Positions 1 through 63,898 of a stretch of 63,898 nucleotides of DNA are shown piece by piece. Origin of the DNA: Desulfobacula sp. GTDB taxonomy: Bacteria; Desulfobacterota; Desulfobacteria; Desulfobacterales; Desulfobacteraceae. Numbering within the stretch: position 1 is the stretch's first letter; each line of letters starts with the position of its first letter. The translations under genes were made by a program, and so were the position numbers. The notes beneath the pieces are model-generated. The model saw only the letters and a list, made by a program, of their open reading frames with translations, searched no databases and was not told where the DNA came from. The DNA lies in NCBI GenBank assembly GCA_018702715.1, contig JABIYQ010000120.1:1-63898 (forward strand), written 5' to 3'.

Positions 1-1
1 C

Positions 2-238
2 AAACCTTTTTTATCCTGTTTGGAAAAAATGAAAATTAGGGCGTCCCAGGCGATATATGTGGGAGACGATTTACAAAAGGATGTCCTTGGAGCAGGTGAT
101 GTCGGAATGAATCCTGTATGGCTCAAACACTTTTCTGTGAAACGGTCCTGGCCTGATCCGGAAACGAATACAGGGTTTCGCATCATAACCGATCTGAATG
201 AATTGCTTGAAATTGATGAAACCAGGCCATATCTGTGA
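2..238 (+). CDS. HAD-superfamily hydrolase, C-terminal part (gene starts before the window)
   Basis: Frame is open from base 2 (KPFLSCLEKM...); HAD motif IV 'YVGDDLQKDVLGAGDVGM' followed by 'PVWL' and 'ITDLNELL' tail. Confidence 0.85.
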   Translation, partial: KPFLSCLEKMKIRASQAIYVGDDLQKDVLGAGDVGMNPVWLKHFSVKRSWPDPETNTGFRIITDLNELLEIDETRPYL

Positions 239-825
239 CTAACGCATCCCTTCTCCCACAAAATCATGCTCTTATTTATAAAAAATTGCTGGCTTGCGTA
301 AAAGCATTTGAATTTGAAAATGCTTTAAAAATTTGTATGCAGTATCATATAATACCGAGTTTGGCAGATATGGAAAGGCTTATTGATGACCTTGTTGCGC
401 AAAGAGAATCAAGGGTTAAGGGTCACCCTACCCATAAGCTTGATACACGGATAAGGGCTTTAAAAAGATTTCGTGATCATGGATGTGATCCTGGGCAGAT
501 AATTGAAAAAACAACACTGGAGCAAGGATATAACGGCAAGATATTAATTGTGGCGATTATGGGTGGCGTTATAGACAGGTTGACCTGCCTGCGATCCGGG
601 GATCTCTGGCATAGGGAAATTTTACAAAATACAAAAAATGAAATCAGGGATTTGGGATTTTCTAAAAGTTCTGTCTATGAACTTGGCGGGGCCAATGTCC
701 GGTTTGAAACAAATAAAGACATTGTAATATTTGGAACAAGCGATGATTTCGGTCCATGTGACAAAGTATGTGCTTCAAAGCTTATTCAACAGGTTTTTAA
801 AGATAGAAATATTATAGTTGATTAA
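235..825 (+). CDS. Hypothetical protein with C-terminal PHPT1/Janus-Ocnus-like (phosphohistidine phosphatase-like) domain
   Basis: GTGA overlap with the HAD stop; motif order K-ILIV...LRSG-DLWH-REI...ELGGA-N-V...IVIFGTS-DDFGP parallels PHPT1 K-YVLI...VRG...YH-ADI...CLGGGRI...IHVYGYS-MAYGP (from memory). Confidence 0.7.
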   Translation: MTNASLLPQNHALIYKKLLACVKAFEFENALKICMQYHIIPSLADMERLIDDLVAQRESRVKGHPTHKLDTRIRALKRFRDHGCDPGQIIEKTTLEQGYNGKILIVAIMGGVIDRLTCLRSGDLWHREILQNTKNEIRDLGFSKSSVYELGGANVRFETNKDIVIFGTSDDFGPCDKVCASKLIQQVFKDRNIIVD

Positions 826-846
826 CTGAAATTTTGGGGGAAGTAG

Positions 847-2067
847 TTGACCAAAGAGAAATTTAAAATTCTATTTTACTGCTGGTTCATATATGGTTTC
901 TTTTACCTGAACCGATTAAATCTTTCTCCAGTTATTCCGCTGATCATGTCAGATCTTAATATTTCCCATGCCCGTATCGGCCTTATAGGAGCTTCGTTTT
1001 ATGTTTTCTATACACTGGCCCAGCTTCCTGCCGGCTACCTGAGTGACCTGTTCGGTGCCAGGAAGGTTATTTTTGCAGGAGGATTGATTTCCGCTTTTTC
1101 AAATATAGTATTCAGTTTTGGCAGCGGATTATGGCATCTGGTGCCTTCTCAGTGCCTCAATGGTTTGGGGCAGGGATGCGGTTTTAGCCCAATTATTAAA
1201 ATCATAGACCAACACTTTTCTTTCAATCAAAGAGGGAGAGCATTGGGTCTGGTCATGACATCCACTGCTGTTTTTACAGTTGCGGCATTCTTCCTTGCCG
1301 CGTATATCGGCCAGACATTCGGCTGGCGCGCGGTTTTCTGGTCAGCACCTCTGGTTTTTATACCTGTACTCATTATTTTTAAATTAGTCATCAAAGCATC
1401 GTCTATTGACACGCCTTCCAGTACTGATGAGACGGAGTCCGACAGCCTGAAGGCAATTAAAAACAAATCTTTTGTCCAGATAAACAGCTGGGTCTTTTCA
1501 AGGAAAATGTGTTTTTTAGATTTGGGTTTTTTTTGCCTGTGTTATATCACATCCAGTAATTTGATCTGGCTGCCTTCCTTTTTGTTTGAAAGTTATGATA
1601 TGTCTTTGGTTCAAGCAGGTTTCTTTGCAGCACTTTACCCCCTGTCAGGAATTATTTCCAGGCCTTTGGGAGGGTATATTTCCGATGTGTTTTTCAAGGG
1701 GAAAAGAAAACAGACCATCTTGATCGGGTTGTTTATTATCTTAATATCCACATTGCTACTATTCCGGATTGAGGATTTTAGTATCAATATATATTTTATA
1801 ATTTTAATAGGCTTTTTTGATAATTTAATAGGCCCTCTGTTTTTTGCCTGGATGCTGGATCTGGTACCGAAGAATAAAAGTGGGAGCGGTGCAGGGGTAC
1901 TTCAGTTTTTCGGGCATATTGGGACTATTCTATCAATATATTTTTCAGGTATTGCAGTGGATTTCTTTCATTCATATCGGCCGTTTTTTATGATCATGTC
2001 GGCCATTTCAATTTTAGGAATCATATCTATATGGTTAATTGCTGAATCCGAAGAAAAAAGTCCATAA
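847..2067 (+). CDS. MFS transporter, GlpT/UhpT (organophosphate:Pi antiporter)-like
   Basis: About 12 hydrophobic segments; 'FYLNRLNLS' TM1 Arg motif; MFS loops 'GYLSDLFGARK' and 'GGYISDVFFKGKRK'. Confidence 0.8.
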   Translation: MTKEKFKILFYCWFIYGFFYLNRLNLSPVIPLIMSDLNISHARIGLIGASFYVFYTLAQLPAGYLSDLFGARKVIFAGGLISAFSNIVFSFGSGLWHLVPSQCLNGLGQGCGFSPIIKIIDQHFSFNQRGRALGLVMTSTAVFTVAAFFLAAYIGQTFGWRAVFWSAPLVFIPVLIIFKLVIKASSIDTPSSTDETESDSLKAIKNKSFVQINSWVFSRKMCFLDLGFFCLCYITSSNLIWLPSFLFESYDMSLVQAGFFAALYPLSGIISRPLGGYISDVFFKGKRKQTILIGLFIILISTLLLFRIEDFSINIYFIILIGFFDNLIGPLFFAWMLDLVPKNKSGSGAGVLQFFGHIGTILSIYFSGIAVDFFHSYRPFFMIMSAISILGIISIWLIAESEEKSP

Positions 2068-2121
2068 AAGAAATTGTTTTGGCGCAATCCTATACTTCCC
2101 TTGTGGGTGTCGGAGTTAAAA

Positions 2122-2155
2122 CAGTTGGCATTAAACCCCTTTAAATGCTAACTGA
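2122..2155. terminator. Imperfect hairpin between convergent MFS and lysR genes
   Basis: CAGTTGGCATTAAA-cccc-TTTAAATGCTAACTG. Confidence 0.45.
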
Positions 2156-2169
2156 GCACAGGGCAGGGG

Positions 2170-3090
2170 CTAATTAATTATTTTATCTTTAATTGAACGG
2201 TGATATTCAAGTGCCCATTGATCAACCTTTTTAATCAATTGTTTGAGCACTTCAGAGAAATATTTGTCTTTATGATGCACAATATAAAATTTGTGCGTGA
2301 TCGGCGGCCCTGGGAACGGCAGCACAGAAAGTTTTTTTTGTTGGATATGACCATAAACAGTATTCCTTGAAACCAGTGCAATGCCAAGACCGTCTTCTAC
2401 AGCTTTTTTGATGGCCCTGTTGCTTGAAAGTTCAAGTGAGACAACAATATCCACTTTATTTTTTCTTAAAAAATCATGTGTGATCTGAAAGGAAAGGGAC
2501 CCTTTTTCATGAATAATCATGGATTGTCCTGAAAGATCCATATAGGTTAACCTTTTTTTCTTTACAAGGGGATGGGATGGTGAAGCAACAAAAATCATAT
2601 GATCTTCAAGGATTTCACGGCAAATTACTTTTTCGTTTTTTATGGGATAGGATATAAACCCGATATCATTATTCAGGTTGGCAACATTTTCCACAACAAG
2701 GTTGGAGGGTAAGATGTTTACTGAAAAGCGTACATTGGGATGTCCTTTGCTTACCGGGTTCAATATTGGCGGCAGATAATAAGCTCCAAAACTCTCGCTT
2801 GCATCAATACGGATATGGCCCTGCTTTTGCTGTAAGAATTCCCTGATCGTAGCCTCGGCATGGATTTCAAGATCAAATATTTTTTCAGCAATTTTATGTA
2901 ATGCAATGCCGGCATCCGTTAAAACCAGCTTTTTACCGAATCGGTTAAAAAACTTTATGTCATAGTATTCCTGGAGACGCTGAATACCTTTTGTTATGGC
3001 CGGTTGGGTAACATTGAGTTCTTCTGCAGCTTTGCTTAAAGACCCCATTTTGCTTGAAAGGTAAAAAATTTTAAGTTGACCAAGATTCAT
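2170..3090 (-). CDS. LysR-family regulator (CysL/CmpR-like), lysR1
   Basis: HTH 'SLSKAAEELNVTQPAITKGIQRLQE', 'LTDAG', substrate-binding domain 'SNRAIKKAVEDGLGIALVS'. Confidence 0.95.
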   Translation of the reverse strand: MNLGQLKIFYLSSKMGSLSKAAEELNVTQPAITKGIQRLQEYYDIKFFNRFGKKLVLTDAGIALHKIAEKIFDLEIHAEATIREFLQQKQGHIRIDASESFGAYYLPPILNPVSKGHPNVRFSVNILPSNLVVENVANLNNDIGFISYPIKNEKVICREILEDHMIFVASPSHPLVKKKRLTYMDLSGQSMIIHEKGSLSFQITHDFLRKNKVDIVVSLELSSNRAIKKAVEDGLGIALVSRNTVYGHIQQKKLSVLPFPGPPITHKFYIVHHKDKYFSEVLKQLIKKVDQWALEYHRSIKDKIIN

Positions 3091-3197
3091 ATCAATAACT
3101 CATTATTATGAAAAATTAATTTATCATGACAAAATTATATACACTTCATAAAATATCAATTCAAGTTTTTTTATTGTTTTGCAGGATCTTGCTAATT
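3071..3197. repeat. Degenerate direct repeat, copy 1 (lysR1 start plus upstream region); copy 2 at 13694-13822
   Basis: TTAAGTTGACCAAGATTCATAT...ATGAAAAATTAA...ATGACAAA...TATACACT...AATATCAATTCAAG...TTTATTGTTTTGC is shared between both loci. Confidence 0.9.
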
Positions 3198-3248
3198 GGA
3201 GTTCACCGCATTAATCGGGGAAATTTGCGGTAATTTAAGATAAAGGTT

Positions 3249-3347
3249 TTATGGGTTATTGATCAGATTAATAAATCGCTTGAGTGGTCCAAAAATATGT
3301 TTTTCTCTGTGATGGATCATGTAAAATGTTATGGGCATGGTCACTGA
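3249..3347 (-). pseudogene. 3' relic of a lysR2 paralog with an internal in-frame deletion
   Basis: Translates SVTMPITF|YMIHHREKHIFGPLKRFINLINNP*, versus lysR2 SVTMPITF...TFYMIHHMEKHISEPLKQFMNLIQQQ*. Confidence 0.9.
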
Positions 3348-3429
3348 ACCTACTGTGGACTCCGTCGTTTGGACAGTTAGATACCTCAGTTGCATGTATG
3401 CATGGACGAATCCCCAAAGTAGTTGATAA

Positions 3430-4530
3430 CTAAGGAAAAACAGCTACTCTGATATGCTCACCTGAAGCTGCGGCCCGAAGCCCTTGATTGATATCGTCCA
3501 ATGTCACATGGTGTGAAACGAGTGATTTAAAGGGGAATTCTCCACATGTTTTAGACAGAAAATCGACTCCCATTTGTAAATGTTTTGTATCATAGTTATG
3601 AACACCCATTACATTGAGCATTCTTAAAACAATATCTCCTGCGTCATAATCAAAATCAGCACCTTTAAAAACGATTCCAACCAATGCATAGCGCCCCCCA
3701 ATTCTCAGGGATTTTAAACCCAAAGGTATAATTGATGGCAGTCCAGCCGCTTCAATGGCGCAATCCACACCATGGCCATGGGTTAAAGACAAAATTGTAT
3801 CAATTATTTCACTATTTTCCATGTTTTTGGTATTGATGGTTTTTGTAGCACCAAATTTTTTGATTGCATCCAGCCTGTGATCAAGAATATCCGTTACAAT
3901 GATTTGATTGCACCCATAATAATTGGCCAGTGCGGATGCATAAAAGCCCAAAGCCCCGGCGCCTTGGATCAAAATATTTTCAAGAGGCTGAATTTTTAAT
4001 GCCTCCAAAGCTGCTACTGCAGTTGCCAGTGTGCAATTTGCAGGGGCAACTTCTTCATCGGAAAGGTTTTCAGGTATTTTGACAACACATGTTCCCGGTG
4101 TGATATAACAATGTTCAGCAAAACCACCTGCTAAATGAGGCGGATTTGCACAAGAATCATGCCCGTATTTGCGAAGGCTGCGGCATTTCATCATCAGTCC
4201 TTTTTCTCGGCAAAAGAAACATTTTCCGCAATTATCCATAATTGTCCATGTGATACGGTCACCTACATTCAAGAGCTGATCTCCGGAATCATGGGTCACC
4301 CCATGGCCAAGCTCTACAATTTTACCAATAATTTCATGGCCAAGAATTATGGGAACCGGGGATTTCCTCCGGCCCTGCCAGGTATGCAGATCTGAACCAC
4401 AGATAGTACAGCAGATGACTTTAACCAAAATACAGTCTTTTTCCACCTGTGGCAAAGGATATTCAATGAGTTCCAGATCCTGTTTCGGGATTTTCATTAC
4501 AGCAGCCCTGCTGGTTTGTTTCACAGTCAA
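3430..4530 (-). CDS. Zn-dependent alcohol dehydrogenase, phosphonate-catabolism-associated (TIGR03366/HpnZ-like)
   Basis: ICGSDLH, GHE, structural Zn CGKCFFC...C, family-typical 'KCRSLRKYGH' and 'APANCTLAT', GAGALG; last gene of the phnDCEE operon. Confidence 0.85.
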   Translation of the reverse strand: MTVKQTSRAAVMKIPKQDLELIEYPLPQVEKDCILVKVICCTICGSDLHTWQGRRKSPVPIILGHEIIGKIVELGHGVTHDSGDQLLNVGDRITWTIMDNCGKCFFCREKGLMMKCRSLRKYGHDSCANPPHLAGGFAEHCYITPGTCVVKIPENLSDEEVAPANCTLATAVAALEALKIQPLENILIQGAGALGFYASALANYYGCNQIIVTDILDHRLDAIKKFGATKTINTKNMENSEIIDTILSLTHGHGVDCAIEAAGLPSIIPLGLKSLRIGGRYALVGIVFKGADFDYDAGDIVLRMLNVMGVHNYDTKHLQMGVDFLSKTCGEFPFKSLVSHHVTLDDINQGLRAAASGEHIRVAVFP

Positions 4531-4635
4531 CCATCCTTTACTTACTATTTTTTTGGATAAAATATGTTTTAATTATTAATTCAAGGGGGTAATCAAAATA
4601 ATCATACCAATTTTAAATGAATAGTGATCCTTTCT

Positions 4636-5496
4636 TTATCCCATTTTGGCACCGACTCTTTGCCTGGCCCAGGCCGAAGCTACTTCAGAAATAATAACCA
4701 ATGCTATAATAGATAAAAGTATTGCCGCCACCCGGTTGCTTTCTATCTGCTGAACAGTCCTTCGAAGATACCATCCCATGCCTCCGGCACCGAAGAACCC
4801 GACTACTGTAGCAGCCCTGAAAGCTGTGTCCCAGGTATAAATAGATATCCCGGTCCAGGCGACCTTAACCTGGGGCAATACTGCATAGACAAATACCTGC
4901 AGAGAGTTTGCCCCTGTAGCTTGAATCGCCTCAACCTGACCAATGGAAATGTCTTCAATTTCTTCTGAGAACAATTTGCCCGCAAATCCAATACTGAACA
5001 GGGTAAGTGCCAAAACCCCGGGCAACATGCCGAATCCGATAATGGTCACAAAAAGAATGGTCCATATCATTTCATGCACGGAGCGACAAAGTATGAGAAA
5101 AAAGCGGGCTGCAGGATATAAAAAGCGTTTATTGGGGGACATGTTATAGGAGGCAAACCAGGAAAGCGGTATGGAAAAAAGGATACCGAAAAGAGCTCCC
5201 AGATATGCCATTTTAATGGTTTCAATGACATAATGGAGATATTCACTGTCTAAAATATAGTCTATGTCCACCGGATAGTATCGGTTGGCAAACAGGTCTG
5301 CGATCCTCGGAAACAGCTCCAGCAAACGTTCCAGATGGATATTCAGGTATTTAATGGAAACTGTAATGAAAATCAGGATACCCATCAGGACAATATACTT
5401 GATCAAAGATTGTGGATATTTGAATCGTTTCCAGGTTAATGTTCCACCGCTGGTTGTTGAAATGGTTGTGGCTGACATCGAAATACTTCCTTTCAC
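4636..5496 (-). CDS. phnE: Phosphonate ABC transporter permease
   Basis: 'RSVHEMIW', 'GKLFSEEIEDI', EAA loop 'EAIQATGAN', 'GAGGMG'. Confidence 0.93.
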   Translation of the reverse strand: MKGSISMSATTISTTSGGTLTWKRFKYPQSLIKYIVLMGILIFITVSIKYLNIHLERLLELFPRIADLFANRYYPVDIDYILDSEYLHYVIETIKMAYLGALFGILFSIPLSWFASYNMSPNKRFLYPAARFFLILCRSVHEMIWTILFVTIIGFGMLPGVLALTLFSIGFAGKLFSEEIEDISIGQVEAIQATGANSLQVFVYAVLPQVKVAWTGISIYTWDTAFRAATVVGFFGAGGMGWYLRRTVQQIESNRVAAILLSIIALVIISEVASAWARQRVGAKMG

Positions 5497-5509
5497 TTAT
5501 TTTCCATAA

Positions 5510-6328
5510 TTAATGAATGGCTTTACGACCGTAGTAGGAGCATACTTCACCGATGGCAATAAGAAAAATTATGGCGATAATTACCGTTGTCACGCCGCCA
5601 TAATTATACATAACCAACTGACGATGAAAGGTCAGTCCCAAGCCTCCGGCACCGACAAGACCCATGATCGTGGCCCGCCGGATATTGATATCCCATTGGA
5701 AGATGACATGACCGAGAAAGATCGGCAACACCTGAGGAACCACACCAAACAATATGACCTGCAGGCCATTACCGCCCACTGCCTTGATCGCCTCCAAAGG
5801 CCCGGGGTCAATGTCCTCAACCGCTTCAGCCGTAAGCTTTGAAATAAAGCCGATGGATCGCATGGACACGGCAAGAATGCCCGGAAAGGCGCCAAGACCC
5901 ACCGCAGATACAAAAATCAGGCCCCAGACAATCTCGTGGACCGATCGGGTCAGTGTCATAATCGCCCGTCCTATGGGGTATGCGATCAACTTTGAGGGCG
6001 TTATATTCAGGGCGGCACACCAGGCAACGGGAAGGGAGATCACCACCGCAATCATGGTACCCAGACAGGCAATCATAAAAGTTTCGATGGTCGGGCCGAG
6101 CAGATGTTTAAAAACCGATGGATCTGGTGGGAAAAAGCGGGCTACTGCCTTGAAAAGGGATGCGGGTCCGCCAACCCTTGCCCAGTCAGTGTCCTTGATA
6201 ATAGTACTTTCGATACTCCATAAAATAAGTCCGAATAATATCAGATACCCCGTATACCTGATTGCTTTGGATTTTAGTCGATTTGAAAGAATAGTGTCAA
6301 GATGCTGGTCTATATTTTCGTGGCTCAT
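5510..6328 (-). CDS. phnE: Phosphonate ABC transporter permease
   Basis: 'RSVHEIVWGL', 'KLTAEAVEDIDPGPLEAIKAVG', 'WDINIRRATIMGLVGAGGLG'. Confidence 0.93.
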   Translation of the reverse strand: MSHENIDQHLDTILSNRLKSKAIRYTGYLILFGLILWSIESTIIKDTDWARVGGPASLFKAVARFFPPDPSVFKHLLGPTIETFMIACLGTMIAVVISLPVAWCAALNITPSKLIAYPIGRAIMTLTRSVHEIVWGLIFVSAVGLGAFPGILAVSMRSIGFISKLTAEAVEDIDPGPLEAIKAVGGNGLQVILFGVVPQVLPIFLGHVIFQWDINIRRATIMGLVGAGGLGLTFHRQLVMYNYGGVTTVIIAIIFLIAIGEVCSYYGRKAIH

Positions 6329-6345
6329 ACTGCTTCCTTTATTTT

Positions 6346-7098
6346 CTACAATATTTCCATTGCATATATTTCGTCCAGGGTGGCCTTGTCCACGTCTCTG
6401 GTTGGCCCGTCAAATTTCTTGATGCCATCCTGAAGGCCGATGACCTTATTGGAAAACTCCAGTGCCAGCTGGACATCATGGATATTGCACAAGACGGGCA
6501 CATCCATATCCTGGGACATTGTTCTAATCATCCCCATGACTTCCCGTGCTATTTTGGGATCCAGACTTGATGTGGGTTCATCAACGAGCAAAATTTTGGG
6601 TTCCTGGATCAGAGCCCTGGCGATCCCCACCCGCTGCCGTTGACCACCGCTAAGTTCATCAGCCCGTTTATCCACAAAATCCCCCAGACCGACTTTATCC
6701 AGCAATTCCAGTGCCTTGCGGATTTCACGTTTGGGATACATGCGCAAAAAACTTCTAACTGTTCCCACATAGCCCAGCCGGCCGGAAAGAACATTGTCTA
6801 TCACAGACATTCTTTCCACCAGATTAAACTCCTGAAATATCATTCCCATATCTCTTCTGGCTCGGCGTAGTGCACGATTACCCATTTGGGTAATATTCTT
6901 TCCCGTCAGAAAAACCTCTCCCGAAGTAGGTTCCACCAGGCGGTTGATACAGCGTATCAATGTGGATTTACCGGCACCGCTGGGCCCGATGATAGCAAAA
7001 AAATCCCCTGGTGAAACTGACAGGCTGACTCCTTTGAGAATTTCAGGGCCAGAGCGAGAGTAGCGTATCTTTAAATCTTTAACTTCCAGTGTGGCCAT
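6346..7098 (-). CDS. phnC: Phosphonate ABC transporter ATP-binding protein
   Basis: GPSGAGKST, 'GMIFQEFNLVER', 'NVLSGRLG', LSGGQRQRVGIARAL, DEP. Confidence 0.95.
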   Translation of the reverse strand: MATLEVKDLKIRYSRSGPEILKGVSLSVSPGDFFAIIGPSGAGKSTLIRCINRLVEPTSGEVFLTGKNITQMGNRALRRARRDMGMIFQEFNLVERMSVIDNVLSGRLGYVGTVRSFLRMYPKREIRKALELLDKVGLGDFVDKRADELSGGQRQRVGIARALIQEPKILLVDEPTSSLDPKIAREVMGMIRTMSQDMDVPVLCNIHDVQLALEFSNKVIGLQDGIKKFDGPTRDVDKATLDEIYAMEIL

Positions 7099-7168
7099 TT
7101 ATTTCTCCAATCCTTCCTTAATAAAATGGTAAAAAGCGGCGTGACATCGATTTTTTAATGACTATCTG

Positions 7169-8092
7169 CTAATCTTTCTTTTTTTTCTTTGCATCTTTGG
7201 CTTTTTTAAGATCACGAATAACATCATAGTCTGCAGATGTCATCTTAACGAATTTATTGGAGTTGACGTTTTTAAGATAAGCTGCGCAGGATGGCTGAGT
7301 GTGTAGTGTCAAAAACGTTTCTGCAATCTTTTTCTTCAGCTCCGGACACAGGGATTTACGATAACAGAAAGGATCCTGTGGGATTGCCGGCGAAAACCAA
7401 AGGTAATTGAAATCCTCTTTTTTCACCATACCTCGTTCTATAACATTATCAAACCTATGTGTCGCAACAAAGGCGGCATCCACTTTTCCATCGTAAACCG
7501 CCATTGTCGAAAGATCATGCCCGCCTGTATACACGACTTTTTTGAAATAGCTTTCCAGAGTTGTATTGATAGTTTTTGTAAACACCACCCTGGGAACCAG
7601 GTTCCCGGATGTACTGGCCGGATCAGTGAGCCCGATAACCGCCCCTTTCAGTGATTCGATAGTGTCAAACTCACTGCCTTTGCGGGTAATCAGACAGGCC
7701 TTGTAACCAGGGCCCTCTTCCTGAATATGTCCAGGTTTCTTGGCATAGGTGGCAAAGACGTCGATATCCGGGTCCTTGGCATTGGCTAAAACATAGGAAT
7801 AGGGTCCATGTACTGCAACATCTACCCATTTGCCGATCATGGCTTCAACAACAGTAGCATAGGATGTGGGCATATAAAATTCGACTTTTTTTCCTGTCAT
7901 TTTGGCAAGATAATCAATAACCGGTTTATAAATTGTCAATTCCTGAATAGTTTCTTCGGTGGGAATTATTGAGAATGTAATTGAATCTGGGTCCTCGCAC
8001 CCGGCGGCTTGAGCACTGCCGGATACAGAAAACATTATAAAAAAACTCAAGAAAAGGGTCATAGCCATGAAAAAGTTTCTATTCTTATACAT
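7169..8092 (-). CDS. phnD: Phosphonate ABC transporter substrate-binding protein (phnD1)
   Basis: Signal peptide; 'GPYSYV', 'DPASTSG', 'GGHD', 'IPQDP'; first gene of phnDCEE. Confidence 0.93.
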   Translation of the reverse strand: MYKNRNFFMAMTLFLSFFIMFSVSGSAQAAGCEDPDSITFSIIPTEETIQELTIYKPVIDYLAKMTGKKVEFYMPTSYATVVEAMIGKWVDVAVHGPYSYVLANAKDPDIDVFATYAKKPGHIQEEGPGYKACLITRKGSEFDTIESLKGAVIGLTDPASTSGNLVPRVVFTKTINTTLESYFKKVVYTGGHDLSTMAVYDGKVDAAFVATHRFDNVIERGMVKKEDFNYLWFSPAIPQDPFCYRKSLCPELKKKIAETFLTLHTQPSCAAYLKNVNSNKFVKMTSADYDVIRDLKKAKDAKKKKKD

Positions 8093-8264
8093 TTTTTTCT
8101 CCTGTTATTGGTTAATATTGTTTGAACCAGATATACTGCCGTTTTTTTTATACACCCCCTTTCAATGAAAAAATGTTTAACAAGTTTCCAAGATAAAAAA
8201 TTTTATATTGGAAATATGGATATCCACAGGTGTTAGGGTGTAACAATATCGAATCGATAATACA

Positions 8265-8306
8265 ATGCGTGAATCTACGTAAATTAGCATGGGTAGAATT
8301 ACCCAG
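8265..8306. promoter_or_regulatory. Two tandem inverted repeats, candidate NarL-family regulator sites upstream of phnD1
   Basis: ATGCGTG-AATC-TACGTAA (8265-8282) and ATGGGTA-GAAT-TACCCAG (8289-8306); half-sites resemble the TACYNMT heptamer. Confidence 0.55.
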
Positions 8307-8340
8307 TTTTGATCCAGATGGCTTGAATTAAAAGATCTAC

Positions 8341-9000
8341 TTACAGATTTGAAATAGATGTATATTTTTTCCGAATGGCATACTTAACAATATCTGCCGT
8401 TGTTTTCAAGTTCTTTATTGCCATAATATTTGCCCGGTGTTTTTCAACGGTTCTGACACTTAAAAACAATAGCCTGGCAATTTCATTGTTTGTTTCTCCT
8501 TGAGAGATGAGTGTGAGTACTTCCCGTTGGCGGTTAGTGAGTGTTTGTGGTTTCGAAATCTGGTCACCATGACATTTTTTAATGAAATTTAAAGTCAAGT
8601 CCTTGGTAAATGTTTTTGATATATATATACCGCCATTAATCACCGTTTTTATTGCCGCAAAAAGTTCGGCCCCGGCATCTTGTTTTAGTACATATCCGTC
8701 TGCTCCTGCTGAAATGGAATGTTGAAGATATTCCATATTATTATGCATAGTAAGAATGATAACTTTTACAGCAGGGTCGATCTGTTTTATTTCCCGGGTT
8801 GCCTCTATTCCACGAATTTTAGGCATGGAAATGTCTAAAAGGACGAGGTTAGGAGACATTTCATCGATCATTTGCAAAAGCTCAAATCCGTCATTTGCCT
8901 CGCCGATAACTTTTATATAATCAATATCTTCAAGTATTTTTGTCATGCCAAGGCGAAACATTATATGATCATCAGCAAGCAATGTTCGATAGATTTTCAC
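8341..9000 (-). CDS. NarL/LuxR-family response regulator
   Basis: 'LADDH', 'LLDISMP', 'ILTMH', HTH 'LTNRQREVL...EIARLLFLSVRTVEKHRANI'. Confidence 0.95.
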   Translation of the reverse strand: MKIYRTLLADDHIMFRLGMTKILEDIDYIKVIGEANDGFELLQMIDEMSPNLVLLDISMPKIRGIEATREIKQIDPAVKVIILTMHNNMEYLQHSISAGADGYVLKQDAGAELFAAIKTVINGGIYISKTFTKDLTLNFIKKCHGDQISKPQTLTNRQREVLTLISQGETNNEIARLLFLSVRTVEKHRANIMAIKNLKTTADIVKYAIRKKYTSISNL

Positions 9001-11026
9001 TCTTTTCCCTCCTGATTATAAATGATATTCTAGTGCCTTTTCCTTTTTGGGCAATGATATTCAAATATGACCCCAGCATCAAAGCCCTTTCCTGCATAGC
9101 TGCCAATCCAATACCTTTTTGAGTAGACTGCCTTGAGGATAGTTCAGTTAGATCAAATCCAACGCCATTATCTTCCATAATAAAAATGATTTCGTTCTTT
9201 TTTTTTTGAATTGAAACGCTGATGGCGTCAGCATTAGCATGTTTTCCCACATTGGTTAAAAACTCTTGAAAAATTCTGTAAACCATTATCTGGTTTTCCG
9301 ATACAAAGCAGGCATCAATATTATCAATATTCAGTGAGTATTTAGTGGGGTAATGGTCAGAAAATTCATTAAGCATCCATTTTAATGCCGCTGTCAATCC
9401 CAAATCTTCCAGGATTGACGGGCTAAGATCCCTTGACAGACGTCGAACGTCTTCAATTATAAAATCGATATATTCTTGAATATCAGTCAATGTTTCATCA
9501 TTAAATTTGTTCTCACAGCCTTCTTTTGTTTGTAGGAAACTCAGCTTTACCTTTAACAAGGATAGAGATTGTCCCAAATCATCATGCAGCTCACAAGATA
9601 GTTGTCTACGTACTTTTTCCTGAGTTGTTAGAACCCGTGAAGACAGCCTTCTGAGTTTTCTTTCAGAATTTTTCAGTGCTCTTTCTGTAATGATATGCTC
9701 TTTAATTTCTTTTTTTAAAAATTTGTTTGTTATCGATAACTCGCCTGTTCGCCTTTCGACCTTCTGTTCCATTTCGTCATAAGCCTTTTTCAGATTTGCT
9801 TGTGTACGCTTCAGATCAGCTATATCCTGTGCTACGCAAACAATTCCGTCAACCTGGGAATTATTATTAAAAAAAGTTGAGCCTGAAAAGAGAACAGGAA
9901 TTTTTATGCCATCCTTTGTTAGATAAATCATTTCAACATTGGCAATTGAACCCTTATGAACAAATAAGTCAATTATGGAGGTATCGGTATTTTCAGGCAG
10001 AATTATATTTTCAATGGACTGCCCCAAAAGTTCGTCCCGGCTATAACCCAGCATATCGGTGGCCGACTGATTGACCTTTCTGATTGTGAAGTCAGGATTT
10101 GCAACAATCAATGTATCCAGCATTGACTTGACTATGTTATCCATATAGGTTTTTGAAACGGTTGATTCTCTTAAATCTTTTATCATATTGTTAAATACAT
10201 CCGTTAAAACTCCAATCTCATCTTTGCTTTTGATCTTTATTCTGGTTTCAAAGTTTCCTTTGCCAACATTTTTGGCAGCAGCTGTCAGGTCATTGATGGG
10301 TTTGAAAACATAGCTTGACACCCAGCCACCCAGTAATAAGGTACTTAATAGGATTAGTATGGTTGAAAAAATTATGATGACGCCAACATTCGGCAGGTAT
10401 TCAATAATGATTTTTTTAACTCTCTGTGCATTCTCTTTTTGTTTGTTTTTCCTGTATTGTTCTATAATTGGATAAATGTTCAGCTTATAGTGAGGTTCAA
10501 GTGTCTTTTTAAAAAAACGAGGTGCGTTTTCAGGTATGTTTTCAACAAGATGAATGAAATGAGATAGGTATTTCAAGTAATAATAAAAGTGTTTTTTTTC
10601 TACATTATGCCTGCCTGTCAAAATAGTTTGTTCGCTATTATTAAATTGGGGTTTTCCATCCTTTTGAATCCTGTAAAATTCTGTTCCAATTAATGAAGAC
10701 AAACTGCTTTCAACCTTGTTAAGATCTGTTATCAATTTTTTCTTGATCTGATCCTTGTTTTCTAACTCCTGGTTCGTATCGGAAATTTGTGAAAATGTAT
10801 AGATTATTTTAGGCTGATTATCAATCAGGGCTTTTATTGATTCTTCGCTGGTTTCAAGGGCGTGGACTATCTTATAGGAAGATTTGAATATTTCAATGGA
10901 ATCAGCTTCCAGCTGAACTATTTTATTTTTTAATTTGTTAAATGATGTAATCGTCAAATAACCGGCGCCACACATCATCAAAGCAATGGTAATGTATCCG
11001 AAAATAAGTTTATGCGTAAGACTCAT
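8972..11026 (-). CDS. Sensor histidine kinase (TM-periplasmic-TM-HAMP-PAS-HisKA_3-HATPase)
   Basis: HAMP 'SKDEIGVLTDVFNNM', PAS 'VNQSATDMLGYSRDELLG', H-box 'ELHDDLGQSL', 'QEFLTNVGKHANA', 'DNGVGF', 'GIGL'. Confidence 0.95.
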   Translation of the reverse strand: MSLTHKLIFGYITIALMMCGAGYLTITSFNKLKNKIVQLEADSIEIFKSSYKIVHALETSEESIKALIDNQPKIIYTFSQISDTNQELENKDQIKKKLITDLNKVESSLSSLIGTEFYRIQKDGKPQFNNSEQTILTGRHNVEKKHFYYYLKYLSHFIHLVENIPENAPRFFKKTLEPHYKLNIYPIIEQYRKNKQKENAQRVKKIIIEYLPNVGVIIIFSTILILLSTLLLGGWVSSYVFKPINDLTAAAKNVGKGNFETRIKIKSKDEIGVLTDVFNNMIKDLRESTVSKTYMDNIVKSMLDTLIVANPDFTIRKVNQSATDMLGYSRDELLGQSIENIILPENTDTSIIDLFVHKGSIANVEMIYLTKDGIKIPVLFSGSTFFNNNSQVDGIVCVAQDIADLKRTQANLKKAYDEMEQKVERRTGELSITNKFLKKEIKEHIITERALKNSERKLRRLSSRVLTTQEKVRRQLSCELHDDLGQSLSLLKVKLSFLQTKEGCENKFNDETLTDIQEYIDFIIEDVRRLSRDLSPSILEDLGLTAALKWMLNEFSDHYPTKYSLNIDNIDACFVSENQIMVYRIFQEFLTNVGKHANADAISVSIQKKKNEIIFIMEDNGVGFDLTELSSRQSTQKGIGLAAMQERALMLGSYLNIIAQKGKGTRISFIIRREKSENLSNIAC

Positions 11027-11101
11027 TGCACGCTTTCCCTATGGATTATTCTTTCAATTTTATGGCACAATACCAGGCTTAGGTCTGTCAAAGGGTATGG
11101 T

Positions 11102-11995
11102 TTATTCTATTTTTTGTTCTAATTCCCGTATCACATCATAATCTTCAGAGTTCATTTCTACAAAACCTTTGGCGTTAATATCTATCAGAAATTGAGAACA
11201 AGAAGATTGAGTGTGGAGGGTAAGAAAAGTATCAATGATCTTTTTTTTCAATTCCGGGCATAAAGAATTTCTGTAACAAAAAGGATCCTGGGGGATAATC
11301 GGCGAACTCCATAAATAATTATAGTCATCTTTTTTTATAATTCCCCTGTTAATGGCATTATCAAATCGATGGGTGGCTACAAATGCTGCATCTATTCTTC
11401 CATCATATATGGCCATGGCAGACAGGTCGTGGCCGCCAGTATAAACTATCTTACCAAAATATTTTTCAAATGGCATATTGATATATTTTGCAAATAACAC
11501 CTTTGGTATCAGGTACCCCGAGGTGCTTGATAGATTTGTGAGACCTACTATGGCGCCTTTTAAAGATTTAATGGAAACATAGCCTGACCCTTTTTCGGTT
11601 ATGAGTATGGATTTATAGCCCGGCCCTTCTTCTTGAATATAACCGGCTTTTTTTATATAGGTGGCAAAAACCTGAATGTCCGGTTCCTTTTTATTGGCAA
11701 TCACATAAGAGTATGGCCCAAGAATAGCCACATCTATCCATTTTTCCGCCATGCCCTGAATCACGTTTTCATAATATATTGGCACATAGAATTCTATTTT
11801 TTTCCCAGTCATCCTCCCAAGATAATCGATAACCGGCTTGTAAATGGTTAACTCCTGAATACTCTCTTCAGTGGGAATTATGGAAAAAACCAATGTTTCC
11901 GGGTCCTCACATCCAGCAGAGGATTGCCTGGTATTCAGGTTTAAAGCAACCATCATAATAGATAACATAAATAATAATTGAGTAAATTTTTTCAT
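11102..11995 (-). CDS. phnD: Second PhnD-like binding protein (phnD2), probable sensory accessory of the kinase
   Basis: Long identical blocks with phnD1 (FSIIPTEE.IQELTIYKPVIDYL, IQEEGPGYK, VYTGGHDLS, DAAFVATHRFDN, IPQDPFCYR.SLCPELKKKI); lies directly upstream of the kinase, not of permeases. Confidence 0.88.
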   Translation of the reverse strand: MKKFTQLLFMLSIMMVALNLNTRQSSAGCEDPETLVFSIIPTEESIQELTIYKPVIDYLGRMTGKKIEFYVPIYYENVIQGMAEKWIDVAILGPYSYVIANKKEPDIQVFATYIKKAGYIQEEGPGYKSILITEKGSGYVSIKSLKGAIVGLTNLSSTSGYLIPKVLFAKYINMPFEKYFGKIVYTGGHDLSAMAIYDGRIDAAFVATHRFDNAINRGIIKKDDYNYLWSSPIIPQDPFCYRNSLCPELKKKIIDTFLTLHTQSSCSQFLIDINAKGFVEMNSEDYDVIRELEQKIE

Positions 11996-12197
11996 AAAGA
12001 ACTTTTAACTATTTTGATAGTGAAAAGAAAAATTATAATAAAAATCAATTTGACTCCGCATGGTTAGTCAAAAAAATTCAATAACATAACCGAATAAAAG
12101 TCAACCTAATTTTTAACAGGGTACTTCATATGAAACTTGACCGACGATGGGTTCCATTAAATATTTCAAATCGACTGATCAAGGCTCAAAATTAATT

Positions 12198-13415
12198 CTA
12201 TAACCCATTACAACGATTAATAAGATAATCAAAAAGCTCCCAATTCTTTACGCTTTTCTTTTGCTTATCCTCATCAACCGTCTCGCTCAAAACGAAGGGC
12301 ACTGTTGTCTCAGTAAGGCCACCATGAGATCGCAACGGCCCTTTGAGTTTTGATAGATCATGGTTTGCTGGTGTCTTGCCAAATACCGTATCCCTTTGGG
12401 CAAGGACAACAAGATCACCCATCCTGTCGGCTGGAAGGGCATATTTTCGGCATGCTTCATTCTTTGTAAGCACCTCGTCAATGCCCTTAGTTCTCGACAG
12501 CATAACTTTTATCAATTCACTTTCCTTTTCAAGGCAGTAAACCGTGGCAAATGAACCCAAGGCAGCATGGTGAGTGACATAGGGGTCAGTGATGGGTAGC
12601 ACAACACGAATTTGGCTTCCAACAAACCGGGTAATAACATCTTCCAAGTAAATTATATTCGGCGTACCGTCAGCCTTGATCTTGTAATTCATTCCATGGT
12701 CAGCAGTTATGCCCACCCTGGCGCCCCTGTCTATGAATTTTCCGATTATTTCATCTATCTCTGAAAGCATAATGTTCGCTTCATCCTGTCCTGGAGCTGA
12801 TCTGTGCTGTACGCAATCGGTCAAAGAAATATACATAAGGTCCAAAGATGTCCGGCAAAATACAAGATATGCTGCCTGCATGGTGTAGCGGTTAATGCAT
12901 GCTTCAGAGTAATGTGGAGGTGCTTCATTAAGTTCTTCTGCCACATTTCCGATGTCGGCGAATTGGGTCTGGTCTGCCCTTTCACCGGAAAATGCAACAC
13001 CTTCCCAGCCCTTTGATAAGAGTTTGAGCAGTTTGTTTTTAGCAGTAATAGCTGCGACAAGGTGGCCTGCCCGGGACGCCGCTTCAAGAATAGTGGGGAC
13101 ACGTAAGAATTCAGGTTTATCCATCATCACTTCGCAGTCCTGTTCCACATCGTAGAAATAATTCCCGCAGATACCATTTTTCTCTGGTTCAGTCCCGGTA
13201 ATAATGGCAATATTGTTGGGATTGGTAAAGGAGGGCATGACCGAAGTAGCGGTCATAAAATATTTCTCTTCCTTCAGTTTTTTCATCACCGGCATGCACC
13301 CTGACCTGATAGCTGATTCAAGGTATGCAGGAGAAGTGCCGTCCAGGCAAATAGCCACCACCGGTTGATAGATCTTCTGATATAGAGTGCCATTAAGCTT
13401 AAATGGTTCTTTCAC
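12198..13415 (-). CDS. phnA: Phosphonoacetate hydrolase
   Basis: 'ICLDG', nucleophile motif 'PSFTNPNN', 'D.VQH', 'TADHGM', 'LPITDPYVTHH', 'DRMGD', 'LRSHGG'. GTG start at 13415 chosen for its GAGG RBS (ORF track starts at 13445). Confidence 0.93.
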   Translation of the reverse strand: MKEPFKLNGTLYQKIYQPVVAICLDGTSPAYLESAIRSGCMPVMKKLKEEKYFMTATSVMPSFTNPNNIAIITGTEPEKNGICGNYFYDVEQDCEVMMDKPEFLRVPTILEAASRAGHLVAAITAKNKLLKLLSKGWEGVAFSGERADQTQFADIGNVAEELNEAPPHYSEACINRYTMQAAYLVFCRTSLDLMYISLTDCVQHRSAPGQDEANIMLSEIDEIIGKFIDRGARVGITADHGMNYKIKADGTPNIIYLEDVITRFVGSQIRVVLPITDPYVTHHAALGSFATVYCLEKESELIKVMLSRTKGIDEVLTKNEACRKYALPADRMGDLVVLAQRDTVFGKTPANHDLSKLKGPLRSHGGLTETTVPFVLSETVDEDKQKKSVKNWELFDYLINRCNGL

Positions 13416-13693
13416 AATAATTCTTCCTCTATTCTTGAGTGGCATAATTATGTATGGTAAACATAAATCGGCACCTTACCTTAAATTTCCAACTTGCAGT
13501 CAACATAACATATTTGCAAATCCCTTATCGAAAATATCAATATATAAAATAGCGAGGAAAATTGTAAAAACCAACAATAAAATAAATTTATGGGTCCCTA
13601 TATTAAGATTAAATAATTACAACGTGTTACGTTGATTTGCTCTCAATTTTTTTTAAAATTAGTTTCGCTGGATAAAAAAATGACGAACTTGAG

Positions 13694-13822
13694 TTAAGTT
13701 GGTCAAGATTCATATTGATAACCCCTTCTCATGAAAAATTAAATTATTATGACAAAGTTCTATACACTGCATAACAATATCAATTCAAGCATTTTTATTG
13801 TTTTGCCGGGAGCTTGCAAATT
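13694..13822. repeat. Degenerate direct repeat, copy 2, containing a 5' relic of a lysR1 paralog
   Basis: Minus strand reads ATG AAT CTT GAC CAA CTT AA (MNLDQL, cf. lysR1 MNLGQL) and then loses similarity. Confidence 0.88.
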
Positions 13823-13835
13823 TAACATAAAGATT

Positions 13836-14714
13836 TTACTGCTGTTGAATCAGGTTCATAAATTGCTTGAGGGGTTCTGAGATATGCTTTTCCATGTGAT
13901 GGATCATGTAGAAGGTTCGATATAGAGCTGTGGATGATAATGAAAGTGCGATCAGCTTTCCGGATTCAATCTCCTTTGCCGCCACTTTTTTTGAAATCGG
14001 GGCTATTCCCGTGCCACCTTCTACAGCTCTTTTAATGGCCTCGTTGTTGGAAAAGGTTATGGGCATTGTCACTGAAACATTGTTGGCTTTAAGCAGATCA
14101 TGAATCATTTTCTGGAAATATGACCCCTGCTCATGCATGATGATCATGTGTCCTTCAAGGTCAGTCGCCTTGAGCTGTTTCTTTTGTGCCAGTGAATGAG
14201 AAGTGCCCAGAATGATCACTATTTCATCTTTAACGATCTCAATAGTGTTTAACTTTCTATCTTTAACTGGAAAGGAAACAAAACCTATATCATTTTTTAA
14301 GTTAATTGTGTTTTCAACAACCAGCTGGTTGGAAAGGACCTCTAAAGTGACCCGGACCTTAGGAGACTTCACATTAAACCGGTTGATGAATTCCGGAAGA
14401 TAATATGCCCCAAAACTTTCAGAAGCATTAATTTTAAGGTGCTTTAAATTTTCACTTTGAAAGTCTGTCATGCAGTCATCTGCGATGTTTTCAAGGTCAA
14501 ATATTTTTTTTGCAATTTGGAAAAGGTTGTCACCGGCCAGGGTCAATTCCATATTTTTGCCAAGCTTATGAACAAGGGGCACTTCATAATATTCCTGAAG
14601 CCTCTGGATACCTTTTGTTACAGCCGGCTGGGTTATATTTAATTCCTCGGCCGCATGACTCAGGCTTTTGTGCTTGACTGCAAGATAAAAAAGTTTGAGT
14701 TGGTTGAGGTTCAT
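13836..14714 (-). CDS. LysR-family regulator (CysL/CmpR-like), lysR2
   Basis: Start at MNLNQLKLFY; HTH 'AAEELNITQPAVTKGIQRLQEYY' nearly identical to lysR1; shared 'ASESFGAYYLP'. Confidence 0.93.
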   Translation of the reverse strand: MNLNQLKLFYLAVKHKSLSHAAEELNITQPAVTKGIQRLQEYYEVPLVHKLGKNMELTLAGDNLFQIAKKIFDLENIADDCMTDFQSENLKHLKINASESFGAYYLPEFINRFNVKSPKVRVTLEVLSNQLVVENTINLKNDIGFVSFPVKDRKLNTIEIVKDEIVIILGTSHSLAQKKQLKATDLEGHMIIMHEQGSYFQKMIHDLLKANNVSVTMPITFSNNEAIKRAVEGGTGIAPISKKVAAKEIESGKLIALSLSSTALYRTFYMIHHMEKHISEPLKQFMNLIQQQ

Positions 14715-14990
14715 AGGTTTCCATCTTAAATTAAATGCAAAATTAGTCAAGTAGCAACTATGGCCTGTCTCAAAGAGAAAATAGCAACAAGCCTGGGCCT
14801 GCCAGGGTCCATTATCAGATACCCTCAACCTCCATAGAAAAATTTGCCCAAACAATACTTAATATATTGTAGAAGGAGATCGGCGGCACTTCTTGACTAA
14901 GTTCAATAATACACATATAAACAAACAACTTACCTATTGCTTGATGAGATCACTTATATTTCACTCATTTTATAAGGAGAACAAAGGCCT

Positions 14991-17510
14991 GTGCAGATCA
15001 GAAAATTGAACGATATTCTATTATTAGTGATCTTTTTTATATGCCTGCCATCGTTAATGTGGGGGGAAACTAACACTCAAGCATCTCTGGACGATAAAAA
15101 ATCCCTGGTTCAGTTTGAGCAAGCTGTTGAAGCTGCAAAAACACACCTTGATGTCCTGGAAATAGAACTGATTACAGAACGACGAGGGCTTAAGGAAGAA
15201 GCAAATCAGCAACAGATCTACAGGACCCAGATGAATTCTCTAAGAAACTTTCTGCTTGTTCCTGAGATCAGCATTTCCGTCCTGGAAAAAGGTGTTGAGG
15301 AAATTGATATTTCAATATCTTTAATCAAATCAAAAATTCAAAGAACAACGGGAAAAGATGATAAATCAAGCCAAACTCTTTCTGCGGTAAAAGATAAAAT
15401 TATTTTAATCGATCAAAGAATTGAGGAATCCACTTCTTTCAAGGACAAAGACATAATCAGGGAAACCGGAATAAAGGAATTCAAGTCCTACCGAACAGTT
15501 CTGGGAAAACAGCAGAAAGCTCTTCTAAGCCTGATAGATATGCTGTCTTCAGAAATAAATACCAACAACGAGTTGCTTAGATCTTTCGAAGATCTCCGGA
15601 TGACATTGAGAAAAGAGATCAAAGACAAAAAAGGAAGACTTTGGTCCCAAAGGGATGCCATCGAATTTAAAACCTTTTCGTCTAAAAAATTTTTAAAAGA
15701 AACTATCAGTTCATTTGCCAAAATTGGACAATTGTTCACCAATGAATGGCTATCGCTGAAATTATCCCAGTTAATGGAGCATATAAATCTTAGCGAGGTG
15801 ATGGTCATTGCTGTTTTTTTGTTGTTCAGTCTTTTCTTTTTCCAGGGACTGCCTGTTCTAAGAGGCAAAGAGCTCTACAAGAACAATATCCACAAGCGTA
15901 CGGGATATCCTCTAATTGTCCTTGAGGGTTCCCTGGTTATTATTTTCTGGATACTGCTGACAATTATACTTTCAAAAACCCAGGTATATTTGATTTTTCC
16001 CGATTTTATCAAATTTATAAAAACATTTTTAACTATAATTCTGATCACTAAGATCGCATCTGATTCCATCCGCCTGATTGTCAACGAAAAGGGGCTTGTA
16101 TTCTTTAAAGCCCTGTACGGGTGGAGAAATGCATTTATATGGGGAATCAGACTGTATTCCCTTGTTTATCTTTTGATCTTCAGATTCCTTTCTTTGGATA
16201 CCGTAATTTTGGCATCCATTCGGATTTTTTCCGAAGCAGTGCTTGTTGCCGGTGTGTTTTTATTCTGGAAGGCATATAGAAAAATGGAAAGCCAAACCAA
16301 TGGCATAGAGATGAAGCTGTTGAGCGTATGGTCAAAGTCTGTAGTGCTTTCAGGCCTTTTTGCCGATATTGCCGGATACGGACATTTTGCATCCTGGTGG
16401 TACATATCCTGGGGGGTTTCTTTAGTGATTATCAGCGTCTGCATACTGCTTGTATATTCAATGAAAGATATTGACCGTAAATTCAAGGAAAAAATTGAAC
16501 CGGAATCCCAAAGTCCTTACGGCATATCTTATCCATTTTATTGGATTTTATCTAAAGGGCTTTATTTTTTTATCATTGTGTTTGCACTGACGGGGCTTGC
16601 ATTTTCATGGAGCTCAAGTGATGTCTTTTTTGTATGGCTTTGGGAGATATTTAACAAAAACTATGTGATCGGAAAGATTGAATTGAGTATGGTAAACTTT
16701 GCCTATTCGATTCTGGTTATTCTTTTGACCTATCTTTTTACCCAGTTGTGGGAAAAAGTCATGGCCAGGCATGTGTTAAAAGAAAGTGGGCTGTCTACAG
16801 GAGCAAAGGGGTCGGTCACTACCATTTCAACGTATGTGATTTGGTCGGTAGGCATCCTGATCAGTCTGAGTGTTTTTGGGCTGAATTCTACATCCCTGGC
16901 AGTTGTATTCGGGGCACTGAGTATCGGGCTTGGATTTGGTCTGCAAAATATATTCAATAATTTTGTCAGTGGTCTGATTCTGTTGTTTGAACGTCCCATA
17001 CAGGTGGGCGATGTCGTTGAAGTGGGAGGCGTATGGGGAGAAGTAAAAAAGATTAATGTTAGAGCCACACTGGTTCAGACCTATACCAATTCGTCGCTCA
17101 TTATTCCGAATTCCGAGTTCATCAGCGCCTTGGTAACCAATTGGAGCCATAAAGATCCTTTTATCAGAAGGGATCTGATGGTAGGCGTAGCATATGGGTC
17201 AGATACAGCACTTGTAAAAACGCTGTTGTTACAGGCAGCAGATTCAGTGACAGAGGTGTATGATAATCCACAAAAACCCCGGGTTCAATTCATCAACTTT
17301 GGGGACAGCTCTCTGGATTTTCGATTGAGATTCTGGTCAGATATCGATAACTTTATTGAGGCGGAAAGCAAATTGAGATTTGAGACTGACAGACTTTTCA
17401 AGGCAAACAAAGTGGTTATTCCGTTTCCACAGCGAGATGTTCATATTTTAAGCGGACCACAGGTTAGATTGGAAAAAGAAATTAAGGATTCAACCAAAAC
17501 AGACGATTGA
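14991..17510 (+). CDS. Large MscS-family mechanosensitive channel (MscK-like architecture)
   Basis: Signal peptide, long coiled-coil, multiple TMs, 'GLGFGLQNIFNNFVSGLILLFERPIQVGD', 'IIPNSEF', 'VGVAYGSD', 'IPFPQRDVH'. Confidence 0.93.
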   Translation: MQIRKLNDILLLVIFFICLPSLMWGETNTQASLDDKKSLVQFEQAVEAAKTHLDVLEIELITERRGLKEEANQQQIYRTQMNSLRNFLLVPEISISVLEKGVEEIDISISLIKSKIQRTTGKDDKSSQTLSAVKDKIILIDQRIEESTSFKDKDIIRETGIKEFKSYRTVLGKQQKALLSLIDMLSSEINTNNELLRSFEDLRMTLRKEIKDKKGRLWSQRDAIEFKTFSSKKFLKETISSFAKIGQLFTNEWLSLKLSQLMEHINLSEVMVIAVFLLFSLFFFQGLPVLRGKELYKNNIHKRTGYPLIVLEGSLVIIFWILLTIILSKTQVYLIFPDFIKFIKTFLTIILITKIASDSIRLIVNEKGLVFFKALYGWRNAFIWGIRLYSLVYLLIFRFLSLDTVILASIRIFSEAVLVAGVFLFWKAYRKMESQTNGIEMKLLSVWSKSVVLSGLFADIAGYGHFASWWYISWGVSLVIISVCILLVYSMKDIDRKFKEKIEPESQSPYGISYPFYWILSKGLYFFIIVFALTGLAFSWSSSDVFFVWLWEIFNKNYVIGKIELSMVNFAYSILVILLTYLFTQLWEKVMARHVLKESGLSTGAKGSVTTISTYVIWSVGILISLSVFGLNSTSLAVVFGALSIGLGFGLQNIFNNFVSGLILLFERPIQVGDVVEVGGVWGEVKKINVRATLVQTYTNSSLIIPNSEFISALVTNWSHKDPFIRRDLMVGVAYGSDTALVKTLLLQAADSVTEVYDNPQKPRVQFINFGDSSLDFRLRFWSDIDNFIEAESKLRFETDRLFKANKVVIPFPQRDVHILSGPQVRLEKEIKDSTKTDD

Positions 17511-17581
17511 AAACCCTTTGGTTTTTGGTGGCCCAGGAATTGAAAGAATTGTTAAATGCAGGGAAAGGGCCAAAAACAAAA

Positions 17582-17860
17582 AGCGAGAAGATTGACTGGA
17601 TCATGGAATGTGATCGGACTCGCATCAGGTAAGTGGCTGAACGAACCGCCCGTTTTGTTCAAGATATTGAATCTGCAAGGGACAGAGCGCTTATCTCCCA
17701 GGAAGAAATCAAAAGCAGGACATCGAATCAGATGAATAAGGCCATATATATCCTCTCAATTATTACTGCTATATTTTTACCATTGAGCCTTTTGACTGGT
17801 CTGCTTGGAATCAATGTCGGCGGGATTCCCGGCGCAGAGAATAAATGGGCTTTTTTTCAA
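17582..17860 (+). pseudogene. zntB: ZntB/CorA-family transporter fragment
   Basis: 'MNKAIYILSIITAIFLPLSLLTGLLGINVGGIPG' signature; in-frame TAA at 17630; N-terminal domain and last TM missing. Confidence 0.8.
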
Positions 17861-17867
17861 AAAGTTG

Positions 17868-19292
17868 CTAATCTGAGATTTCCGTTTTAAGTTGAATATT
17901 ATATTTGTCGATTTTAGCGTGAAGTGTCGGCCTTGAAACCCTCAACATTTTGGCAGCCTGGGAACGGTTACCATTGGTCATTTTCAGTGCTTCTGAAACA
18001 ACAATACTTGAGATGGTGTCTATAAAATTATCAAAACTGTAATTTTCAGATTTATTGACTAATATTTGTCGGACCCATTCCCTGATGGTTTTTAATTCAA
18101 TCTCGCCATTTAATTCAATTTTTTTGCTTTTTTGAACCATATGTTCCAGGTCTGCTTCAGAAATCGGAGCACCCCTGTTAAAAATAAGTATTTTCTGAAT
18201 CAGGTTTGATAACTCCCTTATGTTTCCCGGCCAGCCATAATGATTCAGAAGCATTAAGGCGTTTTTTTGAATCCCGGGGTTATCAATCTTTAATTCATTG
18301 GAAAATTTAAACATAAAATATGAAATCAATCTATCAATATCTTCTTGGCGATCTCTTAATGCCGGGAGTTCTATGGTAACCACTTTTAATCGGAAATATA
18401 AATCTTCCCGGAATTTTGCTTCCTCAATAGCATATTCCAAATTTTTATTTGTTGCTGCAATGATTCGAACATCAACGGGAATGGTCTGCTCACCTCCCAA
18501 CCGTTCAATACTTTTTTCCTGTAAAAGCCTTAAGATTTTGGCCTGTATATTTAATGGCATGTCTCCAATTTCGTCCAGAAACACAGTGCCACCGTTTGCC
18601 TGTTCAATCTTACCAATGTGTCTTTGGGAAGCACCGGTGAATGCACCTTTTTCATAACCGAACAATTCACTTTCAAGCAGAGTTTCAGGAATGGCAACAC
18701 AATTAATGATTAAAAAGGCCTTATCCGAACGGATACCATGCTGATAGACTGCTCTTGCCACCAATTCTTTTCCCGTCCCTGATTCTCCCCGTATTAAGAC
18801 AGTTGCATCAGTTTGAGACACCCTGCCGATTGATTTATATACATTCTGCATTAGTTTGCTTTGACCGATAATAGCATCTCCTGACTGTTTGCCTGGAATA
18901 GCATCCATTTCAACGGGAGATCTCATAAAATATCCAGCCTCAATTGCCTGTTTGATCAAATCGAGCATTTCCGGAACTTCAAAGGGTTTGAGCACATAAT
19001 CGTAGGCCCCCATTTTAGTAGCTTCTATAGCGATGTCCGTTGTTCCATAGGCTGTTACGATAATCACGGGAAGTTTCAAATCTAGATCCTTAATCCGTTT
19101 AAAAGTTTCCATTCCGTTCATACCAGGTAAGCGCATGTCTAAAATAACTAGATCCAGTATATTCTGTTTAACGATTTCAATGCCTGCCTCTCCGGAAGCT
19201 GCGTTTAGTACAGCATAATTTTCTTCCTTTAAAAGCTTGCAAAAACTGATCCTTAACTGATCATCGTCATCTATCACTAAAATAGTATTCAT
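17868..19292 (-). CDS. Sigma54-dependent response regulator (REC-AAA+-Fis HTH), EBP1
   Basis: REC 'ILDMRLP', GESGTGKE, GAFTGA, FLDEIG, 'WPGNIREL', 'GNRSQAAKMLRVSRPTL'. Confidence 0.96.
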   Translation of the reverse strand: MNTILVIDDDDQLRISFCKLLKEENYAVLNAASGEAGIEIVKQNILDLVILDMRLPGMNGMETFKRIKDLDLKLPVIIVTAYGTTDIAIEATKMGAYDYVLKPFEVPEMLDLIKQAIEAGYFMRSPVEMDAIPGKQSGDAIIGQSKLMQNVYKSIGRVSQTDATVLIRGESGTGKELVARAVYQHGIRSDKAFLIINCVAIPETLLESELFGYEKGAFTGASQRHIGKIEQANGGTVFLDEIGDMPLNIQAKILRLLQEKSIERLGGEQTIPVDVRIIAATNKNLEYAIEEAKFREDLYFRLKVVTIELPALRDRQEDIDRLISYFMFKFSNELKIDNPGIQKNALMLLNHYGWPGNIRELSNLIQKILIFNRGAPISEADLEHMVQKSKKIELNGEIELKTIREWVRQILVNKSENYSFDNFIDTISSIVVSEALKMTNGNRSQAAKMLRVSRPTLHAKIDKYNIQLKTEISD

Positions 19293-19293
19293 T

Positions 19294-20772
19294 TTATGAG
19301 TCCTTTATGGGCAGAGTAATCAGAAAAGATGTCCCGTTGCCTTTTCCACTGGATACATCCAGCCATCCGCCATGCTCATTTATGATATTAAAGGCAATAT
19401 TAAGTCCAAGGCCTGTTCCCTCTTCTTTTGTGGTAAAAAAGGGATCAAATATTCGATCTCTTATATTTTGAGGAATTCCTTCCCCATCATCCATTATACG
19501 GATTACATCAACTTTTTTTAATGGTTCAACATATGTTTCTTCTTCGTAAATATTGATATGACCTCCTCTATCCATGGCTTCACAGGCATTAATTATGATA
19601 TTGACAATAACTTCTTTGAGTTGTTCCGGATCCAGTAATGTCTTGGCAAGGAGACCGTTGCGAATAATTTTTAATGTCACATGATAGGATTTTAATCTTT
19701 GTCCTAAAAGATAAACAGCACTGTCTACAACAACGGAGGGACTCATCTTTTTGATCAAAAGTTTTGGTGGGCGGGAAAATTCCAAAAAATTTTCAACAAT
19801 TTTGTTAATCTGCAATACTTCCCCGGATATTACAGTAAAATCTTCTTTTTGTGACTCTGAAAAGGAACAGGTTCGATTTAAGGAAAAAAGCCTCATCTTT
19901 ACAGATGTCAAGGGATTGCGAATACTATGGGCAATCCCCGCAGCCAGTTTGCCGACCAGAGCCATCTTTTCCGACTGCATCAATGATTCCTGGCTTCGTT
20001 TTAATTCCAAATGTGCCTGTTCCGTATTTTCTATAAGACTAAGGACGCTTTGTTCCAATGCGTCAACCTCGTTTTTAGCTTTACCCGGGCCACCCTTTGT
20101 GTCTGCCTGCAGTGCCAGTTTTCGGATAGGGGCCAAAATATGACGAGCAAAAATAAAATTAACCAAAAGGCTGAGAAGAATAACAATCACAACGCCCATT
20201 AATACCATATATCTCAATCGATTTGCTTCTTTCTGGCTAATTTCTATTGCTTTTTGTATCCTGTTTTTATGGAAGGACTTAAACAGTTCACATAATTCAA
20301 GTATATTAAAAAAAGATTGCCTTACCTCTTTATGAAGGATGAAGCCATTTTTATGATCCCCTGTCTTATATAATTCAATCACTTTATCCCTTGTTGCAAC
20401 ATAAACCTTATAGTCTTTTTCAATTTCAGCTATGGTTTTTTTTTCCCATGGTTCATTAATCAATGAATTGACCAACGTCAGATTTTGATCAAAAAGTATT
20501 CGGTATTTTTTTAACTGAACAAGCCAATCTGGATTGTTATCCAGAAAATAATAGGACACATACCCTTTCTGGTTGACCAGTGAAGTGCCCAGGGCTTCAG
20601 CAGACTGAAGTATTTCTACATTTTTGCTGATGATGTTTTTAAAGACGCCTTCTATTTTATAGGTATACCAAACCATCAGTACAGCGCCAATCAAAGAGAT
20701 GCACAATAGAATGGCATTGACCAGGTATACTCTGTTTTTAAGGCTTAGAGAGATTGAAAATTTATCAAACAT
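19294..20772 (-). CDS. Sensor histidine kinase (helical periplasmic domain, NtrB-like core)
   Basis: Two TMs; H-box 'GIAHSIRNPL', 'NACEAM', 'DDGEGI', '[16 protein letters not shown]'; 1 bp from EBP1. Confidence 0.95.
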   Translation of the reverse strand: MFDKFSISLSLKNRVYLVNAILLCISLIGAVLMVWYTYKIEGVFKNIISKNVEILQSAEALGTSLVNQKGYVSYYFLDNNPDWLVQLKKYRILFDQNLTLVNSLINEPWEKKTIAEIEKDYKVYVATRDKVIELYKTGDHKNGFILHKEVRQSFFNILELCELFKSFHKNRIQKAIEISQKEANRLRYMVLMGVVIVILLSLLVNFIFARHILAPIRKLALQADTKGGPGKAKNEVDALEQSVLSLIENTEQAHLELKRSQESLMQSEKMALVGKLAAGIAHSIRNPLTSVKMRLFSLNRTCSFSESQKEDFTVISGEVLQINKIVENFLEFSRPPKLLIKKMSPSVVVDSAVYLLGQRLKSYHVTLKIIRNGLLAKTLLDPEQLKEVIVNIIINACEAMDRGGHINIYEEETYVEPLKKVDVIRIMDDGEGIPQNIRDRIFDPFFTTKEEGTGLGLNIAFNIINEHGGWLDVSSGKGNGTSFLITLPIKDS

Positions 20773-20792
20773 GCCGATAGTTAACTTCCTTA

Positions 20793-21365
20793 TTATTTAA
20801 TGATGCTTTCTGATTTCAATTCTTTTCTGGCCTCACATATTTCCATGAAAATATCTGTCAGTCTTAATATTCCGACAATTTCTTCTCCCTGGCTCACCAG
20901 AAGGGATTGGTGGTGTCCCATGATCAACTGGTGTACGGCTTCATTCACTCCTGAATCTTCTTTCACATACTCACCTTCTGTCAGTTTATACATCACATCT
21001 GTTACGTTTTGTTCTCCAGCTTTGTGACAAATATCTTTTAAAGGTTCATACCATAATTCATACTGATCTAAAATGGATTTCATAAACTGAGGGCTAAACC
21101 CAAACCGGGAGACAGACTCTTTTTCTCCCAAAAGATCGTATTTTGGTTCTAAAGTCCTGATAACATCCATCTGGCTGATCTTCCCAAGGATCTTCCTGGT
21201 TTTTTTTTCACAGACAAGAATGGCCCTGTGCCTGTATCTGCTTTTATCAAATTTGGACTGAGCTGTTTCTAAAGCATCAATGGCATCAGACAGGGTAGCA
21301 TCTTCAAAAACAGTTGCATACTCAGTGAGCGGCACCATTAAATCTTTCACCAGTATTGTCTTCAT
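20793..21365 (-). CDS. CBS-domain protein
   Basis: 'VKDLMVPLTEYATV', 'HRAILV...GKISQMD', 'VGILRLTDIF'. Confidence 0.88.
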   Translation of the reverse strand: MKTILVKDLMVPLTEYATVFEDATLSDAIDALETAQSKFDKSRYRHRAILVCEKKTRKILGKISQMDVIRTLEPKYDLLGEKESVSRFGFSPQFMKSILDQYELWYEPLKDICHKAGEQNVTDVMYKLTEGEYVKEDSGVNEAVHQLIMGHHQSLLVSQGEEIVGILRLTDIFMEICEARKELKSESIIK

Positions 21366-21439
21366 AAAACATATTCCTCTGAAAATTACGATAGGTTATT
21401 TAAAACAAATTTAATTTCTTTTTCATAACAATGAAAATA

Positions 21440-21880
21440 TCACACATCCCCACTTCTTCGTAGAAGCAGCCTTACTTCAGCCTGCCGGATTCGTTCTTCC
21501 TGTTCGTCTTTTCTTATTCTGGCTTTTTCCAACTTGATTTTAATTTCATCAAAATCAGCTGGTTTCATCAGGTAATCAAAGGCCCCAAGTTTCATCCCCT
21601 CCACGGCAGTTTCCGTAGATCCGTGTCCTGTCATTAAAATAATTTCAACATTGGGGTGCAGGATCTTAATCTGCCTTAAGGTGGCAATACCATCCATGCC
21701 CGGCATCCTGATATCAAGAATGACAACGTCAATGGCCACATGTTCCAGTATTTTCAATGCCTCCTTGCCACTGTAGGCAATGGATACTTTTTCTCCCTGT
21801 CCCTGTAACCTAAGGGAAAACATTTCAACAAAATCTTTTTCATCATCAACTATGAGGACTTTGGCTGGTATTTTTATCAT
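21440..21880 (-). CDS. Single-domain response regulator
   Basis: VDDE, 'ILDIRMPG', TGHG, 'DYLMKP'; short helical tail only. Confidence 0.93.
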   Translation of the reverse strand: MIKIPAKVLIVDDEKDFVEMFSLRLQGQGEKVSIAYSGKEALKILEHVAIDVVILDIRMPGMDGIATLRQIKILHPNVEIILMTGHGSTETAVEGMKLGAFDYLMKPADFDEIKIKLEKARIRKDEQEERIRQAEVRLLLRRSGDV

Positions 21881-21905
21881 GCCTGCTCACTCCTTAATTC
21901 ATTTA

Positions 21906-23069
21906 TTATTGTTTCACCACTTCTTCACTTTCAAATCCCCTGGGTAGTTTGATGATAAAAGAAGTTCCCTTACTCAATATGCTTTTAACCTCAATCTCAC
22001 CTTTAAGATTGGTAAGAAGTTTATGGACCACAAACAGTCCCAAACCAGTCCCTTCATCAAAGGATTTGGTTGTAAAAAACGGATCAAATATCTTCCCTAA
22101 ATTTTCTTTGGGTATCCCAAAACCGTTATCCTTAATTTCAAAAATGATATTATCATTGACTTCACACATGGACAAAATAATGGAACCGTTTTGCTCCACT
22201 GCATGAATAGCATTGTTCAAAAGGTTCATAAGTATCTGCCGAATCTGATAAGGATCACTCCAGAGAATATTTTTTTCATCATAGATTTTCCGGGTCACCG
22301 TTATATTTTTCTGTTCCAGTTCTTTTTTTAACAGGCCCAATGTTTCACACAGTAATTCCTTAAGGTTAACTTCACAAAATTGCGATTCCTGTTTTTTTAC
22401 ATGACCCAGAAGCTGATGGGTTATCTTTCGGGCTCTCTTAATACTTTTTTCTATTTTTTCTATTCCCATCAGCAATTTTTCTTTCAGGGGGTACTTAGAC
22501 ATTTCCGGTGCACTGATTACCTGTTTCATAAACCCGGCTGATTCATTGATAATAGCCAGAGGATTGTTTATTTCATGGGCAATGCCCGTGGACAATGTGC
22601 CAAGAGATACAAGCCGTTCAGTGTCAATCATTTTTTTTTCCAGCTTTGCACGGTATTTACGTTGTTCGTGTTTTTCCTGTTCAAGCCTGGTCATTTCAAA
22701 GGCCTGTTTGATTTTATTTACCAGATGATCAATTTCCACAGGTTTTGTAAGATAATCAAATGCACCTGATTTTATTCCATCGATTCCATCTGAAACGGCA
22801 ATGTTGCCGGTTAAAAGAATTACCTGAACCTTTTTATACACCTGTTTAATCGCTTTTAATGTATCAATACCGCTTATCCCGGGCATTTTAACATCCAGAA
22901 CAACCACATCCAAAAGCTCTTTACCGAGAATGTTCAGGCATTCTTCTCCACTTGAAGCCTGTACCGGGACAAATCCCCTTTTCCCAAGCCTCTTGGCGAT
23001 TGTCATCCTGAACCCTTCTTCATCGTCAACCAGAAGAAGGCGGATCTTATTATTATAAAGTTTGTTCAT
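21906..23069 (-). CDS. Cytoplasmic REC-histidine kinase hybrid
   Basis: N-terminal REC 'VLDVKMPG' then '[10 protein letters not shown]', 'NNAIHA', 'DNGFGI', 'GTGLGL'; no TM. Confidence 0.93.
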   Translation of the reverse strand: MNKLYNNKIRLLLVDDEEGFRMTIAKRLGKRGFVPVQASSGEECLNILGKELLDVVVLDVKMPGISGIDTLKAIKQVYKKVQVILLTGNIAVSDGIDGIKSGAFDYLTKPVEIDHLVNKIKQAFEMTRLEQEKHEQRKYRAKLEKKMIDTERLVSLGTLSTGIAHEINNPLAIINESAGFMKQVISAPEMSKYPLKEKLLMGIEKIEKSIKRARKITHQLLGHVKKQESQFCEVNLKELLCETLGLLKKELEQKNITVTRKIYDEKNILWSDPYQIRQILMNLLNNAIHAVEQNGSIILSMCEVNDNIIFEIKDNGFGIPKENLGKIFDPFFTTKSFDEGTGLGLFVVHKLLTNLKGEIEVKSILSKGTSFIIKLPRGFESEEVVKQ

Positions 23070-23105
23070 GCTTTATCCTTTATAATCCTTTTGTAAATAT
23101 TATCC

Positions 23106-24686
23106 CTAAATTAAACCCAATATTTTCCACCACACACCTGCAACAATGACTAAAACCGTCAGTAAAATAGGTGTGGCAACCAGTCCGACCTTTGTAAGGT
23201 CTGATGATTTAAAATATCTATAACTGTAGGCAATGGCATTAGGAGGACATCCGATTACAAGGAGCATTGCAAAGGAGGTAGCCATCCCGAGACAGAGAGC
23301 AAGAATCGTCGGATCAACCCCTTCAAGCTGTGCTATGGGAATGACAATGGGGAGAATCAGAGCGGCCGCTGCAACATTGGCCATTGCGTTTGTTACCAAA
23401 GCACCGAAAATACCCACACCAATGAAAAGGACCAGCCATCCCTTTCCCTGGATCAGAGGAAAGAACAAATTGGCAAAATAATCTGCTGCTCCTGAATATC
23501 CCATGGCAAGACCCAGTGAAATGCCACCGCCAAATATAAACAAAGCAGTTCCCCATTCCAGGTTATCATTGATATCTCTCCACTTTAATGCTTTGAACAA
23601 TACCAGGGCAGCAACTCCCAGCATACCAGTTACGGAATAATCAATGCCATGAAGCCCTTTGGTCAACCAGAGCATAAATGAAAGGGCAATAATGGTCATG
23701 GTTTTTTTCTCAAGCGTTGTCATAGGTCCTAAATCTTCATCAAACTCCGGCAAGGTGTACTTCGGGTCTGGTCTGTAAACCAGGTATACAATGAATACAG
23801 CAATGGGAACAGTTATTATAGCTGCCGGCATGGCATATAACATCCATTGAAAAAAGGTGATCTCAATTCCTGTAAATTCTTTTAAAAAAGCAGCAGAGAC
23901 CATGCAGCGTCCTCCCCCGACAAGGGTTCCCATGCCACCGCTTGAGCATGCAAAGGGTAATGACAGCATCATAAACTTTGCAGTGTTGGTATTGGGTTCA
24001 ATGCCGGCCGCCCGCATCAGCGGCAGCATTGTCACAATCCCTATGGCACAGGCAGCGGCATCATGCATAAAAGATGATGCAAGCCCGAGCCCGATGGCAA
24101 TAATAAAGGTAAACCGGGTAATACTGTTTCCGGCTTTTTTTATAATATAATATCCCAGTCGTTTTGTTAAGCCCGCTTTATCAAGGGCAATGGCAAAAAT
24201 CAGGCAGCACATGATAAAAATGACCACGGGGTGCATATAAGGTGCCCATGCACTTTTTACATCAGTAATCTGCATGACAACCAGGGAAACCCCGATTAAG
24301 ACTGCTGTTATTTCTAAAGGGATGGGCTCGATGACAAATAATATGACAAGAACAGCAAGAATGGCTAAAAATCGTTTTGCCTTTGGCGAAAGTCCGTCAA
24401 CATAATCTACTTCCACTGCATTTAGATTCAAATCCTTTGCTTTTTGATCTAAAAATTTAGCACTTGCCTCAAGCGATCCAGGTGCTTTTGCTTTTAAAAT
24501 ATATGATTCTTTTTCAGCTTTTTTAACAGGAGTAACAGCAAAATGCTCTGTGACATTCTGCATAATTATTCTGCTCGTATCGCCTGTAATCTTAAATTGT
24601 GTTCCTTCCGGTCTTGGCAGCAGAAAAACAATAACACCTATCAACACCGCAGCACCAAGTTTAAATCCATTGGTCTTATAAAACAT
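23106..24686 (-). CDS. DASS/SLC13-family anion transporter (DASS1)
   Basis: 'EPIPLEITA', 'GLTKRL', 'LEWGTALFIFGGGISLG', 'FAMLLVIGCPPNAIAY'. Confidence 0.9.
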   Translation of the reverse strand: MFYKTNGFKLGAAVLIGVIVFLLPRPEGTQFKITGDTSRIIMQNVTEHFAVTPVKKAEKESYILKAKAPGSLEASAKFLDQKAKDLNLNAVEVDYVDGLSPKAKRFLAILAVLVILFVIEPIPLEITAVLIGVSLVVMQITDVKSAWAPYMHPVVIFIMCCLIFAIALDKAGLTKRLGYYIIKKAGNSITRFTFIIAIGLGLASSFMHDAAACAIGIVTMLPLMRAAGIEPNTNTAKFMMLSLPFACSSGGMGTLVGGGRCMVSAAFLKEFTGIEITFFQWMLYAMPAAIITVPIAVFIVYLVYRPDPKYTLPEFDEDLGPMTTLEKKTMTIIALSFMLWLTKGLHGIDYSVTGMLGVAALVLFKALKWRDINDNLEWGTALFIFGGGISLGLAMGYSGAADYFANLFFPLIQGKGWLVLFIGVGIFGALVTNAMANVAAAALILPIVIPIAQLEGVDPTILALCLGMATSFAMLLVIGCPPNAIAYSYRYFKSSDLTKVGLVATPILLTVLVIVAGVWWKILGLI

Positions 24687-24727
24687 ATCTTCTCCTTAAC
24701 AGCTCAACTCATATTTGTATTTTTTTG

Positions 24728-25147
24728 TTATTCCGAAAGAGATTCCTTTGGCAACTCTTGTTGATGTCTATGTGCTTCGTGGATTTTATCCATTAACTCC
24801 GAAAGTTCGCAAGGTTTGCTCAGGTAATCAAATGCGCCAAATAAGATTCCTTCTTTGGCAGCTGTCTGGGATCCGTGTCCTGTCAGTATAATCACAGGAA
24901 GTTCGGGAATCATCTTTTTGATAACCTTTAAAACCTCAATTCCATCCATGTCTTCCATTTTTAAATCCAGAACCACCACATGAAAATCTTGTTTTCGCAG
25001 AATCTGTATTGCCTCCGTACCGCTAAACGCCTTTGTCGCATTAATGGACCGCTTGGACAGCCTGTTAGACAAGACATTTAAATATCCTTTTTCATCGTCG
25101 ACTAACAGGACGTTTATAGTCATCTGTTTTTTTTTACCTGGGCTCAT
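24728..25147 (-). CDS. Single-domain response regulator
   Basis: VDDE, 'VLDLKMED', LTGHG, 'DYLSKPC'. Confidence 0.93.
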   Translation of the reverse strand: MSPGKKKQMTINVLLVDDEKGYLNVLSNRLSKRSINATKAFSGTEAIQILRKQDFHVVVLDLKMEDMDGIEVLKVIKKMIPELPVIILTGHGSQTAAKEGILFGAFDYLSKPCELSELMDKIHEAHRHQQELPKESLSE

Positions 25148-25163
25148 GATCTTAGCCTTTCCC

Positions 25164-25595
25164 CTATGGCCGCCGACCTGTAATTTCTTTTATACGGGCC
25201 TCCATAATTTTTTCTTCATGCCCTTTTTTCTTTGAAGCGGCATCATTTACTTTGGCTACCAGCACATCAATATCACAGGGTTTCATCAGGTAATCAAATG
25301 CGCCTATCTGCATCCCGTCAATTGCAGTTTCTACGGTGGCATGACCTGTCAGCATTATCACCTCCACAAGGGGGAATTTTTTTTTAATTTCAATCAATGT
25401 CTGTATGCCATCTATACCCGGCATTTTTACATCAAGGATGACCACTTCAATGGTTTTATCGTTCTCAAGCCTGATTAGCGCATCTTTCCCGCTGTAAACC
25501 GCAGAAACTTTTAAATCTCTTTTTTCCAGACGTTTGGTAATTGTATCAAGAAATGCTTTTTCATCATCCACGAGCAATAATTTAATATTATCCAT
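25164..25595 (-). CDS. Single-domain response regulator
   Basis: VDDE, 'ILDVKMPG', LTGHA, 'DYLMKPC'. Confidence 0.93.
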   Translation of the reverse strand: MDNIKLLLVDDEKAFLDTITKRLEKRDLKVSAVYSGKDALIRLENDKTIEVVILDVKMPGIDGIQTLIEIKKKFPLVEVIMLTGHATVETAIDGMQIGAFDYLMKPCDIDVLVAKVNDAASKKKGHEEKIMEARIKEITGRRP

Positions 25596-25612
25596 TTTTA
25601 TTTTCCTTATAG

Positions 25613-27331
25613 TTAGCTTTGATTATCTGTATCTTCAGTTGAATCCACCTGAAAAGGTATCCAAATTCGGAATTTAGTCCCAACGCCGACCTGACTGTAA
25701 ACATCAATTTTTCCCCCCATCTTTTCGATGATGCCATAACATATTGAAAGTCCCAGACCCGTACCTTTCCCCACTGCCTTTGTTGTAAAAAAAGGATCAA
25801 ATATCCTGGCGAGATTATCATTAGCTATGCCGGGACCGTCATCTTCAATTGAAATCAACAGATGATTTTTTTCAATTTTACTGACCCTGGTTTCGATCAA
25901 AATTTCCCCTCCGATTTTTTCCATGGCATCAATGGCATTATTGATTAAATTAAGAATCACCTGTTGCAGTTCAGATGGAGATATCCTGATATACGGAATA
26001 TTATCCATAAGGTTTGTTTTAATAAGAACATTGTTATACCTGGCCATCTGAGTTGTCAGAGAAACAATTTCCTTTACTGAATCATTAATTTGAACATCAT
26101 TGATTGTGGAGTCTGTTTTTCTGGCAAAACTAAGCAGTTTGTGGGTAATTTCCTTACACCGTTTGCCCTGGGTATTGATCTGACGCAGCGCACGCTTGAA
26201 TTCATCTAAGTTTTCAGATTCATTTAAATCCTCTTCTTCAAGAAGGTCATCTATCCATCCTGCCTCTTCAACCATGATGGCAACGGGATTGTTGATTTCA
26301 TGGGCAATGCCTGCGGCAAGTTCACCGATCGTGGCCAGTTTGCCACTTTCAACAACCTGCTTGTTCATGACCTCGCTTTTTTTATCTGCACTGGAAATAA
26401 GTTTTATAATATTGCTGGGAAGGGTAATGGCGACAAAAAGAATGGCAATGCATCCTAAAATAAATATGACCAGAGTTAGAACCTGTGTTTTCCATAAGTC
26501 ATGGAAGGCATCATTAATATCCTGACGAAACACCATTAACCAGTCAATATTTTTAAGCATGGAGGACACATATAAATAATTGTTTCCTGAGGTGTCCTGT
26601 TTTTCTGTAATTATTGTTTCATTATTTTTATAGCTGTTACGATCCTTCATGGATGCGATAATTGATGGGTTGAGTCCTTTTTCCGTTTGGGTCTGCAGTT
26701 GGCCTTTTTCATTGATAATAAAGGCTATACCGGTTTTCCCGATATGGATATTCTCCACCAGGGAATTAAAGGCTCCAAAATTGATGGTGGATCGTAAAAT
26801 ATAATCAAAACCATTGGATTTAACTTTTACTGCGATGATAAAATGAGGATGCCCTCTTAAACCGACAAAGACATCACTGATATAAAAAGGTTTATCTATG
26901 GCTTTTAAAAACCATTCCGCGTCTTTGTAATCTGCATTTTCAAAATTGAACGGCCCTTCATAAGCAAACTGAAGGCCATTTTTGTTGACCAGTCCTAAAT
27001 CAGTAAACACATCCCCATATTCATTTTTTAACAATTTCAGGTGTTGTTTTAAAAATATCTCCGGTGATAGCTGCCTTGTATCAAACTGCCGGGCCAGGTA
27101 TTGAATATTTCCTAATTTTTCTGATAAAAAGGTATCAATGTTCTGGGTGTGCTTTTTAACCAGTTCTGAAATATGGGCCTGGATTTTTTCAGAATAGGTC
27201 AGATGAAATCGATAAAACAATATACCTGTGGTTAACATCATGGGAAAGAATGAGACAACTAAAATCAGGATGGTAATTTTTCTGGTCAATACCTGATAAA
27301 ACGTTTTTCGATCTGTTAAGGATTGTCCCAT
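25613..27331 (-). CDS. Cache-type sensor histidine kinase
   Basis: Periplasmic 'DLG...AYEGPF...Y...WF...[18 protein letters not shown]...LRSTI'; H-box '[10 protein letters not shown]'; N, G1, F, G2 boxes intact. Confidence 0.95.
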
Positions 27332-27388
27332 TCCGGTTTTCCCTTTTTACATTTTTTCCATACTCAAAACCTTTCGTTTTTCTTATTA

Positions 27389-27403
27389 TCAAGATATATG
27401 CCA
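27389..27403 (-). promoter_or_regulatory. Sigma54 -24/-12 promoter (operon 27331 to 17868)
   Basis: TGGCATATATCTTGA (GG-N10-GA variant). Confidence 0.7.
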
Positions 27404-27490
27404 GGCAATATTAATAAATTTTATTAGATACAATCTACTGAAAACATTATACAAATCATCATATAAAAATTATTAACAGTCCCATGTGAG

Positions 27491-27507
27491 TGTCAGCTTA
27501 TTTTACA
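27491..27507. promoter_or_regulatory. Class A enhancer-like motif
   Basis: TGTCAGCTTATTTTACA; near-identical copies at 49440, 51409, 56724, 62809. Confidence 0.7.
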
Positions 27508-27560
27508 CATTGCAAACCCTAACGTTGCATAAAAATTCCTCGCTGCTCACTGCAACAGGT

Positions 27561-28427
27561 TCAAATTTTGGGACCGGTCATAAAGAAATAAGTTGCCACA
27601 CCAGCGATAGCCAGCCAAATATTGGTAATATTACTTACGGTAATATTTAAAATGGCTGCCAGGTATTTCCGGCGATTTAAAAGTGCTAAACAACATTTGA
27701 ATTCTGGCCAGCTTGAAAGAGTGGCCAGAACGAAAAATCCGATCACCCCTTTTGGGGCATGACATTGCTGGGAGGCAAAGCTGACAACGGGGTCAAGAAA
27801 ATAGCCGGCAAAAATTAATACAACAATGGCTGGAATCATACTCCATTTTGCAATAAATTCTTCCTCCATAGACTCCTCAGCCTCTTCCGGCGGCCTTTTA
27901 ATAAACAACACCCCGCTCACAGCAAGGGCTATCACCACCCAAAACATATGATAATGAATCGGAACTGCATAAAAACTTACGGCCAGACCGGCTGTAAGCA
28001 GGATGCAGGTCAAACTATATCTCCAATTTGTTTTAAGTGTTTTCAAAAACACGCGACAAACCAGTGCCGCCGTTATTAACAGAATCGGGTTCATAAAATT
28101 TGAGCCCAGGGGAGTGCTGGCAGCAAACAGAACATCCCCCACTAAAAGACCGACGATTAAGCAAACAAGCTCTGGCCCGTTAGTGATGAAGCCTGTGATC
28201 GTGCCCAAACCTCTAACATCCTTGAGGGTCTCGATAATGACCTCAATGGATAATCCGATCAAAATCATTACCAGCACAACCCCTCCGGCCGCTATGAACG
28301 ACTGGTTGAAGTTTCCATTGAATATCAAAGAACAGCCACAAAAAAAGGTGATAACCAAAATCCAACATATCATGTCAAGCCGGCCTACAGAATTTACCAG
28401 GAATTGTTTCATGGCTTTCTCCCACAT
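27561..28427 (-). CDS. Cation/Ca2+ exchanger (CaCA)-like membrane protein
   Basis: Two alpha-repeat-like motifs 'TNGPEL...LGSNFMN' and 'SSWPEF...VSNITN'; about 9-10 TMs. Start may be 28410. Confidence 0.7.
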   Translation of the reverse strand: MWEKAMKQFLVNSVGRLDMICWILVITFFCGCSLIFNGNFNQSFIAAGGVVLVMILIGLSIEVIIETLKDVRGLGTITGFITNGPELVCLIVGLLVGDVLFAASTPLGSNFMNPILLITAALVCRVFLKTLKTNWRYSLTCILLTAGLAVSFYAVPIHYHMFWVVIALAVSGVLFIKRPPEEAEESMEEEFIAKWSMIPAIVVLIFAGYFLDPVVSFASQQCHAPKGVIGFFVLATLSSWPEFKCCLALLNRRKYLAAILNITVSNITNIWLAIAGVATYFFMTGPKI

Positions 28428-28431
28428 TTTT

Positions 28432-28941
28432 TTAAAGATTATTTATAGAAAAGTATAACTTCCAATTAAGCATTTTTCCGATGTGCCCTAAATATTTTGT
28501 ATGTGTTTCAGATAAAATTTGTTTAAAGGCGTGAAAAACTCCTTCCAGAAATCCCGGATTTTTTAAGTTCAGGTAGTATAAAACAATGGACATTAACACT
28601 GCGATCCAGATGAGGATAAACACGGTGGCAAAAACCCAGTTTTTTTTTAGTATCAAGGGTTGATTCACAGCTTTTTCCCTTGATTCTTCCATGATTTCAT
28701 CTGGAATTAATTTGATTGAAAGCAGGATCAATAATGGAAGAATTAAAAGGTCATCCACATACCCCAAAATGGGAATAAAATCCGGAATAAAATCAATTGG
28801 ACTTAAAGCATATCCCAAAGTAAACAAAATGATAATTCTGGGTAACAGGGTAATTTCAGGGTGCTGATATGCATAATAAATCGAGATGAGTTCATCTTTA
28901 AGCCTTTTTACCTTTGTTTTAATTTTTTCCAATAGTTTCAA
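28432..28941 (-). CDS. YkvA/DUF1232-family membrane protein
   Basis: 'YALSPIDFIPDFIPILGYVDDL'; TTG start at 28941 after GGAG RBS. Confidence 0.88.
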   Translation of the reverse strand: MKLLEKIKTKVKRLKDELISIYYAYQHPEITLLPRIIILFTLGYALSPIDFIPDFIPILGYVDDLLILPLLILLSIKLIPDEIMEESREKAVNQPLILKKNWVFATVFILIWIAVLMSIVLYYLNLKNPGFLEGVFHAFKQILSETHTKYLGHIGKMLNWKLYFSINNL

Positions 28942-28993
28942 AAAAACTCCCGTAAAGTTTTTTTTCCGGCTCCTGCATTTCATATCAAACCGA

Positions 28994-29443
28994 TCAATCG
29001 AACAACTTAAAGGCATCTGAGGGCGACTCTACAACTCTCTTGAGTTTCTCTTCCATATCCTTTTTCCAGGCCTGGTCCTTTTTCCTCCACGCCCCTTCTA
29101 TTTTTTCAACCAGATCATCTATTTCACAGGGTTTTGCGAGAAAATCGTATGCGCCCATACGGAGTGCTTCTATGGCAGATTCAACTGAACCGTGGCCCGT
29201 AAGTAGAAGTGTTTCAGTAAAAAGACCCAGGTTTTTGATCTTCTTTAAGGTAGCGATGCCATTCATTCCCGGCATTTTCAAATCAAGGACAATGACATCA
29301 AAATTCTCTTTTTCAAGAGCTTTTATGGCGCTTTCTCCGTTGTAAACGGCAGTAACCTTGTACTGTCTGTTTTGAAGCAGTTTGGCCATGTTGTCAGCAA
29401 ATATTTCTTCATCATCCACCAATAAAATTTTACTTCCTATCAT
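28994..29443 (-). CDS. Single-domain response regulator
   Basis: VDDE, 'VLDLKMPG', LTGHG, 'DFLAKPC'. Confidence 0.93.
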   Translation of the reverse strand: MIGSKILLVDDEEIFADNMAKLLQNRQYKVTAVYNGESAIKALEKENFDVIVLDLKMPGMNGIATLKKIKNLGLFTETLLLTGHGSVESAIEALRMGAYDFLAKPCEIDDLVEKIEGAWRKKDQAWKKDMEEKLKRVVESPSDAFKLFD

Positions 29444-29508
29444 GATGTATTCTCCTATAATTTATGTTTGTTAAAACAGTTAATGCTTCAGTACCTTTAT
29501 TATCAGGT

Positions 29509-31227
29509 TTAACCGTGTTTCATTAGATCCCCGGGTGGTTCAAACGGAAAGGTCAGAGTGAAGACAGTCCCTTTACCCATCTCACTTTGAATTTGAATGG
29601 TGCCGCCAAGTTGCTTTACGATGCTGTAACAAATGGAGAGTCCGAGGCCTGTGCCTTGTCCCACAGATTTTGTGGTGAAGAACGGATCAAAAATTTTCCC
29701 AATGTCTTTGGTTTTTATTCCGCTTCCCGTATCCTCCACTGTAATGTCGATGCCTTTGTTGTCAGTTGACAGGCAAGTGGATAGGGTTATCATGCCATGG
29801 CCTTTGTCTTTATGGGCATCTATTGCATTGTTGATAAAATTCAAGAACACCTGCTGGAGCTGTGACGGATCAGACAGGATGGGTGGAAGGCTGTCATCCA
29901 GCGAGGATGTGAACTCTATCCCGTCTGATCTGGCTTCCCTCTCCATAAGGGTGATCACTTCTATTAGAAAACGATTGATGTCCACAGTCTCGATGACAGA
30001 CCGGGTTCTGCGGGCAAACTTTAAAAGGTTTCTTGTAATATGTTTGCATCGAAGCACCTGTGTGCCTATCTGGTTAAGTGAATCGATAAATTGTTCTCCC
30101 AGGGTTTCATCTGTTATGGCCGTTCTTTTTTCTGCGTCTAACAGAAGCTGACGTTCGGTCATGATAATGGCCAGGGGATTGTTTATTTCATGTGCGACGC
30201 CTGCAGAAAGCTCTCCGATGGATGCCAGTTTTCCGGCCTCCATGAGCTGATTGTTCATCCCTTCAACCTCAAAGTCTCTTTTTTTGATAACAAAAATCAT
30301 ATGGCGGGTTATGAATATGGTAACAACAAGGATCATCAGTGCGCTAAAATGTAGTGATACCAGGGTTGCCCTGTTAGCATGCCCCACCTCCACAAAGAGT
30401 TCTTTCTCGTCAACGCTCACCACCAGGAGCCACTTTGGATCTTTCAGCCAGGTTTCGCAGACAATTTTTTTCCGGGTCTTCTCATCTTTGTCAAATGCTT
30501 CAAGAAACCTGAATTCCAAACCATCATGAATGTCACCTTCAAATGCCGGGGCCTGCATCATAATCTTTCCACCTGAACCGGGACTGGTCTGATAGATCCC
30601 CTGGCTGTTTAAAATATAGACTTCTCCGGTCCTGCCGATCCTTACATCCTCCACCAGGGAACAAAAACTGTCTGTATTGACAGTGGCTCTCAATATCCAG
30701 CGCCTTTTGTTTTCCTTTTTTATGACGGCCATTACAAAATGGGGTTCTTTCCTGAATCCCATAAACATGTCACTGGTATAACTTCCCTTTTCCATAACTT
30801 CTTTGAACCATAATGTGTTGGAATAGTTTTTATCTATCAGATCGTAAGGCCCCACATAAGCCAGGTGATCTCCATTTTCATCTATGATGCCGATATCGGT
30901 CAGGGTCCAGGAATCACTATTGACACTTTTTAAAATCTGGCTGAGATTATCATTCTTTGTCAGGGAGACTATTGAATGAGTACTGACGATGAAGTCGAGT
31001 TTGGCTCTGTTTTCCTTCAGGAAAAGTTCTATAATTTTCTTGTGGTACTCCACTCTGGTCTCAAGTGTTTTCATCATCCGTTCCTTGGCAAACCTTGAGT
31101 AATGGATATTGATTGCCCATCCGGCAAGGAGAAGGGGAACAAGAGAGCAGATCATGGTGAGAACAATAAACCTGCGGAAGAGACGGGAATACTGTTTATT
31201 TTTTCTGGTTTCAAGGTCTTGATCCAT
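29509..31227 (-). CDS. Cache-type sensor histidine kinase
   Basis: Paralog of 25613; 'GVAHEINNPL', 'NNAIDA', 'DTGSGI', 'GTGLGL'; ATG 31227 follows AAGGAGG. Confidence 0.94.
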   Translation of the reverse strand: MDQDLETRKNKQYSRLFRRFIVLTMICSLVPLLLAGWAINIHYSRFAKERMMKTLETRVEYHKKIIELFLKENRAKLDFIVSTHSIVSLTKNDNLSQILKSVNSDSWTLTDIGIIDENGDHLAYVGPYDLIDKNYSNTLWFKEVMEKGSYTSDMFMGFRKEPHFVMAVIKKENKRRWILRATVNTDSFCSLVEDVRIGRTGEVYILNSQGIYQTSPGSGGKIMMQAPAFEGDIHDGLEFRFLEAFDKDEKTRKKIVCETWLKDPKWLLVVSVDEKELFVEVGHANRATLVSLHFSALMILVVTIFITRHMIFVIKKRDFEVEGMNNQLMEAGKLASIGELSAGVAHEINNPLAIIMTERQLLLDAEKRTAITDETLGEQFIDSLNQIGTQVLRCKHITRNLLKFARRTRSVIETVDINRFLIEVITLMEREARSDGIEFTSSLDDSLPPILSDPSQLQQVFLNFINNAIDAHKDKGHGMITLSTCLSTDNKGIDITVEDTGSGIKTKDIGKIFDPFFTTKSVGQGTGLGLSICYSIVKQLGGTIQIQSEMGKGTVFTLTFPFEPPGDLMKHG

Positions 31228-31314
31228 GCTGCCTCCTTTATGTGCGGGTTTGGATACGTTTATGTGTGCAGTTAAAAATTTGTACCAATCCACACTGCGT
31301 TTATGGATAGATTA

Positions 31315-31329
31315 TCAATAAGTATGCCA
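31315..31329 (-). promoter_or_regulatory. Sigma54 -24/-12 promoter (operon 31227 to 27561)
   Basis: TGGCATACTTATTGA. Confidence 0.68.
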
Positions 31330-31535
31330 AAGGGTTTTCTCTTGTTTATGTTTTATTAACTATCTGAAATTTAAGCGTTTATTTTGAAACTATAGGAATA
31401 AAAAAATGAATGGCTTTAAAGGGTTGTCATCGGAGAGGAGACAGGGGTGGAAATTGCCATATGACAGATTGGCTGGTTTTTAAAATTATCTTTTTAAAAT
31501 ATGTTTTAATTATGCTTGTTTTGCAACATTAGGGT

Positions 31536-33899
31536 TTAAAGAACCTGCCAGTACTTTTTATGGATTTTAATGACCTTTTTGAGGTTTGCCAGACGGCTGA
31601 GGTCGCTTGTGCGGATACGATCTATCTTTTCCTGGTTTACTTCCTGAACATTGCAGATTTCTTTCATGACAGCAAGGCCGCATTCCTGAATACCTTTTAT
31701 ACTATACCCCCCTTCCATGACAAAGGCCATCTTCCCTCTTGTAGAATGTTCGGCTATCTCGAGGAGAAGGGCGGTTATCTGGGCGTAACCGTTTGGTGTC
31801 ACTTTCATGCCTGCCAGGCGGTCGTGAATATAAAGGTCAAACCCGAAAGAAACAAGAATCATTTGGGGCTTGTACTCCTGTGCAACAGGCCCTGCAATGA
31901 AATACAGAGCCCTTCCGATGTCCCTTGCCCGGCTTCCTTTTTCCAAGGGAATGTTAATGGTGAAGCCTTCTCCCTTGCCCTTTCCAGTATCTTCAACCCT
32001 GCCTGTTCCGGGATAAGAGTTTGACTCATGAATTGAGATAAAAAGAACTTCATCCGTGTCATAAAAAACTTTTTGTGTACCATTACCATGATGAGCATCG
32101 ATATCGATTATCATCAGCTTTGAAACCTTGTACCTGTGTTTCAAATACCTTGCGCCCAGGGCAATGTTGTTGAAAATACAAAATCCCATACCCTTTCCAG
32201 GACCGGCATGATGGCCCGGAGGTCTTATAAATGCAAAACCTCTTTGTGATCTGCCTTGTATTATCTCATCAACCAGAGAAAAAACACCGCCTGCCGCAAG
32301 TCTGGCCGTTGACCATGATTCTTCCGTGGTCTGGGTGTCAAAATCAAGAGAAGAAAGACTTTTCCCGGCTGTTTTTGCAACTTGCTCAACATACTCAAAT
32401 GTGTGCACCCATGCCAGTTCATCTTTCCTGGCAAAGCGGGGCACAATTTTAGACCATTTTCCAACCAGGCATCTGTTTTCCAGTAGATTCTCGATTATTT
32501 TTATACGCTTGTAATTTTCAAGATGTGTAACCCCCATGAGATGATTTTGGTATCTTTGATCAATTACAACGGCAACGGGAAGGGGAATTGATTTTTCATC
32601 ATGATCCGTTTCCACCCGGCCAAAGGCTTTTGCAAGGGCAAGCAGCACTTCTCCCTCTGGAATACTGCCGGCATTTTTAAGGAGTAACCGCACCGTTGTA
32701 CGGCCTAAAAGATTTGAACTGGCAGGATGAAGCGCTATTTTTATGAATGCAAGGGCGCTCTTGCACTGTCTGTTTGCATTTTTTCTTTGTTTGAGAAATT
32801 TTATTTGTCCGGGAATTTTTTTGCATAAAAGATTCGTGATGGAGGGGTGTGTATGTGTTGAGAATGCTTCCATTGCCGCTATTGTAGTTAAAAGACTCCC
32901 CTCTGGAGATTGAAGTATGTATCTATGCGGTCCCCTGGCGTGGAATCCAATGGATTCGTAAAATCCTTTTGATTCAATTTCTGATTCAAGCATGATCTCT
33001 TTTACATCAGGAAAGTGGCTTTTACAGAGCATCCAGACGCCTGCCATGATAAAAGACCCTGCACCTTTGACAAGATAAGGGTCGCTTTGGGAACCGGATC
33101 TTCTGCGGGTTGCAATATATTTTACTTCAATTCCCTTGTAAAATAGTTTTCTTATTGTTTCCAGGAAAACCAATCCCTGTAACTTTTTTTTTGCAATACA
33201 GGCAAAGATAAAGCTGTCAGTGCCTGATATCAGGCAGTTTAAGAGGAAGCGGATGTGGAAAAATTCCAGATTGAGACGGGCAGCCTGATAAAGGCTTTCC
33301 CGGGAGAACGGGAACCCCACGAAGAAGGCTCTTGTATAATCGCTTATTACCCCTTGGAAAAGTATTCGGGGATCATCCTCAGACGTATTGAAATCATTTT
33401 GGTCGGTGCAGCAGTTTTTTATCTCTTCAAGTCGTTTGAGTCGTTGCTTAAGCAGATTGACCAAAGGACTTTCACTGGCCTTGTTTTCTTTTTGAAGCAT
33501 TGCTGAGATCTGTTGTTCAAGTTGTTCAGAAGCCAGATCGATTTCATAATTGAGCATTAGTGAAAGGCCTGCTGTATCGGTTTTAAGCGCATGCTTTCCA
33601 GGCGTTGCTGTGGGTTCCCTGTGGAGCAGGTTGCTCTTTTCGGCTATTTCTCCATAATGAATAAGCAATGCCTGTTCAATTGGCGGCGTACCGCTGATGA
33701 AAAGCTGGACCTTGTTGACCCATACTTTTTTGTTGCCAAAAAAAAAGTATGGGCTTTTTTCGTCCCGGGCTTCTTGTGCAGAAGGTACATCTATCCTTCC
33801 CTTCCCCAACATGGTATTCATGGTATAGGCAATTTCAGGTGCTCTTTTAGCGATAGCATCTATGGCCTGTTTGATATTTTCCCGTGTCAGCATCATCAA
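31536..33899 (-). CDS. GNAT-like domain fused to a Zn-dependent deacetylase (HDAC/AcuC family)
   Basis: C-terminal HDAC motifs RPPGHHA, GFCIFNN, DIDAHHGNGTQ, YPGTG, GFD, EGGY; central GNAT-like 'EVKYIAT...KGAGSFIM...IMLES...GFYESIGF'. Confidence 0.85.
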   Translation of the reverse strand: MMMLTRENIKQAIDAIAKRAPEIAYTMNTMLGKGRIDVPSAQEARDEKSPYFFFGNKKVWVNKVQLFISGTPPIEQALLIHYGEIAEKSNLLHREPTATPGKHALKTDTAGLSLMLNYEIDLASEQLEQQISAMLQKENKASESPLVNLLKQRLKRLEEIKNCCTDQNDFNTSEDDPRILFQGVISDYTRAFFVGFPFSRESLYQAARLNLEFFHIRFLLNCLISGTDSFIFACIAKKKLQGLVFLETIRKLFYKGIEVKYIATRRRSGSQSDPYLVKGAGSFIMAGVWMLCKSHFPDVKEIMLESEIESKGFYESIGFHARGPHRYILQSPEGSLLTTIAAMEAFSTHTHPSITNLLCKKIPGQIKFLKQRKNANRQCKSALAFIKIALHPASSNLLGRTTVRLLLKNAGSIPEGEVLLALAKAFGRVETDHDEKSIPLPVAVVIDQRYQNHLMGVTHLENYKRIKIIENLLENRCLVGKWSKIVPRFARKDELAWVHTFEYVEQVAKTAGKSLSSLDFDTQTTEESWSTARLAAGGVFSLVDEIIQGRSQRGFAFIRPPGHHAGPGKGMGFCIFNNIALGARYLKHRYKVSKLMIIDIDAHHGNGTQKVFYDTDEVLFISIHESNSYPGTGRVEDTGKGKGEGFTINIPLEKGSRARDIGRALYFIAGPVAQEYKPQMILVSFGFDLYIHDRLAGMKVTPNGYAQITALLLEIAEHSTRGKMAFVMEGGYSIKGIQECGLAVMKEICNVQEVNQEKIDRIRTSDLSRLANLKKVIKIHKKYWQVL

Positions 33900-33901
33900 T
33901 C

Positions 33902-35578
33902 CTAAATCACGAGATTTGAACCTGAAAATTCCTCCATAAAATTTCTTGGTACCCGAACTTCAAATATTGCACCCTGTTCTTCTCCATTTCTGACGGATAT
34001 TTTTCCGCCAATTCTTTCTATGTTGAACCGGCTGATTGCCAGGCCCAATCCCCAATCTCCCCGATCCGTCAAATACTGGGAATCAAAAATGTAATTCTTA
34101 TCCACATTGTTCAGAACAGGCCCGTCATCAGAGATCAAGATCACAATTATATTTTCCTTTAAAAATGTGGATACGCATATGTTACCATTAGTACCTATAA
34201 CATCTGCAGCATTCAATAAAAGATTTAAAAAAATGTGACAAAGTGCAGCAGTGTCGCTTCTGACATAGGGCAATCGGTCTTGAAAATTTAAACGTATTTG
34301 AATATTTTTTTCAATCAGATGTGTCTTTAAAAAATCAATGACCCGGTTTAAAATGGTGTGAACGTATACATCCATGATAACTGTATCTTTTGGTCCGGTA
34401 AACTTGATAAACTTGTCTATAAGATTTCGACCCCTTATGGATTCCGAAAAAATCTGTTCTGCCATTACATCGGTCTGATTTGAGTTTTCCGGTCCAGTCT
34501 GCTCTTTCATCAGTGTGGCAGTGACGTGAATATTGGACAGGATATCATTTAGATCACTGAAAACACCCCTTGACAATTTCATGGATGATGCAAGAAAGAC
34601 GGTTCTCCTCAACCGGTTGTCCATGCGCCGGTTATTTTTTCTTTTTTCTTCCAGCATTGACACCAGGCTGTCTGTTGTAAGGAGGATGGCAAGTATGATT
34701 AGAAATCCTCCCAGAAAAAAGACAAAAAGCACTATGTTCCTCACTTTTCTTAAATCCTCAAAAAGTGCCCTTTTATCAACACTCACAACACAGAGCCAGG
34801 GAACAGTCTCTAGCCAGATCGTTAAAGTTAAGGTTGATTCTTTTTCATCAACTTGTGCGCCCTTGAATCGGCCAAGGGGTGAAATCTGTGATTTCATCAT
34901 CAGGTCGCCACCTTTTCTCGGATTTGTCTGGAAGTCTCCTTTGCTGTTGATAAGATAGGCATCCCCTTTCTTGTTTCCCACCACCCGGGTGACAATGTTA
35001 TCGAAAAGACCTGACATGATTGTGGCTCGTACGATCCAGCTATTCTCCCCCTCATTTTGTCTCACAGCTATAATGAAATGAGGATCGTTCCTGAAACCTT
35101 TAAAAACGTCACTGACATATACGCCTTGATTCATAACAGCTTTGAACCATAAGGTGTCCCTATAATTTTTAGTCATAAGATCATATGGCCCTTTATAGGA
35201 AAGATGATCTCCATTTGGCCCTATTATACCAAGATCCAGAAAACAGGGCAGATCCTTCTGAAGCGTGGAAAGGACCTGTTCAATCTTACCTTTTGATATC
35301 ATTTTTGACAGACTGTTATTTCCTGAGATAAGTTTCAGGTCTCTTAACCGTTCTGTCAAAAAGGAATCAATGTCCCTTTTATGGGAAATAACTTCTGCCT
35401 GAAGCGCTGCCATTGTTTTGTATTTAATTGTCCCGGCAAGGTAAAAATACATGCCGCCTCCGATTACAACAAGGGGAAGAAAGGCTGAAGCGGCAAGAAT
35501 TGCGACCACTTTTTTCCATACCTTTCTGTAGTAAGGAAAATCCCGTATTGCCGATATGGTAAAAGATCTGTCAGGCAT
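33902..35578 (-). CDS. Cache-type pseudo-histidine kinase (phosphoacceptor His absent)
   Basis: Sensor domain paralogous to 25613/29509/60927; H-box reads 'RGVFSDLNDIL' instead of 'AGVAHEINNPL'; G1 'DDGPVL', F-box 'FDSQYLTD'. ATG 35578 after GGAGG. Confidence 0.85.
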   Translation of the reverse strand: MPDRSFTISAIRDFPYYRKVWKKVVAILAASAFLPLVVIGGGMYFYLAGTIKYKTMAALQAEVISHKRDIDSFLTERLRDLKLISGNNSLSKMISKGKIEQVLSTLQKDLPCFLDLGIIGPNGDHLSYKGPYDLMTKNYRDTLWFKAVMNQGVYVSDVFKGFRNDPHFIIAVRQNEGENSWIVRATIMSGLFDNIVTRVVGNKKGDAYLINSKGDFQTNPRKGGDLMMKSQISPLGRFKGAQVDEKESTLTLTIWLETVPWLCVVSVDKRALFEDLRKVRNIVLFVFFLGGFLIILAILLTTDSLVSMLEEKRKNNRRMDNRLRRTVFLASSMKLSRGVFSDLNDILSNIHVTATLMKEQTGPENSNQTDVMAEQIFSESIRGRNLIDKFIKFTGPKDTVIMDVYVHTILNRVIDFLKTHLIEKNIQIRLNFQDRLPYVRSDTAALCHIFLNLLLNAADVIGTNGNICVSTFLKENIIVILISDDGPVLNNVDKNYIFDSQYLTDRGDWGLGLAISRFNIERIGGKISVRNGEEQGAIFEVRVPRNFMEEFSGSNLVI

Positions 35579-35683
35579 GCCCTGCACCTCCCGATGATGA
35601 AGGATTTAAAGGTCTTTTAATCCCTTTATATAAAAAATTGATAACCTTTTAATCACGTGAAATCAAAGAAACAAATAGTTTTA

Positions 35684-36193
35684 TCAGCCATACATGATAA
35701 TGACACAGAACAGCAGGGCAGCAACCCACACTGTGTGGCTTACCACACCCTTTTTGACGGGATTAAAACGGGCATCAAAACAGTTATGCCCGTTTACACA
35801 TTTAAACCGGACACTTTTGTTTTTGTCTATATTTTTTTTGTTGCCATAATTTATTTTGATTCGTTTGGTGGAAGCCCCGCAAACAATTCCTTCCTGGTTT
35901 TTCCTCATACATGTCAACCTTGAGGCGATCATGAAGCTGACCAGATTAAAGATGTGGTTCCATGTCAGTGCCATGATGAAAAAAGACAGGAAAAACATCA
36001 GCATATGAACTTTTGTAACCCCCATGGCCGCCAGAGAGGCTCCGATGTTTCCCGGCGTAAGTGGTCCTTGCACATTACCAAAAAGTCCAAGATAATATAG
36101 AAAAAATGATGCACCCATTACAATCAGTGACAACCCAACGCTCTGTGCACGTTTCCGGAAGTAGTCGTTCTTTGTGAATGTGTTGCCGTTCAT
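35684..36193 (-). CDS. Hypothetical 3-TM membrane protein with a Cys/His-rich loop
   Basis: AGGAG RBS; loop 'LTC...IVCG...FKCVNGHNC'. Confidence 0.7.
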   Translation of the reverse strand: MNGNTFTKNDYFRKRAQSVGLSLIVMGASFFLYYLGLFGNVQGPLTPGNIGASLAAMGVTKVHMLMFFLSFFIMALTWNHIFNLVSFMIASRLTCMRKNQEGIVCGASTKRIKINYGNKKNIDKNKSVRFKCVNGHNCFDARFNPVKKGVVSHTVWVAALLFCVIIMYG

Positions 36194-36246
36194 ATCACAT
36201 CTCCTTTTAAAAAATACTTTAATTTCCCATAACGGCTAATTATCTT

Positions 36247-36268
36247 CCCTCCCCGTTTCCGGGGAGGG
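36247..36268. terminator. GC-rich hairpin after the TSUP gene
   Basis: CCCTCCCCG-TTTC-CGGGGAGGG. Confidence 0.5.
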
Positions 36269-36325
36269 CATTATATTAAACAGATATGAGACTCAATAGA
36301 TTTCCATATCCGCATTGGACTTTCA

Positions 36326-37369
36326 TCAACCGCCAGCCAGTTTCTTGTAGATGCTGGGAACTATCTTGTAGAAGCAAATGGCTGCTACAACAAGGCAGTA
36401 ACCCGGCACAACGATTTTCCATAGCTTTTCAGGAAAAACCCTTGTCATATAAGGTGCTGCAATGGCAGAAAACATGGTTGCAAGCATAAAGGAAGGCAGC
36501 ATGATATAGTCTATCTGAACACCGCTTGTCAAAAGGCCCAGCCATATAATAATAGCAAAAGTGCTGACGGTTCCTTCACAGATTGCAGTTACGGCAAGCA
36601 TACTTTTAACCGGCACGCCGGACAAAAGACCGCCGATGGTAACAACAGGACCGTACCCGCCGCCGCCAACGCCCTTGTTAAATCCTGCCAGGGCTGCAAA
36701 ACCAATCATTTTATTGGGTTTGTAGGGCCTGTCTTTTTTAGCGCTCCAGAGCGATACGACACCCATCATCACGAGCAGGATTGCCACATAGAGTTTGATC
36801 CAGACTTTATCGATGGGGAAATACTTGTAAATACCGATGATGGAACATGATACTGCAATACACCCCGTCACCGCTATGATAATCCAGAGTTTTACGGTTT
36901 CAGACATGGGGGAAAATTTCCACTCCACGTTTTCAAATTCCCTGTGAAGAAAGGCACCCACAAGACCAGCCATACCCTGTTGAATCATGACAGCCGGTAC
37001 GATCTGTTTGGGATCAAATCCCAGTACAAGCAGGATGGGGGTTAAAGCCGTTCCAAATCCCATGCCTGCAGATGCATCCATGAATTCAAAAAATGCCGCT
37101 AAACCGACCACACTCCATATAATCATCCAGTCATTTCCCTGGAGCCCATTGGCAATTGTCCAGTCAGACTGTATCCTTACCGTGGCTTCAAAGGGATTTC
37201 CCGCAAGCCAGACACCTAACAGAAAAACCAGGAAAAAGACAAATATGCCTCCCAGGGCAGCACGAATATGACGCCACTCCGGGATAAAACGCTCTACAAT
37301 GGTTTGTTTTTCTTTTTCCAGGTCATGGGCCACTTCAAAACCGGTTATTTTTTTTTTAGCTTTTTCCAT
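36326..37369 (-). CDS. TSUP (TauE/SafE) family sulfur-oxyanion transporter
   Basis: Two Gly-rich repeats 'DASAGMGFGTALTPIL' and 'KGVGGGGYGPVV'; about 9 TMs. Confidence 0.88.
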   Translation of the reverse strand: MEKAKKKITGFEVAHDLEKEKQTIVERFIPEWRHIRAALGGIFVFFLVFLLGVWLAGNPFEATVRIQSDWTIANGLQGNDWMIIWSVVGLAAFFEFMDASAGMGFGTALTPILLVLGFDPKQIVPAVMIQQGMAGLVGAFLHREFENVEWKFSPMSETVKLWIIIAVTGCIAVSCSIIGIYKYFPIDKVWIKLYVAILLVMMGVVSLWSAKKDRPYKPNKMIGFAALAGFNKGVGGGGYGPVVTIGGLLSGVPVKSMLAVTAICEGTVSTFAIIIWLGLLTSGVQIDYIMLPSFMLATMFSAIAAPYMTRVFPEKLWKIVVPGYCLVVAAICFYKIVPSIYKKLAGG

Positions 37370-37459
37370 ACTGTTTCTCCTTTATCTGTAATTAAGATCT
37401 ATTTGAGAATCCCGACCGTTTGTTTCCTTGTCAGTCGTCTTTTGTATGAATAGGGCATT

Positions 37460-37474
37460 ACAAAAAATATGCCA
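37460..37474 (-). promoter_or_regulatory. Sigma54 -24/-12 promoter (TSUP operon)
   Basis: TGGCATATTTTTTGT; consensus IHF site AATCAAAGTGTTA at 37502-37514 (minus strand). Confidence 0.68.
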
Positions 37475-37646
37475 AAATAAAATATGAACAAAATTAATAG
37501 CTAACACTTTGATTATGCAGGCTAAATATCCAAAAAAAATCGACCTGCATCCAGATGATGTCGGCCGGTAAAACCTGGGAGTGGACAATTGTAAATCTTA
37601 GCTGTCACTTCCTGGTTGACAATATTTTTTATGCCTATCTTTGTTT

Positions 37647-39062
37647 TTACTCTCTGAAATCATTGGCCTCTATCAGCGATTCTTTCATTAGCCGATGGAG
37701 ATATTGTCTCTGTATCCCCGCAATTTGCGCTGCCTTGCTGATGTTTCCGTGGCTTCCCTCTAATAAGGTCCTGATATAGTGTTCGTGGAAAAGCTGGATG
37801 TTTTCTTCTTTGGCATTTTTGAAATTCATAATGGAATTTCCCCCGTTCAACTCAGGGTTCAAACCGGAGTTCAATTGGGGCATGAAACTTTTTTCCGGGC
37901 CGGAAAGGCCCAGATCGGAGAGGGTCAGCGTATCTCCGGTACAAAAAATTATTCCCCGTTCAATGACATTTTCAAGTTCACGTACATTGCCGGGAAATTG
38001 TCTTGCTGTAAGCGCCTGTATGGCAGTGGGTGCTATCCCCTTAATTTTCTTTCCGTTCAATACACAATGTTTGTTGAGAAAGTGGTAGCAAAGTAGCGGA
38101 ATATCCTCGGCTCTGTCCCTTAGGGGAGGTATTTCTAAACGGATGACGTTCAGGCGGTAAAACAGATCCTCCCGGAATGTATTTTCCCTTATGGCCTGCT
38201 CAAGATTTTTGTTTGTTGCCGCAATGAACCGCAGGTCTGCCTTTTTGGTTATTACGCTTCCTACTGGTCTGTATTCCCCTTCCTGAAGCAGCCTGAGAAT
38301 ACTTGTCTGGAGGCCGAGCTTCAGGTCTCCGATCTCATCGAGAAAAAGGGTGCCTCCGTTTGCCTCTTCAACCAGTCCCCTCTTGTCTGTGGTTGCGCCT
38401 GTAAATGCACCCTTCACATGTCCGAACAACTCACTTTCGATCATATTCTCCAGAATTGCCGTACAGTTTATGGTAACCATTTTTTTTGACCTTCTATTGC
38501 TGTTCTGATGGACAGCTCTTGCCACAAGCTCTTTGCCCGTTCCCGTGGGACCGGTTATAAGAACGGTTCCAGATGTGGGAGCAGCCTTGCGGATATGGTC
38601 AAAAACTTTTGCCATGGTAGTTGTCGAGCCGATTATGGCAAGGTCATTCTTTTTTTCCAGGGCTTTGCGCAGTTTCCTGTTCTCCCGGACGACCTTCTGC
38701 CATTTCATGACCTTGTCAAGTGTTAAAAGAAGCCTTTCCCTGCGGAAAGGCTTTGTCAGATAGTCATCTGCTCCTTTTTGAGTTGCTTCCACGGCAGTCT
38801 CTATTGTGGCATAGGCAGTGAGGATAATGACGGACACGTCGGACCGGATCTCTTTTATCTTTTCCATCAGGCTGATCCCGGACATACAAGGCATTTTCAG
38901 GTCTGTCATCACAAGGTCAAAATCTTCTGCTTTGAATATTTCAAGGGCCTTTTCAGGGTTGCTCTGTGTGACAGTCTCATAATGGGTATCTTCTGAAATA
39001 ATCCTGTCAAGCAGTGTCAGCATATCTTTTTCGTCATCAACTATTAAAATACGTCCGTTCAT
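37647..39062 (-). CDS. Sigma54-dependent response regulator (REC-AAA+-HTH), EBP2
   Basis: 'MTDLKMP', [20 protein letters not shown], 'FPGNVREL', '[17 protein letters not shown]'. Confidence 0.96.
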
Positions 39063-39071
39063 TCTTCCTCC

Positions 39072-41255
39072 TTAGGATATCATCATCAGTTTGACTATAA
39101 AAACAGTACCACTGGATACAGAATCAACTGAAGAATGCTTCCGGCTTTCACATTCCATAATTCCACCTAAGCCGGTTATAATGCCATAACTCACAAAAAG
39201 TCCCAGCCCGGTTCCTCTGCCTGTAGCTTTGGTAGTGAAAAAAGGTTCGAATATATGGTCAATGTCTTTGTCCTCTATTGCAATCCCTTCATCTTTAAAC
39301 CGAACAACAACCATGTGAAGATGAGAGTCCATAAATGTTTGAATTGTCAATCTTCCGCCCTGGGGCATAGCGTCGACAGCATTGTTTATAAGGTTGAGAA
39401 AAACCTGCTGCAGCTTTCTAAAATTTCCTATTACAAGTGGAATTGTGTCCAAAAGATCCATGGACAAGGAGATTCCCTCTTTTTTAATGCGGTGGGTTAC
39501 AATTTTGATGGCATCTTTTATACAGAGGTTCAGATCTGTCTGTTGGTGGCCATTGTCTTCTCCCGTGTGTACAAAACCCAAAAGGTTTTCCACGATCTCT
39601 TTGCAATGAAGCCCTTGGCGTTCTATTATTTTAAGGTCTTTATAATCCTGGGAGGTGTTGTCTCTTTTCCGCAGCATAAGGTCACAGAACCCCAGTATAA
39701 CCCCAAGCGGATTGTTGATTTCATGGGCTACCCCTGCGGACAGTGTGCCCAGGGAAACTAATTTTTCAGTGTGTATCAGATGGCGTTCAAGTTTTTTGTC
39801 TTCGGTTATGTCCCTTGCAATGCACAGGACCCAATGTACATTTTCCTTTTCACTTCGCACAGGCACCATATTGGCAGCTAAAAATATCTGGGTGCCGTCA
39901 AGGTCAAACCCGGATTCATCTCTGATACTTTTTCCGCTTTCAAAAACCCTGGGGATAAGACCTTCCAGCTTGTCACTCAATTCTTTTGGGAATAGCGATG
40001 ACAGTTCTTTTCCTATATGATCGTCAGCCCTGGATTTGAAAAAATTGGAAGTAAAGCTGTTCATGGACTGGAATTTGCCCCTGGGGTCAACGGTGAAGAT
40101 GAAGTCTTCAGCGCTTTCCACAAGGGATCGGTATTTGGCTTCGGATTTTACGAGCTCCTCCGTCTGCCGGCTGGCCTCATTCTCCATCCGCCTGGACCAT
40201 TTTACTTCAAAAAACATGATAATTGAAGCGCCTGCAATAATGGCGAATATCACGGCAAGCTGCACGAAAAATTGATCCATGTATTTATTTTTGATGGCTT
40301 CTTCTATTTCAAAAACAGGAGCGACAACCGCTATGGACCACATATGAGTCGGGATTTCTGAAATCGTTACAGGGGTGTATGCGATCAGCTTTTCCATCCT
40401 GCCTGTAAGTCCCCTGTGCCATCCTGAAACATACCACCCTGTCCCTTCTAAGCCCGTTAGCATTTCATCTCTTTGTATCTTGTTTATCTCCACAAAAGAA
40501 ATGTCATGATCTTTTTCTTTTCTTGCCAGAAAAGCATTTTTACCGACAAATGAGCTGTCCGGATGAAAAAGAAAATGGCCTTCATTGTCGATGATCCATG
40601 CATACCCTGTCTTTCCGGATCTTATGTTCTTAAGGTAAGGGTCCAGGAACCATGAAATATTGACATGACAATAAATGATTCGTGAATCACTTTGGCCGAC
40701 AGGTGACCTTATTGTTATAAATATTCCAGACGATGTGATTTGGGGCTTTGAGACTCTCAGTTGATTAGTTTTTTCCAGATCAAAATCAAAGGGAAGAAAA
40801 GAGCTCTCTTCAAGGAGAGAACGGGAGACCTCTTTGCGGAAGGGGTGACCGGAATAAAGGATTCCGGCTTCCATGTCGTGAAATTCGATGGCACTGACGC
40901 CGCATTCAACTAAGCGGACCAGTGTTGACCTGATTGCCCTGTAGGGATCTTTGTAATTTTCAAGCTCTTTGGAAAGAATTCTCATTTCCCGCTTTAAAAA
41001 GGAGAATTCTCTCTCAATGAAGTTTTTAACGTTGTGCGCAATAACCATCTGCTCTCCATTAAACTGACCGCGCACGATCTTGCTCATCTCCCTGATGGAC
41101 CACTGGGACATCACTGCACTTGCCGCCACAAAGATGAGCGCTGTAAGTGTCACGATGATTACAATGCTTTTTTCAGTTTCAGGTCGCTGGTGCCTGTGGA
41201 CAGGTTCATGGCTGGAACTGAGTATTATGCCTGTATCTGATTTTTTCAAAACCAT
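39072..41255 (-). CDS. Sensor histidine kinase (Cache-PAS-HisKA-HATPase)
   Basis: 'GKTGYAWIIDNEGHFLFHP', PAS 'YRSLVESAEDFIFTVD', 'GVAHEINNPL', 'GTGLGL'. Confidence 0.94.
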   Translation of the reverse strand: MVLKKSDTGIILSSSHEPVHRHQRPETEKSIVIIVTLTALIFVAASAVMSQWSIREMSKIVRGQFNGEQMVIAHNVKNFIEREFSFLKREMRILSKELENYKDPYRAIRSTLVRLVECGVSAIEFHDMEAGILYSGHPFRKEVSRSLLEESSFLPFDFDLEKTNQLRVSKPQITSSGIFITIRSPVGQSDSRIIYCHVNISWFLDPYLKNIRSGKTGYAWIIDNEGHFLFHPDSSFVGKNAFLARKEKDHDISFVEINKIQRDEMLTGLEGTGWYVSGWHRGLTGRMEKLIAYTPVTISEIPTHMWSIAVVAPVFEIEEAIKNKYMDQFFVQLAVIFAIIAGASIIMFFEVKWSRRMENEASRQTEELVKSEAKYRSLVESAEDFIFTVDPRGKFQSMNSFTSNFFKSRADDHIGKELSSLFPKELSDKLEGLIPRVFESGKSIRDESGFDLDGTQIFLAANMVPVRSEKENVHWVLCIARDITEDKKLERHLIHTEKLVSLGTLSAGVAHEINNPLGVILGFCDLMLRKRDNTSQDYKDLKIIERQGLHCKEIVENLLGFVHTGEDNGHQQTDLNLCIKDAIKIVTHRIKKEGISLSMDLLDTIPLVIGNFRKLQQVFLNLINNAVDAMPQGGRLTIQTFMDSHLHMVVVRFKDEGIAIEDKDIDHIFEPFFTTKATGRGTGLGLFVSYGIITGLGGIMECESRKHSSVDSVSSGTVFIVKLMMIS

Positions 41256-41369
41256 ACCGCTTCCTGTTTTTAATGTGAACCCTGAGGCTAACAGAGTTTG
41301 AGTGATTACAACTTCAAATCAGCCCTTTGCAGGGTATTCTCCAGTTTTTTAATCTATATCGATTTAATG

Positions 41370-41384
41370 GCAATAATTGTGCCG
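41370..41384 (-). promoter_or_regulatory. Sigma54 -24/-12 promoter (kinase-EBP2 operon)
   Basis: CGGCACAATTATTGC. Confidence 0.78.
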
Positions 41385-41630
41385 ATAGGCCCAAATAAGA
41401 AAGTTTTGTATTATGTGCTTTAATATCAAACAGCTATCCCAAAATAACCAGGAATATCATCAGGGAAGATTTACCGGTAAGAGTGACGGACTTTTTTACA
41501 CTTTGTAAATATTGTGTACTTTTATCTCTGCATTCAGACGTCTCATGATCCTGAAATATCCTGTTTTTGTGGATCTATATACTTAATAAAAATAGTCGGT
41601 TATCAATATTTAAGTACAGAAGCTAATCTT

Positions 41631-41645
41631 TGGCATATAAATTGA
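41631..41645 (+). promoter_or_regulatory. Sigma54 -24/-12 promoter (PstS-like gene)
   Basis: TGGCATATAAATTGA. Confidence 0.65.
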
Positions 41646-41761
41646 AAAGTAAAAAAGTATAGTGAAAAAGTATAATTAAAAGGCAATACAGAAGAAATGA
41701 TTAAGAAATAACGCTGTTGTCAAACAGAATACTTTAACTTTATATGGAGGAAGAAAAACTC

Positions 41762-42568
41762 ATGAAAAAAATGATGAGTATCTTAAATGTATTATTTGCA
41801 AGCTTATTGGTATTATGGGCTATTGTGCCGCAGGCAGTGGCAAACGCTGATCAAAAATTACGATACAGTTGTTCTGCCCAGATTTATGAGGCATTTGAAA
41901 AGTCAAGATTGGACGCCTTTACAAAGGAAACAGGGATATCCATTGATCTGTTTGTTGCATCATCCAAGTCATGCGTGTATAGGGTGATGCAGGATATGAC
42001 CGACATCGCCGGCAGCACAAGGGCAATCTACCAGCGTCACAAGGATTTCGGGCTAAAGGAAATACCTTTTTGCAAGGACCCCCTGGCAGTCATTACCCAT
42101 AAAGACTCAATAGTCAATAATTTGAGCCCGGAACAGCTCCAGCAGATATTTTCCGGCGGAATCACTAATTGGAAAGAAGTAGGAGGGCCTGATTTGCTGA
42201 TTACGCTTGTTGTTCCCGGGAATGAAACCGGTGCCCATAAAAATTTTAAACGGCAGGTTATGACCCACAAAGAAATTAAATATGATTATTTAACCTATAC
42301 ATCCACCCGCGTTCTGGAGGCAATTGAACAACTGCCGGCAGGTGCCATATCCTTTATCTCAAGAGGTGCTCAGATCACCCATCCGAATATCAAGGTGTTG
42401 AGCATTGACGGCAAGAAACCGGGTGATAGAGATTATCCTTACTACCAGATATTTTACCTGGTTTCCAAAGGAGAGCCCAGAGGATCGGTTAAGGTATTTA
42501 TTGATTTTATTACATCAAAAAAAGGAAAGTCCATTATTCTGGAAAGAGGCATGCTGCCGATTAACTAA
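41762..42568 (+). CDS. Periplasmic binding protein, divergent PstS-like
   Basis: Signal peptide; 'DPLAVITH', 'QLQQIFSGGITNWKEVGGPD', 'GAISFIS', 'YPYYQIFYLV'; no pstCAB nearby. Confidence 0.8.
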   Translation: MKKMMSILNVLFASLLVLWAIVPQAVANADQKLRYSCSAQIYEAFEKSRLDAFTKETGISIDLFVASSKSCVYRVMQDMTDIAGSTRAIYQRHKDFGLKEIPFCKDPLAVITHKDSIVNNLSPEQLQQIFSGGITNWKEVGGPDLLITLVVPGNETGAHKNFKRQVMTHKEIKYDYLTYTSTRVLEAIEQLPAGAISFISRGAQITHPNIKVLSIDGKKPGDRDYPYYQIFYLVSKGEPRGSVKVFIDFITSKKGKSIILERGMLPIN

Positions 42569-42627
42569 TCCGATTAATTAATCCTAGCAGACCCATCAAA
42601 TTAGAAATAGTCTGAAGTAAATTGGAT

Positions 42628-42663
42628 ATGATAACCCTTTCCTTATCAGGAAAGGGTTATCAT
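42628..42663 (+). terminator. Intrinsic terminator-like hairpin
   Basis: ATGATAACCCTTTCCT-TATC-AGGAAAGGGTTATCAT (16-bp stem). Confidence 0.8.
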
Positions 42664-42755
42664 GTTTATGATATTGACAAAAAGTATCTTCCTATCCTAT
42701 GTTTTGTGTATTAAAAGAAGGATTCATCTACAATTATGCCATAAGGAAGGTCATC

Positions 42756-43718
42756 ATGAACACCCTTAAAGTAGGATTGGTTCTGGGAAGCGGGGCCTCA
42801 AGCGGATGGGCACATATCGGGGCCATCGAGGCCCTTCAGGATGCGAGCATCCCTATCCATCTCGTCGCCGGGTGCAGCGTCGGGGCTTTTGTGGGTGCGA
42901 TTTTTGCGAGTGGCGGCCTGGAGCAGTTGAAAAGATATGTCATTGACATGGACGGTGAAAGCATGTTCTCCTTTTCAGACTTGAGTTTTATCAGATCCGG
43001 GCTCCTGGACGGGGATAAAAAACTTAGAGAACTCTTCTGCATGCATAGCGATAAAAAAAATTTTGATGAACTGGAGATTCCTTTGAAAGTCGTTGCTGCG
43101 GAAATGTACACGGGTGACCAGGTGGTTTTAGACTCCGGCGACCTGCTCAAAGCGCTCAGGGCATCCATGTCTTATCCAGGCCTTTTTGCGCCTGTATACC
43201 ATAAGAGCCGATGGCTGATAGATGGCGGGGTGGTGGACTCGGTTCCAGTGGGGGTAGCCCGGGCAATGGGGGCGGATATCGTGATTGCCGTCAGCCTGGA
43301 TTCTGAACTGGTATCGCGCAGGCGCCACCAAAAAACCGAGGTTGCTCCTGAAATAACACCACCGCCGGTTCGTAATGAATTTTTAAAAAAACTGGCTGCC
43401 CGTTATGAAGCCGTGGAAAAAACAATTTGGAAACGTCTGGAACGACAGAAAAAAAAGAAGCCGACTCCCCCTGGCACCCGCCAGGTTATCAGCGCTGCAA
43501 TACAACTTATGCAGGATCGGATCACGCGGGTCAATTTTGCTGTTAATCCACCGGATATCCTGATCACACCTCGCCTGGGCGACCTTAAAATGCTTGATTA
43601 TGATCAGGTTGAACATGCCATTGAAGAAGGATACATTGCCACCCGGAACAAGGTCAACGACATCCGGATGCTGCTGGAAACGCATAGAACAGAAGAGATG
43701 GAGACAAAACCGGTTTGA
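42756..43718 (+). CDS. Patatin-like phospholipase (RssA-like)
   Basis: 'LVLGSGASSG', GCSVG nucleophile, 'ASMSYPGLF', DGG; ATG 42756 after AAGGAAGG. Confidence 0.9.
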   Translation: MNTLKVGLVLGSGASSGWAHIGAIEALQDASIPIHLVAGCSVGAFVGAIFASGGLEQLKRYVIDMDGESMFSFSDLSFIRSGLLDGDKKLRELFCMHSDKKNFDELEIPLKVVAAEMYTGDQVVLDSGDLLKALRASMSYPGLFAPVYHKSRWLIDGGVVDSVPVGVARAMGADIVIAVSLDSELVSRRRHQKTEVAPEITPPPVRNEFLKKLAARYEAVEKTIWKRLERQKKKKPTPPGTRQVISAAIQLMQDRITRVNFAVNPPDILITPRLGDLKMLDYDQVEHAIEEGYIATRNKVNDIRMLLETHRTEEMETKPV

Positions 43719-43728
43719 TTATGCTTTG

Positions 43729-43764
43729 AATCGCGTTGCAGGGTGAAACTCCCGCAACGCGATT
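43729..43764. terminator. Bidirectional terminator hairpin
   Basis: AATCGCGTTGC...GCAACGCGATT between convergent genes. Confidence 0.75.
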
Positions 43765-43783
43765 TACAAATTTTTAAAACGAT

Positions 43784-46468
43784 TTATTCCATATTCATAT
43801 TGTTAAATTCAATGGTCAACTCATATTCAGTGCCACCCACAACTCGATGAGCGACAAATCCCAGCTTTTTCCCAAGCTTCTGCATCTGGGTGTTTTCCGG
43901 CAGCACAAGCCCCATCACCTGTTTTATGCCCTTATTTTGAGCCGCTTTAAGGCATTGCTTCAACAGTGATGCACCAATGCCTTTCCCCTGCCATTCATCG
44001 CTTATGGCCATGGCAAATTCTGCATGGGTCCCCTCGGGATAATCGATGATCCGGCATACCCCGACTATTTTTTTGTTCCGGCCTTCTCCAAACACTGCCA
44101 CAAGAGCGATTTCACGATCATAATCCACCTGGGTAAATTTTATCAGCATGCTTTTGGAAAGTTGTTTTAACGGCGAGAAAAACCGCATATACACGCTTCT
44201 TTTAGACAGAGAATAAAAATGATCGATCAACAGGTCTGCATCACTGGGCCGGATAGGGCGGATAAAAAAATCATGCCCGTCCACAGTGGTATCCCTTGAT
44301 TCATAATGCCAGGGATAGGAACTGATAATCAGATGCATGGGAGAGGGTATTTGTGCCGGCGCAATAAGAACCCGTGCATCCACTGCCGTTATATTGCCGC
44401 CCCTCACCATGAGCGGATTAATATCCAACCCGATAATTTCGGGAAAGTCCGTCATCAGCCTTCCTGTCCGTATCAATAATTCTTCCAGAACTGCCATGTT
44501 GACCTTTGAAATATTTCTGAATCCTTTTAATATCTTTGATATTTTTGTTTTTTCAATCATCTGCCTTGCAAGAAGACGGTTCAACGGCGGAAGCCCCATT
44601 GACGTGTCCTGGAGTACCTCGGTTAAAATGCCCCCCATACCAAAAAGAATCACAGGTCCGAAAATATCATCTTTTTTTGCGCCAATGATTAATTCAACCT
44701 CTGCCGCAGGCAGCATTGCCTGGACGGATACCCCCTTAATGTCGGCATCCGGCGCATAGTCCCCGGCATTTTTCATTATCCTTCCATATGCGGCTTTGAC
44801 CTCATTGGAACCTTTGAGATTAAGGGCAACCCCGTTGCAGTCTGATTTGTGCAGAATGTCTTTTGAACAAATCTTTAGAACAACAGGAAAACCCATTTGT
44901 TCTGATATTTTTACGGCCATTTCTTCAGAATCAGCAATCCTAGTGGGGTTTGTGGGAATTCCATATGAATGAAGCAGATCCTTTGCCGTTGTTTCCATAA
45001 GGCTTGCCTCATCCCTGGCAATTGCCTCTTCAATGATATATTGGGCTTTGGTCCTGTTGATAATAAGTTTGGTATCGGTTCTGATGGGTATTTCATGAAG
45101 CATTTCAATATTTCGACCGTATTGATAAAGGTTTTTAAAGGCCCTTACGGCCCGCTCGGCTGAATCATAGGTCACAATACCGACCTGGTTAAAATGCTTT
45201 CTTGCCGCATCAACATTCTCTCCTCCGATCCAGGCCGTAAAAACAGGACAGGGTACAGTTTTTAAATACTGAGCAAGACCTTTTGCCAGGTTCAGGGTAT
45301 CCATTGTACCTGCTGGGGCGCACATCAGGAGAAGGGCATTAGTTTCAGGCGCATTTGCACATATTTTCGCGGTTTCTATATATGCCTCAGGGCTTGTATC
45401 CCCCAGTATGTCTATAGGGTTGCCTTTGCTCCAGTTTTCAGGAAGCAGCTTGTCCAGTTGTTCAAGTGTTGCCTGACTGAGTTCCGCAGGTTCCATTCCA
45501 TGGGATGCAAGGGCATCTGCTGCCATGACCCCTGGACCGCCTGCATTGGAGATAATAGATAAGCCGGGACCGGATGGACGACGCTGTTTTGCCAGAAATT
45601 CCGAACAGTCAAATAATTCTTCAAATTCATTGACCCGTAAAATCCCTGCACGCTCAAAAGCAGCGTCGTAAACCGCATCTTCACCGGCCATGGCACCGGT
45701 ATGGGATGCGGCTGCCCGGGCCCCGGCTTTTGATCTGCCCGATTTGAGGACAATAATGGGCTTCAGACGTGAAACCGCTCGGGCAGCACTCATGAAATTT
45801 CGAATATGGGTGATATTCTCCATATACATGACAATACTTTCCACAGAATACAAAGAGCCCAGATAATCAATCATATCTCCGAAATCAACATCCATCATGG
45901 AACCTAAACTGACGAAATGGCTGAAACCCACATTTTCACGATTGGCAATATCCAGAACTGAAGTGCAAACGGCGCCACTCTGGGATAGAAATGCAATTTT
46001 TCCGGGCAAGGGTGGCAAATGGGCAAAGCTGGCATTTAAATCGATCCCTGTATTCACTATGCCAAGGCAGTTGGGTCCGATAATTCTCAGGTTATATTTC
46101 CTGGCTTTTTCCAGTATTCGGGCTTCAATCTGTTGTCCTTTTACGCCTGTTTCCCTGCCGCCTGAAGACACGATAACGGCGCCTGCAAGACCGGCCTTGC
46201 CGCATGACTCAACAATTTGGGGTATCATCTGTATGGGTGTTGCAATCACTGCCATGTCAACGCTGGATACGATGTCCTGGATATCGGCAGATGCCCCGAG
46301 CCCCATGATATCCTTGCGTTTTGGATTAACCGGGAAAATTTCGCCTTTGAAATCACTGGTTACAAGATTCTTCATAATTGAAAACCCGACAGAACCTTCT
46401 TTTTCACTGGCACCTATCACTGCCACGGATTCCGGGTTAAAAATTCTGTGCAAATTGATTGTGCTCAT
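43784..46468 (-). CDS. pat: Pat-type protein: NDP-forming acyl-CoA synthetase-like domains plus C-terminal GNAT
   Basis: 'PESVAVIGAS', 'GPNCLG', 'SQSGA', 'ASHTGA', 'NPIDILGD', ATP-grasp 'HKSD', 'DINPL', GNAT 'WQGKGIG'. Start at MSTINL (46468). Confidence 0.92.
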   Translation of the reverse strand: MSTINLHRIFNPESVAVIGASEKEGSVGFSIMKNLVTSDFKGEIFPVNPKRKDIMGLGASADIQDIVSSVDMAVIATPIQMIPQIVESCGKAGLAGAVIVSSGGRETGVKGQQIEARILEKARKYNLRIIGPNCLGIVNTGIDLNASFAHLPPLPGKIAFLSQSGAVCTSVLDIANRENVGFSHFVSLGSMMDVDFGDMIDYLGSLYSVESIVMYMENITHIRNFMSAARAVSRLKPIIVLKSGRSKAGARAAASHTGAMAGEDAVYDAAFERAGILRVNEFEELFDCSEFLAKQRRPSGPGLSIISNAGGPGVMAADALASHGMEPAELSQATLEQLDKLLPENWSKGNPIDILGDTSPEAYIETAKICANAPETNALLLMCAPAGTMDTLNLAKGLAQYLKTVPCPVFTAWIGGENVDAARKHFNQVGIVTYDSAERAVRAFKNLYQYGRNIEMLHEIPIRTDTKLIINRTKAQYIIEEAIARDEASLMETTAKDLLHSYGIPTNPTRIADSEEMAVKISEQMGFPVVLKICSKDILHKSDCNGVALNLKGSNEVKAAYGRIMKNAGDYAPDADIKGVSVQAMLPAAEVELIIGAKKDDIFGPVILFGMGGILTEVLQDTSMGLPPLNRLLARQMIEKTKISKILKGFRNISKVNMAVLEELLIRTGRLMTDFPEIIGLDINPLMVRGGNITAVDARVLIAPAQIPSPMHLIISSYPWHYESRDTTVDGHDFFIRPIRPSDADLLIDHFYSLSKRSVYMRFFSPLKQLSKSMLIKFTQVDYDREIALVAVFGEGRNKKIVGVCRIIDYPEGTHAEFAMAISDEWQGKGIGASLLKQCLKAAQNKGIKQVMGLVLPENTQMQKLGKKLGFVAHRVVGGTEYELTIEFNNMNME

Positions 46469-46542
46469 TATTTTTCCTTTCAGTTTTTTAAAAAAAACAG
46501 TCCAGCGTATATGGTGGGTCAAAATAATTGAATCATTCTGTG

Positions 46543-47472
46543 TTACGGCCCCAGCCACACCGTCATTTCTCTTGCCCCATGAATCACTTTCCAGGGGATA
46601 CGGCCAATATCAAAATCAGCCACATCAGATTTGCCTTTTCTGCCAAATACAATGGTGTCACAATTTTCTTCCCTGGCTGCTTCAACAATTGCCTCGGCAC
46701 GACTTCTGGCGCCTTGAATGATTTTTTTCACCATATTCTTTTTTTGAATACCTGCAGTTTCAAAGGTTTTTTCGGCATCCCTGATCACTGTTTCAATCTC
46801 TTCAAAGGCGGTTTTGATAAATCCGAGGGATTTTTTTTTCTTTTTTTCACTATAGAGATCAAAATCCCTGAGCACGCTGCACAGGACAACTCTGCAATCT
46901 GAGTTTCCAATGGTTTTAGCGGCAAAATCAACCGCCCTTTTTGTCCCTTTGGACCCATCAATGGCAAGGAAAAGAGAATGATTAACCGGTTGTGTTCCTG
47001 CCAGTATCACGGGGAGGTATTTTGTTTTTTCGATCAGTTTTGTTGAAACACTTCCCATGACAAGGGACACTAATACCTGTGCCCCTCCTCTTCTCCGGAT
47101 CAAAAGGGCATCATATCCTTTCCGTGCTTCATCCATGATATCCCTTGCTATCCCCTTATTTCTTTCTGTAATGACAGAGTTGACAGCTTCCGGCCGGAAA
47201 CCTGCGGCAATGAGTTTCTTTTTTGCTTTTTCCATGAAAGCTTCCATTTTGACTCGATATTCATATTCCCATTCTTTTACCTGCAGGGTCGCTGTATACG
47301 GGGACGTTTCTTTTTTAAAATCGAAATAACATTCCGGAACCCGGGTGATGATATTATGTAAAACAAGTTCCTTTTTGAGAAACGGTTCAAAACTGCAGAG
47401 GTATTGAATGGTTTTAAACGCTTTTTTTGATCCATCCAGAGCCACAAGAATTTTGCTTATATTTTCAGACAT
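46543..47472 (-). CDS. Tandem-domain universal stress protein
   Basis: 'ILVALDGS...MGSVSTK' and 'LAIDGS...IVFGRKG'; ATG overlaps the upstream usp stop. Confidence 0.88.
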   Translation of the reverse strand: MSENISKILVALDGSKKAFKTIQYLCSFEPFLKKELVLHNIITRVPECYFDFKKETSPYTATLQVKEWEYEYRVKMEAFMEKAKKKLIAAGFRPEAVNSVITERNKGIARDIMDEARKGYDALLIRRRGGAQVLVSLVMGSVSTKLIEKTKYLPVILAGTQPVNHSLFLAIDGSKGTKRAVDFAAKTIGNSDCRVVLCSVLRDFDLYSEKKKKKSLGFIKTAFEEIETVIRDAEKTFETAGIQKKNMVKKIIQGARSRAEAIVEAAREENCDTIVFGRKGKSDVADFDIGRIPWKVIHGAREMTVWLGP

Positions 47473-47959
47473 ATTCTTCTTTCCTTTTAAATATTTTTCG
47501 ATCTCTGACACTGACAAGCGGTACCATGGAATGTCTAAACACCTTTTCGGCAGCGCTGCCGAAAAATACTCTTGAAATATTTCCCCGGCCTTTGTTGGCC
47601 ATTACAACCAAATCAATATTTTCTGTTTGAACCGTTTTTAAAATTTGTTCAGAAGGAATACCCACGTCAAACTTAAAGCTGATATTTGATTTTTCTTCAA
47701 AAAAATGTTCTTTTATCAGTCCTTTTATCTCTGTCTCCCTGTCTTTTTTCAAATCCTTGATATAACCCTCGACACTTATCCGGCTTGATGCATATTTATT
47801 GGCGATTTCAACCATATGAACCTCTTTCTGGTTAATAACGTTATAGACAACAACCTGGATATTTGAATTTTTTGCCAGTTCAACTGCATACTCCAATACC
47901 ATCAGGGTATAATCAGAAAAATCAATGCAGGCCAGTATTCTATCTATTTTCTTATCCAT
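47465..47959 (-). CDS. Universal stress protein
   Basis: 'ILACIDFS', 'DLVVMANKGRG...FFGSAAEKVFRHS'. Confidence 0.92.
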   Translation of the reverse strand: MDKKIDRILACIDFSDYTLMVLEYAVELAKNSNIQVVVYNVINQKEVHMVEIANKYASSRISVEGYIKDLKKDRETEIKGLIKEHFFEEKSNISFKFDVGIPSEQILKTVQTENIDLVVMANKGRGNISRVFFGSAAEKVFRHSMVPLVSVRDRKIFKRKEEYV

Positions 47960-47994
47960 TTCATAACTCCTCTATACTTTTGTACACATTTTTA

Positions 47995-48672
47995 TCAATA
48001 GATCTTCCTGAATCCCCGTGTTAGATCTGCTGCAAAAAGCAGCTCGCCCACCCCATGAAATTTTTCGGACAGGCTGTCAAAACTTGAAGGATCAATATCA
48101 AATGTATGGAAAAACACTTTTCTGTACCCTTCTTCAATATCGTCATAGGATGTCATGATACTGCATAGCCTGCCGCCATGTTCCCGGATGATATCCGTTA
48201 AAATATTGATAATACCGGGCCTGTCCTTCAGGTTAAATGCAAAGATCTGTCCTTTTTTAGAAACGCCTGTAAAGGATACAAAGCAGCGGAAAATATCGCT
48301 TTTGGTGATAATCCCCACCATCGTGCCCTTTTTATCAAGTACAGGCATCCCGGATATTCCTTTTTTCAACATAATTTCTGCAGCTTCATCAACAGTATGA
48401 TCATCCCCGATGGTGACAACGGGCTTGGACATGACAGATTCAATCTTAACTTTATCCATTAAGGAAGGCATTTCAAATCTATCCAGCGTTGTGGCATCAG
48501 AAGGTGTGGCGTTTTTAACATCCCCGTCCGTTAAGATCCCGACAAGCTTTTTGTTGTTTAGCACGGGAAGCATGGAAATTATTCTTGTTTGAAATAATTT
48601 TATAGCATCATTCAAAGAGTCGTTATCATCTATGGTAATTACGGACTTGCTCATCCATTCTTTTATCAACAT
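47995..48672 (-). CDS. acuB: AcuB-like CBS-CBS-ACT protein
   Basis: 'MLIKEWMSK', 'LVGILTDGD...ATPSDATTL', 'VGIITKSDIF', ACT 'DRPGII...IIREHGGRL.SI'. Confidence 0.82.
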   Translation of the reverse strand: MLIKEWMSKSVITIDDNDSLNDAIKLFQTRIISMLPVLNNKKLVGILTDGDVKNATPSDATTLDRFEMPSLMDKVKIESVMSKPVVTIGDDHTVDEAAEIMLKKGISGMPVLDKKGTMVGIITKSDIFRCFVSFTGVSKKGQIFAFNLKDRPGIINILTDIIREHGGRLCSIMTSYDDIEEGYRKVFFHTFDIDPSSFDSLSEKFHGVGELLFAADLTRGFRKIY

Positions 48673-48713
48673 TTTGACCTCCAGTATTTTAGGTGTTGTT
48701 CACCATAAAGCGT

Positions 48714-49205
48714 TTACCTCTTGAATATCAATTTGTCCCTGACACTGACCACGGGAACCGGGGAATGTCTGAACACCTTTTCAGCAACGCTTCCAAATAA
48801 AAATCTTGAAATATTCCCCCTGCCTTTGTTGGCCATTACCACTAAATCGATTTCTTCTGCTTCAATGGTGTTCAGGATACATTCAGAGGGGATACCTCCA
48901 TTGATTTTTATTTCCATTATAGACGCGTCATGAGCAAAATTTTCTTTTATCAATTGTTTCAAGCCCTCATGCCTTTCTTCTGTCAGCTTCATGACGTACT
49001 CTTGCGTATCACACTCATTGATATAATATCCGGGGAAATAACCATTCGCCATGTCAACGCCATTGATATCCCTCTGATTGATGACGTTTAAAACCACAAT
49101 CCGGGCGCCTGTTTTTTTTGCAAACTCCAAAGCATATTCAAGGGTTATCAGCGAATATTCTGAAAGATCGATACAGGCCAGAATTTTATTTATTTTTTTA
49201 TCCAT
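48714..49205 (-). CDS. Universal stress protein
   Basis: USP motifs; close paralog of 50391 and 47465. Confidence 0.92.
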   Translation of the reverse strand: MDKKINKILACIDLSEYSLITLEYALEFAKKTGARIVVLNVINQRDINGVDMANGYFPGYYINECDTQEYVMKLTEERHEGLKQLIKENFAHDASIMEIKINGGIPSECILNTIEAEEIDLVVMANKGRGNISRFLFGSVAEKVFRHSPVPVVSVRDKLIFKR

Positions 49206-49224
49206 TATCTATCTCCTTTAATTA

Positions 49225-49296
49225 TTAATAGATCATCTTAAATCCCCGTGGCAGACCTGCCACATAAAACAACTTCCTTTTTTCATGGGATTTTTT
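49225..49296 (-). pseudogene. 3' relic of an acuB paralog in the usp leader
   Basis: Reads KKSHEKRKLFYVAGLPRGFKMIY* versus AcuB EKFHGVGELLFAADLTRGFRKIY*; no in-frame start downstream of the promoter. Confidence 0.75.
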
Positions 49297-49318
49297 TACC
49301 CGCTGCTTTAGGATTTTA

Positions 49319-49333
49319 GCAATTGCCGTGCCA
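49319..49333 (-). promoter_or_regulatory. Sigma54 -24/-12 promoter (usp-acuB-usp-usp-pat)
   Basis: TGGCACGGCAATTGC (full consensus); class A motif at 49440-49456. Confidence 0.85.
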
Positions 49334-49708
49334 TAGTCTTATCAATTATTAAAAGCATTGCCCAATCAGCATCTGAGCTGTTAAAGCCTGCAAAAAAACA
49401 ATGCCCCATTGTGAATGATCAAACAAAATATTTTCAACCTGTAAAAAAAGCTGACACAGGTTTCAGATTTAATTCATCAGGGATAAATGTCATGGTCCTT
49501 TATCCTGATTTTCAACAAATTTATAAGATGTGACTGTGTTGAGGCAAAAGAGATCAGAGTAAACCCTAACATTAGGGTAAATTAAGTTGGCAGTTTGATT
49601 TTGAAAAAATAAAGCAGCCAGGCGCGGCCTTTAGAATATTTTATAATTTCTTCTTCAATACAGTGATCCTCAAGTATAAAGATTTTAAAACGTACCGGAT
49701 TAGTACAG

Positions 49709-50389
49709 CTAATCAGCGGAAAGATCATTATTATTTAATCCAAACCGCAACCATTTAAAATCTTCCCGGTTTTTTTGGGGAACCTTTTGTCCCACTCGTA
49801 CCATCAAGAAATTTTCAGGTTTTAGACAGATATTGGGTTCGTTTGTCCGGGATGCTGTGAATCTGAAACCCGTGTAAAGATTCATGAGCATATTTCTATA
49901 GGCCTGAACGCTTAGTCCTGAATAATGAAGATCCCATGTCCATGAACAGGCAGTGAGATAGACGATTTTTTGCTCTAATTGGGGATCACTGAAAAGATGA
50001 GATAAAAGGCGTTGTGCAATCCCATGATTTCTAAATTCCCTTAACACCTCAACTGCTTTGAGCTCCTTAATATTATTTTTCCCTAACCTTGCCCATCGCT
50101 CTTTTGAATTCGGGTAATCAAGGACGGCAAAACCGATGATGGTTTTGTTAGCCAAAATGGCAAGCGCAATACTTCCGCCGTTTTTTACAAAGTGTTCAAG
50201 GGTCTTTCTTTTAGTATAGATGGATCGATACCGTTCATGGCTCTTGAAATCAGAAGCTAAGATTAATTCCTGAATACGATCAAGAGTTAATTTTGACTCA
50301 ATGCTAACTATGCCTTTCTTTGTCTCAATACATTCGCTAATTGCTTTTCTCCATAAAAAATGGTCATGGTAATTTTGATCTCCAGGCAT
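49709..50389 (-). CDS. acuA: AcuA-like GNAT acetyltransferase
   Basis: 'YP...ERW...IKELKAVEV..EFRNHGIA...SWTWDL...YR.ML...TNEPNI...PENFLMVRVG' parallels Bacillus AcuA; ATG 50389 directly after the usp stop. Confidence 0.78.
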   Translation of the reverse strand: MPGDQNYHDHFLWRKAISECIETKKGIVSIESKLTLDRIQELILASDFKSHERYRSIYTKRKTLEHFVKNGGSIALAILANKTIIGFAVLDYPNSKERWARLGKNNIKELKAVEVLREFRNHGIAQRLLSHLFSDPQLEQKIVYLTACSWTWDLHYSGLSVQAYRNMLMNLYTGFRFTASRTNEPNICLKPENFLMVRVGQKVPQKNREDFKWLRFGLNNNDLSAD

Positions 50390-50390
50390 T

Positions 50391-50888
50391 TCAGTCCTTT
50401 CTTTTGAATAACATTTTATCCCTGACACTGACAACCGGAACAGGAGAATGTCTGAATACCTTTTCAGCAACGCTTCCAAATAAAAATCTTGAAATATTCC
50501 CTTTGCCTTTGTTGGCCATTACGATTAAATCAATTTCTTCTGATTCAACCGTTTTAAGGATACATTCAGAAGGGATACCCGCACTGATCCTTGTTTCTAT
50601 TATGGGCACTTCATTAACAAAATTTTCTTCTATTAATTGTTTCAAACGCCCCTGTCTTTCTTTTGTCACCTCCATGACGTATTCTTCGGCATCAACCCCA
50701 TTTGCATAATATCCGGGGGAAAACCCATAAACCATGTCAATTCTATAGATATCCCTTTGATTGATAACATTTAAAACCATAATTTGAGCCCCTGTTTTTT
50801 TTGCAAGCGCCATAGCATACTCAAGTGTTATTAAAGAATATTCTGAAAGATCAATACAGGCCAAAATTTTATGTATTTTTTTATTCAT
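50391..50888 (-). CDS. Universal stress protein
   Basis: USP motifs; close paralog of 48714. Confidence 0.92.
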   Translation of the reverse strand: MNKKIHKILACIDLSEYSLITLEYAMALAKKTGAQIMVLNVINQRDIYRIDMVYGFSPGYYANGVDAEEYVMEVTKERQGRLKQLIEENFVNEVPIIETRISAGIPSECILKTVESEEIDLIVMANKGKGNISRFLFGSVAEKVFRHSPVPVVSVRDKMLFKRKD

Positions 50889-50907
50889 TACCTGTCTCCT
50901 TTGATTA

Positions 50908-51054
50908 TTAACAGATTCGTTTAGATTCCTGTTGCAGATCTGCTACATAAAGCAACTCCCCCATTTCATGAAATATTTCGACCAGACTGCAAAATATGAT
51001 GAATAGAAAACTGATGAATGTAATTTTAAATAGGGTTTTTATTAATTGTCCCAT
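50908..51054 (-). CDS. 48-aa small protein: hydrophobic N-terminus fused to an AcuB-like C-terminal tail (below ORF-track cutoff)
   Basis: AGGAGG RBS; MGQLIKTLFKITFISFLFIIFCSLVEIFHEMGELLYVADLQQESKRIC*. Confidence 0.55.
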   Translation of the reverse strand: MGQLIKTLFKITFISFLFIIFCSLVEIFHEMGELLYVADLQQESKRIC

Positions 51055-51145
51055 TGTTTCCTCCTAAAAGATTAAACGTCTATATCCTCACCAGTATCCA
51101 GGTGAATTTCAATATAACCGGATACAATTTTCAGTTTAGAATAGA

Positions 51146-51160
51146 GCATTTAATGTGCCA
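51146..51160 (-). promoter_or_regulatory. Sigma54 -24/-12 promoter (sORF-usp-acuA)
   Basis: TGGCACATTAAATGC. Confidence 0.75.
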
Positions 51161-51537
51161 GTATTTTTTTTAAAAAGATTAGATGCAAAATAATACAGTC
51201 ATGTTGATTAAATTTATCTCAGGGAAGCGGTCAATAGCAGTTGAGGTACCGGCTATTTGCCTGCCAGGCAATAAATCATACCCTGTCATCCAATCAGGGA
51301 GCTTATATTTTAAAATTGTTTTTTATCCTGTTTTTAATGCCGGACCGGATGGATAGAGGATTTGACTGCCATGGTATGGCCACCATAGTGTAATACTTGT
51401 TCTCAAAGTGCAAAATAAACTGACACGGGTTGCGTCTGCCGTCTGGAAAAGACAACTGTCCATATTCTTCAGCAAACATAAGAATTTCAATGTATTCCGG
51501 ATTCGCAGGGATAATTTGCCCAATCCTTTTACTGCAT

Positions 51538-51552
51538 TGGCATTGTTATTGC
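51538..51552 (+). promoter_or_regulatory. Sigma54 -24/-12 promoter (cytidylate kinase-like gene)
   Basis: TGGCATTGTTATTGC; class A motif at 51409-51425. Confidence 0.8.
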
Positions 51553-51649
51553 CCTTATGATTTATAGTCCTCAAAAAGAAAATGTGTTTGGGAATCATTT
51601 TCAGGAAGAGTGAAGGTGTAAAAAAAAATTTTCAAAAGGAGAAAATAAA

Positions 51650-52399
51650 ATGAATCAAAATTCACAAAAAACAATTTATAAACCCGGATATTATGGCAAG
51701 AAAAGAATGAGTGCCTCTGCCTGGACAGAAGCCTGCATCAATAAATGGAGCAGAGAACACTCAGACAGGCGGCAGGAGCATGAAAAACCTGAATTACTGT
51801 ATAGTGTCTGTTTTTCGCGACAAATCGGGGTGGGTGCACTGGAAATTGCAGATCTTCTGTCTGAAATCATCCATTATCGGGTGGTGGATAGAGAAATTCT
51901 TGAGCATATGGCAAATGATGCTAATCTGGCACAAAAGGCCATTGAATTTTACGACGAGCGATACCCCGGCAAAATGAGCGAATTATTTTCCATGCTGATC
52001 AGCAAAAAAACCTTTATAAAAAGTGATTATGCAAGGCAACTGGTAAAGACCGTCACTGCGCTGGCCAACACAGAATCCACAATTTTTGTGGGGCGGGGAA
52101 CCCATTTGATCCTGCCCCGTAATCAAACTCTGTCCGTGCGGTTGATCTGCAGCAGGGAATACCGGGTCCATCGGCTGGCCGTCATGCTGGGCATTGATGC
52201 ATCAGAGGCTGAAAAACAATTAAATGCCATTGATATTGAACAGCATAGGTTTTTTAAAGCTGTTTATCAAAAAGATAAAGCCGCCCTTGATGCCTTTGAC
52301 ATTGTTATCAACAGGGATCACATCAATGGTGCATCCCAGGTCGCCCGGATAGCAGCATCTGCCTTTGAACAGAAATTTGGCTTGGAAATATCAGATTAA
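51650..52399 (+). CDS. Cytidylate kinase-like family protein
   Basis: 'FSRQIGVGALEIA', 'VVDREIL', 'IFVGRG', 'VRLIC', 'FDIVIN'. Confidence 0.82.
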   Translation: MNQNSQKTIYKPGYYGKKRMSASAWTEACINKWSREHSDRRQEHEKPELLYSVCFSRQIGVGALEIADLLSEIIHYRVVDREILEHMANDANLAQKAIEFYDERYPGKMSELFSMLISKKTFIKSDYARQLVKTVTALANTESTIFVGRGTHLILPRNQTLSVRLICSREYRVHRLAVMLGIDASEAEKQLNAIDIEQHRFFKAVYQKDKAALDAFDIVINRDHINGASQVARIAASAFEQKFGLEISD

Positions 52400-52422
52400 A
52401 TACCCTGCAGCTCCTCTGGATT

Positions 52423-53076
52423 ATGCTCAAGGCCAGAAAATATGGTGTCAGTGTACATGGCATAACCGTGTCTCAGGAACAGGTGAGATATGCAGATCAA
52501 TTCTACAAAGACCTTGATATTAAAATCGAGCTAAAGGATTATCGGGATTTAACTGAAAAATTCGATCGCATTGTTTCCATTGGGATGTTCGAACATGTGG
52601 GTTGCAAAAACTACAGGACGTTTATGAAAGTTGTCCATGGATGTTTAAAACAGGACAGCCTTTTTTTGTTGCATACCATAGCGGGTAATCGTTCTGTGAA
52701 TTCAACGGACCCATGGATAAATGAGTATATTTTTCCAAATTCAATGCTCCCGTCGGCAAAACAGATCTCCGCAGCAGCAGAGGGATTACTTGTGCTCGAG
52801 GATTGGCACAGCTTTGGGCAATATTATGATCAAACCTTGATGGCCTGGTACCGCAATTTTATAAAAAACTGGAACAAGCTCAAAGCATCCTATGATGAAA
52901 TATTTTACAGGATGTGGACCTATTATCTCCTTTTATGTGCGGCAGCTTCAGGGCAAGAAGGAATCAATTGTGGCAGATTGTGTTTTCAAAAAAAGGGATA
53001 AAAGGAGAAAAATTCCCAGCCTATCCGCGCTGGCGATATTAAATACATGGATAGTTATTTTACAGTGGCGCCATAG
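52423..53076 (+). pseudogene. cfa: Cyclopropane fatty acyl phospholipid synthase, 5'-truncated and frameshifted
   Basis: 'DYRD...FDRIVSIGMFEHVG.KNY', 'YIFPN', 'RMWTYYL'; SAM motif I absent; conserved tail 'SFRARRNQLWQIVFS' continues in another frame after about 52940. Confidence 0.82.
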
Positions 53077-53078
53077 GG

Positions 53079-53999
53079 TCAGGAAAGCGTATTTAGAATC
53101 GCATCAAATGTCAGGTTATTTGAAGTGATGTGATGCTTTAAGGCAGACATTCCGATTAAAGAAGATGATGAAAAAGGAATGTGCTGAATCGGAAGAGATG
53201 GGAATCCATTCCCCGTATTTTTTTCTTTTGCCCCCTCCTGCATCCGGTCATTGCAGATCAGTCCCCTGATTGCTATATCCAGGGAAGTCAGCTGACCTGT
53301 TATCCGTCTGGTTTCCGCCACGGACAGCACATCCTGGTTAAAAACAACAAATAAATTTGTTTTTTTGGGGTCTTCAAAAATAGCCTTGAGTGTCTGGTAG
53401 TCGGATTTAATCTCCCGGATTCCGGACAAAACCTTATCCCGTTCAAATTCCTTTCCGGCAAATTTAATTCTGGAAATGATTTCCTTTCGCTTATAAATTT
53501 CTAACCGCAGTTTTTCAAGTTGATCAATCCAGATTAATGACAGGGCCGGCAGATTAAAAAATCTTAAAGACAAGGCTGTCGGCGGCATGTCAATGATCAG
53601 GTAATCATATGCCCTGTATTTGTTTTGAAGGTTCATGAAAGCTGTTACCAGTGCATATTCCTCCATGCCGGGAGAAAATTTTAAAATATCAAAATAATTA
53701 TCCAGGTTAAAGGCTGTCAGGTAGGCATAACTGTTCTTAACATTTTGGGCCGTTTTTTTCAGATATCGTTTAATTTCCCTGTCCCGGTCAATTTGAAGAA
53801 CATCAAGACAAGGTCCCAGGGTGCAGGCTTTATCGGAAAAATCCGCCTCAAAAATATCAGACTGGTTGTGGGCATCATCAAAGGAAGCCAGGAGCACTTT
53901 TTTACCCTTTCCCATCAGCACCAGCGATAAAAGTGCCGATGCCGTGGATTTTCCGGTTCCGCCCTTGCCCAGAAAAAATAATGTTTGAAGTTCAGCCAT
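53079..53999 (-). CDS. ArsA/Get3-family ATPase (single domain)
   Basis: Deviant Walker A GKGGTGKST, 'SFDDAHN', 'PGMEEY', 'IIDMPPT', 'AETRR'. Confidence 0.88.
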   Translation of the reverse strand: MAELQTLFFLGKGGTGKSTASALLSLVLMGKGKKVLLASFDDAHNQSDIFEADFSDKACTLGPCLDVLQIDRDREIKRYLKKTAQNVKNSYAYLTAFNLDNYFDILKFSPGMEEYALVTAFMNLQNKYRAYDYLIIDMPPTALSLRFFNLPALSLIWIDQLEKLRLEIYKRKEIISRIKFAGKEFERDKVLSGIREIKSDYQTLKAIFEDPKKTNLFVVFNQDVLSVAETRRITGQLTSLDIAIRGLICNDRMQEGAKEKNTGNGFPSLPIQHIPFSSSSLIGMSALKHHITSNNLTFDAILNTLS

Positions 54000-54004
54000 G
54001 GATT

Positions 54005-54316
54005 TTATCCTATATCAAATACGGAAAACAGCCTTGATAAAGGTTCATTGGCTGTGTCCACCCTTTCAAGAAGCAGGATCAAATCCTTTTCCATTAAAGG
54101 GAGAAGATCCATGCAGATCTGTACGGGAGGAGACGGCATTCCAATGAAGGTTCCCTGCACCAGAACGGCAAAAATATACTCAAGTTCTTCCAGTTCCGCC
54201 TCAATGGTTCCAACTGCTTTATCCCTTGCTACCTCATCAGCCACCTGCCAGATGTCAATAATCCGGTTTTTTATTCTTTCAATACCGTTTTTGAGATATG
54301 TCTTTGGTGTATTCAT
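54005..54316 (-). CDS. Small conserved-looking protein of cstA-arsA-like operons
   Basis: 'ELEELEYIFAVLVQGTFIGMPSPP...LLP' resembles small proteins I recall between cstA and arsA-like genes; coupled to both neighbours. Confidence 0.65.
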   Translation of the reverse strand: MNTPKTYLKNGIERIKNRIIDIWQVADEVARDKAVGTIEAELEELEYIFAVLVQGTFIGMPSPPVQICMDLLPLMEKDLILLLERVDTANEPLSRLFSVFDIG

Positions 54317-54744
54317 TTTACCCTGAATATTAGCCGGTCAAAATGGATTCGTTTTTTGGATGGAAAATAATAATAACCGGCATACAGGGCCATGAGCACA
54401 ATGGCAGCGGCATAAAATCGGGAAAAATCGCATAAAACAGCTGCAAAAGCAAGATAAGGCGTGATCTGTGATATCCATAAAAGTCTTTTTTGAAAAGATA
54501 AAAATTTTCTGGCCGGAACCTCTGTTTTTTTCCGCATGGAATGGGCAAAGAGGGTTCGGAAAAAAACAGGTCCTGCAATGGCCGTAATGACGGATAAGAC
54601 AAATATGATTGAATGCAGGGCAGAAGGAACAGCAAACTGCCCGGCCGTGATGAGATTCAATTGTCTTGCCAGGCCAAAGGCCATAAAAAGGCTGATCACA
54701 GGTATGGCAGTTTGAATATATTGCTTGATAAGTATGGGTTGCAT
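54313..54744 (-). CDS. Hypothetical 4-TM membrane protein
   Basis: Four hydrophobic stretches; GAGG RBS; stop overlaps the next ATG. Confidence 0.7.
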   Translation of the reverse strand: MQPILIKQYIQTAIPVISLFMAFGLARQLNLITAGQFAVPSALHSIIFVLSVITAIAGPVFFRTLFAHSMRKKTEVPARKFLSFQKRLLWISQITPYLAFAAVLCDFSRFYAAAIVLMALYAGYYYFPSKKRIHFDRLIFRVK

Positions 54745-54757
54745 ATAAAATCCTCAG

Positions 54758-54790
54758 ATGAGCAGGAAGAAATCATTTCTTCCTGCTCAT
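54758..54790. terminator. Long perfect hairpin after cstA
   Basis: ATGAGCAGGAAGAAAT-C-ATTTCTTCCTGCTCAT; no clear U-tract, may be a stabilising or attenuating stem. Confidence 0.6.
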
Positions 54791-54801
54791 ATAATTTCTT
54801 A

Positions 54802-56517
54802 TCAGGTTTCGGATTTGATGCTCATAAATTTTATGAGTCCTTCAACCGTGATCCAGATGGCCAGGAGAAGGATCAATCCATTCACTATCTGGAGCAGCAT
54901 ATTGTGGCTGGTACCGTACTTGGTCTGATTCAGCACCAGTGCCCATACGGTCATAACCATCATGAACACGGCCGGAATACCCGCTATCAAGTATTTTACA
55001 CCGCCTTTGGTTTTCAGGTACAAGGCAATAATGATCAGGGCAAGTCCTGCAAGGGTCTGGTTGACCGCGCCGAACAAGGGCCAGAGTTTCAGCGCCCCTT
55101 TTCCACCGGCACCGGTTGCAAATGCCAGGGCCAGCGCTGTTGCCACAGCTATAAAAGTGGTCACATATTTGCCCGTAAGAAAATCCATTTTAAAACCGGT
55201 AAAAAGCTCAGAAATAATATAGCGCTGAATACGGGTGGCGGTATCCAGCGTGGTCCCGGCAAAAGATGCCACAAATACCCCCATGACAGCCAGACCGAAT
55301 GCGTTAGGCAATCCCGTGGAAGCTATCATATTGGCAGACCCGTTCACAAAGGCTGCAATTTTGGAGCCAAGCCCGGCTGCGGCGGCCCAGGAAGAATAAT
55401 GGGTTGTCCAGGCTGCCACACCCATTAGGGTTTCACCTGATTTGGCCACATATCCCATACCAATTCCGGCAGAGACGGCAATAATCACCAAAGTGGCAAG
55501 CGCCCCTTCCATAAGCATGGAACCATATCCGACAAACAAAGAATCGCTTTCATTCCTGACCTGTTTGGAAGATGTGCCTGAAGATACCAGGGAATGAAAC
55601 CCTGAAATAGCACCACAGGCAATGGTAATAAACAGGAACGGCCACATGGGGGGTGCCGCAGAAGGCGCTATCTGGACTGCCGGAGCAACGATATGAAGAT
55701 TTCCGCCAAAAGCGGAGAAAAACACACCCAGAATCAACAGAGCCATGGCAACCAGCAACTGATGTGAGTTGATAAAATCACGGGGCTGGAGCAATGTTGT
55801 TACCGGAAGCGTAGAGGCAATAAATGCATAGATCAAAAGGATAATAGTCCATACGCCCGTTGGCGGAATCCCGGCAATAGCCGGCATTTTAATGGGAATA
55901 TAAACACCAATGAGCACAGTGATATACATTACAACCACGGCAATAATGGACCAGGTCATAATACTCTTGCCCTGTTTGTAAATTGCATGCCCGAGATAAA
56001 GGGCAATGGCAACCTCGCACCAGACCGGGAATACGGATGCCGGATACATGGCAAATACCACGGCAATAACCAGACCGAAGATGGCAATCACAATCCATAA
56101 CTCTAAAAATACAATTAGAAAAAAGAAAAACCGGGTGCGGGCATTTACATATTTTGAGGTATAATCTGCAATGGATTTCCCCTGGTTTCTCATGGAAATA
56201 ATCAAGGCACCAAAATCATGAACCGCTCCCATGAAAACGCTACCGAAAAATACCCATATCAACGCCGGCACCCATCCCCAGATAACAGCGATAGCGGGTC
56301 CAACAATGGGTCCGGTTCCGGCAATGGATGTAAAATGATGCCCGAAAATCACCTCCTTTTTCGTGGGAACATAATCCGTACCATCTTCCAATTCAACGGA
56401 AGGTACCGTTGTCGTCCGGGATAACTTGAAAATTTTTTGTCCAATAAATTTGCCATACAGGTTATACATAAGGATATAACCTATAAACGCAACGACCATG
56501 ATGACTAACGCATTCAT
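54802..56517 (-). CDS. cstA: Carbon starvation protein A family transporter
   Basis: 'DGTDYVPT...FGHHFTSIAGTGPIVGP', 'GAVHDF', 'LLQPRD', 'ITIACGAISGFHSL', 'TTLDTATR', 'WPLFGAVNQ'. Confidence 0.95.
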   Translation of the reverse strand: MNALVIMVVAFIGYILMYNLYGKFIGQKIFKLSRTTTVPSVELEDGTDYVPTKKEVIFGHHFTSIAGTGPIVGPAIAVIWGWVPALIWVFFGSVFMGAVHDFGALIISMRNQGKSIADYTSKYVNARTRFFFFLIVFLELWIVIAIFGLVIAVVFAMYPASVFPVWCEVAIALYLGHAIYKQGKSIMTWSIIAVVVMYITVLIGVYIPIKMPAIAGIPPTGVWTIILLIYAFIASTLPVTTLLQPRDFINSHQLLVAMALLILGVFFSAFGGNLHIVAPAVQIAPSAAPPMWPFLFITIACGAISGFHSLVSSGTSSKQVRNESDSLFVGYGSMLMEGALATLVIIAVSAGIGMGYVAKSGETLMGVAAWTTHYSSWAAAAGLGSKIAAFVNGSANMIASTGLPNAFGLAVMGVFVASFAGTTLDTATRIQRYIISELFTGFKMDFLTGKYVTTFIAVATALALAFATGAGGKGALKLWPLFGAVNQTLAGLALIIIALYLKTKGGVKYLIAGIPAVFMMVMTVWALVLNQTKYGTSHNMLLQIVNGLILLLAIWITVEGLIKFMSIKSET

Positions 56518-56633
56518 TTTAATATCTCCTTGTGGCTATTAAAATTAATATAAACCATGGCAAAAGTATTTGATGTCATCTGCTTTTGTCAGTTCTATCT
56601 TTCACCCCTTTTCAGGTTCTCAAAATATAGATA

Positions 56634-56648
56634 GCAAAATAGATGCCA
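56634..56648 (-). promoter_or_regulatory. Sigma54 -24/-12 promoter (cstA operon)
   Basis: TGGCATCTATTTTGC; class A motif TGTCAGTTTATTTTACA at 56724-56740. Confidence 0.82.
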
Positions 56649-56800
56649 GAATATGTTTTCATGTTTAAACGCTTAATTTTTATGGAATTTTTTTTTATTC
56701 TAGGATTTTTTTGATTTTCAGCCTGTCAGTTTATTTTACAGTCTGGAAAAATAGTTTACAAAGAAGATCTTAAATTCCTTTGGTTACAAAAAAAAACGGA

Positions 56801-57703
56801 TTATACTTTTGTAATTTTTTCCATTTCAAAAAACAGATCCTGTTCCCTTATAACCCCTGCTATTTTTCCGGACAATGTAACAATAAGGCGCCTTTCATTG
56901 CCACAGGCCATAAGATAAGCGGCCTCCATCAAGTTTGACCGGCCATCAATTGAAATTGGCGATGGTGACATGACCTCACTGATGCATTTGTTTTTCATTT
57001 CTCGAATTCCTGTAGTGAACATTCCTTTCCAGAACATGGGGGAATATTCAATACTGTCTGCCAAAGCGGGTTTGGGTGCAAAAAGATAATCCGGCATGAC
57101 CATTTCCAACATATCACGAATGGTTAGAATTCCTTTTATCCCACTGTTGTTGTCTTTCACAAGAATAGATCGGTGACCGGTTTCCATCAGGCGCTTGGTG
57201 GCAATTTTTGAAACAAAGGATTTTTTGAGTTCATCTATGGCATCCTGAATGGTCTTTGTCTCATGGATAGTTGTGTATTCTGTAATGGGGATCATAACAT
57301 CGAGAACCATGGCTTCATCATAACCGGATGATTTGTCCTTAAGTTGACAAGCTTGCTTTATTTTATCGGCCAGAAGATCAATATCACAGGGTTTGCCAAG
57401 GTAATCAAAGGCACCCTCAACAAGGGCTTCCCTTGCTGAAGGCATGTCCCCGTGACCGGTCAGCATGATGACAGGCAGATTCGGTCTGATTTTTTTAATT
57501 GCTTTTAAGGCCTCATGTCCGTCCATGCCCGGCATTTTTATATCCAGAATCACAATATTTGGATTTTGATCTAATTTTTCAAGTGCATCCTCTCCGCTTT
57601 CAGCCAGAATGGTTTGGAACCCCTTTTTGGTAAGGATTTTTTTTGTTGTCTCCCGGAATCTTTTTTCATCATCCACCATCAACACTTTTATTTGTTTTTT
57701 CAT
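56801..57703 (-). CDS. REC-CBS fusion response regulator
   Basis: REC 'ILDIKMPG...LTGHG...KPC' plus CBS pair 'VLDVMIPITEYTTI...HRSILV...GILTIRD...GVIREQDLF'; ATG 57703 after AAGGAG. Confidence 0.9.
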   Translation of the reverse strand: MKKQIKVLMVDDEKRFRETTKKILTKKGFQTILAESGEDALEKLDQNPNIVILDIKMPGMDGHEALKAIKKIRPNLPVIMLTGHGDMPSAREALVEGAFDYLGKPCDIDLLADKIKQACQLKDKSSGYDEAMVLDVMIPITEYTTIHETKTIQDAIDELKKSFVSKIATKRLMETGHRSILVKDNNSGIKGILTIRDMLEMVMPDYLFAPKPALADSIEYSPMFWKGMFTTGIREMKNKCISEVMSPSPISIDGRSNLMEAAYLMACGNERRLIVTLSGKIAGVIREQDLFFEMEKITKV

Positions 57704-57736
57704 TTTTATTGTCTCCTTATTGATCAATCCGAATCA

Positions 57737-57772
57737 TAACCTGAAGGTCACACGTAACCTGAAGGTCACAAG
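57737..57772. repeat. Tandem 18-bp direct repeat
   Basis: TAACCTGAAGGTCACACG / TAACCTGAAGGTCACAAG. Confidence 0.9.
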
Positions 57773-57819
57773 TAAATGGGCATTCATAATATTTTATGCA
57801 AATCTTAGGGTTTGTCCTC

Positions 57820-58344
57820 TTAAACAACGAATGCCACAACCGCTGAATATATTAGAAAAAATTGAATCGTTATAGACAACAGCAGGATCAGCAATGCCTG
57901 TTGCCATGTAAACTTGCAGGTGTTTTTAAACCCCGTGTATATCAGCCACCATTTCCATGGTTCGCTAATCCATAGAAAAAAAGGCAGCCACGATATAAGA
58001 AGCGTCAACCCGGATGAAAATGCATACACACTGAAAATAACAGGAAAGGAAATACTTTTTCCTATGATTATGACCATTGCCAAATATCCTAAAACCGATG
58101 AAATAATCATTATCCCTATGGCATTAATAAAAAAAATGAATGCCATAATCCAGACAGGTTTTGAATAGGCCCCGGTTAAAAGGCTGGCAACAGCGAAAAA
58201 AATACTACAGATTGCTATAAACCCAAAGGATCTTTTTAATGTTGTTTCCCCGGCAAGTTCCTTGAAAAATTGTCCGGGTTCAATCAAAAGCTGGATCAGA
58301 GAATAAGAATAAAACTGCCAGGCTTTTAAAAGTGATTCCAACAT
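57820..58344 (-). CDS. Yip1-domain-like membrane protein
   Basis: 'LLIEPGQFFKEL' amphipathic start, about 5 TMs, 'VYAFSSG...WLPF', 'GFK...FTWQQA'. Confidence 0.7.
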   Translation of the reverse strand: MLESLLKAWQFYSYSLIQLLIEPGQFFKELAGETTLKRSFGFIAICSIFFAVASLLTGAYSKPVWIMAFIFFINAIGIMIISSVLGYLAMVIIIGKSISFPVIFSVYAFSSGLTLLISWLPFFLWISEPWKWWLIYTGFKNTCKFTWQQALLILLLSITIQFFLIYSAVVAFVV

Positions 58345-58396
58345 AATCGCACTCCCCTTTGAATATCTCTATCTGAATCAATCATCTGCTCCAATC

Positions 58397-58555
58397 CTAG
58401 ATTGCACCAAGTTTTACAAGTACACCCATCAGCAGCATAATGATGGTCATGAAAAAAAAGAATTTTTTCTCAGTTTTTTTGCTGAAAAATAGTTTCCCGT
58501 TTTCAGGTTTAATTTTTTTTTGGTCAGAATTTTTTATTTCTTGTTGTTTATTCAT
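58397..58555 (-). CDS. 52-aa small protein with a C-terminal TM helix (below ORF-track cutoff)
   Basis: MNKQQEIKNSDQKKIKPENGKLFFSKKTEKKFFFFMTIIMLLMGVLVKLGAI*; fills the gap between DASS2 and the Yip1-like gene. Confidence 0.6.
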   Translation of the reverse strand: MNKQQEIKNSDQKKIKPENGKLFFSKKTEKKFFFFMTIIMLLMGVLVKLGAI

Positions 58556-58577
58556 AACAGTATCCATTTAAGATGGG

Positions 58578-60425
58578 TTAAAATCCCGGCATTGTACCAA
58601 AACCTCTGAATGTCCAATAAATACCCGTCATAAAAAGTAAAACAACATTGGCAACAAAAAATATGGGGATTCCGACCCTTAAATAATCTTTGGGCTCAAG
58701 ATATCCGCTGGCATATACAATTGCATTGGGCGGCGTTCCGATAATCAGGCAGTAGGCAAATGAGGATGCAATGGCTGTTGCCATGGTCATGAAGGGCAAA
58801 TAAATGGTTCCAGGATGAACCATACCGGCCATATTCAGGGCAATGGGTCCAACAGAAGCTGCTGCAGGTCCGTCTGCCATGAGGTTGGTCAGGATGGATG
58901 TCAGTCCGTTACTGACGATCATTAAGGGAAGACCCGCATCCATGCCGAATTGTGCTAAAAAATCGATTACAGATCTTGCCAGCCAGTAGGCAGCACCCGT
59001 CGAATCCAGTGTTCTTCCAAAGATAATGGCACCTGCATAAAGCCAGACAACCCCCCAATCCACTCTTTCCTGGTAATCCCGCCAGTTGACAACCCCGGTT
59101 AAAATATAGGCAATGGCTCCGGCCACTGCAATGACTCCGATGCCCAGTCGGATGGGATAAATGCCCATATTGAAAAAGGCTTTTTCCGTAAACCAGCCAA
59201 ACACCATAATGACAAAGATTATCAAAGCCCATATCTGCTTTCTGTTCCATCCTCCCATTTTATCAATTTCCATCTTTAACTGATCCATGGCAGGTGCCAG
59301 GGAGACGATTTTAGGCCTGAAGCGTAAATTGGTGATAAACCAGGTAATGGGAATCATGACAATTACAAAGGGGAAACAATACGTAACCCACTGGAAATAT
59401 CCGATGTCAACCCCGAACATATCCGTGAGATAGGTCATCATGATCACATTCCTGGCTCCGCCGGAAGGTGCTCCCGGCCCACCGATATTGCAGGCCATGG
59501 CAATACTGATCATTAAAAGTTTTGCAAGCTCCTTGTCTTCGGGTATTTCATTGGTCAGGCTGTTCTGGTATAACAGCATGCCAATGGGAAGAAACATGGC
59601 AGCCAGAGCATGATCTGAGATAAATGCTGCCAAAGGTGCTATGATCAAAAAGAAAATCAGGGTGATCCATTTGGTATTGGGAACGGCCAGTTTTTTGAAT
59701 ATCATCAGACAGACTCTTTTATCCACACCTGTTTTGACAAAGGCTGCAGCAAACATAAGGCTTCCCATGATAAACCAGCAGGCATCACTCCAATAAAGCA
59801 TGGCCACTTCATTTCTAGAAATCACCCCGGTAAAAACAAGGATCAGACCGATGCAAAAGGCAACTGCCGGAAGGGGGATGCACTCTGTTAAAAAGCAGAC
59901 CACAACAAACAGTCCCATGGCAATTGCAACTTTTATCTGCCAGGCACCTTTGTCAGCAGCTTTTTTATCCTTGCCTGTCAGGTCTTCATATTTTAGCCTT
60001 TGTTTTCTAACATTTAGTGCATTTTCCATGACAACCAGAAAATTGTTTTCAGCTACATTGGTTTTTATATATTCATGGGCCTTGTTAAAGTTTTGTTGGT
60101 TGGTCCCCATTTTGTATTTTTTACACCAACTGATATCCCGTTTTAAAAACCGATCTTTTTGCAAGGCCCCTAACCGCATGTTCTGTTCCATCATTTTAGC
60201 GGTGAGAAGTTGCCATTGCTCAGCATCAGAGCTGTTTGTACCAAACAGCTCTCTTGTGATATGGTTCACAACGGCTTTGGGTCCGACCTTAAATTCAGTA
60301 CCGACATCCTTCATCCCGTATGGGGTCGGCATTAGTAGAACTGCAAATAAAAGGACAACGGGAATTATAAAAATTTTCCAGTTTATATATTTATCATATC
60401 CAGTTGCCTGTTTTTCTTTTTTCAT
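58578..60425 (-). CDS. DASS/SLC13-family anion transporter (DASS2) with a large soluble insert
   Basis: 'TECIPLPAVA', 'TGVDKR', 'VDWGVVWLYAGAI', 'SFAYCLIIGTPPNAIVY'. Confidence 0.9.
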   Translation of the reverse strand: MKKEKQATGYDKYINWKIFIIPVVLLFAVLLMPTPYGMKDVGTEFKVGPKAVVNHITRELFGTNSSDAEQWQLLTAKMMEQNMRLGALQKDRFLKRDISWCKKYKMGTNQQNFNKAHEYIKTNVAENNFLVVMENALNVRKQRLKYEDLTGKDKKAADKGAWQIKVAIAMGLFVVVCFLTECIPLPAVAFCIGLILVFTGVISRNEVAMLYWSDACWFIMGSLMFAAAFVKTGVDKRVCLMIFKKLAVPNTKWITLIFFLIIAPLAAFISDHALAAMFLPIGMLLYQNSLTNEIPEDKELAKLLMISIAMACNIGGPGAPSGGARNVIMMTYLTDMFGVDIGYFQWVTYCFPFVIVMIPITWFITNLRFRPKIVSLAPAMDQLKMEIDKMGGWNRKQIWALIIFVIMVFGWFTEKAFFNMGIYPIRLGIGVIAVAGAIAYILTGVVNWRDYQERVDWGVVWLYAGAIIFGRTLDSTGAAYWLARSVIDFLAQFGMDAGLPLMIVSNGLTSILTNLMADGPAAASVGPIALNMAGMVHPGTIYLPFMTMATAIASSFAYCLIIGTPPNAIVYASGYLEPKDYLRVGIPIFFVANVVLLFMTGIYWTFRGFGTMPGF

Positions 60426-60452
60426 TTATCAACCTCCCAATATCAATAAAAT

Positions 60453-60905
60453 CTATTCGTCATCGTCTTTGAGAATTTCGCGGGGGGATCTCATATATTT
60501 TTTGGTTTGAGCAATTCTAATTTTATCTTCAAGCCGTTGCCGTTTTTCAAATGCCTTTTCCGCCTTTTCCATAATTTCATCAATATCAGCAGGTTTCATG
60601 AGATAATCGTTAGCTCCTGATTTTAGACCGTTTATGGCTGAGTCCAAACTGGCATGACCCGTGAGCATAATGACTTCCACCAGGGGATAAAGGGTCTTGA
60701 TTGCCTTTAATGTCTGATTGCCGTCCATTTCGGGCATCTTGACATCGAGAATGACCACGTGAATATTTTGAGGTTTTAATTTTTCAAGAGCTTCCTTACC
60801 GCTTTGGGCCGTTAAGACTTCAAATCCTTTTTTTTCAATCAGTTTTTTGGTTGTTTTAAGATAACGCTCTTCATCATCAACCAGCATAATTCTCATCTTT
60901 TCCAC
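60453..60905 (-). CDS. Single-domain response regulator
   Basis: VDDE, 'ILDVKMPE', LTGHA, 'DYLMKPA'. Confidence 0.93.
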   Translation of the reverse strand: MEKMRIMLVDDEERYLKTTKKLIEKKGFEVLTAQSGKEALEKLKPQNIHVVILDVKMPEMDGNQTLKAIKTLYPLVEVIMLTGHASLDSAINGLKSGANDYLMKPADIDEIMEKAEKAFEKRQRLEDKIRIAQTKKYMRSPREILKDDDE

Positions 60906-60926
60906 AGCTAATCTCCCTAATTTTTG

Positions 60927-62642
60927 TTAATTTACGGCCGGCAGACGGATAACAAAGGTAGTGCCGGCATTAAGTTCACTTATTACTTCCATGGTCCCTC
61001 CAAAATTTTCTATAATTCCGAAACAAACACAAAGCCCGAGTCCGGTTCCTTTGCCCACGGGCTTTGTGGTAAAAAATGGAGAAAATATTTTTTCAAGATT
61101 TTCAGGACGTATACCTGTTCCGTTGTCTGTTATTTTTATCTCAAGGAAATTATCTTCCTTTTTATAGGACTCGATTGTAAGTATTCCTCCCGAGACCCCA
61201 TGCCGGTCTCCAATGGCGTCCATGGCATTATTGAAAAGATTGAGCATCACCTGCTGAAACTGAGATGGATCGCCCATGAATGCAAAAGAATTTTCTGAAA
61301 ACTGTTTTATAATTTTTATGCCGCTGACCCAGGCCTTTTTTTCAATCATATGAACAATCTCGGGTATAACATGACATGGATTCAATACTTGATGTTTTGT
61401 CTCATTTTTTCGTCCAAACTTTAAAATGTCATGGGTGATTTGCGCGCATCGGTTTACCTGAAGTTTTATCTGGTCCAATGAATCCATGATTTCGATCATA
61501 TCTTCATCTTTTTGTGCACCAGATTTGTCGGCTATATCTTCCAGCAGGATTTTTATAAGGGCATGCTCACTTTTAATAATTTGAAGGGGGTTGTTTATTT
61601 CATGGGCGAACCCGGCTGCCATCTCCCCGATTTCCGCCAATTGGGTTGCCCGAATCAACTGGTGGCCCAGACTTTTTTTTTCCTGCCCCAGGTGTTCGAT
61701 TTTTTTTGCAATACGTTCGGTTATATAGATGGCCATGATGACAATGACTGCCCCACCAATGATCATGATGATTAAACTGATATATATCGCTGAATAAAGA
61801 GATTTATAAGCATCCTGTTTTTCCTGTCTGACCACGAGAAGCCAGTCCCCGTTTTTAAGCCAGGCAGTTGCATACAAATACGTGTACTTTAAAGGATTTG
61901 ATTTAATAAAAGTTTGAATACCGTCCCCCAGTGATGGGAAATCAGAATACTCAGAATCTTGATCCATGACTCTAAAACCCCCGGAACGCCGTTTGGTTTG
62001 CGAAATTCCTTTTTTGTTCAGGATGTAGGATTCCCCAGTTCTTCCGATTCTCACTTTTGATACCAGCCTGTCAAAAAACAAGGTGTCAATGGTTGCCCTT
62101 AATGCCCAGGTTTTATCCCCACTGCCCTGTTTTACCGCAATAACAAAGTGGGGTACGTTTCTGTACCCCAGAAAAATATCGCTGATATATGTCCCATTTA
62201 ACATGACTTGCTTAAACCACAATTCGTCTTTATATTTTTTCCCTTTCAGCTGATACTTGCCGGAATACCTTACAAGGACCCCCTTGGAATCAAATAGCCC
62301 CAAATCAATAAATGCACCGGATCGGTTCTTTAGGTTTCCAAATATCGTGTCAATGGAATTTTTTTGATTTATTTTTTCAAAGCCAAAGGTGTTTGTAATG
62401 AGCTCAAGATCAGATTTACGTTCCATCAAAAAGGATTCGATCATATCGCGATGGTCCCCTACTATACGCCTTAAACTGTTTGTAGTATTATATTCAATGG
62501 CCGTGGTGAAAAAATAATAGCTCACACCAATCGCCAGAACAAAAGGGATAAATGGAATGATTATCATATTGGTTAAAATGGATCGTTTAACCGTTTCTCC
62601 TTTTTCTGTATGGTTTATTTTTTTTTTATCCATCATGCGCAT
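60927..62642 (-). CDS. Cache-type sensor histidine kinase
   Basis: Paralog of 25613/29509; 'ISDIFLGYRNVPHFVIAV', 'GFAHEINNPL', 'NNAMDA', 'DNGTGI', 'GTGLGL'. Confidence 0.95.
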   Translation of the reverse strand: MRMMDKKKINHTEKGETVKRSILTNMIIIPFIPFVLAIGVSYYFFTTAIEYNTTNSLRRIVGDHRDMIESFLMERKSDLELITNTFGFEKINQKNSIDTIFGNLKNRSGAFIDLGLFDSKGVLVRYSGKYQLKGKKYKDELWFKQVMLNGTYISDIFLGYRNVPHFVIAVKQGSGDKTWALRATIDTLFFDRLVSKVRIGRTGESYILNKKGISQTKRRSGGFRVMDQDSEYSDFPSLGDGIQTFIKSNPLKYTYLYATAWLKNGDWLLVVRQEKQDAYKSLYSAIYISLIIMIIGGAVIVIMAIYITERIAKKIEHLGQEKKSLGHQLIRATQLAEIGEMAAGFAHEINNPLQIIKSEHALIKILLEDIADKSGAQKDEDMIEIMDSLDQIKLQVNRCAQITHDILKFGRKNETKHQVLNPCHVIPEIVHMIEKKAWVSGIKIIKQFSENSFAFMGDPSQFQQVMLNLFNNAMDAIGDRHGVSGGILTIESYKKEDNFLEIKITDNGTGIRPENLEKIFSPFFTTKPVGKGTGLGLCVCFGIIENFGGTMEVISELNAGTTFVIRLPAVN

Positions 62643-62696
62643 AAGCCCTTAAATTTATGTGAACCATCTATTCCAATGTTTGAAAATCCTTTAAGA

Positions 62697-62711
62697 GCAA
62701 CTATGATGCCG
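62697..62711 (-). promoter_or_regulatory. Sigma54 -24/-12 promoter (operon 62642 to 56801)
   Basis: CGGCATCATAGTTGC; class A motif at 62809-62825. Confidence 0.75.
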
Positions 62712-62894
62712 TCTGAGTTCTAAAAAGCTATAAAATATATAACTTACTGAAATGATAAAATATTTGGTATTTTACAATTTGAAGAAAAAAATTTAATTAT
62801 CAGGTGATTGTCAGCTTTTTTTTCAGATTGCAAAACAATGAAACACAAGGGCGAAGCTGAAAATAATATCGTGTCCCCGGAATTCCAAAAAAGT

Positions 62895-62938
62895 ACTATT
62901 TGGGGAATTTGTTAATATTAACATTTTCCCCAAATAGT
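62895..62938. repeat. Near-perfect 44-bp palindrome (terminator or element end)
   Basis: ACTATTTGGGGAATTTGTTAATATTAACATTTTCCCCAAATAGT. Confidence 0.75.
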
Positions 62939-62994
62939 CGGGTATAGCGAAAATTCAATATCAACCCTTAGTCATTTGCTAATATTAGTGATTT

Positions 62995-63861
62995 TTATAA
63001 AAAGTAGAATGTCTTTGCGATGGGTGAAATTTTCTTCAAACACAAAATGTTGAAAAAATGCAATATTATGCTATGCTTTGGGCTGAAGCAATTATGAACT
63101 GTGCTAATTAACAACAAAATAGCATGTTTTTGACATTGCGAGTAATCATTGAAATACCAGTTATCCCATGCCCGCAATCCCCAGTTCAAAGCCTTAAATC
63201 TTTCCTGGTCTGTTTTTTCTTGATGAATAACAGACCATACCAGAGGCTGTGGAGCACTATATTTTTGAGCAATATCAGGGATAGAAGTTCCGCTTTTAAA
63301 ATCCTGATGAATGTTGTTAAAAAGCCCCTGAGTTTTTTTGGCATATTTTGAAATAGTTTCCCTGTGGATATTTAAACGCTGGGCAATACGAACAAGGGGG
63401 ATGCCAAGACGGGTCATCACTGCGATCTTAATTTGTGTGGGAAATTCGCGTTGAGCCGTGTCTATTTTTTGTTGATTCTTTAGATTTGTTTTTTCTATAT
63501 CTTCTGCAAATGCCTGGATTTCTCTTGCGCTGAATTCATTTAGTGAAGGTGTTGTTAAAAGATGATTGTTCTGATCTTTTAACGGGAGGCAACCTTTTTG
63601 GGTGACATCTTGAAAAACCCTGTCAGATACCTGTTCAAGTCTTGCCAGCGCTTTTGTCTGCACCTTGTTCAGGCTGTGTTTTACAGATGCTTTTTGAACT
63701 TTTGAGGGAATGTCGGTTAATAAAATTAAGTCGTTCATCAAAAAAGACTGCCATTTCAATGGTTTAGGCAGGTTTTTGAAGATTGCCTCTACCTGTTGAA
63801 TAAATTTATTCAACAATGCCTCCGCTTCATTAGAAACCTGTATGGATTCTATAATTGGCAA
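62995..63861 (-). pseudogene. HTH-containing protein, probably a truncated larger (possibly DNA methyltransferase-fused) gene
   Basis: HTH 'GIPLVRIAQRLNIHRETISKY' and second 'SIPDIAQKY'; after 'WGLRAWDNWYFND' the sequence looks non-coding-like. Methyltransferase link is from memory only. Confidence 0.45.
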
Positions 63862-63898
63862 ATAATGCTATGATTTTTTTTAGCATAGGTAAAACAAG

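Follow-up and report, generated by a model that had tools for sequence, protein, structure and literature searches.

Introduction

The start of a 63,898-nt stretch of Desulfobacula sp. DNA (GCA_018702715.1, JABIYQ010000120.1:1-63898; the whole stretch is referred to here as the window) raises the question of what a protein resembling an animal phosphohistidine phosphatase does in a bacterium, next to genes for phosphonate use. An initial annotation, made from the DNA itself, had assigned the gene to the PHPT1/Janus-Ocnus family and called that family eukaryotic. In a paper from 2020 (PMC7948535), four phosphohistidine phosphatases have proposed in vivo targets, and SixA is the sole bacterial one. 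The eukaryotic label agrees with the literature examined: no paper on a prokaryotic PHPT1/Ocnus homologue was found in a search of titles and abstract openings, mostly outside subscription journals and with supplements excluded. Databases, in contrast, already attach PF05005 to bacterial members, as in the JGI label 'Janus/Ocnus family protein' and a bacterial ESM Atlas cluster of 176 members. What is new is a prokaryotic subfamily with the predicted PHPT1 fold that is linked to a phosphonate pathway predicted to depend on CoA.

Results and discussion

The PHPT1-like gene and its surroundings

The claimed reading frame is exact (Table 1). The preceding HAD gene and the PHPT1-like gene overlap in the sequence GTGA at 235-238, which contains the stop codon of the former and the start codon of the latter, and the MFS transporter gene that follows is likely co-transcribed with it. 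The MFS protein is closest to the PgtP/UhpC organophosphate group, with a score under the family cut-off. Further downstream, the zinc alcohol dehydrogenase is a likely candidate for a PbfG-type hydroxyethylphosphonate dehydrogenase.

Table 1. Positions of the features discussed. Positions are those of the window unless a locus is named; residue counts refer to 219 protein domains.
Feature	Position	Strand	Remarks
Cassette-type HAD hydrolase gene, 3' end	2..238	+	Gene truncated by contig start
PHPT1/Janus-Ocnus-like gene	235..825	+	196 aa, GTG start
N-terminal four-helix domain, aa 7-82	253..480	+	AF2 model
PHPT1-fold domain, aa 84-196	484..822	+	VIA against 2nmm_A
K102, probable K21 equivalent	538..540	+	K in 216/219
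R120, equivalent to PHPT1 R45	592..594	+	R in 214/219
H126, equivalent to catalytic H53	610..612	+	H in 217/219
N154, at the R78 site	694..696	+	Variable: H 86, L 58, Y 19 of 219
S169, equivalent to S94	739..741	+	S in 219/219
C175-D176-K177, replacing A100-Q101-H102	757..765	+	C175 in 218/219
MFS transporter gene	847..2067	+	21 nt downstream of the PHPT1-like gene
LysR regulator gene	2170..3090	-	Type recurring beside the cassette
Zn alcohol dehydrogenase gene	3430..4530	-	TIGR03366 'phosphonate catabolism associated', 317 bits, cut-off 328
PhnE, PhnE, PhnC, PhnD phosphonate ABC transporter genes	4636..8092	-	
Histidine kinase/response regulator pair	8341-11026		Within the phosphonate island of the window
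Second PhnD-like gene	11102-11995		
PhnA-like phosphonoacetate hydrolase gene	12198..13445	-	TIGR02335, 402 bits, cut-off 407.55
Deletion sites of the gene in close relatives	L106:14861-14915; L107:8536-8569; L108:14682-14690		

Comparison with four homologues gave dN/dS values of 0.12-0.23 for the PHPT1 domain, indicating purifying selection, and of 0.27-0.62 for the N-terminal part. Parts of the gene lie under RNA-library contigs at depth 3-5 in two of four runs; coverage of the control stretch 40000-46000, which was mapped at a stricter setting and is possibly not silent, is similarly patchy. The alcohol dehydrogenase region (3229-4600) is matched by a 3.7-kb RNA-library contig (run X1) with zero differences and depth 85, and contigs of this kind cannot rank expression. 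A scan for promoters and terminators remained at chance level (14 versus 10.7 +/- 3.9).

Fold and family

The protein scores 34 bits for PF05005 (Ocnus), whose cut-off is 23 (E 3.3e-8, aa 124-191), and this was the sole Pfam family at E values up to 10. The motifs quoted in the initial annotation, K102-ILIVAI, C118-Q131, Y148-K177 and K182-D190, are all present. A single-sequence phmmer search of the PDB gave no match for the protein. With a profile of 47 sequences, PHPT1 was the top but weak match (E 0.04), and with a more diverse profile of 52 sequences it was found at E 2.5e-7, the next match being at 0.007, with no other strong match.

The AF2 model of the 196-aa protein (mean pLDDT 90.4) consists of four N-terminal helices, as expected from the extra helical domain claimed earlier (aa 7-82), followed by an alpha/beta domain. 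Foldseek returned five chains at E <0.001, all human PHPT1 (E 2.1e-7; next 0.17). Comparison with PHPT1 structures had been proposed as a check of the assignment, and with VIA over 48,161 representatives the C-terminal domain (84-196) superimposes on residues 3-121 of chain 2nmm_A with Z 15.4 and rmsd 2.0 Å over 109 residues; the next chain has Z 5.9, and a second search gave the same outcome. Of the results named in advance as refuting the assignment, neither a failed superposition nor a lack of conservation among homologues was observed. For the four-helix domain, the best scores in whole-model searches were Z 5.9 and 5.7, too low for a clear structural match.

The product is a PF05005 family protein and is not filed as a PHPT1 orthologue, since R78 and H102 are not kept. 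Should the predicted P-N phosphatase activity be correct, the protein would share it with another bacterial enzyme, Escherichia coli SixA, the phosphohistidine phosphatase of NPr (PMC7948535). SixA is a member of the histidine phosphatase superfamily and acts via a phospho-enzyme, whereas PHPT1-fold enzymes are proposed to act without one. No histidine-phosphatase fold occurred among the Foldseek and VIA matches listed, and the PHPT1 match spans the whole domain.

The active site

The profile of the domain gave 340 matches in stored proteins and loci, of which 62 duplicate or partial rows were dropped to leave 219 protein and 59 locus domains; all conservation figures refer to the 219 protein domains. 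In the profile alignment, W125-H126-R127 pairs with Y52-H53-A54 of PHPT1. The site of PHPT1 has been listed as K21, H53, A54, R78, S94 and A96 (PMC4817053), and H53 is proposed to be a general base that acts without a phospho-enzyme intermediate (PMC11277029). R78 and H102 contribute to activity (PMC4817053, PMC11277029), the importance of H102 being stated in PMC11277029. Reported substrates are pHis, CheA and pLys (PMC11277029).

The set K21/R45/H53/S94 had been claimed to be kept. For R, H and S this holds by alignment, with 98-100% conservation, and checking of the homologues found each of the four residues in 214-219 of the 219 domains; the pairing of K102 with K21 is deduced from the offset between the superposed ranges (84..196 and 3..121) and not from a residue-resolved alignment. 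Loss of R78 and H102 was also borne out. N154 and K177 stand at these sites, both of which are replaced family-wide, with K at the H102 position in 204 of the 219 domains. The spacing, described earlier as near-identical, turned out to be similar: 18 versus 24 residues from K to R, 6 versus 8 from R to H, and 28 versus 25 from H to the R78 site.

Compared with human PHPT1 (EC 3.9.1.3; PDB 2NMM, 2HW4 and 2AI6; PF05005), the protein thus has the same predicted fold, keeps R45, H53, S94 and probably K21, and keeps the glycine-rich motif ahead of the R78 site. It differs in its low identity (14-16%), in the variable R78 site and the H102 to K and A54 to R replacements, in the mostly acidic residues at M95/A96 (D170/D171 here), in an invariant Cys at the position of A100 and in a shorter loop before R45, as well as in its additional N-terminal domain, its bacterial origin and its tie to a phosphonate cassette. 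The catalytic core is conserved and under selection, yet two residues that contribute to activity have been exchanged, and the predicted pocket has a more acidic rim. With R78 and H102 exchanged across the family and acidic side chains beside the pocket, the specificity may differ from that of PHPT1.

The loss of R78 and H102 would also fit reuse of the PHPT1 anion pocket in a non-catalytic module that binds phosphate or phosphonate, as a sensor or an allosteric partner. Free phosphate binds to the H53 pocket of PHPT1 (PMC11277029), and the domain is found attached C-terminally to a dehydrogenase and to helical scaffolds. A module of this kind is nevertheless improbable. Conservation of the general-base His (217 of the 219 domains) along with that of K, R and S exceeds the usual need of binding alone, and among the homologues examined fusions to domains for DNA binding or signalling do not recur.

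Homologues and domain architectures

Of the homologues, 96 are of near-equal length and 69 are longer, all of the latter being fusions to a D-2-hydroxyacid dehydrogenase; clustering at 50% left 99 representatives. Four architectures were distinguished: the helical plus PHPT1 domain of the window, a single domain, the dehydrogenase fusion, and a long form in which a helical solenoid precedes the PHPT1 domain (19 proteins of 418-558 aa). The four-helix domain is missing from the single-domain and dehydrogenase-fused homologues, and similar segments lie ahead of the PHPT1 domain in those of 418-558 aa. The long forms make up a separate branch with support 99/92, in a tree of 109 columns and limited resolution. 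For one of them Candidatus Woesearchaeota is named as the source, and its model matches PHPT1 with a target TM of 0.87. The long proteins P0213-P0253 keep K, H and S in their C-terminal PHPT1 domain.

Where carriers on the main branch are named, they are mostly MAGs of Desulfobacterales and Syntrophaceae, which suggests a Desulfobacterales-type anaerobe as the source of the window. The gene is rare: a pattern search across 185,579 species genomes located it at 47 loci, and it is in 2 of 401 genomes of a phylum sample. Two profiles detected no viral relatives, and a search aimed at eukaryotic homologues gave close prokaryote-type sequences only, among the best 120 of 136 matches.

The dehydrogenase-PHPT1 fusions (L019:7059-8345, L030:1823-3109; P0098-P0166) point away from the HD gene and the cassette, and are possibly PbfF-like racemases or a new phosphonate dehydrogenase. 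The two-domain protein is fused once to DUF6016 and once to a circularly permuted YpsA SLOG domain (P0175, P0181), and a WbuC-family cupin gene immediately precedes the PHPT1-like gene at L008:7390-7932.

The phosphonate cassette

Annotation of neighbouring genes covered 84 of 89 proteins in the main annotation round. Around the 47 loci, PhnW (409 bits, cut-off 361), PbfA (720, cut-off 525) and PhnC/D/E scored above their cut-offs, and a CoA-acylating aldehyde dehydrogenase (ALDH) was closest to SauS at 495 against a cut-off of 600. Other recurring neighbours are two genes resembling citryl-CoA lyase (CCL; the genes are called CCL-alpha and CCL-beta here), a HAD hydrolase gene, a phosphonate-associated membrane protein gene and LysR genes, and NUDIX, ASCH, HD and HAD-IIB genes recur beside the PHPT1-like gene. 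At least one phosphonate marker is present at 23 of the 47 loci, 11 of them with a CCL-like gene; two loci have the HAD gene alone and 22, many on short contigs, have none.

In the genome of the window the cassette lies on contig C591 (L048:11648-17093) in the order CCL-beta, CCL-alpha, phnW, acylating ALDH, HAD, and the same conserved cassette is seen in L005, L006, L013 and L106-L185. Its gene order is strongly conserved: among the best 80 of 195 metagenome loci with CCL-alpha, phnW or ALDH lies downstream at all 61 loci with enough flank, HAD at 21 of 29, and the PHPT1-like gene after HAD at 7 of 20 informative loci. In genomes G335 and G388, annotated by inspection, the HAD gene and CCL pair adjoin CoA-transferase-like genes instead of phnW and ALDH. 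Variant loci with a two-subunit CoA-transferase-like pair in that place are L056:3651-8811 and L057:6261-12272, the latter with an additional gene resembling succinyl-CoA synthetase beta (inspection and cross-BLAST).

The nearest solved relatives of both CCL-like subunits are citryl-CoA lyase (PDB 6HXP; E 1.9e-18 and 1.4e-10) and the CCL module of ATP-citrate lyase. Unlike citryl-CoA lyase, the cassette has two diverged subunits, which are encoded in phosphonate clusters. Both are without the catalytic His and Asp of the family, at positions that are catalytic in citrate synthase, and many invariant His and Arg residues are retained. The cassette HAD (L048:16356-17093) has the invariant first Asp of motif I, a Gly at the position of the general-acid Asp, and the invariant cap residues Y55, R56, R59 and R70. 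Phosphonatase and LHPP are further enzymes in which the general-acid Asp is lost. This HAD could itself be a C-P or P-N hydrolase; its profile had no PDB match at a strict threshold of E 1e-22.

Both PhnW and PbfA yield phosphonoacetaldehyde (PMC10574752), as do PbfG-type zinc dehydrogenases (PMC13576164). The acylating dehydrogenase would convert this aldehyde to phosphonoacetyl-CoA, and the CoA-transferase-like genes beside HAD and the CCL pair hint at that thioester as well. Since a beta-carbonyl group activates a C-P bond for hydrolysis (PMC10574752), cleavage to acetyl-CoA and a phosphoryl group would be the simplest ending. The cassette is therefore predicted to constitute a CoA-dependent route of phosphonate degradation with C-P cleavage. 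As in the PhnWX and PhnWYA systems with PbfA, PbfF and PbfG (PMC10574752, PMC12366243, PMC13576164), an accessory gene recurs near phnW, pbfA, a PbfG-like dehydrogenase gene and phosphonate transporter genes; unlike the PhnX or PhnY/PhnA endings, the host cassette includes a CoA-acylating dehydrogenase and the CCL-like pair. The available parts of those three papers contain neither a PHPT1-like gene nor a CoA route, and the main text of a 2023 phosphonate review, as far as available, has no CoA or citrate passage. A literature search, mostly outside subscription journals and with supplements excluded, found no paper on the cassette or on a phosphonoacetyl-CoA route.

The PhnA-like gene of the window offers an alternative exit via phosphonoacetate. 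Because this C-P hydrolase is present, the CCL pair need not cut the C-P bond in the genome of the window, which is 82% complete and gave no PhnX above the cut-off and no PhnJ. At L010, L045, L186 and L192 a gene of the alkaline phosphatase superfamily, 33-35% identical to the PhnA-like gene of the window, directly follows HAD. C591 also encodes, 4 kb upstream of the cassette (L048:3851-7740), an N-terminally extended, PFL-like glycyl-radical enzyme of 983 aa and a probable activating enzyme.

Co-occurrence of the gene and the cassette

Among 251 genomes of the order of the window, 19 have the PHPT1-like gene and 34 have CCL-alpha; the 17 that have both represent nine families. One of the 19 carriers has a fragmentary match. 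CCL-alpha is thus present in 17 of the 19 carriers versus 17 of the 232 non-carriers; the association is expressed as counts, since a Fisher test overstates it where genomes are kin. Of the two remaining carriers, one has an ALDH-HAD-gene-MFS contig that ends inside ALDH and the other a CCL-beta fragment at a contig edge. A search of the same 251 genomes with PF05005 gave 18 positives, all within the 19. In the phylum sample of 401, the gene is in two genomes, CCL-alpha in three and both in two. The sample of 251 genomes and the 47 loci are not independent of each other, as the GTDB collections behind them overlap.

The loci that have no phosphonate neighbours include a clade of 11 (support 100/95), which allows a more stringent test of the link. 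In 8 of 10 tested genomes of this unlinked clade, CCL-alpha (58-69% identity) is found elsewhere in the genome, adjoining ALDH, HAD, a TIGR03366-type dehydrogenase or PbfA. As a background, 6 of 151 genomes of the order of one clade member have CCL-alpha; only two of the 151 have a PHPT1-like domain, and both are among these six. For 10 marker-free loci outside the clade, a CCL match was found in 4 of 10 genomes, two of the matches being fragments. In genome G335 a distance of 5 kb separates the PHPT1-like gene from HAD and the CCL pair, at a locus with a CoA transferase and without phnW or ALDH; this single case ties the gene to the last step of the pathway. Outside the long archaeal-type forms, the gene therefore occurs almost only with the cassette, an association that is weaker in fragmentary genomes.

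The reverse is not true, as 17 of the 34 cassette genomes are without the gene. In the close relatives L106, L107 and L108, whose CCL-alpha proteins are 92-98% identical, it has been removed by three different deletions (Table 1); L107 and L108 keep gene stubs and MFS, and the deletion in L106 also takes MFS. The absence from half of the cassette genomes and the three deletions show that the gene is accessory and dispensable, not core, to the cassette. HAD is present in 35 of 38 genomes. A role of the gene as a substitute for HAD was considered for three genomes in which it directly follows ALDH, but all three have HAD elsewhere.

Dependence on the cassette suggests a metabolic role, away from signalling. 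Histidine kinases are near-universal in these bacteria, whereas the gene is found in just 19 of the 251 genomes and follows the cassette, and it is very unlikely that the protein serves as a signalling phosphohistidine phosphatase for a histidine kinase or PTS protein in the manner of SixA or animal PHPT1. Such a function would agree with the ability of human PHPT1 to dephosphorylate bacterial CheA (PMC11277029) and with the histidine kinase/response regulator pair inside the phosphonate island of the window, but kinase and regulator neighbours recur at few of the 47 loci.

Proposed role of the PHPT1-like protein

The reading preferred here, to which a probability of about 45% is given, is that the bacterial PHPT1-fold protein is a P-N hydrolase clearing phosphoryl groups that stem from the predicted C-P cleavage by the cassette. 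PhnW, PbfA and the PbfG-like enzyme would supply phosphonoacetaldehyde, from which the acylating dehydrogenase would make phosphonoacetyl-CoA, a step that may alternatively fall to the CoA transferase. The rewired CCL-like pair and the core HAD would then break the C-P bond to give acetyl-CoA, and the released phosphoryl group may sometimes land on nitrogen, either of a His or Lys of a cassette enzyme or of a small amine. H126 would activate water, like H53 of PHPT1, so that the phosphoryl group is removed as phosphate. The PHPT1-type pocket, the dependence on CCL and HAD, the dispensability of the gene and its NUDIX, ASCH and HD neighbours all argue for this reading. Repair enzymes are often accessory.

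A more specific version is doubtful: the citryl-CoA-lyase-like heteromer might split phosphonoacetyl-CoA to acetyl-CoA and a phosphohistidine, which the PHPT1-like protein would hydrolyse. If true, this would be the first metabolic role of the PHPT1 fold and a new type of C-P cleavage with a P-N intermediate.

It is less probable than clearance of phosphoryl groups, though possible, that the protein acts not on protein-bound phosphate at all but on a small molecule, such as a phosphorylated amino-alcohol or a phosphonate in O-ester or amide linkage, and thereby widens the substrate range of the cassette or clears a side product. Other accessories of phosphonate clusters, PbfA, PbfF and PbfG, widen the range of substrates (PMC12366243, PMC13576164), and the D-2-hydroxyacid dehydrogenase found in fusions shares a Pfam family with the racemase PbfF (PMC12366243). 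The gene is often co-oriented with the MFS transporter gene or placed after pbfA, and the loss of R78 together with acidic residues at 170/171 would suit a cationic small substrate. There is, however, no constant single neighbour, and MFS persists where the gene has been deleted (L107, L108). Since the dehydrogenase is likewise seen unfused or on its own, its fusion to the domain may be a consequence of adjacency. Furthermore, the dependence follows the CCL/HAD end of the cassette even where phnW is absent from the locus. Co-occurrence fits repair and widening of the substrate range alike and cannot separate them; related genomes do not count as independent cases.

By giving a prokaryotic PHPT1 branch a defined genomic partner, the association supplies a set of substrates that can be tested directly, for a fold with natural targets that remain under debate. 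It also suggests that this fold may function in metabolism or the repair of damage instead of signalling. A P-N hydrolase that exists only with the cassette would hint at a phosphoryl-nitrogen intermediate or by-product, and would be a clue to phosphonate mineralisation by anaerobes. Were the protein an ordinary promiscuous phosphatase, the finding would reduce to one more accessory gene.

A second copy in the genome of the window

The CCL pair of this genome is located on C591 and not on the contig of the window, and C591 ends with a second PHPT1-like copy of 83% DNA identity. The two copies are 70-85% identical upstream and 98-100% identical over 537-656 of the window, in the catalytic segment (537-674) near the end of C591. 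They represent either a duplication with conversion or two co-binned strains, the contamination of the bin being 5.3%. A second MFS copy, 90% identical, is found on C190.

Follow-up and report, generated by a model that had tools for sequence, protein, structure and literature searches.

A putative acetylation switch in Desulfobacula: a GNAT-fold module and a zinc-deacetylase joined in one protein behind a histidine-less sensor gene

Does a protein of Desulfobacula sp., a marine bacterium of the sulfate-reducer type, join a GNAT-type acetyltransferase to a zinc-dependent deacetylase, and what could then control two opposing activities on one chain? The DNA analyzed here (the window, 63,898 nucleotides of contig JABIYQ010000120.1) contains on its minus strand an uninterrupted ORF at 31536-33899, which a sequence-only reading had described as one 787-aa protein with a GNAT-like and a Zn-deacetylase part. 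The fusion architecture held, and every motif quoted in that reading was found in the ORF, but the protein is likely to be 785 aa long: the ATG at 33893 was preferred to the TTG at 33899 because the majority of relatives begin, in the alignment, at the third residue of the 787-aa reading and because an AGGA lies 6 nt 5' of this ATG. This likely ribosome-binding site overlaps the stop codon of the upstream sensor gene, which ends 2 nt before the ORF. Residue numbers throughout follow the 787-aa count from TTG 33899.

The nearest named relatives are proteins of Desulfobacula and other Desulfobacterales, at about 70% identity, and no NCBIfam family covers the fusion. The gene was identical in two public DNA contigs spanning its whole length, which may be the source of the window. 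As the fusion recurs across relatives and these contigs agree, an assembly artefact was ruled out; far from being unique to this assembly, the fusion is widespread, though a split form exists too. Contigs from RNA runs crossed the sensor-fusion junction in 3 of 4 runs and none covered 29500-31875; the shares were small (0.07-0.16) and DNA may be present in these runs.

Table 1. Features of the locus in the window (residues in the 787-aa count).
Feature	Position	Strand	Basis or remark
GNAT-deacetylase fusion gene	31536..33893	-	ORF, start comparison; PF00850 in 37/58 homologues
N-terminal, mostly helical domain, residues 3-175	33375..33893	-	family-specific; conserved columns
GNAT-fold domain, residues 177-332	32904..33371	-	model, fold matches, near-invariant E258, G279, G281, E307, Y314
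Helical domain after GNAT, residues 333-425	32625..32903	-	also ends the stand-alone form
Linker, residues 426-440	32580..32624	-	low confidence at 433-436; split point in relatives
Predicted Zn-dependent deacetylase, class II/HDAH-like, residues 441-787	31539..32579	-	R559-PPG-H563-H564, GFC, D601, H603, D693, EGG-Y732
dCache sensor pseudo-histidine kinase, 561 aa	33902..35587	-	Ser344 replaces phospho-His
Intact dCache histidine kinase (HEINNP)	29509..31293	-	downstream in 26/47 loci; 12 other, 9 cut
Single-domain response regulator, after that kinase	28994..29443	-	domain match
TauE-family membrane protein and 169-aa protein of no family	35684..37369	-	recurrent upstream, 52 and 53 of 142 loci
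Cache-PAS histidine kinase and sigma-54 response regulator	37647..41255	-	recurrent further upstream

The C-terminal half matched Pfam Hist_deacetyl (PF00850) at residues 459-746 with E 1e-87 and 294.5 bits against a cut-off of 27.9, and gave TM scores of 0.81-0.87 with single HDAC domains, as expected of the HDAC fold. The motifs that define the HDAC family in the available text of PMC11532494, namely a double His, GFC, Asp-His-Asp Zn ligands and the Tyr of xGGY, are all present (H563/H564, G572-F-C, D601/H603/D693 and Y732), and these catalytic residues were invariant in every linked deacetylase that covers them (39-42 of 43, the remaining rows being cut). Motifs and Pfam match thus agree with the HDAC/AcuC-type catalytic set that had been recognized in the last ~350 residues, and the fusion carries an intact classical Zn-deacetylase set from which deacylase activity is predicted. 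One correction concerns 'GFD', listed earlier in this set: the third Zn ligand is likely not its Asp but D693, which aligns with the Asp of HDAC6 'GDP', which we take to be a Zn ligand.

The best-scoring solved sequences were HDAC6, HDA15 and bacterial HDAH (E 1e-50 to 1e-57 per domain), and the acetylpolyamine amidohydrolase 9gkz matched much lower (E 2e-32). HDAH/HdaH (PDB 5g0x and 1zz0, cluster 1 in the part of PMC11532494 available) shares the fold and all catalytic motifs, whereas the linked deacetylases form a distinct clade (SH-aLRT 100 against 5 outgroup rows) tied to the GNAT module. HDAC6 has His-Pro-Glu and Asp-Pro where these proteins have His-Leu/Ile/Met-Glu and mostly Asp-Arg. 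The conserved Arg of this D693-R694 pair probably sits at the active-site rim, which is described as acidic in polyamine deacetylases (PMC11532494, available text). Both the ranking of the matches and this Arg argue against a pair that would add acetyl groups to a polyamine or a comparable small amine, and take them off again, in the service of transport or detoxification; we regard such a role as very unlikely, although many of the GNAT fold matches described below are small-molecule enzymes and transporters surround the locus.

A structure model of residues 1-435 (pLDDT 94, pTM 0.92) was used to examine the other half. Foldseek listed GNAT-type rows, with a best E of 4e-4, and VIA returned 141 chains at Z of at least 8, its 50 rows across residues 177-350 having Z 8.9-11.1 and rmsd 2-4 Å over 90-158 residues; a few match titles carry no fold name and were taken by us as GNAT. 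The GNAT fold of the middle region, earlier placed at residues ~225-330, was thereby confirmed in the model, where it starts nearer to 177-190, and the helical domain at 333-425 that stands between GNAT and HDAC is a further correction to that reading. Toxins, N-terminal acetyltransferases and small-molecule enzymes were matched at tied scores, so that the fold matches name no substrate. By sequence, Pfam Acetyltransf_10 reached E 0.0017 and 22.2 bits on the query, under the cut-off of 23.6, and E 0.1 or better in 32 of 35 family members; an insertion-free relative with the canonical R-x-x-G-x-G (P0081) passed with 25.1 bits. In the PDB, a profile of the GNAT domain found 15 sequences at a best E of 0.0013, 14 of them under the name of acetyltransferase and the last as a transcriptional regulator; the whole-module profile gave weak matches only, including chance ones to leukocidin and TIM. 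In the Atlas, the features of the homologue P0053 led to unnamed clusters below 0.9; its structure led to GNAT clusters and to two unnamed/deacetylase clusters of this family's length. The N-terminal domain (residues 3-175) had no match in the domain library and may serve as a surface for input or for a partner.

Within the module, the polar residues with the strongest conservation are those of the GNAT domain: E258 is found in 83 of 84 aligned relatives, and G279, G281, E307 and Y314 in all 84. E258 presumably occupies the position of the catalytic Glu of GCN5. In the alignment with solved GNATs, Y314 falls on the Tyr of their 'FYE' motif, a Tyr that we assume to be the general acid. Across four close pairs, dN/dS ranged over 0.11-0.22 (GNAT), 0.08-0.18 (deacetylase) and 0.08-0.26 (N-terminal domain); from the invariant polar residues and these ratios (0.08-0.26), both halves look constrained. 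Motif A, given as R/Q-x-x-G-x-G/A in the available text of PMC8556138, is retained in part: both Gly are invariant and a Lys or Arg stands just before them in 82 of 85 rows, but the R/Q position, behind a long insertion, is not conserved and is mostly P, V or A. [quoted passage not shown]

The missing motif-A Arg would also suit a module without catalysis that senses acyl-CoA or serves as an adaptor and so gates the deacetylase; the targets would then be acetylated by Pat or by chemistry. The sequence-only reading had already named a deacetylase gated by acyl-CoA binding as its alternative. PanZ and the pseudo-HAT of O-GlcNAcase are precedents for such a module, and HqbA is reported as a GNAT acting without its transferase activity (PMC10710024, available text). 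The deacetylase moreover outlives decay of the GNAT module at two loci (L050, L182), and a Pat-type enzyme is encoded in the window and near L031 and L164. A Pat-like gene was seen in only 2 of the loci examined for neighbours, however, and the two invariant glutamates and the tyrosine at GNAT active-site positions seemingly exceed what cofactor binding needs, which makes pure gating improbable beside a catalytic GNAT.

How far, then, does the arrangement extend? The GNAT-module profile recovered 102 proteins among 1.84 billion representatives, within which no bridge to other GNAT families was found at E 0.001. Modules of this kind, 435 aa long, form a small family of their own that hardly occurs outside Desulfobacterota; it was present in 3 of 401 genomes of a phylum sample and 34 of 351 of an order sample, one match at E 5e-4 having been dropped from these counts. 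Among 47 genome loci, 24 were fused, 20 had the deacetylase as next gene and 3 were cut by a contig end (24, 19 and 4 by BLAST); the best 80 of 103 metagenome loci comprised 25 fused, 44 adjacent, 9 cut and 2 with a CBS gene between the halves, the two sets overlapping and including kin that are not independent. Desulfospira joergensenii (P0022) is a named species with a fused member. In the order sample, the top 34 matches of a linked-deacetylase profile were exactly the 34 GNAT-module loci; as this profile and that of the pseudokinase were built from linked members, such one-to-one counts are partly circular.

GlnD, GlnE and RelA/SpoT bear opposing activities on one chain, and a switch of this kind (GlnD, GlnE or SpoT) had been proposed from the sequence. 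Both halves are indeed present and look constrained, but a single polypeptide is not required, because many relatives encode the halves as separate neighbours (20/47, 44/80); in those enzymes the chemistry is also unrelated, whereas the pair here is often split. Fused and split forms were parted by one change, with support of 89, in a concatenated tree of 37 rows; in a rooted deacetylase tree of 58 rows the fused forms were basal and 3-4 changes were needed. Judged from these quick trees, which carry SH-aLRT support only, the fusion is likely ancestral and fission later. The fusion keeps the pair together but is dispensable.

Sensor, GNAT module and deacetylase form a conserved unit which the sequence-only reading had overlooked. 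The sensor comprises dCache and HATPase_c domains, the latter with N, G1 and G2 boxes that are more degenerate in the window's clade; a Pfam search gave no HisKA match, and in an alignment Ser344 takes the place of the His that the intact downstream kinase carries. Of the 40 genome loci that cover this site, 39 lack the phospho-His, and so do 84 of the 93 distinct sensor sequences; it is kept in the other 9, of which 5 have an acidic residue next. An Asp or Glu stands at position +4 in 118 of 119 rows. A sensor of this kind stands ahead of the module in 44 of the 47 genome loci, two others being cut and one holding a remnant, and in 65 of the 80 metagenome loci, where 14 are cut and one has none. 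In the order sample, with 7 candidates scored per genome, the best 27 matches of the pseudokinase profile (at least 251 bits; next 239) were all directly upstream of a module. The seven module genomes without a sensor match were accounted for by contig edges (3), a broken gene (1) and the loss of the gene in one genus (3).

Several natural variants bear on whether this sensor acts on the pair, each case representing one or two events. In L182, frameshifts or stops have broken the receiver-CBS gene, the sensor and the GNAT module alike, next to a whole TauE, deacetylase and following kinase; L050 has remnants of sensor and module together with the deacetylase and acs, the latter cut by the contig end. 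Genome G533 holds two partial copies, jointly one whole sensor, module and deacetylase; the L167 copy has an intact GNAT module next to a broken sensor. Any of these three cases of broken genes could stem from an assembly error. L171 and L173 have lost the dCache domain and kept the cytoplasmic part of the sensor. In one genus (L162-L164) the fusion is intact, the pseudokinase is gone and the receiver-CBS gene abuts the fusion; its N-terminal domain shows ~30% identity to others where ~42% is usual, in this one lineage. Relaxed selection on this domain after sensor loss was ruled out, because within the genus it is 67-74% identical, against 68-70% for the GNAT. In one further protein a PilZ domain is fused ahead of the module. 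Taken together, these variants (L182, L050, L171/L173, the sensor-less genus and the PilZ fusion) are compatible with input arriving at the surface of the N-terminal domain.

The genus that lost the sensor and kept its fusion intact could also mean that the acetylation pair is real and the His-less sensor an inherited operon neighbour without control over it, all the more so in an island rich in similar dCache kinases and among kin that share gene order. The joint decay of sensor and GNAT module in two genomes speaks against this, as do the retention of the cytoplasmic part after dCache loss, the selective change of the N-terminal domain in the sensor-less lineage and, in the order sample, the lack of any high-scoring sensor orthologue away from a module. 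We find a mere bystander quite improbable, and a sensor that signals to the pair by binding, with the receiver-CBS protein as second input, nearly an even possibility. The receiver-CBS gene stands before the sensor in 26 of 47 genome and 32 of 80 metagenome loci. No sigma-54 promoter pattern was found upstream of TauE (0/45 loci).

As to the target, a 658-aa neighbour of the split loci is an acetate-CoA ligase that exceeds the cut-off of TIGR02188, and a monocarboxylate transporter often comes next. Of 62 split loci, 30 have this ligase no more than ~3 kb downstream, and 29 of the remaining 32 show less than 4 kb of sequence; of 49 fused loci none has it, and 27 of these show at least 4 kb. 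As the link is confined within the split clade, it represents few events. The PKTRSGK motif is intact in 20 of 28 neighbouring ligase ORFs, the other 8 being short or cut. The window contains no acsA, and no AcsA above the cut-off was found in its genome (assembly 82% complete), where the PX4GK motif is present in 12 of 14 ligase matches. By analogy with Bacillus AcuA/AcuC, the PX4GK lysine of AMP-forming acetyl-/acyl-CoA synthetases is, on balance, the probable target, the case being weaker for fused members.

The absence of Acs from fused loci, and the fact that the steadiest neighbours are signalling and not metabolic genes, would also suit a writer-eraser pair aimed at the signalling proteins of the cluster (response regulators, sigma-54 activator, kinases), as an acetylation layer on a phosphorelay island; acetylation has been reported for response regulators, RcsB and CheY among them, in the available text of PMC12471899. 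However, 12 of 47 and 21 of 80 loci have other genes in place of the downstream kinase and regulator, Acs in many of them, and we judge signalling targets an improbable choice beside the synthetases.

The closest known system is acuABC of Bacillus, in which AcuA acetylates AcsA at K549, AcuC reverses this and the CBS-ACT protein AcuB inhibits AcuC (PMC13121692, PMC13039410 and PMC11255334, available texts). Judged from these texts, the likeness lies in a GNAT and a Zn deacetylase within one operon, a CBS-domain protein in the unit and, in the split clade, an adjacent Acs. At two near-identical loci (L095, L111) a CBS-pair gene with an ACT-like tail stands between GNAT and deacetylase, which is the acuA-acuB-acuC order. 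The window locus differs in having no such AcuB-type gene between its halves, the gene being found only at L095 and L111, and no adjacent acsA; a CBS protein resembling the inserted one lies, with the Pat-type gene found 10 kb away, at 10-14 kb from the fusion gene. Further differences are the multi-domain GNAT module, against a single-domain AcuA, the frequent fusion of the halves and the pseudokinase upstream. The deacetylase is class II-like, whereas AcuC is class I-like (cluster 2c), and the usual CBS protein is a receiver-CBS protein without the ACT domain that, according to the available texts, binds AcuC. The locus represents a lineage-restricted and undescribed putative acetylation module that, most likely, would work in the manner of acuABC; it is not a member of that system.

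Other likenesses are more limited. The type III protein acetyltransferases (cAMP-, ACT- and NADP-GNAT) also carry a GNAT after a candidate regulatory domain, but the N-terminal domain here matches no library family; none of the five bacterial protein GNAT types in the available text of PMC8556138 is fused to a deacetylase. Supplement file 5 of PMC11532494, as far as available, contains 7 UniProt entries named as acetyltransferases with a C-terminal deacetylase domain (e.g. A0A0M3QEY7), in which this domain starts at ~260 or ~610-660 against ~460 here, a described layout that sets them apart; two further entries, named only deacetylases, fit this family by domain position alone. One JGI and one NCBI record of the present family carry a GNAT name. 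No passage on a GNAT-HDAC fusion was found in the available main text of PMC11532494 or in that of PMC11254643, and a literature search, with most subscription journals outside its reach, found no published study of the family. This agrees with the earlier statement that no characterized GNAT-HDAC fusion was known, though UniProt annotates other such fusions. For the pseudokinase, DivL of Caulobacter is likewise a kinase-like protein that signals by binding partners (PMC12471899, available text), but it acts on DivK and CckA, whereas here a dCache sensor would have an acetylation enzyme as putative output.

Our leading reading, which we hold tentatively, is a reversible protein-lysine acetylation switch whose acetylating half would be controlled by the His-less membrane sensor. 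It builds on what was observed: the two folds, active sites whose residues are conserved, halves that pair one to one, and a fixed gene order. The GNAT would acetylate a protein lysine from acetyl-CoA, E258 acting as base and Y314 as acid, and the deacetylase half would remove these marks; the pseudokinase would pass on a ligand signal by binding, without phosphoryl transfer and probably to the N-terminal domain, and the receiver-CBS protein would be a second input in most lineages. Against the switch count the missing motif-A Arg, a query under the Pfam GNAT cut-off, the lack of Acs by fused loci, the Pat-type enzyme of the organism itself, the sensor-less genus, the His kept in 9 of 93 sensors and the L167 copy. 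A stronger version, an 'acetylation two-component system' in which a sensor that has given up its phospho-histidine for a docking role makes the fused enzyme either write or erase, and an outside signal thereby fixes the lysine acetylation of acetate-activating enzymes with no phosphoryl transfer, appears rather unlikely. The new features are the fusion, the distinct GNAT family and the His-less sensor.

Desulfobacterota are major oxidizers of acetate and fatty acids in marine sediments. In Bacillus, the question of how writer and eraser avoid cancelling each other was recently answered by the inhibition of AcuC by AcuB (PMC13121692, PMC13039410, available texts). The present family may offer another solution, with both activities on one chain and input from a pseudokinase or a receiver-CBS protein. 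It would provide a single purifiable protein for probing reciprocal control, together with natural split and input-loss variants for comparison. If the link to the pseudokinase is true, a sensor kinase scaffold would here have acetylation as its output.

A dense island of the window, spanning 17868-41255 and 56801-62642, encodes dCache kinases, regulators of a single domain, and transporters for anions (of DASS, TauE and Na/Ca exchanger-like type). The 169-aa protein encoded in the window had no match in Pfam or NCBIfam; its gene recurs in 53 of the 142 loci, usually directly after the gene for the TauE-family membrane protein. In one clade of fused proteins (loci L020, L171 and L172), the genes downstream of the module encode another TauE, an unknown protein of 228 aa and an 866-aa PPDK_N/PEP-utiliser protein.

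The Pat/PatZ-type protein retains the histidine of its 'SHTG' motif, presumably the phospho-histidine of the ligase, and similar genes were found close to the module at L031 and L164. The CBS-pair protein is a candidate AcuB-like protein, AcuB being the CBS-ACT protein of Bacillus acuABC. It shares 38% identity with the product of the gene that separates the GNAT gene from the deacetylase gene at the near-identical loci L095 and L111. Elsewhere in the window, a group of genes resembles a cluster for the uptake of phosphonate or phosphite, the phosphodiesterase having been scanned and the remaining genes assigned by reading their sequence.

Selected features of the window
Feature	Position	Strand	Description
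Putative uptake cluster	4636-13445	-	two binding proteins, ABC transporter, phosphodiesterase-family gene
169-aa protein	35684-36193	-	hydrophobic segments, Cys-containing tail
Pat/PatZ-type protein, 924 aa	43784-46558	-	acyl-CoA ligase-like domains, C-terminal GNAT
Usp-like gene run	46543-50888	-	flanks CBS-pair gene
CBS-pair protein, 225 aa	47995-48672	-	ACT-like tail; inside Usp-like run

Among the homologues, P0068 is a stand-alone GNAT module joined at its N-terminus to a PilZ domain bearing RxxxR- and DxSxxG-like motifs. The genome containing locus L003 (G000:C117:10501-14106) encodes there a second deacetylase of 436 aa with a Cys-rich tail; its gene has one for a hydantoinase/oxoprolinase on one side and one for a class II tRNA-synthetase-like protein on the other. 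Finally, Usp-Usp-deacetylase fusions of 665-736 aa, present in four Desulfobacterales genomes (L177-L180), are a further layout of regulated deacetylase.
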